From Eledone cirrhosa (lineage: Eukaryota): a stretch of 64,000 nucleotides of DNA. Positions 1 to 64,000 of this stretch are shown here, piece after piece. The translations under genes were made by a program, and so were the position numbers. Within the stretch, counting starts at the first letter, position 1. Each line of letters starts with the position of its first letter. The stretch covers positions 266,600,001 to 266,664,000 of the forward strand of contig OZ024743.1 in the NCBI GenBank assembly GCA_964016885.1, read 5' to 3'. The notes beneath the pieces are model-generated. The model did no database searches, had not been told where the DNA came from, and saw only the letters and a list, made by a program, of their open reading frames with translations.

Positions 1-29
1 TTGTGTTGTGTTGTGTGTGTGGTTTCGTT

Positions 30-2081
30 CTAGGTTGTGGTGGTGGTTTGTTGCGGGGAAACCATGTGTTTTCGTATTTTTGCCCTATTAGTGTGTGCTA
101 TTGTGTGGCCTAGGTTTGGTGCTGTGGAGAAAGAGAATTTTACAGTGTGCCTATTGAAGAGCTTGTGGTATTTGTGTGTGCGTGGAAAAGATTGTTCGAG
201 AGCCCTGAAGAAGGTTCCCGGTATGTTAGTGGCGACGTGTATAGAATAGAGGGCGTTATACCATGTGACAGGTCTACTTAGGTTTATGCAGTGTTTAGTG
301 AAGTCTCTGTGGTTGGGTGGTAGTTTGTATGTGTTTTGGTCAGGCGTATGTTTCATAGTGGTTCCAAGTAATCTATTGGCGTTATGTCCTTTGTCTCTAT
401 TGGTACGCAAACGTGTGCGATAGTCGGAGACGTTATTGGGGTTGGAGAGTATGGCTTTATCTCCTAGACAGTTATGTGTGGTGCTCTCTGCACTGCCGGC
501 TAGGGAGGGTCTTAGGTTATTGTTTGTCCTAGGTGTGGAGATTTCTTCTAAGGATCCGGTTATTTTTAGAGGTGTTACGGTTCTATTTGGGTCGATGTAA
601 GAAATCTTCTCAGTATAACCAGCGTTTATAAGTGCGGAGTCGTAGTATTCCGCGCGCTGCTTGAAGATGTTTTCATTAGCCGACAGGGTGGACACTCTGT
701 TGGAGACGCTTTTAACTATTGAGTTAATTATGCTCCTAGGGTGTTTGGAGTGTCTATTGACGTATCTAAGATTTTCATTAGGTTTGTGGTAGGGTGACAT
801 CTAAAAAGCTAACTGTCCTGTTGTTAGGTTCGATTTCTACTGCTAAACCTTGGGTCTTAAAGATGTACCTAAGTCGTTTGTGTAGTCTATTTAATTGGCT
901 ATTATTAAGTCCACGGGTCAATAGTATGGCATCATCCCGGTATAAGCCACCGCCCAAGGAGGGGATCTCGTCTGTTAATATATTTAGGAGGTATATGCCT
1001 ACTACATCTGTAACCTGTGCGGAGTCAGTCGATCCCATGGTGATGTCGAAGCTATCTGGTCTCTTCTGTCGTTCTCACAATCTTCCGTCCAATTCTAGTA
1101 AAGTTTTCCTAGCTGTTATTATTATGTCCACTTCTTTTCTAGTGAGGCTTGATCTATTCATGGCTGAGATCAGTGCCTTGTTAAGGATGATTGAGGATAT
1201 AGATGCGTAGTAGTTGGTAATGTCCAATTGGACTAATCTAACATTCGACTTAGTTTCAATGGCACAAAACCAGTCTATTACCTCCTTTGTACAAGACCAT
1301 AGGCTGAGTATAGTTCTAATCCTAAGTTCAGGTATAATTCGGTCAATGATTGATTTGCTAAGTCTACCTAGGTCCGATTTGGAAGGGGCTATGAGCCTGA
1401 CCGGTAGTTTTGACTGGAAGTCCGGATTATGGTCTTTAATGGATAGTCTCGGTGTCCTAGGGTTGTAAGGATAGGTCCTGTCGTCAATACTCAGTTCGGT
1501 CATTATTGTTTTCGCCTGTTTGTTTATGTGTGCTTGGTTTTCTCGTGTTGATGTTTTGTATATTTTAGCGATTTCGTTTGTAATGCATCTGTTGTAGGTT
1601 TTGTACTCCAAATTATATAGGTTTCTTGTTTTATCAGCTGGTACGATAATGCCAGTGCTATTCTTGATCTTTTTTATGGTTGAGGCGAGCCCAGACAGGA
1701 ATGCACTTCTGTCAGGGTTTCGCGGTGGTTTCCTGAATCTAATTATCCGGACCATGGTAATGATCCTGCTCTCAAACTCCTCAAGGAGAGGGTTGTGCGG
1801 TGGGTTTTTCGTAGATTTAAAAAGTATTTTTATGTGGTTGGTGGGATTGTCAATTGATCCAGGGGCCCTCCTGTTGTTGTAGTGGTAGGCCCTCCAACGG
1901 ATCCTCCTGATGAAATTATTAGTCTGCTTTAGTAATAGGTCCATGTAGACATCTTCCGAAGGTATAGGAATGTCCTTTAGGGAGGAAGTGTTGTAGAACA
2001 ATTCCATGGTGTTCCAGGTAAGCGTTCGACAAAGAAAGGAGCTAAATAGCCAGGGGGTGTAACTAGGAGTTACTGCAGGTT
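30..2081 (-). mobile_element. Penelope-like retroelement, lineage A (Naiad-like, tentative); frameshifted RT; any endonuclease would lie off the left edge
   Basis: ORFs 1075-2184, 778-1038 and 30-800 join into one PLE RT: SLKDIPIPS..FIRRIRWRAY, VPADKT, QLDITNYYASI, MGSTDSAQVTD, LYRDD, VSFLDVTL, PYHKPN..HP. Probable ATG at 2007 (MELFYNTS). Confidence 0.9.
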
Positions 2082-2376
2082 CGCCGATTATTGAGTCGGG
2101 TAGGATCGATATAGATCGAACCTTGAGCTGATGAGTGGCGAAACGCGCGTCACCTATCAATAAATGCAATGAAGGAATAACCAATCGTCCTGTTATCCTT
2201 TCAATATATTACACTCTGTATAGCTCTACACCTCATCACAGAAGTGAACCTAAACATCGAGTGCTCTCACGGGTGAACCTGCAGTAACTCCTAGTTACAC
2301 CCCCTGGATATTTAGCTCTTTTTTTTTGTCGAGCGCTTACCTGGAACACCATGGAATTGTTCTACAACACTTCCTC
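2082..2376 (+). mobile_element. Inverted pseudo-LTR of the preceding PLE, running into the ORF start
   Basis: 2276-2376 is the reverse complement of 1982-2081 and ends in ATGGAATTGTTCTACAACACTTCC (MELFYNTS). Carries an HHR-like core and AATAAA at ~2159. Confidence 0.8.
2128..2151 (+). ncRNA. Hammerhead-like motif (partial)
   Basis: CTGATGA-gtggc-GAAA-cgcgcg-TC with palindromic stem III. Stem I pairing is poor, so the true 5' core may have been lost at the inversion junction. Confidence 0.5.
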
Positions 2377-2377
2377 T

Positions 2378-3885
2378 TATCTGTTTTGAGCCTCAACTTT
2401 TTTCTGGTCTTAAACATTGCGTCTACACCTTCGTGTCTCCCTCTGTGTGTATATCTCTTTATGTATTTGTCATGTCTATGTGTTTTATACGTGAGTGGGT
2501 TTGTATCGTTTGCTGTTTTGCTGTTTGTGTTTTTTCTTTCCTATTCTGTCTTCATTCAGTAAGTTGCAGCTGTTACTATTCCATTCATGTGTTCTGTTCA
2601 GGCTAGGTCTATCTTCTATTATGTGTGTGGTCTCCGTATTTTGTCTGTGTGTTGCTTCAGTTCTATGGGAAGATAGGATCTTTATTTTTATGTTATTTAT
2701 TGACCTCCGTTTTTTTAGTTCGGTATGTTGGTATAGCACTGATTAGCTTTTCTCTTCCTTAAGTCCTCACCAGTGTTCCTTTAATCCCTCTCCTAAACTA
2801 TAGGCTATCTCTCCTAAGTATGTCGCTGTCTTGTATTTACATCGTCCTTCTGTACATCTTAACCTATAGATGACATTTCTTGTTTTGCTGTATATCTGTA
2901 CAGTATCGTACTGACTATACAGTACAAGGAGTTTCTAAGGGGATATCTCCTACTGATCCGGGATTTAATAGTAGTTACTGATTTTTCTACTACTTTAATC
3001 CTAAGGTTAATTTGCCTAAAGTTTTCTAAAACGATGCGCTAGTTCGCCTTTAGGGGTAGCATCGACGAACATACATTCTGGTACATCTGGCTGTCATACT
3101 ATGAGTTGGACTTCCGTATCTTTTTCTTAGTCCTTGCTATCCTATTCCAGGATTTACTTCTGTATAGTGGGTAAATCCCATTCTCATCATTCTCGTTAAT
3201 GGTTTTGAATTTAGCCTTGGCCCATTTGTACAACCTGATCTTGTCTGTTTGGTTATAACCAGAGAACTGCATGCGGTGGATGAAGTGCAGTATGTGACTC
3301 TTTAACTCTGTTGGATCGTACATGCGGGAAACATTCCTCATTGCAATTACCTAGTCCACTATCAAGATATTGAACTAAGAATTACATGAGATAGCTGGGT
3401 TCCGGTGGATCAGATACTTGGAAGCTAAGATTTTTGGTATATTGTGAAAAGAGGATTTGAGCCTTATCATTATTAGTTGCAGCCAGCTGTGTCTAACAAA
3501 CTTATTCTGCAGTAGGGTTGCTTAGTGTGGTGGCCTACTGTTACTTTAATGCGCTGGTGGATGGAGTCATCTATTTGCTGGATGCTCTCCGTGGTGCTAG
3601 CTCCTAGTTCCGGTCCATTGGTACTCTCTCGTTGGGGTAGTTTTAACCACGTTATTGATATCCTCAATTTAGTGAGAGCAAATGGCTTTAGTTATGGAGT
3701 TCTCCAAGAGTGTCCCTTGAGTCTCCTCTCCAACCACACCACGAAACGATTGGCCACATCGCAAGCGACGCTGACGCTAAGTCCGCTCCCTTTTCTTGGC
3801 CTTATCTTTTCTTCATGAACTTAAACATATGATCCTTTAGGGTAGTTTTAATACTCGCTCCAACCGCATGTGCGACCATTCTTCT
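2378..3885 (-). pseudogene. Decayed PLE, lineage B (RT C-terminus, GIY-YIG, part of 3' UTR)
   Basis: HFIHRMQFSGYNQ..YPLYRSKSWN (3099-3341) and LNRTHEWN (2485-2739) match the copies at 20787-21663 and 60060-61358; many stops. Confidence 0.85.
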
Positions 3886-4466
3886 AAAATGCTGAAGAAT
3901 ATATATAAAAACTAAATGTAAACAAGTTGACTCCTGTATCTCTCGAAGGAAACATATAAGAATAATAAATTTAGTCATCTACTAATATAATATTTTTTCA
4001 TATTTTATCGCATATTTTATCTGTTTTGACTTTTTAATGTTCAAAGTATAAAATGTTCCTTCAGCCTCTCAACTATTTTTTTATTCTTTATTGATATTCT
4101 CAGTTACATTTTCCTAGCTATATATCACTTGTAAACACACATATACACACAAACAAATATAATTGTATACATAAATTCAAATATATGTATATTCGTCATT
4201 GAAATCTATAATACAAATATTGATTTTATATATTTATTTATCTTTCTTACGTTTGTTTTGTGTTCTTGTATTTTCTGTTTTATTTTGTATTTTCAGTTAA
4301 TTTAATTCCTAACAAACATTTTAAAAATATAAAATATATTTACATTTGTTGTCAGAAGAAACTATTAGAGAAACAAAATGAATTTGAATGAAAAAACGAG
4401 TGATTCGTTGTTGATTTACGATACATTTATGTTAGAATCTCCATCTTGTAGACAGCTACAAGCAGG

Positions 4467-5501
4467 GAACTTCTGACATGGTTGTATTAACATCTACCTT
4501 TGAAAGATAGCTACATGTACTGAACTTCTGACATGGTTGTATTAACATCTACATCTTAAAGATAGCTACATGTACTGAACTTCTGACATGGTTGTATTAA
4601 CATCTACCTTTGAATGATAGCTACATGTAGTGAACTTCTGACATGGTTGTATTAACATCTACCTCTTAAAGATAGCTACATGTAGTGAACTTCTGACATT
4701 GTTGTATTAACATCTACCTCTTAAAGATAGCTTCATGTACTGAACATCTAACATGGCTGTATTGTCATCTACCTCTTAAAGATAGCTACATGTAGTGAAC
4801 TTCTGACATGGTTGTATTAACATCTACCTCTTAAAGATAGCTACATGTAGTGAACATCTAACATGGCTGTATTGTCATCTACCTCTTAAAGATAGCTACA
4901 TGTACTGAACTTCTGACATGGTTGTATTAACATCTACCTCTTAAAGATAGCTACATGTACTGAACTTCTGACATGGCTGTATTGTCATCTACCTCTTAAA
5001 GATAGCTACATGTACTGAACATTTGACATGGTTGTATTAACATCTACCTCTTAAAGATAGCTACATGTACTGAACATTTGACATGGTTGTATTAACATCT
5101 ACATCTTAAAAATAGCTACATCTACTGATCATTTGACATGGCTGTATTGTCATCTACCTCTTAAAGATAGCTACATGTACTGAACATTTGACATGGCTGT
5201 ATTAACATCTACATGTTAAAGTTAGCTACATGTACTGAACATCTGAGATGGTTATATTAACATCTACCTCTTAAAGATAGCTACATGTACTGATCATTTG
5301 ACATGGTTGTATTAACATCTACATCTTAAAGATAGCTACATGTACTGAACATTTGACATGGCTGTATTAACATCTACCTCTTAAAGATAGCTACATGTAC
5401 TGATCATTTGACATGGTTATATTAACATCTACCTCTTAAAGATAGCTACATGTACTGATCATTTGACATGGTTGTATTAACATCTACATCTTAAAGATAG
5501 C
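4467..5501. repeat. Minisatellite, 55-bp unit, ~19 copies
   Basis: Unit gaacttctgacatggttgtattaacatctacctcttaaagatagctacatgtact recurs at 4467, 4522 and onward; degenerate relatives continue to ~5930. Confidence 0.95.
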
Positions 5502-6661
5502 AATATACACTGGAACTATTGTAAAGTTATTTCAACACATCTACATGGAAAAAAGAAGTAACACTGTTTGATCGTGTCAATTTTGAAGATAAACTATTAT
5601 AATTTGATGTTAATATTTCTACTTAGAATATTCCTACATGTAGATAAACTATAGCAACATTATTTCAATACCTGTACAGTGAAAAGTATTATATGGAGAA
5701 GAAAGTATTCTTTTCTGAAGATAGATTCATATAAAATAAGTTTTCTTATGCTACACATGGATAAACTATAACAACACTATTTCAACACCTTTGTTCTGAA
5801 GATGTAGTGGACCTGTGGTAACGTTATCTTAACATCTAAACATTTTAAAGTAGTTGTAGTAGCAACAACATGTAGAGAAGTTATAGTAACGTTATCTGTG
5901 CACGTCGTTTCTACAGATTGCTCTATGTAGAGAAATGATAATGATTAAGATGATGCTAACATTTAGGAAGAATAGTGAAACAAGAGAGATGACTAAATTA
6001 TAAACCTCAATCTTTATTATTAATGCTGCCAGGCGCTAACGGCATTTTACCAACTGAACAATGTGATAGGTGGCCAAGAAACAACAATTGCATTCTATAG
6101 AGGGTTAGTGGAAGGTATGAGCGACGATGGTTCTGGGTGCTGATAGGAACATACTGAATAGGTTCTTCTGGAAGACTTTTAGGTCGGTAGTTATGGACAA
6201 TTTCTTGACATGGCAGAGTTACAGGAATCTTCTTCTCCGACAAAGACCTTATCACTTTCTTCACGATCCACTTGAAGAAGAAGGTGAGGGTAAACAGGAA
6301 GGTGTTGCATTCTGTCTTGTTTTATGAAAGATGGGTGAGAGCAGAGAGATTAATGTGAGCCCTATGTGGTTAATAATGAAATCATTACTATTTTCATCAT
6401 CCCTATCACCACCACCATCATATATTGGAAAAAGAAGTACAAGAACCAATGTGATATATAGGCTTTCCCAGTGCTATAACGGCTTGACTGTGGGATGAGA
6501 TTGAAATAATCCACAGCGGCATTTGTGAAGTTCACAGATCCTGAGATGGAGCCTCAAGGAAACACCTGGCCGATTAACCCACTCGATATGCAAATTGGAC
6601 TTCTCAGCCGTTAATATGCATAAGGTAAGTATATACGTTCAAGAATCTGGCTGGAAGGTAT

Positions 6662-6704
6662 ACGTTGATGACGATAGCTAATAAGCTTGAAACTAGTACA
6701 GCGT
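6662..6704 (+). ncRNA. Minimal type-I hammerhead with C3>A core variant
   Basis: acgttg-ATGACGA-t-agct/aata/agct-t-GAAA-ctag-TA-cagcgt. Confidence 0.65.
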
Positions 6705-7081
6705 TCCTTTGTCAGTGTTGAACAAACGAGCAACGATGGTTGCTGGACACTACGGCTTAATACGGGATGTTTGTTTACAAACACACAGAGCATTATAATA
6801 AATGTTCGGTGAATTCATACGTACATATATATATGTGTGCATGTATGTATATATATATACATACTACTGTACGTCTGTATACATATATGAATGTACGTGT
6901 ACATACTTATATTTAAGTAACAGCCGTAATAAGAGTGGGAAATGAAATGTCGTTTCATTTTTTCCGTTTATCGTTTTCGGTGCACCCCGCCGATTAACCA
7001 ACTCGATATGCAAATTGGGCTTCTCAGCCGTTAATATGCATAAGGTAAGTATATACGTTCAACAATCTGGCAGGAAGGTAT

Positions 7082-7124
7082 ACGTTGATGACGATAGCTA
7101 ATAAGCTTGAAACTAGTACAGCGT
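7082..7124 (+). ncRNA. Second copy of the C3>A hammerhead
   Basis: Identical to 6662-6704. Confidence 0.65.
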
Positions 7125-7329
7125 TCCTTTGTCAGTGTTGAACAAACGAGCAACGATGGTTGCTGGACACTACGGCTTAATACGGGATGTTTGTTTACAA
7201 ACACACCGAGCATTATAATAAATGTTCGGTGAATCCATACGTACATATATATATATGTGTGTATGTATGTATATATATATACATACTACTGTACGTCTGT
7301 ATACATATATGTATGTACGTGTACATACT

Positions 7330-7360
<31 letters not shown>

Positions 7361-7565
7361 TGTATACTTTCTATATATGTACACGAGCGCCTACGTATGT
7401 GCGCGCGCGTGCGTGTATATATATATGTATGTGTATGTGTATGTGTCTTTATATCCGTGTTTTTACATCTAGGTTTTTTGTTTTGTTTCTTTTTTCTTCC
7501 TCCCTTTTTTTACATCCTCATTTTTATGCGTGTGCATGCAAACAGGTCAATATGCGTGAGTGTAA

Positions 7566-7618
<53 letters not shown>

Positions 7619-8150
7619 TATCGAATGTATGGATGTCTAAGTTTGCGTGTGTATATAAGCATGTATATTTTTGTGTTTCTTTTGTGAGATATACGTGTGT
7701 GTGTATGCGTGTACCTTGTTTGTCTTCTTTTCTTTAATTTTTTCTTTCTAAATTATTGTTCCATTTTTATAAATATATCGAGATTGATACTTTCCTTTAA
7801 TTATTACACTCCCTTACCTCTTTTATTTCCGCATATAAGTGTACGTGGTGTGTAGGTGTGTTTATGCGCGTGCCTTCATATTCTTATGATGTATCTATTC
7901 TGTCTGTAGTTTACAGATACACAGATACATTTGCTCTAAAATATATATTTACGCACACTTTTTCACTATACGTATACATTTGTGCATACACATATATGCA
8001 CATCTGTGAGCGTATATACATACATAAACACACACCTAACTATATTTCTTGAAAGATTTTTATATATTTCATATTGTAATTCATTTGTCTATATATGTTT
8101 TTTGCTTTTCTTGATGAGACTTTCCAAGTATTTACCCATGTTTTATATTG

Positions 8151-8220
8151 CCTCGTCTGACGAACGAATGAAGACGTTTCTTTCGTATTCGCCTCATTCG
8201 GGAAACCTCTGGTAATGAGG
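8151..8220 (+). ncRNA. Type-I hammerhead ribozyme
   Basis: cctcgt-CTGACGA-a-cgaatga...tcattcg-g-GAAA-cc/tct/gg-TA-atgagg; all three stems pair. Confidence 0.8.
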
Positions 8221-8246
8221 TAATTATATTGTATTGAGTTTTATAC

Positions 8247-8309
<63 letters not shown>

Positions 8310-8617
8310 CCACACTCATATATATATACCTGTCTATAGCGAAAATTACTGCTAGAAAACCTTTTTAACTCCTAGAATTAACGATTAACTGATTAATTTA
8401 ATTAGACAATTCTATTGATTGATTAATTGTTTATGTTTGTTTGATTACTTCTGGTTGAGTGCTTAATTCGGTTTGTCTAAGGGAATTTCATTCCTTTGTC
8501 CCAAATTTTGAATTGACCGCCAAAACGGGGGTTACCTCCCTATGGGAAAACCACGTGTGTATAGCGAAAATTACTGCTAGAAAACACACCCCTCGAGGCT
8601 ATAGAATGCAAGAGTTG

Positions 8618-8714
8618 TTGACGAAGTAAATCCTTTGTTCTGTCGTCAAAGGCCATTAACTTGCAGACCCCTGCAAACGGAATTAGTCGATATCGGATTT
8701 ACAGAAACCTAGCG
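8618..8714 (+). ncRNA. Degenerate hammerhead-like fold with branched stem II
   Basis: TTGACGA-a-gtaaatcc...ggatttac-a-GAAA-cctag with internal hairpin ttgcag/ctgcaa; 3' stem I missing. Confidence 0.35.
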
Positions 8715-9010
8715 TGAATGTTGTATGTTATATGTGATGTATATTGTATGCTATACGTCATGCGTTATGTGTTGCATTCGATGTCCACGTAATGGTCCAT
8801 GTCAGTCAAAATCTTTTCCTGAGTTCAGTTTTTTTCGTTGCTATGGCAATGCTGCTGGACTGTCGGTCGATATATTTGATTTACAAAGCTGTCTAAACGT
8901 ATTGTTATATCCGTGGGGTATTATTCTCCATCGAGTGCTAAGCTGCATTCCGAATCTGCATTCGTTAGCTTAGCCGCAGCCAAAAGCTTCGTTGATACTG
9001 TACTAAAATT

Positions 9011-9064
<54 letters not shown>

Positions 9065-9222
9065 TAACAGATTAAAGTTTAAGCAAAGAATCGCTGCTTA
9101 TTATATATTTGATATATATTTATCCTTATCGAGCCCTCTCTGGATTTTAGTCTTCAAATTTATTATTATTATATATATATAAATAGTAAGAATATTTTTG
9201 AAACAGCGAGTTGGTTTGAAAT

Positions 9223-9443
9223 TATTAGAAATGTAAGCTATCGCCGTATTTTGACTAAAGAAATTAAAGAAATTATTTAGCCTGATAGTGGGGTTAAGAA
9301 CCCTCGGAGAAATGGAAAAAGATGAGTATGTAGTCAATACTCATCTTTTTCCATTTCTCCGAGGGTTCTTAACCCCACTATCAGGCTAAATAATTTCTTT
9401 AATTTCTTTAGTCAAAATACGGCAATAGCTTACATTTCCAATA
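9223..9443. repeat. Fold-back palindrome, 107-bp arms, 7-nt loop
   Basis: 9223-9329 is the reverse complement of 9337-9443 with ~2 mismatches; between (TA)n tracts. Confidence 0.95.
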
Positions 9444-9959
9444 TATATAAATATATATACACACACACACACAATTTACTGTATTATGGCTATTCGTGAG
9501 GTTTGTTACTGTAAAGTTTCACCTGCACGCTCACGGAATCACCAGTCTTGTCTGGTAAGGACGCAGGAGGTGAAACTCCAGAGTAACAAGGCTTATGTAG
9601 TGTTTGATATTTAAATACTACTTCGGTATTGAGTTTTCATTCTTCCGACCGTTAATAATTCACGTACTCTCAGGTCCTGAGTAATCGTTCCCACCGCCGG
9701 TTTTTAATTTGTTAGCCCCAAACCCTCGCTTATTAACTGTTGCTAATCTATTTCTGCCATAATTTTATTGCAAGTGATTTATATTGATACAGCAGGTGGA
9801 GGATCTAATAAGAATTTTATTTTACATTAATAAAACAACATTATATATGACAAAAGAAGAACATTACAAGAAATCACATATTTACACTATACAATTAGTG
9901 ATTTACCAAGCCCTCATCCCACATTATTGCCACCCCTTCTATTATTTGGGACCCGAGAG

Positions 9960-10980
9960 TGCAACCATACTTTCCTCCTCTCTATTTCTATCATACAAAA
10001 CACTCTTTTTATCCCCCTCTCTGTAGCTGCTAAAATCAATCTCTACCCATCTCTATATCTACAACGACACCGCCTCTCTTATCCCACTCTCTTTATCTAA
10101 GACTAATACATACTTTCACTCCTTATAAATATCTGCACTTATCTCTCCCATTCCCACTTTGTATATCATTCACCCCTAAATTCTAACTCTCTCTATATCT
10201 TCTACACGGCACACTCCCATTATCCTTTTCTGTATATCTACAACCACAAAATTCTCCTCCTCTCTAGTACAGAATACTATCTTCAAATACCTCTCTCTAT
10301 ATCAAGTAACACCAAACTCTCCCACTTACTATATCTAATACACGGTACTATCTTCAAATACCTCTCTCTATATCAAGTAACACCAAACTCTCCCACTTAC
10401 TATATCTAATACACGGAACTATCTTCAAATACCTCTCTCTGTATCAATTAACACCAAACTCTCCCACTTACTATATCTAATACACGGAACTATCTTCAAA
10501 TACCTCTCTCTATATCAATTAACACCAAACTCTCCCACTTACTATATCTAATACACGGTACTATCTTCAAATACCTCTCTCTATATCAATTAACACCAAA
10601 CTCTCCCACTTACTATATCTAATACACGGAACTATCTTCAAATACCTTTCTCTATATCAATTAACACCAAACTCTCCCACTTACTATATCTAATACACGG
10701 TACTCTCATCTAATACTCCTCTCTATATCAATTAATACTAAACTCTCCTCCTCTCTATATCTACTACACGGAACTCTCTTCCAATCCTTCTCTGTATATC
10801 AATTATCACCCAACTCCCCCCTCTCTATATCTACTACACTGAAATCTCTTCAAATTCCTCTCTACATCAATGAACGTCCATCTCTCCCCCTTTATATATC
10901 TAATATACAACACACTCTTCCAACCTTCCTCTCTATATCAACTGCCACCAAACTCTCCACCTCTCTATATCTATATCTAT
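9960..10980. repeat. Minisatellite: ~6 copies of a 71-bp unit (10276-10701) within degenerate ~35-bp units
   Basis: actatcttcaaatacc recurs at 10276, 10347 and onward; each unit has two related ctatatc halves. Confidence 0.9.
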
Positions 10981-12002
10981 CTCTCCCACTTGTCTCTACA
11001 TAACATATACATAATTTGTAGCGCATATACAAATAGATGTGTTTTGGTAGTCTGGGGAAAAAGTATAATTATTAGTGCACGTGGGCAGGAGGGCAACATT
11101 GAAGATTATTTTGTTAATAAACAGTGGTAAATTAAACATATCTTGGTGTTGAATATTAGTCTCACATATCCTAGATTCACTGAGTATGGCGACGAAAGTC
11201 CCGAGGCAGTTGTAGGAGCACCGTAGTTACAGCGTCTCTTAGGCATTATAAATATAGTGGGACCCAGCATCACTTCAGGTTTCTAGCAATGTCTTCCAAA
11301 GTGACAGAAAGACAGGGGGGGGGGGCATAGAGAAAAAATTGACACCTGTGCAGAACTTGAATTGTTTTTATCGATCTCAAATGGATGAAAGGCAAAGTTG
11401 ATCTCGGTGGGATTTATTCGTAGAGCCATTCGCAAATTATTCCTAGATGTAATAGGTCAGGATAAAATCTACCATCGGGCTCTAAAGTCATAAAAGGTTG
11501 TTTCATATTTTCTGCAGTATAGTCAAGGGATGGAAATACGATCAAGACAATCGCAGCCCTGCTGAACTAAATATCGTGTTTATCCAGTCTGTAAATTGAA
11601 AAGTGTAAATATTCAACAGTTTTCTAAATTGTAGCATGTATTCAAAGTACTATTTAAACTGTTGTTGCAATCTAAATTTCAAAACTAGAAGTTTGTTTCT
11701 CTGTTTCAACGTGAGTTCATCTTCCAAGATTGAGCTTAAAGGAATTTGAAATATATTATTAGAAGAAAATGTCTTGCGGCATTTGTTCTTGTTCTGTAAT
11801 ATTCTAAAGCCATAATTATCCGAGATCAATGCCTACATTAAATTGGGTGGTATCATAGGACGTTAAAGACCAAATACCCAACCCACGGCAGTCGTAGCAA
11901 TATTATCTATCTATAACACCCTGCATCCTGCACTCTTTTCCCAGTGTCTCTCACTCCACACCCTCTCTCTTTATATCTATATATCTGTCTATCTATCTAT
12001 TC

Positions 12003-12100
<98 letters not shown>

Positions 12101-12745
12101 ACTTAATAGTAAAGGAAGACATTCATACCACGGAACTTTAAAAAAAAAACAAGTAGCCAAGGGATATAACTCTAAAATATTAATTTTGAATAAGCTCCCC
12201 TTAAAGAAAAAATGTCTTCATGTTATTAGTCAGTGGTGGATTTCGCTGTGAAATCATTCATTTTCTTTTTATACTTAGTCAGTTGAATGCGGCCATGCTG
12301 GAGCATCACCTTGATTTAGTCGATTATGCCGACTCCTGAATTCATTTTTTAAAGTTTGGTTCTGATATTGTCGATTTCTGTCGAGAAATATATAAGGCGG
12401 TATATCGATCAACATTGAACAATAGAATCAACTTTAAAAATAACCAAATTCTTGATGCCTGGGCCATGCGTCTCCGACAAAAATTTGTTCTCGTTTCACA
12501 TTAGTTAATCCTGTTCCTTACACCAGTACAATCAATGAAGAAAAAATGCGATAAAGCTTCAAAACTTCAAAGGGTACCTGAATAAATTCTTCCACGATAT
12601 AATCTAAGAAACCACATACACCCGGATATATTTCGGCCTATGTCAACACGGCTGGTATCTGGTGTACCTAAATATAATTTAGATATGGAATCTGACTTTA
12701 AAAGCGCCACCATGTGAAATTGTTTACCTAGTATAGGCCTAAAGT

Positions 12746-13116
<371 letters not shown>

Positions 13117-13139
13117 ATATATATAATTATAGATAATAA

Positions 13140-13277
13140 TACAAGGCTGATTAGTTAAGCCTTCATAACGTTTATTGATTGGTGACGCGTGTTTCGCTAT
13201 TGATCAGCTCAAAGTTCCATATGTATCGATCTGGCCCGACAGCTCAAAGTTCCATCTGATCGAGCTGGCCCGACTCT
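13140..13277 (-). mobile_element. Solo pLTR fragment homologous to 2093-2195, with degenerate HHR-like core (13184-13207)
   Basis: Minus strand gaactttgagctgatcaatagcgaaacacgcgtcaccaatcaataaa aligns with 2118-2164. Confidence 0.65.
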
Positions 13278-13587
13278 GGAATCATATGTTCGTTGTACCT
13301 CTGCTGTTGTAAAGGAGAAAATCCACCGTTTTGTCACAACCCACCACCATGCTCATGGATAATTTACGAATTTCCTTCACTTGTATCCATTGAAACCCTT
13401 CTTCCCGCAGTATGTTATTCTCATCATGGTGTTCATAAACAACCATTATATCCGTATCGTTGATGTAAAGATTAAAATAGACATAAACTAAAAATAGAAC
13501 CCCTTCATTTCTCCAGTTCATCGTAGACCATACACATATCAACTCCTAGTAAACTACACATCCTATTTCTCTGCTTAAATCCCTCAT

Positions 13588-13679
<92 letters not shown>

Positions 13680-13750
13680 ACACACACACACACACACATC
13701 TATCTATCTCTCTCTCTCTCTCTATCTATATATTTGTGTAAGCAAAGAGT

Positions 13751-13819
13751 TATTTAATTTATCTGATGAGTGCGTACCAAAATGTTTGTACCCTTGAAAT
13801 ATATATAATAAAATAAATA
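13751..13819 (+). ncRNA. Type-I hammerhead ribozyme
   Basis: tatttaatttat-CTGATGA-gtgc-gtac...gtac-cctt-GAAA-tatata-TA-ataaaataaata. Confidence 0.7.
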
Positions 13820-13872
13820 TGATTTTATAAAGATAGTTTCCATTTATTAGTATCATTGCTCTCTCTCTCTCT

Positions 13873-13946
<74 letters not shown>

Positions 13947-14016
13947 CTTATATATTTGATATATATTTATCCTTATCGAGCCCTCTTTGGATTTTAGTCT
14001 TCAAATTTATTATTAT

Positions 14017-14089
<73 letters not shown>

Positions 14090-14099
14090 TGTGCATGTG

Positions 14100-15600
14100 T
14101 GTTCCTCTTCTAACGTTTTTACTTTAAATTCACTCAAAAGAGATTTATCTACACATGAGTAGATTCCACTCTCGTCCTTATTCTTCACGCTCTTTCCCCA
14201 AGATGTCAGCAACAACTAATTTAAACTACTCTGGCCCCAAATCATTCTCCCTACTTATTAAAATGCATTTGTTTCCTATTGTTTTCCCGAAACACCTCCA
14301 TAGACCAACAATTTCGAGAAAATATGTTTCATTTAAAAATTCATGGAAGTTATCCTCGTTGGTGACTTCCAAGCTCATAACTGTTTTTTCCTCTAACACG
14401 CAGTTGACACTAGTGCTATCAGTGCAAAAACGAAACTTCTGTTTACTTATCTCATTTCATGAACTATGTTATACGCTGCATGCATCCATGACTGGCAGAC
14501 AGACACTCCAACTTCATTTGGTTTAATTCTTATCTCTAAACCCAAACTATCCAATCGTAAATCGATTCCTGAATATATCGGGTTTTCCGATCACCACATT
14601 ATTCGAATGTCCAACACAAGTTCACATACTACTCAAAGTCCCTCTCTCCGCCAGGCACCCAATGACACTTCAAGCCAGCAAACTGATCGAAGCTCCAGCA
14701 GTTATAGGCTCCCACTGGCAACACATTTGCATCACTAACTGTCTAAACAAATAGCCGGTTGCTTGAAACATTACTCTAAGACATTTCCCCCAACCACAAC
14801 CCTTACAATCCCTCAGATCGTTTGCTCATAGCTGTCTAAGAATATGTTAGACAAAATCACAGATTACAGTGTTTTAAATTAACAGTACAAACATGCTGCC
14901 ATGTATCTATCACAACAACTAATTGGGTAACACCATGAAACCATCATGAAACCATCAAACTCTTCCAGAATCAGCCATACTAATTTGTATGCAGCACTAT
15001 CACTGAGAATATTTCATCAATATTTACTACCATGCACACGTACACACCATGTACGAAAGCACCTTCGGTCCTTTCAGACCACTGGTCCACCTGCTCAAAG
15101 TGTGTCACTTCTACACTGCTCAGAAATGTGAGCCTAATGTTAGCACCTATCCCCACCAAACTCTACTAACATATCTCTCTCTTACAGAGATCTAACCCAA
15201 TCTTTAGAATCATCCTATAATATATCTCACTCCCATGAAAGTAAGGTTTGAAACATTAAGGATTTTCGTATCATCGTACTCATATCTATTCACCATCATC
15301 ATCAGGTCGAGCTTGCTCGGCTTTTCAGTATATTAAAATTAATATCTATTCAGTATATTAAAATTAATGGACACAGCATGTAACTTTCTCCGACACCATA
15401 AATTCCTCCACTCCCCCTTAAGGACCACCAATACGATATTTATAAAGTCATACACTGCAAATCTCCTCGCCTGAGCAACTCACAAGGAAGCCTTTGTTCT
15501 TAAGCATTTTCAGGCATTTAAGGCTTTTGTCAGACATCACATTAGCGGAATATATGGAAGGCGCTTTCCGTTATCCATACTCGCAAACATCCTTGATTCA
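14100..15600 (+). pseudogene. Very old non-LTR (APE-type LINE) remnant
   Basis: VILVGDFQAHN (~14349) and GFSDHHII (~14580) resemble APE endonuclease GDFNAH and SDH motifs; boundaries uncertain. Confidence 0.5.
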
Positions 15601-17535
15601 ATCTTGTTTCTTTTAACAACAAATATGTCATAACCATTGCACGTTTAAAGAAAAGATTATGACACATCATCATCCTCACCTATACATGAACAGCATGCAA
15701 CTTGACGCCTCAATATAGCTGCAAATGCTAGACATCTCAATCAAAGATTCTCAAAATAGCAAAGACTACGTCTCGGAACTACCTTCCCTCCTCACAGACA
15801 AACATTGCTTCAATCGCTAGCAATTACTTCCCATCTGCAAAGGTGGTCCTGCTGCTTCCCACAGGCAGACATCTCAAAACGGATCCAGGAAAATGACACT
15901 CAGTACTTTTTTTTTCACTTATTTAACTGAATTTATCTTAAAAACCCACTTGAGTTATTTCCCTTAACTTTTTTTTTTTTGCTAGTAGATGTGTGGGTAT
16001 ATCTAGTATCTTTAAATTAAATACACATATATGTAGGGTTTGAAGTTACTTCTGTGTCATAGATTCTTTCACCGTAATATGCAATAATTAGGTCAGAACT
16101 ATCCTCAGTGTAATATGACGCACAATAATTTATGACAAAACAAGATTTTATCTTTGAATATTATGTTAAGAGTTATTACACTTCGCCACGAACTCCATCC
16201 TCCTTTGGTCGTGTCAGTTTAATCAAAGGGACGCTACTCTTGAATTAAAATTTCATTACAAAGCCAGCTTTAAATTATTTAAGTTTTTTCCGTTTATAAT
16301 GTTTTTAGTTATTTATCTTTTAGAATTATTTCTGTCATTCTTTTCTTTTAACAGCCAATAGGCTGCGACCACAATGAGACACCAACATCTTAATAAAATA
16401 CGAGAACTCAATAAGATGCAAATGCATATTTCCTCGTTTATCATGTGAAGGGTTATTAGTTTTATTACACTTCATTTAATTCACTAGAAATAAAAATGTA
16501 ATGAGGTGGACCTCCGTCGGTTTCGACGATCTGCATTCCATTTGTTCGAGTAGAAAAGTGATACAGGAACTGCAGAGGTTGACGAAAATGGTTTTATTGT
16601 GGACATGGTAAAAGCCTTTAAATGAAAGTGATATATAAATAGAGCAAACCGCCATCGAGGTGAAAGCTTCATAAGACCTGAATGATGCGAATGATTAGAA
16701 TAGAATCAGGTTTTCAGTGAAATCGACAGAGATGACGAAAATAATAGCGTTATAGAGTCACCCATAAAAACCGCTTGTGTGTGTGGCGGTTCGATTGTGT
16801 GCGTTTGTTTGTAGGTGTGTATATGCTTGTGCGCGTGCTTGGTGGTGTTGTTATGTCAGGAGGAAGATAAACTACCCATGCTCTCCACCGATGCTTCAAG
16901 AACGGATATATCAATGTTCTGCATATATTGTTGGAAGATACGTTTTGAAAATTCTTGAACAAGCATTTCCATATAGCTGACATTCTTGTCGGAAGGGATT
17001 GAGCATAGTGATTAGAGTAAAAACTGTAGAGTTAGGTATAGAATATGTGATGAGAGGAGAAAAGGTGGTGAATGAATCATGATTGCAGTAGGGGAGGTGA
17101 GATAGGATCTGGAAGTTCCAAGGAGCAGAAAACATCGTAGAAGAGATAGAACGGTGAGGGTGCGAGACAGGGTGAGGGAGAAAAAAAAGAGAGAGAGGAA
17201 AAAAGAAAGAGAAAGAAAAAAAGAAAGAAAGAGAGAAAAAAAAAGTGAAAAAAAGAGAATGGTAGAGAGGGGAAGAGATGGTGAGAGATGGGGACAGAGA
17301 TAGAGAGAAGAGAGGTGAGAGGAGACAAGATATATATATGATCACTCTATTTAACATCAATACCTGATGTTTGGACATCTTTAGTGGAGTCCACTGTGTC
17401 GAAAACATGCAAGATCTTCCCTCATCCCACAAATCTTTGATTATAAGTCAACTGGATTATATGTCAACTAAGGTCTTGCCTGTGACTAGGATACAAGAAA
17501 ATCACACAACATAATAGACACGCAAAGAGAGACAG

Positions 17536-18476
<941 letters not shown>

Positions 18477-18478
18477 AC

Positions 18479-21400
18479 ATACGAGTTTACACCAACACCA
18501 TCAACACCGATGTAAGAAAATTACAACTTACCAAAAAGCAAGCAGATAGGCTAAAACGAACACTAATTCTAAACATAAAAAAAAAGATTTACAGAGAATT
18601 AAGTCATCAAGAAAAATATAAGCGTAACCTAATACAAGAAATAACTAAGATCACCACACCAAGAGAAAAATTAATATTTATAAATCTTATATGTCTTGAA
18701 GAAATGTACATTGTTCAAGAATGTGACAAGCACTTTAATAAGAAATTAAGGTGGATCAAACAGATGAAACTAAACCAAGAAACTTTAGAGAATAGCGATA
18801 GATATCCTGACAAGATTGACCGTATAAAAATGGCCGACATCTCATTAACAGATGAATTCAACAACAACACAAATATATACGGCAACACTACAGTCGACTC
18901 TGATGAATTATCGATATTACAGCTAGCACCTAAATATGCCACATATAATAAGGTAAATTTGATAAAATGCTTGTCAGAAATAGAAAAATCATTTACAAAA
19001 TTACGTTGGAGCCTCAAAAACAAAAACAAAAGTAACAACATACGCACACACACACACACTTACAACACACATCCCAACAACAACAGACACACAGACACAA
19101 ACAACGATAACAACAACACACACATCAACAATAATAACATACTCAGAAACAAAAACAACAGACACACAGACACAAACAACAATAATAACATACACGGAGA
19201 CAACAACAACAACATACATCTACAACAGTATGCATCAACAACAACAACACACACACATTATATGCCTCTCACCACCACCACAATCTTAACAAACACACAG
19301 ACACAGAAAACAGGTAATGACAGTAACACAGAAGTAAGGGAAGGTAATGGGATTGAAAGGAGAGGGAGACTACCGATACTGACAGAGAAAATAACAAGGA
19401 CGAACACACAGACACACAAAATAGAGTAGATCATAACAATGAGCCAGAGGAAAGAGACAGCAGTAAAAATGAGAGACATAAAAACAACGATGAGGCTGTT
19501 GGTGGAAATAGAAATAGAAACAGCACAACTAACAATAGTACAAATAAAGCAGCAGCCTGGAATTCTACTTTTTATAATCCTTCCGATATGTCCTTCGATC
19601 TACGACGAGTCCACGCCACGACTTTAGCTTTTAACAAAGGCACGCAATTGCCGTCGCAGGTCGATGACCAAACAGAAGCACAATTTAGTATAACTAGATC
19701 TAAACTTAGAAATATTATAGAACAGTATAGCAAGAAGCAAAATAGAATGGAGGCCCAGCAACTGGGAGAAAAATCTGCAAATGGCTTGCGTAAGCTCATA
19801 ATAAAAGGACTGCCAACAACTTCCAGGCCTGGAACAATGACGTACCAGCGTTGTATGGGCTTCGAAAAGACCATAAAACAGCAGTGACCCTCTCACAGGT
19901 GCACCAGCACGGCCAGTCTCTGGAGCTAACATTGCTAGTAACTACATACTCTCCTACTTTCTCTCTCTGATCATACGCCCCATCATTGAAATGTCCCTAG
20001 AAATATGTGACAGCACGGAGGACCTCCTCAGCAGAATCAACGAAAGTAATCGATCTAGGGACCTAACAAACTGGATAATAGATAGCATGGATGTTGTGTC
20101 CCTATATCCATCCATTCACGTGGATTTTGCTGTGGAGAAATGTGTAGAAAAGATCAGTGAGAGCAATGTTGAATTCTGTGGGATTGATACCAGTGAGCTG
20201 GGACTCCTACTTAAACTTACCTATAGTAATGATTATCTAGATACATATTACCTTAGCAGCCTGTGCCCTACAAGACCATCAAGAAGCAGACCACCTACCA
20301 TTACCTCAATAGCCAAGAAAACCCACACAGATAGATGGAACGGGTGGACCAGAGTCATACGGACTCCAGAAAACCACGATGAACTAAAGAAAATGATGCT
20401 CAAGAGGAGGGAGCAGCCATTGGTATTAGCATTGCAGGTGACATAGCTAAACTATTCATGGTATGGTGGGACAATAGACTTAAACTTAAACTTAAAGAAC
20501 AATTAGAAGGTAAAACCTCTTAACCCTGATAATGTACTCCCGCTACGTTGATGATATAAACGTAATAATAACACCCCCACTAGAGAACAGTCAGGAATTA
20601 AAGAAAAACACCATGGAAAGCATCCAGAAAATAGCTAACAGCATCCACCAGAACATTAGAGTTACTATAGACTACCCAAGTAAACACCCCAACCATCGAT
20701 TACCTGTACTAGACACAGAGCTTTGGTTAGAAACTATTAATAACAAAATACAAAAAAAATCCTCCATTCCCATATAGGCCAAACCCATGACTTCCAAATA
20801 TCTGATCCACCGAAACTCAGCTGTTTCGGACCACACCCAAATCAACATACTGATTGCGGATTTGGTACGGGTGATGAGAACCGTGTCCCGCACGTGCAAC
20901 CCCAAAGAACTAGAGAGACAAATACAACGCTTCATCCACCGTATGCAGTTCTCTGGTTACAATCAGAGAGATAAAATCAGAGTGTATAGAGGAGCCAGAA
21001 CCAAATGGGAAAAAATGGTAAATAATGATACAAATGGGACCTGCCCCTTGTATAGGAGCAAATTTTGGAATAGAATAGAAGTAACTAGGAATAAGGTTAA
21101 TAGAATAAACTCATGGTATGATAGCAATAAATACCAGAGTGTAATGTTCATCAATACAAACCCTAGAGGTGAATTAGCTTACACATTTAGAAGGGGTCTA
21201 GTTAAAAATAAACTCAATATTAAGATAGTAGAAAGACCAGGTACCCGCATAAAAACACTTATTAGCAATACATACCATTTTCAAAGGTATAGATAAGAAA
21301 TGTATAATCTGTAAACTAAGCCCCCATATTAACTGTAAAACTAGAAATGTAGTATATAGCATAAGATGTAGTGAAGGACAATGTAGATATAAGAATATAG

Positions 21401-21720
21401 TGTACATAGGTAAGACAGCTCGTAGTATAGGAGAACGGATAAATGAACATTGGCGAGCGCTTCAACATAGAAAAGAATCATCTGTAATCCGCCAACATGC
21501 TAAAATAGAACATAAGGGTAAATTAGAGAACATAGAAATAAAAATAGAATCTACACAGAGAAAAGACGCAATGTTTAGACAAATCACAGAGGCAATAAAC
21601 ATAAATGAACTCCAACCAAAATTAAATAGAAAACATGAATGGAATAGCAACATCACAACTTAAAATTAAGGACAAAATGAAAACACACACACACATAGAA
21701 TAAACAACCAACCAATAAAT
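18479..21720 (+). mobile_element. PLE lineage B, near full length, frameshifted and with internal deletions
   Basis: SMDVVSLYPSI, YSRYVDD, LPVLDTELW, RMQFSGY, Cys-rich linker, YIG endonuclease; Asn/Thr-rich N-terminal region. Confidence 0.92.
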
Positions 21721-21723
21721 AAT

Positions 21724-22035
21724 TTGCAGTTCATATTTGCAAATATGAACTGCAAAAGCAGAAATCTAATTTACTGCATTAAATGCCCGAATTGTGAAGA
21801 ACTATATGTCGGTCAAACTGGAAATGCACTATCGGAACGTGCACGGGTACACCGTCAACAAATCAGAGACCCAAATGTCCGTCAGATACCCCTAAGCGGA
21901 CACCTGGCAACATGTGGTCAGGGAATATTTATAATATTCCCATTCTACAAATTACACAGCCCAAGTGAAATCAAGAGAAAAATCAAAGAAAAGAATTTTA
22001 TTGATAAATTCAAACCCAAGCTAAATGAACAATAA
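21724..22035 (+). CDS. GIY-YIG endonuclease of a 5'-truncated PLE, lineage C (Neptune-like)
   Basis: NCKSRNLIYCIKCPNCEELYVGQT..HRQQI..E..FIDKFKPKLN. Confidence 0.85.
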   Translation: MQFIFANMNCKSRNLIYCIKCPNCEELYVGQTGNALSERARVHRQQIRDPNVRQIPLSGHLATCGQGIFIIFPFYKLHSPSEIKRKIKEKNFIDKFKPKLNEQ

Positions 22036-22199
22036 TAACGCCTAGGGGTATTACTTCTACTACCACTATGACCACGACCACTAACAACAACAACAACAAA
22101 AATAATAATAATAATAAAAGTGATGTTGATGGTGATGATTAATAGAAAATGCTATTTTCATCATTTCAAAAAGCAAAACAATTGATACGTTCGGTATGA

Positions 22200-22376
22200 C
22201 TATTGGTCGTTAGCATGCTCAACCAGCCGTGACGCTTAAACCAATCAGCTGTAGTAATTCAGTGAAACTACACACTGATTGGTCGAAATACAGTTTACAG
22301 GGCTTTGCATTCTGGAGCCACTTTTCTCTGTATAAAATGTATAAAAGGTAGTAAATTTACCCATCTCATTACAGTT
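22200..22376 (+). promoter_or_regulatory. Putative Pol II promoter in the pLTR
   Basis: ATTGG/CCAAT boxes at ~22202, 22241 and 22278; TATAAAAG 22340-22347; initiator-like tcatt/cagtt 22366-22376, ~30 nt downstream. Confidence 0.6.
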
Positions 22377-22409
22377 GAAAATTGCAAACTCGACTGTCAC
22401 CACATATCA

Positions 22410-22448
22410 TGAACCTGAAGATTGCGAAAGCATGAAAGTACTTGTTCA
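22410..22448 (+). ncRNA. Minimal type-I hammerhead ribozyme
   Basis: tgaac-CTGAAGA-t-tgc/gaaa/gca-t-GAAA-gtac-TT-gttca; GNRA loop on stem II, palindromic stem III. Confidence 0.88.
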
Positions 22449-22589
22449 ATTTACACTTAGAATTTAATATTCTATCATACTATTTCATTATAATACCATA
22501 TTATATATATTTTAAAGGATTGTAAATAAAACGAGTAAATCAGACAAAGTTGGAATTCCTCTTATTAATATATATATATATATATATAT

Positions 22590-23050
22590 AATTAAGTTAA
22601 AGTGTACATCTACATATGTATACGGAAGTACTAGTATGCATATAAATACACATATGTATACATATGTACATGTACCGAGCTTTTCACTAGACACTTTACA
22701 GTGAGTGTCCAGCTAGTCTGTATGTAAACACACAGACGAACCGGGTTTTAAAGTCATACGGGTTTTCAAGGAAACACACTTCCTCTATTCTCCAGAGAGC
22801 CAGACAGGAATATTGGACTAGTTTCGATATTCCTGTCTGGCTCTCTGGAGAATAGAGGAAGTGTGTTTCCTTGAAAACCCGTATGACTTTAAAACCCGGT
22901 TCGTCTGTGTGTTTACATACAGACTAGCTGGACACTCACTGTAAAGTGTCTAGTGAAAAGCTCGGTACATGTACATATGTATACATATGTGTATTTATAT
23001 GCATACTAGTACTTCCGTATACATATGTAGATGTACACTTTAACTTAATT
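22590..23050. repeat. Fold-back palindrome, 224-bp arms, 13-nt loop containing the 3' half of an HHR
   Basis: 22590-22813 is the reverse complement of 22827-23050 (no mismatch seen); same family as 50290-50937; right arm extends to ~23123, then (TA)n. Confidence 0.95.
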
Positions 23051-23278
23051 GTTTAAGCGTCAGTCATACAAAAGTGAGTTAGAAGCGAAACGAAATTTAA
23101 TTTCGTTTCGTTATTTGTTTTTATATATATATATATATATTGGAAAATGTGTGAGATCGTTGGTGCATTTAGGTATATTTGAAAAAAAGGAAAAGAATGA
23201 CTTCACTTATCACACTTCCTCTCACAGAGTGAAGTCATTCTTTTCCTTTTATCAAATACACACACACACACTCACACT

Positions 23279-23337
<59 letters not shown>

Positions 23338-23368
23338 TCTCTCTTTGCGTGTCTATATATATATATAT

Positions 23369-23475
<107 letters not shown>

Positions 23476-23755
23476 ACTTTTCGTTTCAATAATCCGTATT
23501 ATTTCATATAAGCAATCAACTAACTATGCTGCAATTAAGCATAGATACTTCACCCAATATGTACCCATATATTATCTCTATATGGTATCATACGGAGTGT
23601 TAATAGTAAGTAAGTAGAAAGAGTTTTATTGTCTTACTCCGTTTCTACATATCTTCACCTGTGGGCTTATCAAAAGCCAAAATAACATATACAAATATTT
23701 GGCAATAGGACTAAGGCTGCGTTTAAATACAATAGAGGTATATATGAGAACATAT

Positions 23756-23798
<43 letters not shown>

Positions 23799-24312
23799 AA
23801 ACCCCCAGTTGATGGATGTGAATCCTAAATATATAGGGACAATTAAATCTCTCCCAAGGTAACTCTTTCTCGTGTTGTTATTTTTATTTATTTATTTATT
23901 TTTTTTATCCTTTACGATCTTTCCTTCATTCCTCTACAAGTTACAGTCTTATACACGCCACGCATCTCAACGTACACCCACTTACATCTCTCTCTCCACC
24001 ACCTGATCTTGTTACCCGGAGTTTACCCATCTGCATTGTCGAGGCTTCCAAACGACTTAAAGGAATTTCCCTTATTATTCCACAATGCTTCAAGCAAACT
24101 TCAATACTCTCTTATATATATATCTAAAAAAAAAAATAGAGGTGTGACACACGAGTTGTGATATATTAGTAAAAACGAAAAGAAAATGCTGACAAATTTT
24201 TCCCAGTGAAAAATAGTTTAATTAGGAATAAGTATGAATTAGTAATAAGTATTGGTTAGTATTCAGTTTTAGTTTTAAGTTTTTAACGGTTGCGCATTTC
24301 TAATGCTTTTCA

Positions 24313-24399
24313 AAAATAATTTTGAGATAGAGTGCTCGTGATTTTTACTCTAATCTGATTAGAGCACAAATCATGAGCACTCTATCTTAAAATTATTTT
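24313..24399. repeat. Fold-back hairpin, 43-bp arms, 1-nt loop
   Basis: gatagagtgctcgtgatttttactctaatc-t-gattagagcacaaatcatgagcactctatc. Confidence 0.9.
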
Positions 24400-24412
24400 C
24401 TTTTCCTTTTTA

Positions 24413-24487
<75 letters not shown>

Positions 24488-24636
24488 TTTGAGTATATGT
24501 TGGTTGTATACCAACACCTCATATGATTCCAGTTCCTCAGTGAAATAACAACCCAACCAGGAACTGGCATATCAGAATATTGACAAAATTATACACCTCA
24601 ACAACATATGTACTTGTCTATACCACACTAATTCGG

Positions 24637-24691
24637 ACTGCCTGAAGAGGTCACAGCCAAAGATGGCTGTCACTGAAATATATATAGCAGT
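24637..24691 (+). ncRNA. Type-I hammerhead in a solo pLTR-like module (~24487-24750)
   Basis: actgc-CTGAAGA-ggtc-acagcca/aaga/tggctgt-cact-GAAA-tatata-TA-gcagt, immediately followed by AATAAA. Confidence 0.88.
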
Positions 24692-24746
24692 AATAAACGA
24701 AGCTAAATTTTAAACATTTGACTTTTTATTTAACTTTATTTAACTT

Positions 24747-24808
<62 letters not shown>

Positions 24809-24811
<3 letters not shown>

Positions 24812-25990
24812 GAGAGGTCAGAAGTACCTTAGAGATCGTTATCTCTACGTCGCATTCGTCGACCTAAGGATGGCTTTCGGCACAGTCGACCACGCAACAC
24901 TCTGGGAAATTCTCCAGCATGTTGGCGCGCCTTCCAATATCACCACCTTGTTCCAACGGCACAGTAGCAGTGCCGAGGGCTGCGTGTGGGTGAACGGGAA
25001 TGACTCCGACTGGTTCTCCATAAACATCTGGGTCAGACAGGGCTGCGTGTCTGCCCCTGACCTCTTCAACTGTGTCATCGGCTATCCGATGACCAAGGTC
25101 TGAGCGAGTCTCTGGTGTTACCTTCGGGAATTACTACCTAACTGACCTGGGTACTCAGATGACACCACCATATTCAGCAACTCGATCTGTCAGCTCAGAG
25201 ACGCACTGAGCATATACCGGGACGAATCAGCAAAGCTTGGGCTTCAGTTAAGTTGGGCGAAGACAAAGCTGATGCATTTTGGCAATGGCCCGGATCCTCC
25301 TCCACTTCATACTGGCCCCGACGCCTTGGAGTTTGTCAGCTCCTTCATTTACCTGGTCTCGACTGTCAGCAAGAAGGGAGGCCTGACCCCAGAGATCAAC
25401 CGCAGATGTGGTCACGAATACAGGGCCATACAGTTACTATGGAAGCCTCTTTGGCACCACTGCGAAATCTCCCGGAAGACGAAACTCTATATTTACAACG
25501 TTTCGGTTCTCTCCGTTTTCCACTATGGAGCAGAAAAGTAGCCCCTCACGAAGACCCTGGCGAAAAGGATCCACAACTTCGATAGTAGATCCCTGAGAAA
25601 CATCAAAAACATCAGATGGCACCACCTCGTTTCCAAAATATGTTGCGAGCGTGCACGCATCAGCTCACAGCTTTCCGCCTCATAGTTATGCACCGTATGC
25701 GGTGGTATGGACATCTCCTCCGCTTTCCATTATATCATCTTACAAGGGTCTTACTCTCGTCCGACGCAGTGGCCGCAGGCTGGAAAATGCTACGCGGCAG
25801 GCCCCGAACCAGATGGCTGCATTTCATCAGGGATGATCTCCGGAGGCTCGATATTACATTCGAGGATGCAGAAGAGTTGGCATGGGACCGGCAGTGATGG
25901 AGGGTGATTGTTCTATGCAGGATGAACGTTCTGGGATCGCTGCCTTAGGATGACCCCTGCCTTGTCGAGGAAAACAAGATGATGAAGATA
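24809..25990 (+). mobile_element. 5'-truncated RTE-clade LINE (decayed RT)
   Basis: AFVDLRMAFGTVDH, VRQGCVSAPDLFN, YSDD, KTKLYIYN..YGAE, RWYGHLLR, RGRPRTRW; (GAT)n-like tail; inserted in (TA)n. Confidence 0.88.
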
Positions 25991-26048
25991 TATGTGTGTG
26001 CGTGTATGTGTGTGTTTGTATCTATCTATCTATCTATATATATATATA

Positions 26049-26114
<66 letters not shown>

Positions 26115-26158
26115 ATATATATACATATACTACCCGCCTCAGTGCACCGCTATATATA

Positions 26159-26248
<90 letters not shown>

Positions 26249-26784
26249 ATCATTTCAATGAGATAAGATGGTGTGTGTTATAGTTATTTTAGTAGGTGCG
26301 AGGCTGATATTTACAGTGATTATCAGATGTTTCCTATATGTATATCTATTTATATGTAAATATATAGAGACGTGTACGAATGTTATCTCTCTTTGACTTG
26401 TCCCAGTTTATACTGGGTAACTACTATCGCTGTGGCTGCACGTTTTATAATTGTCCATGGTATGTGGCGTTTGATGAAGGGAGGAAATTGATTTGCCGTT
26501 CAATATTTTCAAAAGGTATAACAGTAGAATGATACGCCTGCTATCTCTAGCATGTCGCAAGTCGGTACGAAACTATTTTAATAAGGGACATAACTCTTAA
26601 AAACTTTTTACAGGGGAAATAACTCTGGATATTATTTTCCAAAAAATGCCTTTTAAATATTTGTGTAATGTTCGATAAATTTATGCAAAACATTTACATT
26701 ATTTCAAATCGTATATTTTCTTTAAAGTCATTTATTTGGAGCCGTTATCACCATTGTAGAGAGTTGTTTTACCTACAACTTGCA

Positions 26785-26865
26785 GTGGACTTAAAATGTT
26801 GAATGTTGTTCTAGTTGAGTCTAACGTAGACACAACTAGCACAACATTCAAAATTTCAAGTCCAC
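26785..26865. repeat. Diverged fold-back hairpin, 39-bp arms, 3-nt loop
   Basis: gtggacttaaaatgttgaatgttgttctagttgagtcta-acg-tagacacaactagcacaacattcaaaatttcaagtccac. Confidence 0.9.
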
Positions 26866-26934
26866 AGTGTGTGTATATCCATATACACACATACAGTGTG
26901 TGTATATGCATATACACAGTATGCATATACACAG

Positions 26935-26984
<50 letters not shown>

Positions 26985-27012
26985 TAAATGGAAGCTAACT
27001 TTATAAAACCAT

Positions 27013-27068
27013 ATTTATTTTATTATGTATATTTCAAAATTTTGGTACGCGCTCATCAGATAAAATAT
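27013..27068 (-). ncRNA. Hammerhead motif, same family as 13751, stem II partly deleted
   Basis: Minus strand: tattttat-CTGATGA-gcgcgtaccaaaatttt-GAAA-tataca-TA-ataaaata. Confidence 0.6.
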
Positions 27069-28445
27069 AAAAGTTGGTTTACAGATAGTGACATATTCAG
27101 CCAAGAACTTAATGTTGTGAGTTCTATTTGAATAGTGAAGAAAAACTTCAAATCACAAGATGAATATGCTAATAAGGATAAACGTTAAAACTGAAAAAGA
27201 TCGTTATGTTTAGACGCTAGGTAAATTTAAATAATTATTAGGATTATTTTTTGAATAAGAAAAGGAAATAGGGGAAGAAAATTTTAGGAAAGATTTTAAG
27301 AAAAAATGTATTAAAGCTACTAACAGAATATTTATAGGAATATACACATATAATTGTCCGGAACATATTTGTAAGGGTGTAGAGAGAATGAAATCACTAT
27401 ATTTATTTTTATTTATTTTACTATTTAATTATATATTTTTGAAGTATTTATAATATAATGTGTGAATTATAAATACATCTGTTAAAGTGGGAGAATATTA
27501 ATTTAAAATGTGATAGCTATTTTGTATTTATATATACGATTGGGTCTATTCTATTTGTATGTTTAATATTATGAAGATTGCAATTATAAGTATATTCTAT
27601 TATATTATAAAAGGTTAGTTGTGTATATATAAATATTTTTTGTGAGTATATATGTTATTTATTTAATAGATAAATAATTTAGTAGTTTTATATAAGAATA
27701 GTTATTATATGTTGGGCGAAGATATGTTTACATTTTCAACATATGGCTTAAGAATATGGAAGTAGTTCTATTTTAGTATAAAAGATGTATATTATTTTGT
27801 ATATTCTATAGTTGCATCAAGATAGAAATAAATTTACGAAATTTTAATATTTATGTAAAGTTTCAATGTTACGTAGATATTAGATGTAAGCCTGTTTCTT
27901 TTCGAATGAAAAGATAACTCTAAATGTTCTAAGTTTACAGAGTTAAGTTATAGTTATATTTATCGTTTAGTTTCGAATTTACTTTCAAATTATATTCTAA
28001 TTGTAGTATATGGAAAAATTATTTCATATATATGATTTTAGAGTATCATATATTACATATGTTCTAAGATAAAATGTTATGTATATATTTTGATAACATT
28101 ACTTACACCTATGTATAAACTTGATGATATTACGTATTTATATGTATGTATTTACAATGCCTATAGAGTCTATTAGAAAAAATTCAACACAAAAAAAAAT
28201 TACCTTAAAAAAATCATTAAAAAATCATAAATATATATATATGGCGTAACAAGTTATCGTTTTAGGTAATCCAGTTAGAGGTTGTGAGTACTCTGTACTA
28301 TGGAGAGTACGGCGTTGTTTGACTCAACAAGAGTTTTCCTTAGTTAGGTATCGAGTTTGCGAGAATTCCCATGCATGGTATTCTTGGAGTAATAGTAGTG
28401 AAAGAGTGAAGAATAACATCGGCTGTACAGAAAGGGTTTTATTTA

Positions 28446-28560
28446 CAATATTTACAATTGTTTTATTGACCAGGTGAGTCTAAAGGCCGCTAATCACTCG
28501 AAATTGCGTCACTCGACCTTAAATACTGTGTGTGTCTCTGATCAAATCATCACAATACTG
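28446..28560 (-). ncRNA. Degenerate hammerhead with long stem II
   Basis: Minus strand: cagtatt-GTGATGA-t-ttgatcag...ctggtcaa-t-AAAA-caattg-TA-aatattg. Confidence 0.55.
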
Positions 28561-29390
28561 GAGGTTGTAACACATGGCATTAGTATTTATAGATAGATTG
28601 GAGAATCAAGTGAATGAAAACAATAACATCAATAATAAAAAATAATAATAAAGATGTAAAAAAATAAGTACAAAATAGCGTTGCTGATAATAGTAGTAGT
28701 TGTGGTGGTAGTTGGAGTTATAATGGGGAGTAAGTGGATGTTTAAAATAGTGATGACAGTAAAGATAACAATAACATGAAAAGAAATACGAAATATAATA
28801 TGTAGTGCATAGAGTTTATAAATTGGCGAAATGAAAATGCAAGAGGTACAATAAAATATCAGAGGCTTAAAATGAAAAATAAAAAGTAGAAAGTAAGAAA
28901 TAAATAAATAAAGAACAGGAGACAGAGATTAAGAATAAGGATTCGAGGATGAAACATAAAGGGTAGGTCAAGGAGGGGGAAGCAGTAGATAGATAGATAG
29001 ATAGAGAATAAGCAGCCACGAAGTTTTCTAATTTGAAACCACAACCGGCATGATTCGATCCAGCAATCTCGGAATTCAGGCAAAACCACCAGGATTTTAA
29101 TGTACTAGCTTCGTACCACTCCACTGTTATTAGCTGTCAACCGACCAACAGATCATTAAATCAACATCATGTATCTGCCAGCCTTTCTTTCACTCTCTCT
29201 CTCTCTACAGGTGCAACACCTCCATTAAGATAAAACAACCAGGCTACTAGACCATTAACACCCATATATCATCACTGCCCTTTCTCTTTTTATTGAATTA
29301 AAATAGAAACAATTATTGATGTTATTGTTTTCATTCACTTGATTCTCCGATGTATCTATAAATACTAATGCCATGTGTTACACCCCCCCC

Positions 29391-29502
29391 CAGTATTCCG
29401 ATGATTGATCAGAGACACACTGTATTTAAGGTCGAGTGACACAATTTCGAGTGATGAGCGGCCTTTAGACTCACCTGATCAATGAAACAATTGTTAATAC
29501 TG
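29391..29502 (+). ncRNA. Hammerhead with long stem II (U4>C)
   Basis: cagtatt-CCGATGA-ttgatcag...ctgatcaa-t-GAAA-caattg-TT-aatactg. Confidence 0.7.
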
Positions 29503-29554
29503 TAAATAAAACCCTTTTTGTACAGCCGACCATGTTATTCTTCAATCTTTCACT

Positions 29555-29624
<70 letters not shown>

Positions 29625-29625
<1 letters not shown>

Positions 29626-31166
29626 AATGGGAAGAAAAATGCGATTATTAGGAAGAAAGAGAGATTTTTTTCTTTCATATTTTCTCTTTTTTTCCGGGTT
29701 AGAAAATGTTTAAAACAAAATATTTTACTTTGTGTGAAGTGTTAAGGAATTACTTAATTTATTTATTAATTAACAATAGCATTTATTTATTTATTTATTT
29801 ATTTATATATTTAATAATTGTCTATTACCGGTTTAAACATGTTATGCATTATCAAAGGGGGGAATTTGTATTGGTATAAAATGTAGGAGAGAAGATAATG
29901 TGATGTTGAACATGTTAAAGAAATGGGAAAGAAAGAATAATATTATTTACAAACAAGGATTTTGAAGTAAAAAGAAAAAAGAAAAAAGGGGTGATGTGGA
30001 ACATAATAAGGTAATGGGAAAGAAAGAATAATATTATTTACAGGCATAGTTCTTGAGGATAAGTAGTTCAAAAAGTGTTATTATGGCAAGAGCGCTTGGT
30101 TGATCCATAATGGAGGCAAATGGTAGTCTGGGGTTGGATATCTTTTCACTTTTTAGAGAGTTAATATGCAGGGGGAGGTAATTCAGGATGGTCGGGTAGG
30201 GGAGAGAGATGAGAGGGGTAATTCATTTATATAAGAAAAGGGATAAGTAGGGTGAAAGGGAGTTAACTCTTTACAGAAAGTAGGAATTTGGGGCTTTGGT
30301 TCATTGTTCGTTCCAGTTTTAGTTTAGTCCGAAGTTTAGTCCATTAAGTAGAGGTTGGAATTTGTTAATGAAGTATGTTTCCTTATTGGTACGATGGAAG
30401 AAAGAAACGTTGTTTATGAATTTGTAAATGGGGAACATTTTAAAGTTTGGTAGTTGGTTAGGTGCACAATTGGCGATATGTTCACTAAAAGCAATCTTTC
30501 TGTATTCCTGTATTTTTATTTGTGATCTATGGACGGTCATACGTTGATGGAGGCTGTTTTTTGTCTGTCCTATGTAGTGCTCACGACAACCTGATCAGGT
30601 GAAAACATAGATTAGGTTTTCAGATGCACATGTAAAGTTGTATTTAACTGTGAAATGTTGTCTTTATTTAAAGTGGAATGTTGAACCTTCTATTAGATTT
30701 ATGCATATACCACAGTTGGTCCTTCCGAAGTTTTTTACTGTAGGGTTCATTGTGAGGGTTGGTTGGATTTTGGCTTGTGTGAGGATGTTTTTTTATGGAT
30801 TTAGGTTGTCTTTTGCTCTTTATGATGTTATGTGTTTGGAGGATTTTGTTCATTCTTGGGTCTCTTTTTAGTAAAGGAATGTTCTGAAGGATGGTGTCGA
30901 ATGCCTCATTGTTGAGGGGGTTGTGTGTGGAGATGTATGGTAGAGTTTTCTGTTTCGGTTCATTCCTGGGTTTGGGCTGTCTGAGTTCCTGGATATTGAG
31001 TTTTAGGGCACATTGGAATCCATTGTTGATTAGGGATGGTGGGTAGTTTCTGCTGATAAGTGTGTTCTTTAATTCTTCTAGTTGTGTGTAGCATGTGTAT
31101 TTATCTGAAATTATTGTGCAGATCCTTCTGGGTAGGTTATAAGGAATAGCGATTTTGGTATGGTGA

Positions 31167-31168
<2 letters not shown>
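29625..31168 (-). mobile_element. 5'-truncated, decayed PLE, lineage C (Neptune-like)
   Basis: PHHTKIAIPYNLPRRI, SRNYP, CASENLIYVFT*SGCREHYIGQT..HRSQI..E.YFINKFQPLLN; 3' UTR limit approximate. Confidence 0.88.
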
Positions 31169-31238
<70 letters not shown>

Positions 31239-31261
31239 GTGTGTGGGGGGATGGGGGGTAT

Positions 31262-32640
31262 GGGCCATAAAGTTGAATTAGGAATTAATAGAAAAATTGT
31301 CAATTTCCTCGACATAGCCCTAAACCTTACTTTTGGCCTCTATTACCCATACCATAAATTAAACGAAAACCTTCGTTTCCTTAGCTACTACACCAGCCAA
31401 ACAAGGGTTGTAACGAAGGCTATAGTTAATAGGACTGCTCAGGGAATTTCTAAGATTTCTGCAGATAGTGACATCTTCAATACCAAGGCTAATTACTTCA
31501 ATGACGCTCTAGATAGGCCTGGATAGAAGAATTGGTTAGAATACATAGGAGCTATAGTGTCAACAAAACTTCCATATAGAAACATAAACAATATCATAGA
31601 ATAACCACCAGCATATACACTCCAACTGAGAATACATCCAGGTAGACCACGTAAAAATAGTAGGGATAGCCTCAAACTAGAAAGCTGCACCTATAGTAAA
31701 ACAAAAAAGCACGCGATTAACCGAGGACCCAGAAACAGATAAACATGCTCATAGACACAAACACTCGACTGCCACAAGTTACAACGGGAAACTAAACACC
31801 CACTCCACATTCCAGAACACAATTTAAGGAAAGCTCCACTATGTAAAACTCAATAAAACTAGGCCACTACGAAACATAAACCGCTCGCGTTCTGTCCTAT
31901 GGTATAACACACCTCACTTCTCGGGGCTAAAAACATTTCTTCCATATTGTAGATAAATGTTTCACCAAATTTAATAGGAACATAGCTAATCTATCATACA
32001 CTACCTCTAAGAAATTAGCCCAATATATAGCCAGGATTAAGAATAAAAATTTGAAGATAAAACATAGAACAAACGCAGGTGCAACAATACTTGCCTCCGA
32101 ATATTACGTAAAAAAAACTGATGGACACATAATAATAGACAAAATAGACACAACTCCATTAACCTGCAACATATAGTCAACCATACATATAGACATAGAC
32201 ATAAAACAACACACGATAACAACATTAACTGTAACTGTAGTATTCCAGCTAACTGCCATATGGAGAATAAATGCCCCCACAGGAATATAGTATATGAGTT
32301 TAGGGTTTCCACTATGGACGCAACATATAAGTACATCGTCGCAATAACGACCAGTTTTAAGGGTAAATGGTACAACCATTACCACTCCTTTAACCGGAAC
32401 GATAAGAAACAAAGCCCGGCAATCTCCGAGTTTATATGGAGGCTTAAGCAGGATTGAATACAATAAGTTGTCTTGGTCTACGCACTCAACATCACCACCG
32501 CATGCAGGTAGATATTTTTGTGTGGTTGCGATCTTTGTACCACTGAAACTCTACATATTATTAATAGTAGACCCCAAGGTAATAAACAAACGTTTGAAGT
32601 TCTACTTATAGGCATAAGATATTTAAAACTTTCCTTAAAA
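31262..32640 (+). pseudogene. 5'-truncated, decayed PLE, lineage A
   Basis: VNFLDIALNL..YPYHKLN; NKCPHRNIVYE..YI..FKGKWYNHYHSF..ISEFIWRLK; CDLC. Confidence 0.85.
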
Positions 32641-33111
32641 TATATAGTCAGCTTGGTCTTCAGACATTAACCTGCACCCCACATTTTTACCTAATTATTT
32701 AATTTCGATACCTTCTGGTGCGTCATCGTATAGATATACCTGCCTTCTTTTATTTACAACTGCTCAGCCCTTCAGTCTATATTGGAGAGATATGCTACCT
32801 CTCTCATAATACACCAATTAGTCAAACTTTCTGCACCTCGAATCATTAGTCACCTGACTCAGTAGATGCCAAAAACTATATACTCACTCTGTGGGGAATA
32901 TCGGGACCGTAGGATACCTACAGCTAATACATCTTCAATATAAGATTGCGCGATGCATGATCTACATTGCTTGAGATAACCGTCACATATGAATGTCTCA
33001 GATAATAATATACACAAGTATACACATATATTACTTTTATATATCTGTATATTCTGTATATATATATCTGTATATATATATATATATATATATACATATA
33101 TATAGCGAGAG

Positions 33112-33149
<38 letters not shown>

Positions 33150-33304
33150 ATATACACGGGTGTGTATGATTGTGTATAGAAGATTATATTAATAAGAGGA
33201 ATTCCAACTTTATCTGATTTACTCGTTTTATTTACAATCCTTTAAAATTTAAAATGGTATTAGAATGAAATAGTATGGTAGAATATTAAATGTTAAGTGT
33301 TAAT

Positions 33305-33343
33305 TGAACAAGTACTTTCATGCTTTCGCAATCTTCAGGTTCA
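33305..33343 (-). ncRNA. Minimal hammerhead, same as 22410
   Basis: Reverse complement of 33417-33455. Confidence 0.88.
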
Positions 33344-33416
33344 TATTTTGTGGTGCCAGTCAAGTTTGCAATTTTCAACAGTTGAAAATTGCAAACTTGA
33401 CTGTCACCACAAAATA

Positions 33417-33455
33417 TGAACCTGAAGATTGCGAAAGCATGAAAGTACTTGTTCA
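33417..33455 (+). ncRNA. Minimal hammerhead, same as 22410
   Basis: tgaac-CTGAAGA-ttgcgaaagcat-GAAA-gtac-TT-gttca. Confidence 0.88.
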
Positions 33456-33572
33456 ATTAACACTTAACATTTAATATTCTACCATACTATTTCATTCTAA
33501 TACCATTATAAATTTTAAAGGATTGTAAATAAAACAAGTAAATCAGACAAAGTTGGAATTCCTTTTATTAAC

Positions 33573-33902
<330 letters not shown>

Positions 33903-34079
33903 ATATATGTATATATATATGTATATACATGACCACTAACACTAAGTCAAATTTCCTCATGCTACTTGATTGGGAACCGATCAATTCTCAAATACACAAC
34001 CAAAAGCTCAGACGACGTCAGTGGCCATCGTTTTGCCTTTGACCATCTATAAGATGTGCAATGATAGGTTCTATCGTAG

Positions 34080-34540
34080 TATAAAAGTTGAACCAAATAA
34101 ATTGATTTGTGTAAGGTGGAGCCGAAGTTTCGAATTTGAACGAAATCGGTTGAAATATGTGGGAGCTAGTGTCGAAAAGGCGGAAATTTGATCGAAAAGG
34201 TGGTATTTTCGAATATTTAAGCGGCTGCCACGCCGTTCCTGAACAAAATATCCAAAATGTAAAGCCACTTTAAGACGTGAAATAATCAGATCTAGCGTAG
34301 TGTAAAATTTGAACAAAGTAGGTTGGTTAATGTGGGAGTTAGAGCCGAAAAACTGGAAATTTGAGTTTAACAGTTGTGTTTTTGAATATTTAAGCGGCTG
34401 CAACGCCGTCCCTGAACAATAAATGCAAAATATAAAGCCATTACAGTATGTGCAATGATACATTCTATTTTGCTTTAAAATTAGAACGAAATCGGTGACA
34501 AAATGTGAGAGTTAGAGCCAAAAATCTTATTTTTCGATAC
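34080..34540. repeat. Diverged tandem repeat, 173-bp period, ~2.5 copies
   Basis: aatttgaacgaaatcggt..atgtgggag motif at 34133, 34306 and 34479. Confidence 0.75.
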
Positions 34541-35044
34541 CTGCAGAATGACCCCGGAATAAAAAAAATGATACGCTGATATATAGAAAACACTCCCCGA
34601 TGAGTAATTCCAAAAATACATTCCAGAGCACACATAAGCCCAATATTAATCATCTAATGTAATACATATCATAGGGTATAAAAGCAATCAGAATACAAAA
34701 ACACAACTTATATTACTTATACCTAAATTAAACCTATGTAGCTGTTGTCAGAGAGAAAAGTTCACGAATTACCATGGTTAATAAACATTGTAGAATTAAT
34801 GGACTGGAAAGTCTAGATTCTCCTCAGTAGGAAGTTACCGCAAAACAGTCACTCATGAACTGAATGTACACTTATTTCAGCTTGGTTACTTCATCTGGAA
34901 CACACATTTTAAAATTTCAAACACACGCAGAGCTTCGATGAATCATATGGTTTATGTACATTCTCTACGCTCTATCGTTCAGTAGTTTAGTGTAGCTTCC
35001 TAAAATTGACGAAAAGAAGTTCCAGTCACCCGTATGCCTAATAA

Positions 35045-35222
35045 CAACTGTTTCCATATTTGGCACAAGTCCATCAATTATTCCAGTGCATTACTGGTAC
35101 TATATTTTATCGACCCCATAATGATGAAATGCAGGATTTGAACTCAGACCGCAAAAGGACGTAATTCTATGCTGCAAAGCATGGCGTCCGACCCTCTACA
35201 GATACTGCAAATCCATCGACCT
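35045..35222 (-). mobile_element. tRNA-derived SINE, diverged copy
   Basis: Reverse complement aligns with 48287-48476. Confidence 0.85.
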
Positions 35223-35327
35223 AGCGTAATAACAACGCCGTGGTACGGAATGAAGAGGTAGGGGATTAGATTTCTCGTAGAAGCTTCTGTCCATTTTTCC
35301 GTCTTCAATGTCTTCAAACATTATTTA

Positions 35328-35515
35328 GGTTGATTGGCTGTATCAGTAGAGGGCCAGGCGCCATGCTTTGACGCATAGAGTTACGGCCCTTGTCATTCTG
35401 AGTTCAAATCCCGCCGAGGTTAACTTTGCCTTTCATCCTTATGGAGTCGATAAAATAAAGTACCAGTAATACACTGGGTAATTGCTGGCCTTGTGCCAAA
35501 AGTAGAAACAATTAT
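35328..35515 (+). mobile_element. tRNA-derived SINE
   Basis: B-box GAGTTCAAATCC; central ctttgcctttcatcct..gtcgataaaataaagtaccag. Confidence 0.9.
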
Positions 35516-35739
35516 TTATACTACTCAAATATTGTTACAGTGATTTTCTGCATCCTTTCAAAATTCACACACTCCCAGCAATTCGATAATAGATGATATA
35601 TCGACAGTCAATCGCACCAATCGGACCGAGAAAACAATGTTTCCGTTGGTCTTTTCAGGTATAAACTGTCTTGCTCAAGAACATAACGCATCATCTGGTC
35701 CAGGAATCGAACTCACAACCAAACGATTGCAAATCCACT

Positions 35740-38365
35740 TATCGTACCACTAACCTGAACATTTCTACAAAGAACATACCCGTACCTAGCAGGAAGTTAT
35801 ACCTAAAACTTCTGATACAGAAAACAGACTCGTTCATTAAAAGGTTGCGTTGGCGTGCCTTTTATTTCGATAACCAGGAAAACGCGGACAATAAACAGGA
35901 TAAATTTGGGTTTAAAACTTATAATAACCCTCCGAGAAACCCAGCATTGCTACCCTTCGAAAATGATGTATTGGAACTCATACGGAGTATCAAATTTTGG
36001 AATAGGAGCAATTCCTTCCAGCAGGACCTGAAGAATAGAATTCGTTCTATTAAGGATACTAATGCCGTGCACGCCCACTCCGTCAAAACTGGCAATCTAT
36101 ATCAAGTGGAGCGCAGTACTTACCATCAACTGCTACATAATGCCGTAACTAAGGATTACCGGAAAACCAATCGGAATGTCATTAATGACATCAATGATGC
36201 TGGGTTTAATATCACTTCTGAACTCAACATCCAGGACCGGACTGAACCTCTGGACCCTATTTCTCCCCACTTTACACTTATGGATCACAAACTCAATTTC
36301 GCCAACAACCCCACTATTCGGCAAATTAACCGCACGAGGTTTGATTTAGGTAGACTTAGTAAAAGGATTTTAGATAGAATTATACCTAAAATTAGAAGCT
36401 TGTCCCCTCTTACACTGTGGAACAATTCTTTCGTGGTGATTGATTGGTTCAATGGCATATGCAACAAGGAATATTGCCGTTTTATCCAATTCGAAATCAA
36501 TAACTACTACTCCTCCATCACTTTACCTTTCTTCTTAGAGCTATCAATTTCGCTAAAACGATCACGGTGATTAAGGAATTCGAAGTTGATGTCATCCTCA
36601 ATGCCCCTAAATCGGTGATTAATTTCGACGAGTCTATTTGGATAAAAAAATCTAATAGTACCCCATTCGACGTGAGCATGGGCGCCAGCGATTCGGCGGA
36701 GGTTACAGATCTTATCGGCCTTTTCCTTCTTTTCTCTATCAAGGAAGAATTCCCCAATGTGGGCGGTGGCTTGTTCTGCGATGACGGTCTTTTGACCATG
36801 ACAAAGCGCCGTCCACGCGCTTGCGACAGGTTCAGAAAAGAACTCACAACCTTCTTTAAAGGCTTCAACCTCTCCATACAGGTTGAGGCTAACCTCTCGG
36901 TCGTTAATTACCTCGACATTACACTCAATGTGTCGAATGGCTTGCATTACTCGTATAGAAAGCCGAATGATACGCTTAATTACATAAGTAAGCATGCTAC
37001 CCATCCAGCGAGCATAACCAAGAACCTGGTAAGTAACGTTTCTTTGCGGCTTTCCCGTCTATCTACAAACGAGCATATTTTCACCGACCATTCCACATTT
37101 TACAATGAAGCTCTTGCTCGGAGCGGATTTGTCGATAAGGTAGCATATACTAAGTATGAGCATAGACCAAGGAAAAATAGATCCCGACGCATTATATGGT
37201 ATAACCCACCATATAATATGGAGGTGGCCACACCATTAGCTAAGATCTTTCTCTCCCTTATTAAGAAGCATTTTCCCTCAGCACATAAATATAATAAAAT
37301 CTTTTATAGAAATACCATTAACATATCTTACCCTACGACTCCTAACATTGCACATAACATCACTGCTTCGAATTTAGCTAAATTACCTACCTGTAGGAAC
37401 ATGTGCAACCTTGTAGCTAGTACTAACTATAATTATAGGAATCGGGCTGACTGCCCCCTATCCGGGAAATGCCTCTCCAGTAACACTCTCTACAAATGTA
37501 AGGTCGAAACACTCACGTCCCGTAGGGCCTACGTTGGGTTAACCGCCAATAGATTGAAGCAGCGTCTTTACATGCACATCCATTCTTTAATAACCCTTTA
37601 AGAAGTCATATGACGTCACTTTTGGCTTATATCTGGAGTCGAAAAGACAACCACACCCAATATAGGTTACACTGAGAGATCCTAGCTAAGACTAGATCGT
37701 ATAACGGAAATAAAAGACCTTGTGATCTTTGCGCCGCTGAAGCCCAGGAAATACACTACGCCAATGACCACATCCTAAACAACAAATCTGAGGCAATTTC
37801 GGCTTGTAAACACAAATTGCATAAAACCTTCCTGTATTACAGCCCCACATTATACCCAAACGGATAGTACGAACAATACGCGGATAATTTACGTCTTGAT
37901 GTGGGAGCTAAGTATATTTTATACCATTACTTATTTGTATAAGTAAGTATACCTTACCCGTATGTTTTGTGAAGGTACGTATGCTTTCTCGTACGTTTAT
38001 ATGCTTGTATTTGTTATAGGTGCATATATTATATTATATATACTGATATATGTGTATATGGTTATGTGTATATGTGTATATGTTTATTAGCCTACGACTT
38101 CATTTACACCTTAAACGTGGTTTTCGTCTTTGCGTGTATTTTTTCTCATCGCTCCACATAATGACGTTTTATCTCCGCATTTTCCCGTTCATTGCCAGGG
38201 AACGTCTTCACGAACCAAAGTATCGTCTTGCTGTTTTCAATCGGTTGCATCGTTTTTCGAAATATTTAATTCTGCGTTCAGAGATTGATTATTTTAGTTT
38301 CAGAAGATCTCTTTAAGGGTGAAAGCAGCGATTCTTTGCTTAAACTTTAATCTGTTATTTTAATA
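35740..38365 (+). mobile_element. Near full-length PLE, lineage A (Naiad-like, tentative), frameshifted
   Basis: STKNIPVPS..FIKRLRWRAF, KTGNLY, MGASDSAEVTD, FCDD, VNYLDITL, WYNPPY, CPLSGKC..YVGLT, CDLC..LNNKSE..CKH; coding ends ~37867, then 3' UTR. Confidence 0.93.
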
Positions 38366-38480
38366 TATATATATAAACAAATAGTAAATAGGAAAAAATA
38401 CAGTAGAAAATGCTGGAGGGATTCTTTCAGTATAATATCAAAATATTAATTTATAATGTGGGGATTTCCGCATCTAAGCG

Positions 38481-38516
38481 CCGTACCGGTTTCAGCATTA
38501 TATGCCTTTTCAACGA
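38481..38516 (-). ncRNA. Degenerate minimal hammerhead
   Basis: Minus strand: tcg-TTGAAAA-ggcat/ata/atgct-GAAA-ccgg-TA-cgg; two core mismatches. Confidence 0.45.
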
Positions 38517-39369
38517 AGGAAGTGTTAAGTGTAATTAAATTGCATATTTATACGAATAATAATAAAATGGAGAAGAAAAATTATTAGTTTTTACATGCAT
38601 ATTTAGAGAGGAATGTTCATGTTTCTGACCGAGGCTCTCTCCCGGTTTCGATCCCATTGTGTGGAATCATACGCAGGTATTATTTAACTTAGCCTGGGGT
38701 TTACCTATGTCTTGTGAGAGATATTAAGTAGAGGAGAATCTGTTTTGAAACCAGTTTGATGGACTTTACCTATAAATCGAAGAGCAGCTTTGTCACATAT
38801 TGTGTCATGCTGAATGTCTCGGAGTATTATGTCATGGTTATACAGGTCAGTGTAATACTCAGTTACTTACCCGTTTATTTGATGAGCAGCCTCTTCTGTT
38901 GATCGAAAATCTGGAATACTCATCGTTGAAACCGACGAAGATTCATTGATAAAAGACATAAACAGCTTCACTTGCGTTAACTACGTTACTCAAATGGTAA
39001 GAGTAGACAATAGACTTCAGAACATAGTGTTGTGCATAAGAGATGTTTCATGATATCCTATTTACAGTACAACCAAGAGAATATAACTGAATTAACCTGC
39101 TGGACACTGTTGCTAGTTTTCCGTGTGAAACTGCTGAGAAACGCAATACTTATCGGACTAAATGATGTCTCAGATACATTAAATTGAAGAACTGATATTT
39201 CATTACATATATTTAAGTTGATAGTGATAATGGTTATGATAAATGACCATCGTTATGAATATTGCTATGATACAGCGCTCTCACACTGTTGCTGTAAATG
39301 TGCAACCTATAACAACCTATAACAGTAGCTGTACAATACTTTTGCCTCAGTATCTCGTAGTAAGTAAGA

Positions 39370-39410
39370 GTCTACTGACGAAGTAATGCTTTTGAAATAA
39401 ATATATAGAC
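39370..39410 (+). ncRNA. Minimal hammerhead, weak stem II
   Basis: gtcta-CTGACGA-agtaatgctttt-GAAA-taaata-TA-tagac. Confidence 0.6.
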
Positions 39411-39742
39411 GATCATACACGAAAACTGAGTTTCATATGTGATTTTATTCTGAACTCCATGTTAGTGCTATCGCTGCTTAATACTAATCCAGCAAAATAT
39501 AAACGAAAAGATCGAAAGAGTGGCGACCCAGTTAGCGATAACATCAATAGGACTGACAGCCTCCATATTTTGCTGTGACCCAGTAAGTATTGCTTACCTA
39601 AATCTATTCTGTTCATAACATCCACTGATGCCAGCTATTGTCTTACGTCAATAATGACGTAAGCCGGCCAGAGAAATATGTATTGTGTATTATGTAACAA
39701 TAACGGTAGCTACTGGAATCCAGCCATCTCAGATTTTCATTG

Positions 39743-39780
<38 letters not shown>

Positions 39781-40571
39781 GGGTAGAAAACTGGAAGGTA
39801 ATATCCGTAGTGGTAGAGCACTCAGACCATGGGACGAGTTAGGTAGAAGTGGTAACACAACAGTTAGTTCACCATACCCAGAACAATTGTTTCACCTTAG
39901 CGGATCCTCAGTTCGTACTGACCAGTACGAGCTATATATATATATATATATATAAGAAAATATCTATATGCGTGTGTAATTTATACACGCATACATTTAT
40001 ATTTTTTTTATTTTCAATTGAGTTCTTAACACGTTGGATTGATAATGTTTTCGAAAAAACTAATTAACCCGCGTGTATATTATTTTTTCCTCCTTTCATG
40101 GATCGTAGTTGTCTCCCCTTCCAGCTTCGTGTCGCTATGATACTTCCTCAGTCAAAAACTGGTGGAATTCAAATTTCGCGGTCATTCGATGCGAAAAGGA
40201 GCAACTTAAGAGACACGATTTTTGACTGCGGTAAGAATTTCTTTCTTATATCAAAGTTTAATGGGCTTCCACTGATGATTTATAAGGCCCACCTAAATGT
40301 ATTCTTACATGAATATATATTAGGCTTCTTCATAAACTGGAAATATTCTCCCAACTTGTAGAAAACTTATAATGAAACAATTGTTTGGAAAGAGAGATAT
40401 ACTTTAACTTTAATTATATCTCATAAAATAATACAACTGGTTTTTCCACATTATACATATTGTTAGCACCCCAAACACTTAAATTGGGTTTATATTTAAA
40501 TATAACCTAATGTTTGTTGAGTGAGATGGTTACCAGTCAGAGTTTAGCTTTAAACTATCTCTGTTATTGTA

Positions 40572-40660
<89 letters not shown>

Positions 40661-40714
40661 TAAACAAATAATGAATAAAACAATGAAACAGTTCCTTATA
40701 TTAAACAAAAAAAG

Positions 40715-40869
40715 TTCATTATTTAACGATCGTTTCTAGGATATATATGTGTTAGAATTGGCATGCATATTCAACAGATCTATGTACAAAATTATACAAA
40801 ATTATACAAACTATCAAGATTAAATATACATACCAAACACACATATATGCCGTCTTCAGAAATAATGAA
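40715..40869 (-). ncRNA. Hammerhead with 116-nt stem II region
   Basis: Reverse complement of 47610-47764. Confidence 0.8.
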
Positions 40870-41471
40870 ATATATTTATTGATAATAACTACAATTCAAA
40901 ATTTCAGGTCCGTTTGGGAACGGAGTTCAAATTGACCAATGAAAATACAAAAATTTTTTATGCAGTTTGGTGTGTGTATATACATGTAACTAACCTCGTA
41001 CACATATTTATACAAAGATATATGCTCAACATGCATACGCATGCCAAAAAGATGTATGCAAATACAAAAATTCAAGGCTAATGTCTCTGTAAGTTTATAA
41101 TCCACAGATAAAATGCGTATAGACACATAAATATGAAATAAGTGTATACACATATTCACATACTCACACATATCCGTACACTCACACACACACGCGCGTA
41201 TATGCATAAACATACACATAATTACGAACATACACACACCCCCACACACATATATATGTGGATATAATATTATCATAAGCACATGGATATTAAAGCACGC
41301 ACATATACACTGCCACACACATTTAGATCCAGATACAGAAATTAGGTGGGAGGGGGGGAGAGGTCAGTATTCAACGGTTTCGGCAGACTGCTTATTTATA
41401 GATGTATCTATAAACTTATGAATAAAAAGAAAAGAAAAGAAAAAGAAAAAAGAAAAAAGAAATATATCAAG

Positions 41472-41514
<43 letters not shown>

Positions 41515-41983
41515 ACACATACAACACACACACACACACATATATAAACATATACATACATACATACATACATATACACACATACATATATATACATATA
41601 CACACATATATACACATATATACACACACACATATATACACACACATATATACACATACACGCACATATACATACACATACATACTTATATACATACAGA
41701 CATACACATACATACATATATATACACACATCAACATACAGACATACATACATACATACACACATACACACATACATACACACACATACATACTCATACA
41801 TAGACATAGATATATATTCACACACACATACGCACTTACATATACGCATATATACAAATACTTACGCATCCATATATCCGTATATACATACAAACACCAC
41901 TACAGTCTCACACAACTCAGACATACAAAGAAAAAGGTATATACATATACATATACACATACAAATAGAGATACATATACATA

Positions 41984-42017
<34 letters not shown>

Positions 42018-42219
42018 CACATATATATACATATATATATATATACACATACATACATGCACACACACATACACATACATACATACACACATACACACAT
42101 ACATATATAGTCACACACACAAACACACCTACACATACATACACATACACATATATAAAGATATATATACACACACATACACACACACATATATAATAAA
42201 CATATATATATATATACAC

Positions 42220-42254
<35 letters not shown>

Positions 42255-43120
42255 TACACATATAGATACATACATACACATACATACATACATATACACA
42301 CATATATAAATACACACATACATACATACATACATACACACACACATACATACACACACATACATATTCATACATAGACATAGATATATATTCACACACA
42401 CATACGCACTTACATATACGCATATATACAAATACATACGCATCCATATATGCGTATATACATACAAACACCACTACACTCTCACACAACTCAGACATAC
42501 AAAGAAAAAGGTATATACATATACATATATACACACATAAATAGAGATACATATACACATATATATATATATATACATACATATATATATATATATACCC
42601 ACACACACATACAACCATAAACACACATACAAACACATACATACATACATATATACATATATATACACACACACAAAAACACACATACACATATATATTT
42701 ACATATATATATATATATACATACATATACACACCCTCACATATATATATATACACATAAGTTATATTATAATAATAAATAATATATATATATATACACG
42801 TACAAATATATATATACATAGACATACACATATATATATACACACACACACACACACTCACATATATATGTGCGCACACGTACATATATACACATACACA
42901 CATATACACATAAACATATACATGTGCATACATGTACATACACACATATACCCACATAGATACGAAGATACACATATATATAGAGAGACATACATATACA
43001 TACACATATATACACACACATATATACACACATATATATACACACACATACACGCCCACACACACATACACATATACATATATATATATATACACACACA
43101 TATACACACATATATATACA

Positions 43121-43168
<48 letters not shown>

Positions 43169-44342
43169 ATCATACATTTTTATTTGCATGCGCATATATG
43201 TATTTTTATACTCAGATATAAACACCCAAACATATATACACCTACCTACATATATATTCATACATACACGCTTACAAATACAGATGATAATAGTATGGGG
43301 GAAAGGGGGGTGGAGAAGGGGATTATAGTAAATATATGTTTCAAGAAACATAGAATATTAATCTGTATTTGGATCTCAATATATGTTTTTACATAGTTTC
43401 AGTGTTAGGAAATGCAAGAAATAAGGTAAAATTATGCATTTCAAAATAAGTATACCATTAATTATAGGTTAACTAAACTAAAGATAGTTAACATATTGAT
43501 TTCTAATGTGTAAATTACTTAGGTTTATGATATTTGAAGCAGAATTTTGAAGTTAAATAGTAGTAGAGTATTAATTATAGTATAACTAAATTAAAATTAT
43601 TAACGTTATGGTATCAATATTAGGAAATGAATTTAGTAATAGGGAAAAAACAAATAAAGTATTACATCGGTAGTAGAATATAAATTATAGGTTAACTAAA
43701 TTAAAAATTATATATTAATTTCTATAGTATATGTTAATTAGGTATATAATAAATAAAACAGATATTGTATTTTATCAATAGCAGAATATAATTATATGCA
43801 AATAGAAATCAAAATTAATACATATATATATACATATACATACACATATATATATATACACATATATATACATACATACACATACATATACATACATACA
43901 TATACATATTTTTTCAAAAATTGCAAAGAATATATTAACTAGGTATACATCCAAAACACATCCCATTCTATGATTACATGACACTCTGCAATCCGTCTGT
44001 ATTAGGATACTAATATTAAGCCAATTAAATTAAATTTTTAGGTTGACTAAATTTAAAACCAAATTATAAATATATTTCTAAAATGTATATTAATTAGGTC
44101 TATAATACTAAAAATTATTTCTCTGTCATTGAATACACGATATTTTGTTATATTTTATCTGTAAAGGAATTTTAATAAAGGGTTAAATAAATTAAAATTA
44201 ATCTATAAATTAAATTACTAAGTATATATTAGTAATATTTAAAGGTTTTTCACAATTTATGATTACACAATATTTTATATTCTCATCTGTAGTAGAATTT
44301 TAATTAAATTAAATTTATAGGTTAACTAACATTTAAATTAAA

Positions 44343-44639
44343 TTATATATTAATTTCTAAAATAATGTTATTAATTAGGTTTATAATATTTAAATGTTTT
44401 TTTAGTTTATGATTACACGATATAATTAATTCCTGTCGTTTATTTAATAGGATATCCTTAGATTTCATTATTTCAAATAGTTCTCGGGAACATAATCTGC
44501 ATTCATTTCTATTATTTTGATAAGGGGTGGCTCTTTTGAGCACACTCCAGGTCAAATCATATTCTATATTCTTATTTTTATAACTATTGATTTTTTCTGC
44601 TAGAGATGTTGTATTAGCCAGTGCGGCATTTTTAAAACT
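44343..44639 (-). pseudogene. C-terminal fragment of lineage-A PLE GIY-YIG endonuclease
   Basis: SFKNAALANTTSLAEKI..TWSVLKRATPYQ..CRLCSRE..LLNKRQELIISCNH, collinear with 37580-37830. Confidence 0.85.
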
Positions 44640-45230
44640 AAGTTTTAAAAATGCCGCACTGGCATTTTTAAAACTTAGTTTTTATAAAACTTAGTTTTTT
44701 ATAGTTAACCTATAATTTATATTCTACTACCGATGTAATACTTTATTTGTTTTTTCCCTATTACTAAATTCATTTCCTAATATTGATACCATAACGTTAA
44801 TAATTTTAATTTAGTTATACTATAATTAATACTCTACTACTATTTAACTTCAAAATTCTGCTTCAAATATCATAAACCTAACTAATTTACACATTAGAAA
44901 TCAATATGTTAACTATCTTTAGTTTAGTTAACCTATAATTAATGGTATACTTATTTTGAAATGCATAATTTTACCTTATTTCTTGCATTTCCTAACACTG
45001 AAACTATGTAAAAACATATATTGAGATCCAAATACAGATTAATATTCTATGTTTCTTGAAACATATATTTACTATAATCCCCTTCTCCACCCCCCCTTTC
45101 CCCCATACTATTAATCTGTATTTGTAAGCGTGTATGTATGAATATATATGTAGGTAGGTGTATATATGTTTGGGTGTTTATATCTGAGTATAAAAATACA
45201 TATATGCGCATGCAAATAAAAATGTATGAT

Positions 45231-45290
<60 letters not shown>

Positions 45291-46397
45291 TGTATATATA
45301 TGTGTGTATATGTGTGTGTATATATATATATATGTATATGTGTATGTGTGTGTGGGCGTGTATGTGTGTGTATATATATGTGTGTATATATGTGTGTGTA
45401 TATATGTGTATGTATATGTATGTCTCTCTATATATATGTGTATCTTCGTATCTATGTGGGTATATGTGTGTATGTACATGTATGCACCTGTATATGTTTA
45501 TGTGTATATGTGTGTATGTGTATATATGTACGTGTGCGCACATATATATGTGAGTGTGTGTGTGTGTGTGTATATATATATGTGTATGTCTATGTATATA
45601 TATATTTGTACGTGTATATATATATATATTATTTATTATTATAATATAACTTATTTGTATATATATATATGTGAGGGTGTGTATATGTATGTATATATAT
45701 ATATATGTAAATATATATGTGTATGTGTGTTTTTGTGTGTGTGTATATATATGTATATATGTATGTATGTATGTGTTTGTATGTGTGTTTATGGTTGTAT
45801 GTGTGTGTGGGTATATATATATATATATGTATGTATATATATATATATGTGTATATGTATCTCTATTTATGTGTGTATATATGTATATGTATATACCTTT
45901 TTCTTTGTATGTCTGAGTTGTGTGAGAGTGTAGTGGTGTTTGTATGTATATACGCATATATGGATGCGTATGTATTTGTATATATGCGTATATGTAAGTG
46001 CGTATGTGTGTGTGAATATATATCTATGTCTATGTATGAATATGTATGTGTGTGTATGTATGTGTGTGTGTATGTATGTATGTATGTATGTGTGTATTTA
46101 TATATGTGTGTATATGTATGTATGTATGTGTATGTATGTATCTATATGTGTATGTATATGTGTATATATATATATATATATGTGTATATATATATATATA
46201 TATATGTTTATTATATATGTGTGTGTATGTGTGTGTATATATATCTTTATATATGTGTATGTGTATGTATGTGTATGTATGTGTAGGTGTGTGTGTGTGT
46301 GTGACTATATATGTATGTGTGTATGTGTGTATGTATGTATGTGTATGTGTGTGTGCATGTATGTATGTGTATATATATATATATGTATATATATGTG

Positions 46398-46431
<34 letters not shown>

Positions 46432-46952
46432 TGTATATGTATCTCTATTTGTATGTGTATATGTATATGTATATACCTTTTTCTTAGTATGTCTGAGTCG
46501 TGTGAGAGTGTAGTGGTGTTTGTATGTATATACGGATATATGGATGCGTAAGTATTTGTATATATGCGTATATGTAAGTGCGTATGTGTGTGTGAATATA
46601 TATCTATGTCTATGTATGAGTATGTATGTGTGTGTATGTATGTGTGTATGTGTGTATGTATGTATATGTAAGTGCGTATGTGTGTGTGAATATATATCTA
46701 TGTCTATGTATGAGTATGTATGTGTCTGTATGTATATGTGTGTATATATATGTATGTATGTGTATGTCTGTATGTATATAAGTATGTATGTGTATGTATA
46801 TGTGCGTGTATGTGTATATATGTGTGTGTATATATGTGTGTGTGTATATATGTGTATATATGTGTGTATATGTATATATATGTATGTGTGTATATGTATG
46901 TATGTATGTATGTATATGTTTATATATGTGTGTGTGTGTGTGTTGTATGTGT

Positions 46953-47000
<48 letters not shown>

Positions 47001-47609
47001 TTGATACATTTCTTTTTTCTTTTTTCTTTTTCTTTTCTTTTCTTTTTATTTATAAGTTTATAGATACATCTATAAATAAGCAGTCTGCCGAAACCGTTGA
47101 ATACTGACCTTTCCCCCCCTCCCACCTAATTTCTGTATCTGGATCTAAATGTGTGTGGCAGTGTATATGTGCGTGCTTTAATATCCATGTGCTTATGATA
47201 ATATTATATCCACATATATATGTGTGTGGGGGTGTGTGGGGGTGTGTATGTTCGTAATTATGTGTATGTTTATGCATATACGCGCGTGTGTGTGTGAGTG
47301 TACGGATATGTGTGAGTATGTGAATATGTGTATACACTTATTTCATATTTATGTGTCTATACGCATTTTATCTGTGGATTATAAACTTACAGAGACATTA
47401 GCCTTGAATTTTTGTATTTGCATACATCTTTTTGGCATGCGTATGCATGTTGAGCATATATCTTTGTATAAATATGTGTACGAGGTTAGTTACATGTATA
47501 TACACACACCAAACTGCATAAAAAATTTTTGTATTTTCATTGGTCAATTTGAACTCCGTTCCCAAACGGACCTGAAATTTTGAATTGTAGTTATTATCAA
47601 TAAATATAT

Positions 47610-47764
47610 TTCATTATTTCTGAAGACGGCATATATGTGTGTTTGGTATGTATATTTAATCTTGATAGTTTGTATAATTTTGTATAATTTTGTACATAGA
47701 TCTGTTGAATATGCATGCCAATTCTAACACATATATATCCTAGAAACGATCGTTAAATAATGAA
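47610..47764 (+). ncRNA. Hammerhead with 116-nt stem II region
   Basis: ttcattattt-CTGAAGA-[cggcatatatgtgt..tggtatgtatattt...gaatatgcatgcca..acacatatatatccta]-GAAA-cgatcg-TT-aaataatgaa; 10-bp stem I. Confidence 0.8.
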
Positions 47765-48145
47765 CTTTTTTTGTTTAATATAAGGAACTGTTTCATTGTT
47801 TTATTCATTATTTGTTTAATATTTTATCTTGACTCTGTATTCCGTTTATCTTTCACCGAAAGTGATTTTTCATTGCATCTCTTCTTTCCATGATATCCGG
47901 AATACATTGTGTTCTTCATACGGATTGGACACTACCGTAAACTCTTGGTAGATTTATCTACATATATATATATATATATATATAAAAGACGTCTTTTATA
48001 TTATTTACGTGTTTTATATTATTTATGTCTTTTATATTATTGTTCTGCATCCTCCTGCATTGAACCACCTAGGTACTATGACATATCCTGTGTATTTGCT
48101 GGCATTAGCGTACATCTGTGCGCTTATGTTACTAGATATATTAAA

Positions 48146-48254
<109 letters not shown>

Positions 48255-48286
48255 GATTCCAGCATACATATGCTTGCATTATAATA

Positions 48287-48476
48287 GGGCGGTGGATTGG
48301 CAGTATCGGTAGAGGGTCGGACGCCATGCTTTCCAGCATAGTTACGTCCCTTTATGATCTGAGTTCAAATCCCGCCGAGGTTGACTTTGCCTTTCATCCT
48401 TACGGGGTCGATAAAATAAAGTACAAGTAATGTACTGGGTAATTGCTGGCCTTGTGCCTAAAGTAGAAACAATTAT
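48287..48476 (+). mobile_element. tRNA-derived SINE (~190 bp); central domain resembles Meta/MESC-type (from memory)
   Basis: A-box-like TGGCAGTATCGG, B-box GAGTTCAAATCC; five dispersed copies in the window. Confidence 0.9.
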
Positions 48477-48918
48477 AATAGGATGGTAATATATGACCAA
48501 CGACATATCCTGTGATTGTATAAGCGTACATACATAACATATATAAAGGTATATAAGTATATGTATATGTACATGTTATTTTGGATGCCCGTTGACTCTC
48601 CTGATTTCCTGTGCCCTTGGTCATGGTTTGATATTCATCCCACAGGGGCACTAACTCACCCTCCTCACCAATCAAGCTGGGTGAGGGCGCTGGATTAGTC
48701 GTTAATCACTGCCTACATGTTACCAGTACTACTCAGGACAAAATCTGTTTGATTTGTTTGAAATCATCATACGAATGAAACGGTTTTAGTGCTGCAGAAG
48801 TCATTTCTCTACATAATAAAGAAACCTATACTCTATCAACGTATTGTGGCCTTTTGTAACTCTGGGTACACCCCAACACCATTTGGGAACCTACATATAT
48901 ATATATAGAAATATATAC

Positions 48919-49110
48919 AAGAATGAGTCAGGATCCCGACAGCTGAGCTCTTTCCGTTTTAACGGCTAGTTCTAGACGGAAACTAGCTGCTGAAACGACA
49001 AGAGCTCAGCCGCCTGGGTCGTGAGTTATTCTTATAACCAAATTCTACTACTCTTAGTATCGAGTACTCTGGTGAGTACTGGTCTAAACAGTTTCTTACT
49101 GAATACGTGT
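48919..49110. repeat. Older copy of the hairpin-ended element at 33708-33902
   Basis: Imperfect hairpin 48919-49033; tail ctactac..gagtactctggtg matches the reverse complement of 33720-33785. Confidence 0.8.
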
Positions 49111-49132
49111 ATATACAACTCTCACCTCCCCT

Positions 49133-49190
<58 letters not shown>

Positions 49191-49318
49191 AGGTTATATT
49201 TAAAATTGTTGGGTTACAACTAGTAAATATTTATAACTGATATAAAAGCACTCGACAAATATTTGGAGTATATTTACAATATTAAATAAATGGAAAACTA
49301 TATTTATAAAACCATATT

Positions 49319-49384
49319 TATTTCATTATATATATTTCGGGGATATCATATTAACAATATGCTATGCCTTCATCAGACAAAATA
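49319..49384 (-). ncRNA. Type-I hammerhead ribozyme
   Basis: Minus strand: tattttgt-CTGATGA-aggcatag-catatt/gtt/aatatg-atatcccc-GAAA-tatata-TA-atgaaata. Confidence 0.75.
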
Positions 49385-49759
49385 CAATATAAACAGTTTT
49401 ATAGATAAATATATTCGACATACCGTAATAAACATCAACTTCATTTGAAGAGGTTTACGCTAGCAGTGAAAATACAGAGAGAAAGAAAGAGAGAAAGAAA
49501 AGAGGGAAAAAAAAGAAAGAAAGAGAGACAAAACGAAGAAAAGGAAGAAAAAGAAGAAAAAGAAAAAGAAAAAGAAAAAAGAAGAAATGCATGGAACAAA
49601 ATAGAGAGATGGAAAAATAGATAAAGCGAAGAGCTTCATGTAAAGAGACAGAAAGAGATAAATATATATATAGAGAGAGGAAATAGAGATAGATACATAT
49701 ATATATATAGAAAATTAGGTAGTGGGAGGTCATTTTGAGTAAGTGTATCAATGATACAT

Positions 49760-49794
<35 letters not shown>

Positions 49795-50289
49795 GCTCAA
49801 GTATTAATGTAAGGGAGATATATAGAGAGATATAGAGAGATATATAGAGAGAAAAATTTAAAAATAGCCAGACATATTCGAGGCGTAGAAAACCCTATGT
49901 TTTAATGTATTAGTATTTATAAAACTTACACTATATTGTAAATATCGGTATTCCTGAATGAAACAAGTATTCATAATGTGTGAAAATTCATTATCTTATG
50001 TTTAGTTTTAAAAAAATTCATATGTTTATGTGACAGCTACAAACATCAATGTGAATCCAACTGATTCACTCCGCAAACTCTAAGTTATCGGAAGACATTC
50101 TCAATGTGGTATAGAAATTTGAGCGTATTATTATTCTTGCGATTACTCGACAAGATTATCTATCAAGCAGAAATAAACAAAGATAACAATAATAATAATA
50201 ATAAGTAAAAATATATAAAAAAATATAGAATAGAAAACTAAAAAATATTACGAAAGAATATTATATAATAGATAGCATTACAATAATTC

Positions 50290-50932
50290 TAAAGTAACCA
50301 GTGAAAGACTTGATACATCTACATATGTATACGTGTGTGTATTCATATGCATACTAGTATTTCAGTATACATATATGGATGTACATTTTTAACTTAATTG
50401 TTTAAGCATCAGTCATACAAAAGTGAGTTACAAACGAAACGAAATTTAATTTCGTTTCGTTATTTGTTTTTATCGTCTCCGTTGAACCGGTACGTACTCA
50501 CACTCTATGCAAATTGGTCTCCCCACTACTAATTTTCATAGAAAAAGCATATAACGATATGTGCTTTTACGATTCTCCAGAAAGGCCGGTAGATAGGTAA
50601 ATATTGCTGATGAGTTGTAACAACAACGAAACTAGTTCCATATTCCTTGTCTGGCTTTCTGGAGAATAGAGGAAAGGTGTTTCCTCAAAAACCGGTATGA
50701 CTCTAAAAACCGGTTTGTCTGTGTGTTTACATACAGAATAGCTGGATACTCACAGTAAAGTAACCAGTGAAAGACTTGGTACATCTACATATGTATACGT
50801 GTGTGTATTCATATGCATACTAGTATTTCAGTATACATATATGTATGTACATTTTTAACTTAATTGTTTAAGCGTCAGTCGTACAAAAGTGAGTTACAAA
50901 CGAAACGAAATTTAATTTCGTTTCGTTATTTG

Positions 50933-50937
<5 letters not shown>
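50290..50937 (+). mobile_element. pLTR-like module with partial tandem duplication (50290-50473 repeats 50756-50939)
   Basis: ~180-bp direct repeat; homologous to 22827-23123; has ATGCAAAT and an HHR; ends in (TA)n. Confidence 0.8.
50601..50644 (+). ncRNA. Minimal type-I hammerhead
   Basis: atattg-CTGATGA-gttgt/aaca/acaac-GAAA-ctag-TT-ccatat; the sister copy at 22810-22826 reads TC-caatat, restoring stem I. Confidence 0.8.
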
Positions 50938-51020
<83 letters not shown>

Positions 51021-51293
51021 TGTGTGTGTGTGTAAGTGTTTAAATGTGTGCATATGTGTGTGTGTGTGTGTGTGTTTGTTTGTGTGTGTGTAGAAATTGC
51101 TTCTTCACGACTACATCCTTTGTACGAAATCAAGAATGAAACAGTGCTAGTCTTGTAGACGCGATTTCTGAATATGTAATAAAGATGCCTATAATATACC
51201 AATGTATTGAGCATATTTTTCGAATGTAGTAGCGCAACACAAGTCGGGAATCTATATTCTATATCTATACATAGCCCTCTCCCTCTTTCTCTC

Positions 51294-51380
<87 letters not shown>

Positions 51381-51670
51381 CCACATTGGCATATGGTTGG
51401 ATAAAACAGGTGTCGCTATATGTTTTTTTGCGTGTGGGGATATATACTTTATTATTATTAATCTCTTCCTGGTCGAGATAAAATTTGGTCGTTTTGACTG
51501 CTGCTATTTATAGTGGTAGTAGATTGACCTCCATGCATCTGCCTTCTATCTTTGCACACGGCACTGGACAGAATTGCTTCCACATCATTCATTCTCATCT
51601 CGGGAACAATTTTGAATAGCGCCAGTTCGAAATTCGAACTCGGGAATTTTATATTCTCCGAGTGAAAAGA

Positions 51671-51757
51671 ACCTTCGGACGAGAGTTTATCTTTTCAATG
51701 GAGACCCATAAGGACTATCCATTTATTTTTGAGACTCGAAACCGTTTCGGTAAAGGT
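51671..51757 (+). ncRNA. Hammerhead with extended stem II (U4>G)
   Basis: acctt-CGGACGA-gagttt..aatgga..tccatt..agactc-GAAA-ccg/ttt/cgg-TA-aaggt. Confidence 0.7.
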
Positions 51758-51824
51758 AACCATAGTAAGTACAGTGAATTTTTTGAAATTTATTTTGAAA
51801 CTTTTTCTTATTTGCTAAACCTTG

Positions 51825-51860
<36 letters not shown>

Positions 51861-51988
51861 AAAGTTTTATTTAAAATTGTTCGGTTACAACAAGTAAATA
51901 TTTTATAACTGATATAAAGCACTCGACAAGTTTTTGGAGTAGATATACGATATTAAACAAATGGAAACTATATTTATAAAACCATATT

Positions 51989-52054
51989 TATTTCATTATA
52001 CATATTTCAGGGATATCATATTAAAAATATGGCATGCCTTCGTCAGATAAAATA
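51989..52054 (-). ncRNA. Type-I hammerhead ribozyme
   Basis: Inverted copy of 52910-52975. Confidence 0.75.
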
Positions 52055-52909
52055 CAATATATAAACAGTTTTATAAATAATTTTGACGTACAATAAATAT
52101 AAGCGACCATTAAGGTAGGAAGCTGGCTTGGTAGTGAAGTGTTTATAAATATTTAGTGTTAAGCACAGTTATAAAGAAAGATGGAGAAAAAGAAGAAATA
52201 TATGTAAAGAAAAACAGAGAGGAAAATAGAGAGTGAGATAGGGGAGAGAGAAATAGGGAGGAGGTGAAAAAGAGAGGCAACCGAAGAGCTATATCTAGAG
52301 AGAGGGATGATAGAGTTACATCTTTACGTCATGTCCTATCAATTTGAATTATTATCCCTCTCTCTAGATATAGCTCTTTCTTCTCTTCTCTCTTTATGTA
52401 TGATGAAGTTTATGTATCTTTCGTTTTGACTTTGCCTCTCATGTTTCTCTCTTATTTCTCTCTTGATTTTCACCTCCCCCTATATAATTATTATTATTTT
52501 TTCTCCCTCATTCTTTACCTCCCACCTCTCTCTCTCTCTGTCTTCTCTTCATCTCCATTTTTTCTTTCTCTCCGTCTCTTCTCTAACTGTGCTTAACACT
52601 ATAACTAAATAATTACCGTACTCCCTCCCTCTTAAAACTCTCAATTTGTATAATGAATTATTATTATTCATCTGTTGCCTTCGGTTGCCTCTCTTTTTTC
52701 ACCTCCTCCCTATTTCTCTCTCCCCTATCTCTCTCTATTTTTCTCTCTGTTTTTCTTTACATACATTTCTTCTTTTTCTCCATCTTTCTTTATAACTGTG
52801 CTTAACACTAAATATTTATAAACACTTCACTACCAAGCCAGCTTCCTACCTTAATGGTCGCTTATATTTATGGTACGTCAAAATTATTTATAAAACTGTT
52901 TATATATTG

Positions 52910-52975
52910 TATTTTATCTGACGAAGGCATGCCATATTTTTAATATGGTATCCCTGAAATATGTATAATGAAATA
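52910..52975 (+). ncRNA. Type-I hammerhead ribozyme
   Basis: tattttat-CTGACGA-aggc-atgccatatt/ttt/aatatggtat-ccct-GAAA-tatgta-TA-atgaaata. Confidence 0.8.
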
Positions 52976-53014
52976 AATATGGTTTTATAAATATAGTTTC
53001 CATTTGTTTAATAT

Positions 53015-53051
<37 letters not shown>

Positions 53052-53053
<2 letters not shown>

Positions 53054-53949
53054 CAGCTGACGATGGAAACTCCTTTCCTCCTTTCTCCTTTCTCCCACTG
53101 TTCCGTCCTAACCACCATCCTAAACCTTGTTTTTAGTAACCACACAGTCCCTTTCGTTTCATAACTTTTTGTTTTTACCGCTGTGACCCTACCTGCTTTG
53201 GCGATCTGTGTTCCCTCCACACTTTTGCATCGACCCTCCCTTCTCTCTTCCCTTCTGCTCAATCTCGTTTTTTCTCTCTCTCTATCCATCCGTTCGGTTT
53301 TGATTGTTGACATGTTTACACGTGCCGTGGTGGCTTCTCTGTCTGCAATCTTTGCGGCACGTTTTTACCACCGTCGTAAAAAAAACCTTCTGGATTATCT
53401 CCCTTTCCTTTCTCCTCCTCACTTTTGGTTGGCCGTATCTCTCTCTCCCTATGTGAGAGGCAGCACGATTATTCCAGCTCTGAGTCGTAGCTGACCACCA
53501 GGCTAAAGTCTCCCAAGTTGGCTACAACTTACTTACTTTCCCTATTTTTCCATGGTTACTTTTTTGCATGTTTCATTCACCTGTGTCTTCCCACGATGGG
53601 ACCTGTACACTCTTTTTGTTCTCGTATTCCTTCCTATTTTCCCCCTTCCCCCTTTCTTCATCTTTTTCCTCCCTGTTCTTTCTTCTTTCCCTCTCTTTCC
53701 TTTTCCCTCTCCCTTTTCTCCCCTTTTTTCTCTCTTTCTCTCTCCTTTTCCACCTGGCCTTTTGATTAATAAAACGCCTCGGGCGCACCCGAAATACACC
53801 GATGTCCTGTATTTCAGCGGTGAAACATCGGCTCGTGAAACATTTACAGCTGACGATGGAAACTCCTTTCTTCCTTTCACCTCGTGTTCTGTCCTAACCA
53901 CCATACTAAACTTTGTTTTTAGGAACCACACAGCTCCTTTCGTTTCATA

Positions 53950-53954
<5 letters not shown>
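53052..53954 (+). mobile_element. ~900-bp non-coding element with ~110-bp diverged direct terminal repeats, inserted in (TA)n
   Basis: tacagctgacgatggaaactcctttc...ctttcgtttcataacttt at 53052-53168 and 53845-53954. Confidence 0.7.
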
Positions 53955-54004
<50 letters not shown>

Positions 54005-54010
<6 letters not shown>

Positions 54011-54193
54011 GTTTCTACTTTAGGCACAAGGCCAGCAATTACCCAGTGCATTACTGGTACTTTATTTTATCGACCCCGTAAGGATGAAAGGCAAAGTCAA
54101 CCTCGGCGGGATTTGAACTCAGACGTAAAGGGACGTAACTATGCTGGAAAGCATGGCGTCCAACCCTCTACCGATACTGCCAATCCACCGCCC
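54005..54193 (-). mobile_element. tRNA-derived SINE
   Basis: Reverse complement of the 48287 family; in (TA)n. Confidence 0.92.
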
Positions 54194-54199
54194 TATATA

Positions 54200-56100
54200 T
54201 ATAATAACTAGAAATTGATTAACATATAAATAAACATGAATAATCACAGGAGATAATTTTTACAAGTGTATAAGCACACATAGCTAGGTAGGTAACTAAA
54301 TAAAGTTAACCAGAACTTCAAAAATAGATACCTTATAATATGATTAATCTTCCCTGTATATATTCCATTAAAGAAATATATTTAACCAATTAATCGAATG
54401 GTAAACCATGGAGGCCGGTACTTGGATTTTCAACAAGGAAGAAGTCCAGCGATCTATGTTTACACTTCAAGTTCAAATCAGCGGCTGGCCAGCAACACGT
54501 GCTGTATCTACTAGAAATACACACATCACACATCATACCAGCTTCGTCACAGTGGCGTGAATAGGGTTATCGACAACTAGAAACAGCAGTCAAATCCTTT
54601 CAACAGAGTTAGCTCTACAATTAAGGAGCCGTATTTATATATCTATATCCAAAATTAAGATAATGAAAATTATGGGTGTCATACCAGAAAGACATGCGCC
54701 ATATCACCCGCAAAATAAGCTCTAAGATTCTAACGAATAGGTCCGAGCATTTTATAATAACTAGAAATTGATTAACATATAAATAAACATGAATAATCAC
54801 AGGAGATAATTTTTACAAGTGTATAAGCACACATAGCTAGGTAGGTAACTAAATAAATTTAACCAGAACTTCAAACATAGATACCTTATAATATGATTAA
54901 TCTTCCCTGTATATATTCCATTAAAGAAATATATTTAACCAATTAATCGAATGGTAAACCATGGAGGCCGGTACTTGTATTTTCAACAAGGAAGAAGTCC
55001 AGCGATCTATGTTTACACTTCAAGTTCAAATCAGCGACTGGCCAGCAACACGTGCTGTATCTACTAGAAATACACACATCATACCAGTTTCGTCACAGTG
55101 GCGTGAATAGGGTTATCGACAACTAGAAACAGCAGTCAAATCCTTTCAACAGAGTTAGCTCTACACTTAAGGAGCCGTATTTATATATCTATATCCAAAA
55201 TTAAGATAATGAAAATTATGGGTGTCATGCCAGAAAGACATGCGCCATATCACACGCAAAATAAGCTCTAAGATTCTAACGAATAGGTCCGAGCATTTTA
55301 TAATAACTAGAAATTGATTAACATATAAATAAACATGAATAATCACAGGAGATAATTTTTACAAGTGTATAAGCACACATAGCTAGGTAGGTAACTAGGT
55401 AACTAAGTTGACCAGAACTTCGAAAATAGACACTTTATAATATGATTAATCTTACCTGTATATATTCCATTAAAGAAATATATTTCATCAATTAATCGAA
55501 TGTTAAACCATGGAGGCCGGTACTTGGATTTTCAACAAGGAAGTTTCGTCAGCTTCGTCACAGTGGCGTGAATAGGGTTATCGACAACTAGAAACAGCAG
55601 TCAAATTCTTTCAACAGAGTTAGCTCTACAATTAAGGAGTCGTATTTATATATCTATATCCAAAGTTAAGATAATAAAAATTATGGGTGTCATGCCATGA
55701 TGTGTGTATTTCTAGTAGATACAACACGTGTTGCTGGCCAGCCGCTGATTTGAACTTGAAGTGTAAATATAGATCGCTGGACTTCTTCCTTGTTGAAAAT
55801 CCATGGTTTACCATTCGATTAATTGGTTAAATATATTTCTTTAATGGAATATATACAGGGAAGATTAATCATATTATAAGGTATCTATTTTTGAAGTTCT
55901 GGTTAACTTTATTTAGTTACCTACCTAGCTATGTGTGCTTATACACTTGTAAAAATTATCTCCTGTGATTATTCATGTTAATCAATTTCTAGTTATTATA
56001 AAATGCTCGGACCTATTCGTTAGAATCTTAGAGCTTATTCTGCGGGTGGTATGGCGCATGTCTTTCTGGCATGACACATAATTTTTATTATCTTAATTTT

Positions 56101-56103
<3 letters not shown>
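54200..56103. repeat. ~550-bp unit in tandem (54200, 54753, 55299) followed by an inverted partial copy (55697-56103)
   Basis: tataataactagaaattg starts each unit; high identity; third unit internally deleted. Confidence 0.93.
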
Positions 56104-56144
<41 letters not shown>

Positions 56145-56274
56145 GCGCGCGTGAGTGTGTGTATAATTGTACCTACGTGTGTATATTAGTTACGTTATGT
56201 ACGTATGTATAGACGTTCCTGTATGCATTTCTCTGGTATTGTCTGTCTCTGTTTAACCTTTGCTCTTTCTCTAT

Positions 56275-56340
<66 letters not shown>

Positions 56341-57099
56341 CTCCCCCTCCCCGTTCTTCTATATTATTCTCAGTGTTTCCGAGTCCGTACATATCTGCCA
56401 GTCTCTCTCATGTATATTCTTTAACTCATCCGTTGTTCCTTTATGTTCTTATACTTCTGTTTCCCCTTATTTTTACCTCCCTTGCTTTCCTCCTGTTTAC
56501 ACTCCTCTTCTTTTTCTCGGGGTTTTCTCTTATTCAGTGTATATCTATCCACCACACTATTGTTCATACCCTTTCCTCTCTCACTGAATTTATCTTAGCT
56601 TTCTCACACTTTTTCTCTTCCATTCTTTCTCGCAAACTATCTTATTCACTCTCCACGTCTATCACCCTCTATCTTTATCCCTCTCTCAATTAGTCTATCA
56701 CACATATACTAATTTAACCCACTTCTTTTTCTCTCTTCACCTTTCAGCACATTTCTTTTCTCATCTCTGCGTCCACCTCTTCTAACTTTTCTTCCAATCA
56801 TCCTCCATCTTTATCTCTCATTTCCCTTTAACTTTTACAATATCTCGCTCACTAACGCTCTCACTATCTCGGTCTCTCTCCACTTATTACTCGTTGTCTG
56901 TCTCTCTTCTACTTTCTCTCTCTATATATATTTATCTTTCTCCCTTTCTGTTGTCATCTCTCTCTTCCCCTCAACTCTCTCTCACATTTCTATTTAACTA
57001 AATGTCCCTGCAGTCTCCTCTCGAGTATTGTTGGCTTAAACAAAAGATATTCAACCCTACATTGTAACTGACAACACCTGACATAGCTTTCAGCTGTAT

Positions 57100-58310
57100 T
57101 AAGAATCACCATTACTATGAACACCACAACGATCGCGATTTCCACCACCATTACCATTATCATCAACACAATCACTACCATTACCAATACTACTACCAAC
57201 CAACACCACCGACATTACCATCCTCATCACCCCCACCGTTACCATTACTATCAACCGAAATACCATTACCTTCATCAACACCATTACTACCATCACAAAT
57301 GCCATTACCATAGACACCATCATTATCCGCACCCTCATTAACAATAATAATGCCACTATTACCACTATCAACAACAACTTTACCACCACCAGTTCTTTGA
57401 CGAGCTCAACTACTGTAATAACCATCACCACAAAAATCCATTACCGCAAGTACCACCACCACCACAAGAACCATTACTACAACAACCATCCCTACAGCAA
57501 CTATCACCAAAATAGCAACCAGAATTAAAACTACCACCCCCACAACATCCATCATCCCAAATACCCACCTACAACCATCATCATCGCAATCACTTCAATC
57601 ACCTAACATACAATCATTAAATCCATCATCGCTTTCACCATTACTGAAACTTTCACCATCTCTATAACTACTATTTTCATTAGCATGGTAGCCACAACCA
57701 CTACCTCACCTTTATCAATCTCACCATCCTCACTTTTATCACAACCACCGAATCACTATCCGCCCACCAACATCACCCGTGCTGTCACCACAGCCAGCAG
57801 TCTACCATGCATGCTAGTGTCCCATCTTCGCGTCACGGATGTTGTACAATGACAAAGCTAAGTCAAATGCAGCTTGGCACTAGTGACCTCACAGTCGAAC
57901 TCAGAACGCCAAAAAAGTATGCCCCTAGGTATCACCACATCCTCAACCATCCCTACTGTTGGTGTTTGTTATGTTGTGTTGATGTTAGAGATGGTGTTGC
58001 TGTTGGTAATAGTAGTGCTGGCGTTGGTGTTGGTGCTGGTGATGGTCTTGATGGTGATGTTGCTGTTGGCGTTGATGTTGTTGGTGAAGTGTTGGTATTT
58101 GTGTTAGTGAAATGATTGATATTGATAATGATGGTGTGTTGTTTGTGTTGTTGGTGTTGGGGTTAGTGTTATTGTTGATGTTAGTGTTGGCGTTGATATT
58201 TGTTTTAGGGTGGGCGTTGATGTTGATGGTGGTGTTGCTGTTAGGGTTGGTGTTAGTGTTGGTGTTGTTGTTAATGCCATTAATAATGTTGCTGTTGCGG
58301 ATGATGTAGG
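57100..58310. repeat. Degenerate trinucleotide low-complexity region: (ACC/ATC/ACT) then (GTT/GGT/GAT)
   Basis: Visible 3-nt periodicity with a strand switch near 57950. Confidence 0.7.
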
Positions 58311-58781
58311 TCTTGGTGTAAAGCAATATTAAGGAGGGTACTAGCTTGAAGATGGCAAGAACAATATAAAGAGCTACATACATGGATGCATAAATAAACG
58401 TAACTGGTGGCGTGGGGACAACACCGTAAAAAGTATTAGCTATAGATCAAAATAAATGAAAGGTGATGATGGAGTTAGCGTGTGAAAAAGGATTAAAATG
58501 AACGTGCGAACTGGTGCCAAGGAGATTATCTCTTCACCTTTGATCTTGTCTAGCTATGTCCTGACATACGGAAAGAAGCTTGTTTTTTTTTCACCGAGAA
58601 AATATGTACTTGATGTTAAGCATAGTCGTTTAATTGAAACTTACGTGTGCATTCTCGACGTCCAGGCACGCACACAGACATGCACTTAGATAGAAGCACA
58701 AAGGTACCCACACGCAAACACACACACACACAAAAACAAACACACACATATATATATATGCATATACAAATATATATTGTT

Positions 58782-58861
<80 letters not shown>

Positions 58862-59341
58862 TGAGCGAGAGAGGAAGCGATAAATAGATAGTGAGATAGA
58901 GAGATATATGCGCGTAAGTGTGTGCATGCATGTGTGTGAGCCTTCGGGCATTTTAATATTCCATTCTGCGAGACAAATTGATTCAAGTCACGAGACCCAG
59001 TCTTTCCGAAAAGAGTAAAGAAATGAAAAGGTATGATGCTGAAGTTAACAGGCTAAGATAAGAACATATCTTCTTTGCATGGTGCATCGCGAATTCATTC
59101 TTTCCGTTTTATTTATTTAACAGTGAACTGTGGTTCATGTTCAGCCACATTCTATTTATGCTAGCTGAGTGAAAAAAAGCAACCCCCGGTAATCGGACTC
59201 ACTTTAACCACTAAACCTCACAAATTCACAGACACATACTATTACTACTACTACTACTAGCTCTACAACCTGATAGGCATAGTGTTCTTCAACTTGCGGG
59301 TGCATTAACCAAGTTCACACACGCACTCATGCACGCACGCT

Positions 59342-59415
<74 letters not shown>

Positions 59416-59422
59416 TATATTT

Positions 59423-59492
<70 letters not shown>

Positions 59493-59751
59493 TTGCGAGG
59501 TTTTTTATATGAAATCGTGTGTCGAAACAGATATTGTTATATTTGGGGAGGGTCATATTTGCGTAATATTGCCAGAATTAATAACAGAACACACTCACTG
59601 TTTGGTTGGTTTTCGCTTCTCGCTGTCTTTTATATATACATATCTGCGATCTAACTTACTCGGTCCTCAATGTTGCCATTGACTGACCGGCGGTCAAAAA
59701 TAATACAGATACAATATAGACAAACACATATATATATAGTTTACATAATTT

Positions 59752-59791
59752 ACATAAATCTTTCGTTGCACATCTGCAACATCGTCAGTGG
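59752..59791 (-). ncRNA. Minimal hammerhead in lineage-B pLTR
   Basis: Minus strand: cca-CTGACGA-t-gttgca/gatg/tgcaac-GAAA-gatt-TA-tgt; short stem I. Confidence 0.7.
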
Positions 59792-60059
59792 TGTTATATT
59801 CATTGTTCCTCCTGTTGTGTTGTATGTCTACGCCATTTTTTTGTTCAGTCTGTCTATATATTTATTTATTTATTTGCTTGTTTGTTTATCTTATTTTATT
59901 TTGTCTTCTCTGCGCATGCGTTTGCGTGTGTGTATAGTGTTATGTGTGATGTGTGACTAGTGTGTATAGTGTTGTGTCTGCTGGGTGACTAGTGTGGGTT
60001 TATGTGCTTGTGTATGTATTTATTTATCTTATTTTATTTAATTTAATTTACTTATTTAT

Positions 60060-61358
60060 TTATACTTCTCTTAGGTCAGTGTTGTTTGTTTGGGTGTTGT
60101 TGTTGTTCCACTCATTCTTTCTGTTTAGCTTTGGTCTTCTAATTTCTATTTCACTGGCCTCTCTGATTTGCCTATCTGCTGGGTCATTCCTATGTTTAGA
60201 TATTATTCTAATTTCTATGTTGTCTATGTTACCGTCATGTTGTTGTCTAGCATGTTCGTATAGTACTGACCCGTTTTTTCGTCCTTTTAGTTCCCCCCAG
60301 TGTTGGTCTATCCTTTCACCTATGCTACGAGCTGTCTCACCTATGTATGTTGTTGTCGTGTTTCTGCAAGTACCCTCTGTACATCTTATGCTATAGACTA
60401 CGTTTCTAGTTTTACAGTTTATCCGGGGGTTCACCTTACATATGATACATTTCCTATTGGTACATTGGGTTTTCTTAAAAGGGTAGGTTTTGCTGATCAG
60501 GGATTTTATGGTGGTTCCTGGCTTTTCTACCACCTTTATTTTTAAGTGGGTCTTTCTCAGGGCCTTTCTACACTGGTTAGCTAATTTCCCTCCAGGGGTG
60601 GCGTCCACAAACATGACACTCTGATATCTCTGGTTGTCGTACCATGATGTGGCCTTCCCTATCTTATGTCTAGCCCTATCTAAGCTATTCCATGATTTGC
60701 TCCTGTATAGTGGGCAAATTCCTTTCATGTCCAGTTCTATGAGGGTCTTATACTTTTCCATGGCTCCTTCGTATACTCTGACTCTGTCTCTTTGGTTGTA
60801 GCCAGAGAACTGCATGCGGTTGATGAAGTGTTGGATGTGTCCTTCCATTTCTGTTGGGTCGCACATGCTGGACACATTCTTCATCACTCGTACCAAATCT
60901 GCGATCAGAATATTAAACTTAGCACTACTGGACATTGCTGAGTTTTTGAGTATCAGGTATTTGGAGGCCATGGGTTTAGCATAGTGTGAGTGGAGAATTT
61001 GAGCTCTCTCGTCTATAGTGTTAATCCAGAGTTCTGTGTCTAATACAGGTAGTCTATTGTTAGGGTGTTTGGAAGGGAAGTATATAGTTACAGTTATACT
61101 CTGGTGTATGGAATTAGCTATCTGCTGGATGCTTTCCATCGTGCTACGTTCTAAATCAAACTTGTTAGTGCTCTCTAGTGGGGGTGTTCTTATAACTATA
61201 TTGATATCGTCTACATAACGAGAGTACATGGTGAGGTCTATGGAGCTTTCATTAAGGAGATCTTTAAGTCTCCTTTCCCACCATACCATGAAAAGGTTGG
61301 CAACATCACCAGCTATGCTGACGCCGATGGCTGCTCCCTCATTTTGGGTGTAGATTTT
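60060..61358 (-). CDS. PLE RT (C-terminal half) plus GIY-YIG endonuclease, ~430 codons without stops, no native start
   Basis: GAAIGVSIAGDVANLFM, YSRYVDD, LPVLDTELW, CTNRKCIIC, NVVYSIRC..YIGETARS..H, EASEI..LNRKNEW. Confidence 0.92.
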   Translation of the reverse strand, partial: KIYTQNEGAAIGVSIAGDVANLFMVWWERRLKDLLNESSIDLTMYSRYVDDINIVIRTPPLESTNKFDLERSTMESIQQIANSIHQSITVTIYFPSKHPNNRLPVLDTELWINTIDERAQILHSHYAKPMASKYLILKNSAMSSSAKFNILIADLVRVMKNVSSMCDPTEMEGHIQHFINRMQFSGYNQRDRVRVYEGAMEKYKTLIELDMKGICPLYRSKSWNSLDRARHKIGKATSWYDNQRYQSVMFVDATPGGKLANQCRKALRKTHLKIKVVEKPGTTIKSLISKTYPFKKTQCTNRKCIICKVNPRINCKTRNVVYSIRCTEGTCRNTTTTYIGETARSIGERIDQHWGELKGRKNGSVLYEHARQQHDGNIDNIEIRIISKHRNDPADRQIREASEIEIRRPKLNRKNEWNNNNTQTNNTDLREV

Positions 61359-61522
61359 CAAAATGTATGGAATTGTTAAATATTTCCCAAATAACATTCT
61401 AATTCATTTGCTGTCCTTTTTGGTTTTTCGCCCCTTGAACACTTTTTTTCACATATTGCTGCCACCATATGTATAGATGCATTGCTATCTAAAATCAACA
61501 GTCTCTCTCTCTCCCTCGCTCT

Positions 61523-61597
<75 letters not shown>

Positions 61598-61763
61598 CCT
61601 CTCTCCCTCTCTCTCTATATATACATTAGTGTCTGCAGTTCTGTTCACATGCCAACACCAGAGCAAGAATGAATGAAGTGTTGATTCTACTGACATGGCT
61701 ATAAAATTGAGGCTTGTTTGCATAATTGCAAACGAATCGAATATTATTATTTATATTCGAAAA

Positions 61764-61955
61764 GGGCGGTGGATTGGCAGTATCGGTAGAGGGTCGGACG
61801 TCATGCTTTCCAGCATAGTTACGTCCCTTTACGATCTGAGTTCAAATCCCGCCGAGGTTCACTTTGCCTTTCATCCTTACGGGGTCGTTAAAATAAAGTA
61901 CCAGTAATGCACTGGGTATTTGCTGGCCTTGTGCCTAAAGTAGAAACAATTATTA
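61764..61955 (+). mobile_element. tRNA-derived SINE with 11-bp target-site duplication
   Basis: ATATTCGAAAA at 61753-61763 and 61956-61966. Confidence 0.93.
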
Positions 61956-62033
61956 ATATTCGAAAAACTCAGATTACATTTATTGTATTCAGCCATGTAA
62001 ATTTTCTTTTATATATATATATATATGTATGTA

Positions 62034-62082
<49 letters not shown>

Positions 62083-64000
62083 TTGTGTGTGTGTCTGTCT
62101 GTCTGTGTGTGTGTGTGTGTGTGAATGAATCAGGAACCCGACGGCTGAGTTCTTGCCGTTTCAACAGCTAATATATATATATAAACATTGATATGAAATG
62201 AATAAATCTGAACACAGTGTGGAAAGGATTTTTAGTATGAACCAGTATGTATAGCGTTAAACAATCTAAACCTTTTCTCCGTTGACAAACTTGTTTATTT
62301 CCGACACGATTGATTGCACAAAACAATCCATCATGTACAATTTGTAATTCACCGTTGCAAGGCAAATGTTTATTTTGTGATAAATATACTTCTTCCACCC
62401 CTCAACACTCTTTATACTGTATACTTTTCATTCTATTTCAGCTGTATTGTAATCTTGTTTTTTGTTCAGTTTATATGTCATATACTTGCAATCTTCATTA
62501 CTCTATTCTAATTTATTCTAATTATATTCTTGAATAATTCAGTAAAATATATTCTAATGTTTTTCTTATCACATTATAACCTGATCCATGTACTATTTTA
62601 CTGTATTGACAATTCTAATTCTATAGTGTTTTATTCTATGCATCTTTTGGAAAGTCTATTCCTTTTTAATTCTATTCTATTCCATTGCATTCTATCACAA
62701 TTTGTTATACTCTATTCTAATCTATTGCATTCTAATTCGAATCTATCGTGTGTTATTGAATTGTACGGTAATTTCCATTCGAATTCTATTCAATTAAGTC
62801 AACATTGTGATGCTATTCAAAAGAAATCATAATCATCTTGCTTCATTCGCCTTTCTATTTCATTCCTTAAGGATCGATAAAACGCGTGCAAGGAAAGCGC
62901 TGTAGAGGATTAGATCGATTAAATCCATGCTCTGAATGAATTATACCTCCATTCCTAGCAAAAAAGCCATTATAAATGTGATACTGAAATGGACCTACTT
63001 CGGTGTCCATGATGAGTGCTGCAGTTATTTAATCAATGGGAATGGCTGTCCATGAAATAATTTTGCCAGTGGCATAGCACTCCACAGACACATACAATTT
63101 TAATATAATTCTTTGAAATGTATCATAACAGAGCATATAACAAGCTTGGCCCCTTAAATTAGGGGTACAGTGAATATGACGGATTACCGAATGGTTTCCG
63201 TTTACCCAATTTCACACTCCAGACTGGGGTCGACTCAAGACTTTGGTTAATGAGAACTTTGTCGCATTGGATCGAACTAATGTTCGTAATGTTTGAGAAT
63301 GAAATGAGTGGTTATTTGAATTTAGTGTCTCTGAAATGAAACTTAGTTTGGGTATCCGATTAAAATTTCAGCATCAGATCTTTTCATGAAATATAATTTA
63401 AGCTTCAAAATAGTGATCGGAAATTGAGTTTACTCTCTATTTCAACTGTTGTTAAACTGTTGATCAGACATACCTGTGCAGATTTATAGATATGAATATT
63501 TCAGCATTGAGCATACTATCTTTTATACACAAAATATATAGAAGACACTCTTTAAGAGAGCTACGTCTAGGAAATTGAGTGATGGCGAGTTTTCACATTT
63601 AATTTAATCTTCTCAGACGTGGCAGTGAAACACGTCCAATAGAAACATTGTTTTTCTTGGTCCAATCTGGAAAGTCTAGTCCGTGTTAATTGCCAATAAT
63701 TAGCACCCGCTTGTTTATGTAGAGGATTGTTCAACATTAATATTTTGAGTTCGGGTTTGAACTCAAATTGTGTATAGCGTTGGATCCAGTATACACTCTC
63801 TTCCAACTTATTATTTCAGCAGATTTATATTTCAAATATTAAATCATTAGCTTTTCTTTCGATCGAAAGCAAGCGAAGATATTTGATAATAGAAGGACGA
63901 CACAAAGAGCAAAAGTTGAAAACGTTTGCTTCTGGCATTATTTTTCTCTTTAAAGAATGCATATACTGATGTAGCTTTTGGATGCAATTAACACAAAGCA

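What the first reader, a model, noticed from the sequence alone, without database searches (positions are those of the whole stretch)
22590..23050. 224-bp fold-back turns at a hammerhead cleavage site
Seen: the 13-nt loop read on the minus strand is CGAAA-CTAG-TC-CA, the 3' half of the HHR that is intact at 50601-50644. The plus arm starts at ATATTCC, 2 nt after the predicted GUC cut; the minus arm starts just before GAAA. Inference: one arm was copied from a self-cleaved RNA and the inversion formed at that 5' end. This would tie ribozyme cleavage to the inverted-pLTR structure of PLE insertions.
Basis: partly seen in the sequence, partly recalled or inferred. Interest (0 to 1): 0.75.

Follow-up and report, generated by a model that had tools for sequence, protein, structure and literature searches.

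The report
Two-armed hammerhead retrozyme insertion
This mirror-image stretch is one of well over a thousand insertions of a small repeat carrying a predicted self-cutting RNA motif, most of which have the same two back-to-back arms, and its turn beside the predicted cut site is likely chance, because the family's turns fall all along the repeat and peak 6-11 bases past the cut rather than at it.

Summary
The palindrome is in the assembly as described: perfect 224-bp arms and a 13-nt loop. It is one insertion of a 470-nt type I hammerhead retrozyme into (TA)n; 1680 insertions share its exact 3' end. Head-to-head arms are the family norm (210 of 292 parsed). One arm ends at +300 and the other at +223..+232 (+1 = first base after the predicted cut), the Penelope 'tail' signature. 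Inner breakpoints cover the whole monomer, and over 90% of arm passes read through the ribozyme. Positions +1..+6, where this copy turns (+3), show no excess (3 against 5.4 expected). The join has a 2-nt AT microhomology, and the inverted arm itself runs through the cut site. What survives is a 2.7- to 4-fold pile-up at +7..+12, seen in two samplings, one of several peaks of similar size. A block by the folded ribozyme fits it better than run-off at a cut end followed by trimming, but both remain open. An apparent bias of this peak to the inverted arm did not reproduce. Raw reads across the join were not obtained. Verdict: known architecture, central inference unsupported, one modest testable hotspot.

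The parts
22568..22589 (.). (AT)11 left target microsatellite
22590..22828 (-). Inverted, tail-less arm: monomer +226 (outer end) to -11, or -13 with the microhomology; runs through the predicted cut site
   Evidence: (L218)
22814..22826 (-). 13-nt loop: 3' half of the hammerhead (GAAA, stem III, GUC); predicted cut between 22816 and 22815
   Evidence: cut position from the NUH rule (established knowledge)
22827..22828 (.). 2-nt AT microhomology at the inner join
22827..23124 (+). Direct, tailed arm: monomer +3 (or +5) to +300
23051..23124 (+). 74-nt tail (+227..+300) present on one arm only
23123..23140 (.). (AT)9 right target microsatellite
50290..50936 (+). Second family insertion (GUU subfamily), 5'-truncated at +118, 647 nt, not inverted, ending at +300 on (AT)n
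50589..50660 (+). Type I hammerhead fold, GUU triplet, one stem I mismatch
   Evidence: RF02275, 34.5 bits, under the gathering score

Best explanation
The palindrome is one insertion of a 470-nt hammerhead retrozyme in a (TA)n run, likely made when a Penelope-type reverse transcriptase primed from both ends of a cut target and the two cDNAs were joined head to head at a 2-nt microhomology, and its turn next to the predicted ribozyme cut is likely coincidence. Shown: tandem monomer with a hammerhead in each unit, (TA)n targets, two fixed outer ends (+300 and +223..+232), scattered inner ends and short junction overlaps. Inferred: a Penelope-like RT/endonuclease acts in trans; the template is mostly uncut multimeric or circular RNA, because arms read through the ribozyme; host microhomology end joining makes the join. 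A perfect fold-back appears whenever the two stop points happen to be close modulo 470. The family-wide peak at +7..+12 is more likely a block by the folded ribozyme (inferred, about 0.55) than run-off at a cut end plus trimming (about 0.35).
For: 1680 exact 3' ends. 210 of 292 parsed insertions are inverted. 148 of 168 measurable inverted outer ends lie at +223..+232, 144 of them on (TA)n. Inner ends occur in every 20-nt bin. Near fold-backs (ends within 30 nt) number 29 of 190 against 24.7 expected. This junction occurs once in the genome. Junction overlaps of 1-6 nt occur in 94 of 190, and +3 has the most 3-nt microhomology partners of positions +1..+20 in this subfamily (15; monomer mean 6.3). 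There is no excess at +1..+6 although microhomology is richer there than at +7..+12. The peak occurs with GUC- and GUU-type references (2.97x and 2.17x). The predicted fold puts the stem I bulge at about +7/+8. A purified Poseidon PLE protein cleaves and extends both strands at AT-rich DNA, starts at two internal RNA sites, and does not need hammerhead cleavage (PMC11167929).
Against: Breaks near the ribozyme are not uniform: inverted-arm ends at +1..+20 are 22 of 209 against 8.8 expected, in both subsamples, and +4..+10 was the strongest 7-nt window for that arm (1 of 5000 simulations). A cDNA joined at +7..+12 may have reached +1 and been trimmed. A start at +3 is what a cut template would give, and a single copy cannot exclude that. 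No autonomous partner was identified. No reads across the join and no RNA data were available.
Confidence: 0.72

Rival explanations
1. One reading: the plus arm ran off a self-cleaved 5' end, lost 2-4 nt and was joined to the other cDNA, so cleavage set this turn.
For: The plus arm starts at +3/+5. There is a family peak a few bases further on, at +7..+12. Two tandem copies show 1-2 nt losses at the cut (L396).
Against: No excess at +1..+6 (3 against 5.4; 9 against 9 upstream). Tailed arms show 0.95x at +1..+20. About 4 such copies are expected by chance. The other arm reads through the cut.
Confidence: 0.15
2. Single-RNA twin priming on a cut multimer: the upstream-primed, tail-less arm runs to the RNA's cut 5' end and the tailed arm stops near the second priming site. 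This could hold for the family but does not explain this copy's turn.
For: In the +300-anchored sample, +4..+10 ends were 14 of 231 passes for inverted arms against 3 of 327 for tailed arms (P 7e-4). Tailed-arm ends on later passes are enriched at +200..+270 (46 of 221 against 23.6).
Against: The arm bias did not reproduce: 15 tailed to 14 tail-less at +7..+12, against 6 to 7 in a control window. The +200..+270 excess is also present in non-inverted copies (10 of 48 against 4.2).
Confidence: 0.15
3. Snap-back self-priming: one cDNA folded on itself at the ribozyme and copied itself.
For: The arms are identical. Self-priming was proposed for palindromes at inverted Penelope junctions (PMC3846280).
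Against: A top-strand snap-back cannot supply the 74-nt tail absent from the left arm, and a bottom-strand one cannot supply the sense-orientation loop. Fold-backs are no more frequent than chance (29 of 190 against 24.7). Identical arms are common (17 of 39 pairs of 150-300 nt).
Confidence: 0.05
4. Assembly or amplification artefact (chimeric fold-back).
For: Perfect arms; no bridging contig among the pieces listed.
Against: The left arm ends at +226 on (AT)11, the commonest inverted-arm end (77 of 210). The flanks differ on the two sides and are not mirrored.
Confidence: 0.04

Closest known systems
Metazoan non-LTR retrozymes (Cervera and de la Pena 2020, PMC7229834; Li, Clavereau and Pollet 2026, 10.64898/2026.07.22.740005)
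   Same: Low-GC, non-coding tandem units, each with a type I hammerhead; monomers to multimers; proposed non-autonomous derivatives of Penelope-like elements.
   Different: The unit (463-471 nt) is a little longer than the 150-450 bp quoted. In the main text of PMC7229834 'inverted' occurs 0 times, and the preprint uses it once, in a reference title. Two-armed insertions and breakpoint maps are not described in the parts I read.
Endonuclease-bearing Penelope-like elements: inverted pLTRs and tail (PMC3846280, PMC8557442, PMC11167929)
   Same: An inverted 5'-truncated copy head to head with the direct copy; a tail at one end only; (TA)n or AT-rich targets; two fixed priming sites downstream of a hammerhead.
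   Different: No ORF. The tail is 69-74 nt, not 30-40. The driving element was not identified.
L1 twin and dual priming (PMC2837659)
   Same: Two RT priming events on opposite target strands and an internal join, often with microhomology.
   Different: The second priming site is fixed, there is no poly(A), and the arms overlap in monomer coordinates because the template is a repeat.

Membership tests
Type I hammerhead ribozyme | CUGANGA and GAAA core boxes with an NUH triplet | tested here: met
   One search lists the motif variants. Of 162 monomers, 88 have GTT, 71 GTC and 3 other. GUU is listed as an active NUH site in PMC3138052.
Type I hammerhead ribozyme | Stems I-III, stem I open-ended, with covariation | tested here: met
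   Stem II swaps A-U for U-A between subfamilies. A long stem I forms in both subfamilies in a fold with the core held unpaired. Stem III (2 bp, palindromic) is read from the sequence and did not form in that fold.
Type I hammerhead ribozyme | Rfam gathering score | tested here: not met
   RF02275 (HH9), 34.5 bits against 52, E 6.5e-5, on the 50.6-kb copy. This lowers 'is HH9', not 'is a hammerhead'.
Type I hammerhead ribozyme | Self-cleavage | not testable with these tools
   Needs an in vitro assay. Minimal PLE hammerheads cleaved weakly in PMC4209133.
Non-LTR retrozyme | Tandem non-coding units with a hammerhead in each | tested here: met
   Cut-to-cut spacings of 465-470 nt in 108 of 110 monomers; arrays up to at least 4 kb.
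Non-LTR retrozyme | Expression as linear and circular RNA | not testable with these tools
   No RNA holder listed.
Penelope-type insertion | Inverted 5'-truncated copy at the 5' end | tested here: met
   210 of 292.
Penelope-type insertion | Tail at one end only (two priming sites) | tested here: met
   With one end selected at +300, the other end is at +223..+232 in 148 of 168 and at +294..+305 in 6.
Penelope-type insertion | Microsatellite or AT-rich target | tested here: met
   144 of 148 tail-less outer ends abut (TA)n. The +300 ends were selected on it.
Penelope-type insertion | Autonomous RT + GIY-YIG partner sharing the pLTR | not tested
Five window ORFs gave no Pfam match at E 0.01.
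   3 against 5.4 expected; about 4.1 per nt at -7..+6 against 3.9 in a control window.
L1-type twin priming on one RNA | Only the internally primed arm reaches the RNA 5' end | tested here: inconclusive
   Arm bias, none.

The most novel reading that the evidence does not exclude
The pile-up of breakpoints 6-11 nt past the hammerhead cut is the genomic scar of ribozyme-cut RNA templates: a few percent of reverse transcriptase passes run off a cleaved 5' end and are trimmed during microhomology joining. That would be in-genome evidence that hammerhead cleavage acts during Penelope-driven retrotransposition, against in vitro results that it is dispensable, and thousands of junctions could be used to read out cleavage in vivo.
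Probability: 0.3. Interest if true: 0.6.

Novelty: new member of a known kind. Interest (0 to 1): 0.3.

Why it matters
What hammerheads do in Penelope-like elements is open: cleavage was dispensable in vitro and no RNA ends were seen at the cut (PMC11167929). This family offers thousands of young junctions as a natural test. The result is mostly negative: inversion does not depend on the cut, and more than 90% of passes read through it, which fits uncut multimeric or circular templates. The +7..+12 peak gives one sharp prediction that a dead-ribozyme control can settle.

Tried and rejected
(1) Turn fixed at the cut: rejected. (2) Peak specific to the inverted arm: seen in the anchored sample, not reproduced in targeted samples; left unproven. 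(3) Microhomology richness as the cause of the peak: rejected, since +7..+12 is poorer than +1..+6 and than the monomer mean. (4) Stall at the entry of the long stem I (+21..+40): no excess, 9 against 8.6. (5) The 212-222 peak in the scan came from my fixed placement of 20 short inversions; it was removed. (6) Read-level confirmation: no bridging piece among the 16 of 258 shown, which proves nothing. (7) Expression: no RNA holder listed. (8) Pfam on five window ORFs: no match. (9) A generic hammerhead regex missed the known motif and was not used. (10) Earlier-finding look-ups by sequence and by words were empty. (11) No rate comparison of GUU and GUC appeared in the passages read; that GUU cuts more slowly is recalled, not tested.

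Full report
Observation. The window has perfect inverted arms at 22590-22813 and 22827-23050 around a 13-nt loop. On the minus strand the loop is the 3' half of a type I hammerhead. Numbering the first base after the predicted GUC cut as +1, the plus arm starts at +3 and runs 74 nt past the palindrome to +300 (23124), followed by (AT)9. The minus arm runs from -11 to +226, followed by (AT)11. The subfamily's stem II ends ACATC, so the AT at 22827-22828 fits both templates: a 2-nt microhomology. Family reads and contigs match through 22828 and then continue as stem II. The copy near 50600 belongs to another subfamily (about 89% identical), with GUU at the cut and a stem I mismatch; Rfam HH9 scores it 34.5 bits, below the gathering score.

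What it is. The element is a tandem repeat of about 470 nt with a hammerhead in each unit. Stem II shows an A-U to U-A swap between subfamilies, and a long stem I pairs about -65..-32 with +1..+28. 1680 places in the 3.0-Gb assembly carry the exact 3' end joined to (AT)n. This fits a metazoan non-LTR retrozyme; cleavage and circular RNA could not be tested.

Sampling. I took the first 100 of the 1680 places and all 212 places from four patterns that differ only in AT-run length, 312 anchors in all. I dropped 14 fetched twice, 5 with identical junctions and 1 that failed to parse. The remaining 292 are 190 inverted, 20 short inverted, 65 plainly truncated, 14 running off the locus and 3 direct jumps. 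The window's own copy was left out of the breakpoint-position tests. Breakpoints are BLAST ends against real monomers, good to a few bases, and expectations are weighted by how many arms pass each position. The first subsample (100) suggested the peak; the second tested it.

Architecture. Head-to-head arms are the norm (210 of 292). With one end selected at +300, the other lies at +223..+232 in 148 of 168 measurable cases, 144 of them on (TA)n. This is the one-sided Penelope tail, which PMC11167929 ties to two internal RT start sites. Junctions overlap by 1-6 nt in 94 of 190, are blunt in 31, carry inserted letters in 56 and overlap by more than 6 in 9. Near fold-backs are as frequent as chance (29 of 190 against 24.7), identical arms are common (17 of 39 pairs of 150-300 nt, this copy included), and this junction is unique in the genome. 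About 4 copies with both ends within -15..+12 are expected under uniform breakpoints. One search found 3 with a one-subfamily pattern, and the list shows 3 more.

Inner ends fall in every 20-nt bin. 215 of 237 inverted-arm passes and 323 of 333 tailed-arm passes go through +1..+20 without stopping. Pooled over both arms (430 ends), +1..+6 has 3 against 5.4, -7..-1 has 5 against 6.3, +7..+12 has 15 against 5.5 and +13..+20 has 14 against 7.5. A genome-wide pattern for breaks between -7 and +12 gave 148 raw hits. I parsed 50 distinct ones and left out 1 internal deletion: 31 lie at +7..+12, 9 at +1..+6 and 9 upstream. One of the 31, L378, is really at -7. Without the 6 loci shared with the first sample the count is 26 of 43 (P 9e-5). 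A control pattern for -32..-14, with similar detection odds, gave 103 raw hits, of which 21 of 29 parsed were true breaks. Rough densities are 3.9 per nt in the control, 4.1 at -7..+6 and 15.3 at +7..+12. So +3 is at background and the peak lies 6-11 nt past the cut.

Results against my reading. For inverted arms, +1..+20 holds 22 of 209 ends against 8.8 (9 of 76 and 13 of 133 in the two subsamples), and +4..+10 is the strongest 7-nt window on the circle (14 against 2.8; 1 of 5000 simulations). Pooled, the peak is one of four of similar size and its scan-corrected P is 0.09. The anchored sample suggested it was specific to the inverted arm (14 of 231 against 3 of 327). The targeted samples gave 15 tailed to 14 tail-less at the peak and 6 to 7 in the control, so I do not claim the asymmetry. 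Because flaps can be trimmed at joining, a break at +9 does not prove the RT stopped there.

Mechanism. Inferred: a Penelope-type RT/endonuclease cuts both strands of (TA)n and primes at +300 on one side and +226/+231 on the other, on mostly uncut multimeric or circular RNA. Each RT stops at a variable point and the two cDNAs are joined by short microhomology. In this copy the stops fell about 15 nt apart modulo the unit, giving a palindrome, and +3 offers the most 3-nt microhomology partners of +1..+20 in this subfamily. For the +7..+12 peak I favour a block by the folded ribozyme. The stem I bulge lies at about +7/+8. The peak appears with both GUC and GUU references (slower cleavage at GUU is recalled). 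Positions +1..+6, richer in microhomology, are not used more, as run-off would predict. Run-off plus trimming is not excluded.

Literature seen. PMC11167929: parts 1-2 of 4 (abstract, main text, start of methods). 10.64898/2026.07.22.740005: part 1 of 5 and passages. PMC4209133: part 2 of 4. PMC3846280, PMC8557442, PMC7229834, PMC2837659 and PMC3138052: passages. No supplements were seen; Fig. S2 of PMC11167929, on genomic ends and RNA ends at the cut, may bear on the claims. Searches listed no paper that maps inversion breakpoints against a hammerhead cut, judged from titles and abstract starts, and the library lacks most subscription journals. Earlier notes of this scan describe the same two-armed layout in this genome; they are unchecked leads.

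Verdict. A real and ordinary member of a known class. The headline inference is not supported. A modest, reproducible hotspot beside the ribozyme is worth one experiment. Interest 0.3.

Noticed in passing
family-wide, monomer +200..+270: Tailed arms longer than 110 nt end here about twice as often as expected (46 of 221 against 23.6), around the second priming site; inverted arms do not (25 of 168 against 20.7). Possibly a bound protein or a second primer blocks the RT.
   Followed up: partly
G000:C1:218586958, C3:193565444, C3:366688974, C4:255994454, C9:41704849: Junctions at +7..+9 preceded by short stutter repeats of the template's own CCTTG unit. Similar templated insertions occur at other positions (L044, L230, L359), so this is probably general end-joining.
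   Followed up: partly
L396; G000:C5:62273306: Tandem copies lacking 1-2 nt exactly at the cut site; these could be scars of RNA cleavage and religation.
   Followed up: no
family monomers: The larger subfamily has GUU, not GUC, at the cleavage triplet (88 of 162 monomers) and is just as young and mobile.
   Followed up: partly
window 40652-47827: Large near-perfect inverted repeat (about 3 kb arms, about 1 kb spacer) with a (TA)n flank on one side and internal units of about 280 nt; likely another two-armed insertion.
   Followed up: no
window 9243-9423, 18036-21693, 33052-33708, 51940-53024, 54233-55979, 1982-2376: Further inverted repeats with arms of 43-400 nt, several next to microsatellites.
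   Followed up: no
window 60063-61403 (-), 35665-37598 (+), 18476-19426 (+), 1078-2208 (-): Open frames of 300-450 codons; the first has a YVDD motif and resembles a Penelope-type RT (recalled), but none matched Pfam at E 0.01.
   Followed up: partly
window 4327-5616: 55-bp tandem array, about 23 units.
   Followed up: no
G000:C13:6664768-6667127: Two +300 ends facing outward 2.3 kb apart: a rare insertion with tails on both arms (6 of 168 inverted arms end near +300).
   Followed up: no

What the first reader, a model, noticed from the sequence alone, without database searches (positions are those of the whole stretch)
40652..47827. 7.2-kb inverted structure: a ~3.7-kb microsatellite-like stretch behaves as a PLE 3' UTR/pLTR
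Seen: what looks like simple (TA/CA/TG) DNA is two ~3 kb inverted arms with conserved unique landmarks. On the minus strand it follows the GIY-YIG C-terminus (44343-44639) directly and ends just beyond an HHR. The arms differ mainly in repeat lengths. Inference: PLEs here carry and spread kilobases of compound microsatellite, which also resembles their insertion target, a possible feedback loop for the repeat load. Read-through transcription would give long dsRNA, a potential ADAR or small-RNA substrate.
Basis: partly seen in the sequence, partly recalled or inferred. Interest (0 to 1): 0.7.

Follow-up and report, generated by a model that had tools for sequence, protein, structure and literature searches.

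The report
Penelope retrotransposon carrying a growing microsatellite
This mirror-image stretch is a back-to-back insertion of two truncated copies of a young Penelope-type jumping gene, likely made in one event, whose unusually long tail end carries kilobases of microsatellite-like DNA to hundreds of places in the genome; the cargo is real and likely grew over the family's history, but it adds under 0.1% of the genome.

Summary
Confirmed, with corrected limits (40652-47964). The structure is two 5'-truncated, head-to-head copies of a young Hydra-clade Penelope-like element (unit 6.7-7 kb, intact 813-822-aa ORFs elsewhere). The 3.7-kb region after the stop codon is element sequence; only about 1.7 kb of it is microsatellite-like. 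That core travels with the family (at least 483 copies; 10 of 10 position-picked copies long enough to test carry it). It is absent from the nearest sister family (0.75-1.1-kb spacer), shorter in basal copies, and diverges as fast as or faster than the other spacer DNA, so it is likely cargo that grew by slippage. One arm ends at a fixed site, the other 137 nt further, both in (TA)n. This fits published two-site, two-strand priming; inverted pairs are the family's usual product. The feedback loop exists (2 self-nested insertions) but is small: cores are about 0.03% of the genome and 0.04-0.15% of TA tracts. The dsRNA/ADAR idea could not be tested. The scan already reported twin priming, the RNA-start stop and the long-stem hammerhead on other DNA of this genome; the microsatellite cargo and its growth are what this window adds.

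The parts
40577..40654 (.). (TA)39 target tract, left flank; no target-site duplication can be read in it
40652..44640 (-). Left arm: 5'-truncated copy, 3,989 nt, from inside the endonuclease domain to end site 0
44343..44640 (-). Last ~99 codons of the ORF (GIY-YIG C-terminus with CxxC and CxH)
43163..44342 (-). Proximal AT-rich spacer with degenerate ~140-nt internal repeats; weakly alignable (59%) to the sister family's spacer
41475..43162 (-). Compound TG/TA microsatellite-like core, left copy; 88% purine/pyrimidine alternation, T/G-rich on the sense strand, 7 (TA)>=8 tracts
40941..41474 (-). Distal unique spacer
40715..40869 (-). Type I hammerhead motif with ~116-nt stem II region, left copy (cleavage predicted, untested)
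44641..44701 (.). Head-to-head junction: short templated snap-back copies of the left arm's own end, then AT-rich slippage
44702..47964 (+). Right arm: 5'-truncated copy, 3,263 nt, ending at the tail site +137
45239..46997 (+). Microsatellite-like core, right copy (one private 52-nt duplication)
47539..47543 (+). ATTGG (reverse CCAAT box) 74 nt before the inferred RNA start; kept in the sister family; mirror copy ends at 40940
   Evidence: promoter role inferred
47613..47613 (+). Position -214: hard 5' stop of short copies, the A of an initiator-like TTCATT; inferred transcription start (mirror 40866)
47610..47764 (+). Type I hammerhead motif, right copy: stem I 47610-19/47755-64, CUGAAGA 47620-26, GAAA 47743, palindromic stem III, predicted cut after 47754
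47828..47964 (+). 137-nt tail = first part of the element's 5' UTR; begins with a predicted bulged hairpin; present on one arm only
47962..47985 (.). (TA)n target tract, right flank

Best explanation
The 7.3-kb structure is a head-to-head pair of 5'-truncated copies of a young Hydra-clade Penelope-like element whose unit carries a 3.5-kb spacer with a microsatellite core between ORF and hammerhead, likely made in one event when both cut strands of a (TA)n tract primed reverse transcription at the element's two fixed start sites. Shown: family membership, the two fixed ends 137 nt apart, one per arm, the (TA)n flanks, near-identity of paired arms, inheritance of the core. Inferred: the RT-endonuclease nicks both strands; one 3'-OH primes at site 0 (left arm, 3,989 nt copied) and the other at site +137 (right arm, 3,263 nt); the two cDNA ends were joined with short templated fills; the RNA begins at -214. 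Inferred for the core: host-like repeat DNA was gained once in the spacer after the split from the sister family, has no sequence constraint, and lengthened by slippage and internal duplication in the source lineage. Its TA tracts are occasional landing sites for later insertions.
For: Intact ORFs with Hydra motifs followed by the same spacer, in tandem units of 6.65-6.9 kb. All 14 inverted structures with both ends visible have one 0 end and one +133/137 end. 34 of 45 zero ends on C1 0-99.6 Mb have an outward-facing tail end within 15 kb, chance 0.015 each. The tail is on the longer arm in 8 of 15 pairs, and neither window arm is a subset of the other. Paired arms differ by 0.12% against 2.4% between loci (28 of 29 loci usable); at 10 of 10 window substitutions one arm has a private allele, 4 left and 6 right. 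960 head-to-head joints at -214 with variable joints. Independent short-read data show the 0 end running into (TA)n (425 reads in X20, contigs in X1 and X4) and a fold at -214 (X4). Core: 36 other copies extracted between unique anchors; 10 of 10 testable position-picked copies carry it; sister family lacks it in 26 of 30 loci measured. Core diverges 3.4-10% where the ORF diverges about 0.5-2.3% between subfamilies. Tree rooted on the sister: 2.0-2.7 kb basal, then 3.2, 3.6-4.0, later 3.2-4.5 kb. Frangieh et al. 2024 (PMC11167929) showed two internal RT starts bounding the tail and extension of both strands in vitro for another PLE.
Against: One true 0/0 pair was found (L188), so the one-of-each rule has exceptions. 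Tail ends outnumber zero ends about 2:1 by exact pattern (4,307 vs 2,033), and 66 of 100 listed tail ends had no exact-pattern zero partner; many but not all of the 20 fetched proved to be variant pairs. Tandem arrays of 3-5 units are not explained by an RNA that starts at -214 and spans one unit. Gene conversion between arms could also make them alike. The growth trend rests on a short alignment (832 columns), a distant outgroup and 6 basal copies; length later fell again in one young clade (3.2 kb); two truncated rows (L035, L193) have long branches; the simple correlation was weak (rho -0.37, p 0.02). No source locus of the spacer was found, so capture versus in-place growth is open.
Confidence: 0.85

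Rival explanations
1. A Foldback/MITE-like DNA transposon with 3-kb terminal inverted repeats that captured a PLE fragment in its centre.
For: Many top hits of the end landmark come as inverted pairs 1-10 kb apart; ~565-bp palindromic minis look like MITEs.
Against: The arms are collinear with the 3' end of an RT-endonuclease ORF and its tandem arrays; the ends are unequal by 137 nt; the centre differs at every locus and is always element sequence; mini joints vary locus by locus.
Confidence: 0.01
2. Snap-back of a single cDNA, or self-priming on an antisense RNA (Arkhipova et al. 2013), made the second arm.
For: Short snap-back fills are present in this junction; arms share private lineage variants; PMC3846280 proposes self-priming for head-to-head palindromes.
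Against: A snap-back arm must be a subset of the first arm; here the left arm is 950 nt longer at its 5' side and the right 137 nt longer at its 3' side, and the tail falls on the shorter arm in 7 of 15 pairs.
Confidence: 0.08
3. Local microsatellite expansion followed by a local inverted duplication, or an assembly fold-back artefact.
For: No long reads were available to span this locus.
Against: The core is shared at 90-99% with copies on other contigs; arms carry private substitutions on both sides; asymmetric ends and a templated junction; the same end types occur in independent short-read runs.
Confidence: 0.02
4. The microsatellite core is functional: it is selected because it helps the element (target tethering by UA/UG pairing, RNA-protein binding, or self-landing sites).
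For: Kept in all testable family copies; a second Hydra family has a TG/TA block with the same strand polarity; 2 self-nested insertions among about 111, against 0.06-0.5 expected (p 0.002-0.08).
Against: Length varies 1.0-2.6 kb and divergence equals or exceeds the other spacer DNA; the sister family spread without it (2,862 search candidates); priming sites lie outside it; same polarity in two families has even odds; regional clustering can explain the nesting.
Confidence: 0.1

Closest known systems
Hydra clade of C-terminal EN+ Penelope-like elements, incl. Hydra-1_Obim (Craig et al. 2021, PMC8557442; abstract, passages, sections 3, 11, 12, supplement part 2 read)
   Same: RW[KR], DKT, CxCx5C linker, CxxC and CxH, no CCHH, type I hammerhead near the 3' end (H17 often U), (TA)n targets, tandem and inverted 5'-truncated copies, tail on one end.
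   Different: Listed Hydra consensuses are 1.1-3.0 kb with 4-9-bp stem II; this unit is 6.7-7 kb with a 3.5-kb spacer, a ~116-nt stem II region and a 137-nt tail (30-40 bp is given as typical for PLEs). Its hammerhead flanks differ from Hydra-1_Obim's.
Poseidon PAc of Anolis carolinensis (Frangieh et al. 2024, PMC11167929; parts 1-2 of 4 read)
   Same: Two internal RT start sites bound the tail; both target strands are extended; hammerhead cleavage is not needed.
   Different: Other clade; shown in vitro there, only inferred from genomic copies here.
Pen1_Av of Adineta vaga (Arkhipova et al. 2013, PMC3846280; passages and section 6 read)
   Same: 3' pLTR separated from the ORF by a long spacer ascribed to captured host DNA.
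   Different: 0.9-1.5 kb and unrelated between copies there; here one 2-4.5-kb spacer is inherited by hundreds of copies and holds a microsatellite core.
Microsatellites born inside or targeted by L1, Alu and other non-LTR elements (review PMC3812793; passages read)
   Same: Retroelements carry internal repeats that change by slippage; some elements target microsatellites.
   Different: Short proto-microsatellites and poly(A) there; a 1-2.6-kb compound core containing the element's own target here.
Drosophila virilis Penelope (Schostak et al. 2008, PMC2377424; passages read)
   Same: Large inverted terminal repeats of variable size; transcription start with initiator inside the pLTR.
   Different: Short pLTR with an intron; no intron or microsatellite spacer equivalent was seen here.

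Membership tests
Penelope-like elements (EN+) | Single ORF with RT and C-terminal GIY-YIG endonuclease | tested here: met
   813-822-aa ORFs with YRDD and IVY...YIG; Pfam gave no RT or GIY-YIG hit, so this rests on motifs and on 479 relatives at E<=1e-30
Penelope-like elements (EN+) | Tandem/partial-tandem pLTRs, inverted 5'-truncated copy, tail on one end | tested here: met
Penelope-like elements (EN+) | Type I hammerhead near the 3' end | tested here: met
   Core, 10-bp stem I, palindromic stem III; 97.7% of cells paired with 2 compensatory pairs in 7 sequences, not beyond shuffles (41-63 of 500). Rfam gave no hit here
Penelope-like elements (EN+) | Ribozyme self-cleavage; RT and nuclease activity | not testable with these tools
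   needs in vitro assays
Hydra clade | RWK motif | tested here: met
   RWR at residue 37 (conservative variant)
Hydra clade | DKG changed to DKT | tested here: met
   DKT at 115
Hydra clade | CxCx5C linker; CxxC and CxH around the conserved E and N; no CCHH | tested here: met
   CNCRNKANC 673, CRLC 771, CNH 799; no CxxC between IVY and YIG
Hydra clade | (TA)n insertion preference | tested here: met
   all 100 ends examined run into simple repeat, median 57 nt (the end patterns required a repeat start); 6,340 exact end-TA joints
Hydra clade | Generally short (<3 kb); descriptive, not diagnostic | tested here: not met
   unit 6.65-6.9 kb
Hydra clade | Placement in the RT phylogeny with named Hydra sequences | not tested
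   no named Hydra protein was fetched; membership rests on motifs
TIR DNA transposon (Foldback/MITE) | Equal terminal inverted repeats, fixed ends, transposase | tested here: not met
Non-LTR retrozyme | Non-coding tandem monomers each with a hammerhead | tested here: not met
   the unit encodes an intact ORF

The most novel reading that the evidence does not exclude
Several (TA)n-targeting Hydra elements in this genome independently took compound microsatellite into their RNA and let it grow, so that each insertion delivers new targets for itself and other elements and leaves multi-kilobase hairpins; summed over all families and past waves this loop would be a main source of the genome's microsatellite load and of long dsRNA for editing.
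Probability: 0.1. Interest if true: 0.65.

Novelty: new variant of a known kind. Interest (0 to 1): 0.36.

Why it matters
It shows that DNA which repeat finders mask as simple repeat can be inherited retroelement cargo, which affects repeat annotation and microsatellite markers in such genomes. It extends the Hydra clade from under 3 kb to 7 kb. The family is young, has many intact ORFs and two sharply fixed ends, so it is a good substrate for testing two-site priming in a second PLE clade. The proposed genome-scale feedback is small for this family.

Tried and rejected
Rfam found no hammerhead in the structure, only sub-threshold miRNA-model hits on repeats. Pfam recognised neither the fragment nor the full ORF. 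No RNA holder listed. An editing footprint in DNA copies was sought: A>G 20/206 against T>C 22/306, p 0.35; nothing found, and the test is weak. A first flank screen found 0-1 of 100 ends inside family DNA, but it masked simple repeats and missed nesting; targeted checks confirmed L165 and L193/L197 and rejected L185 and L191/L192. A second, degenerate hammerhead in the spacer was looked for and not supported. No non-family source of the spacer appeared among fetched loci. -214 as ribozyme cut site was rejected: the predicted cut is at -73 and stem III cannot form at -214. The first tree was midpoint-rooted on a truncated row and was replaced. Paper searches that found no report of a PLE with a kilobase microsatellite spacer; this covers open-access text only, and bioRxiv supplements and Repbase were not visible.
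Full report
Observation. The two arms are real: 40652-43698 and 44702-47827 align with 3,050 matches, 10 clear substitutions and 12 gaps that are mostly repeat-unit changes. Only about 1.7 kb per arm is microsatellite-like; the rest is unique AT-rich DNA. The left arm continues into a GIY-YIG C-terminus (44343-44640, minus), 98% identical to the end of an intact ORF. The window is G000:C4:266,600,001-266,664,000 of a 3.0-Gb genome; earlier AI notes call it a probable octopus, which I did not test.

The family. The end landmark has 1,917 candidates genome-wide; the 40 scored are 99-100% identical. The endonuclease fragment leads to ORFs of 813-822 aa, often in tandem units of 6.65-6.9 kb: about 290 nt of 5' UTR, ORF, about 3.5 kb of spacer, hammerhead, end. 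The protein has RWR, DKT, YRDD, CxCx5C, CxxC and CxH and lacks CCHH, which are the Hydra-clade marks in Craig et al. 2021. Listed Hydra consensuses are 1.1-3.0 kb. I did not build a tree with named Hydra proteins.

Does the microsatellite travel? Yes. Landmarks inside the core appear in order in the copies that reach that far among 20 fetched loci. 36 further cores lie between the same two unique anchors, 1.0-2.6 kb long and 0.9-9.6% diverged from the window's. Of 20 loci picked by position rather than by core, 10 reach from endonuclease to hammerhead, and all 10 have spacers of 1,976-4,022 nt with 25-47% alternating purine/pyrimidine runs. One exact core landmark occurs 483 times (70 in the youngest variant), a lower bound.

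History of the core. A sister family (78% aa identical in the endonuclease, same hammerhead type, same two ends) has spacers of 745-1,143 nt without such runs: 26 of 30 loci were measurable, one gave 1.7 kb, one had 3% alternating runs, and seven are near-identical duplicates. Rooted on this sister, the family forms a ladder: 2.0-2.7 kb in six basal copies, then 3.2, 3.6 and 3.9-4.0 kb, and 3.2-4.5 kb in later clades apart from two deleted copies, with three starred steps. Between subfamilies the core differs by 3.4-10% and the distal spacer by 2-10%, the ORF by about 0.5-2.3% and the hammerhead end by 0-2.4% (three ORF rows were over-long extractions). I read the core as unconstrained cargo that was gained once and grew. 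The alignment is short and the outgroup distant, so the direction is likely, not proven. A. vaga Pen1 has a shorter captured spacer in the same position. A second Hydra family at the start of this window has a 2.1-2.3-kb spacer with a 340-470-nt TG/TA block, found between its anchors in 6 of 20 loci, most others being too short. The neighbour at 35755-38360 has only about 0.5 kb.

Ends and mechanism. Outer ends fall at two sites, 0 (40652 here) and +137 (47964), each running into (TA)n. All 14 inverted structures with both ends visible have one of each. Exact patterns give 4,307 tail ends, 2,033 zero ends and 305 read-throughs, controls 0. On C1 0-99.6 Mb, 34 of 45 zero ends face away from a tail end within 15 kb (chance 0.015 each). 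One true 0/0 pair exists (L188). The tail is on the longer arm in 8 of 15 pairs (hand-read), and neither window arm contains the other, which argues against snap-back of one cDNA. Paired arms are near-identical (0.12% against 2.4% between loci), and the window's 10 substitutions are private to one arm or the other, so the arms likely started identical. Frangieh et al. 2024 showed for another PLE that both strands are cut and extended, that RT starts at two internal sites bounding the tail, and that hammerhead cleavage is dispensable. The simplest reading is one cDNA from each target strand, joined in the middle; the 61-nt junction holds short templated snap-back copies. Multi-unit arrays need longer RNAs, circles or template jumps, which I did not resolve.

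RNA start and ribozyme. Short copies stop at -214, giving about 565-bp palindromes; 960 such joints exist, with variable joint letters. The site is the A of TTCATT (initiator consensus recalled from memory), 74 nt after an ATTGG kept in the sister family; I infer a transcription start. The hammerhead has a 10-bp stem I, CUGAAGA, a long stem II, GAAA and a palindromic stem III, with the cut predicted at -73. Stems are kept with two compensatory pairs, which in 7 sequences is not beyond shuffles. Independent short-read data show the 0 end into (TA)n, a fold at -214, and relatives with a stem II about 85 nt shorter.

Feedback loop. Each core holds 6-7 (TA)>=8 tracts. Other elements have landed in cores (L083, L089), and two family copies sit inside older family cores (L165, L193/L197) among about 111 insertions, against 0.06-0.5 expected (p 0.002-0.08). 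But 483 cores are about 0.03% of the genome (0.06% with the whole spacer) and 0.04-0.15% of TA tracts at the two densities measured, 707 and 2,584 per Mb. Even several-fold undercounting leaves this family a minor source. The dsRNA/ADAR idea follows from the geometry if the locus is read through, but could not be tested.

Relation to earlier work. The inverted form, tail and (TA)n preference are published. The scan has noted twin priming, the RNA-start stop and the long-stem hammerhead on other DNA of this genome; I had reached the first two before reading those notes. Their twin-hairpin idea was new to me: a bulged hairpin folds just after site 0 (z -3.3 in L081, -2.5 in the window), and a similar one can be drawn by eye after +137 but was not the predicted minimum fold. 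Papers seen: PMC8557442 (abstract, passages, sections 3, 11, 12, supplement part 2), PMC11167929 and PMC4209133 (parts 1-2 of 4), PMC3846280 (passages, section 6), PMC2377424, PMC13282606, PMC3812793 (passages), bioRxiv 10.64898/2026.07.22.740005 (part 1 of 5).

Verdict. A real, ordinary-mechanism insertion of an unusually long Hydra-type element. The new part is the inherited and likely growing microsatellite cargo; its genome-wide effect is small. New variant of a known kind, interest 0.36.

Noticed in passing
window 30-2208 (minus), continuing into L198: A second Hydra-type family (44% aa identical) with a 2.1-2.3-kb spacer holding a 340-470-nt TG/TA block that travels with it; 3,633 search candidates.
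   Followed up: yes
window 35755-38360 (plus): Frameshifted near-full Hydra-type copy of a third family with a ~0.5-kb 3' region and a degenerate hammerhead near 38290-38350.
   Followed up: partly
window 33052-33708: Head-to-head mini-palindrome of another family with compact hammerheads at 33338 (minus) and 33422 (plus); a third copy at 22415.
   Followed up: no
window 18036-18442 and 21287-21693; 60060-61403: Inverted GIY-YIG ends and RT fragments of a different PLE type.
   Followed up: no
window 48280-48480, 54004-54201, 61760-61958, 35046-35515: A ~200-bp SINE-like repeat in at least five copies, 79-97% identical.
   Followed up: no
window 4467-5501 and 10276-10973: 55-bp (18.8 copies) and 71-bp (9.9 copies) minisatellites.
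   Followed up: no
window 51940-53024 and 50589-50660: 310-bp inverted repeat, 96%; sub-threshold Rfam HH9 hammerhead match.
   Followed up: no
L145-L151 (G000:C4 about 203.96-204.67 Mb and 233.5 Mb): Seven near-identical loci of the sister family, likely segmental duplications.
   Followed up: no
L081/L090 ORF residues ~480-570: N/K/T/H-rich low-complexity stretch between RT thumb and linker, absent from most relatives of ~700-720 aa.
   Followed up: no
G000:C6:49.528-49.562 Mb: Array of five same-strand units plus an inverted copy, all with an identical endonuclease segment.
   Followed up: no
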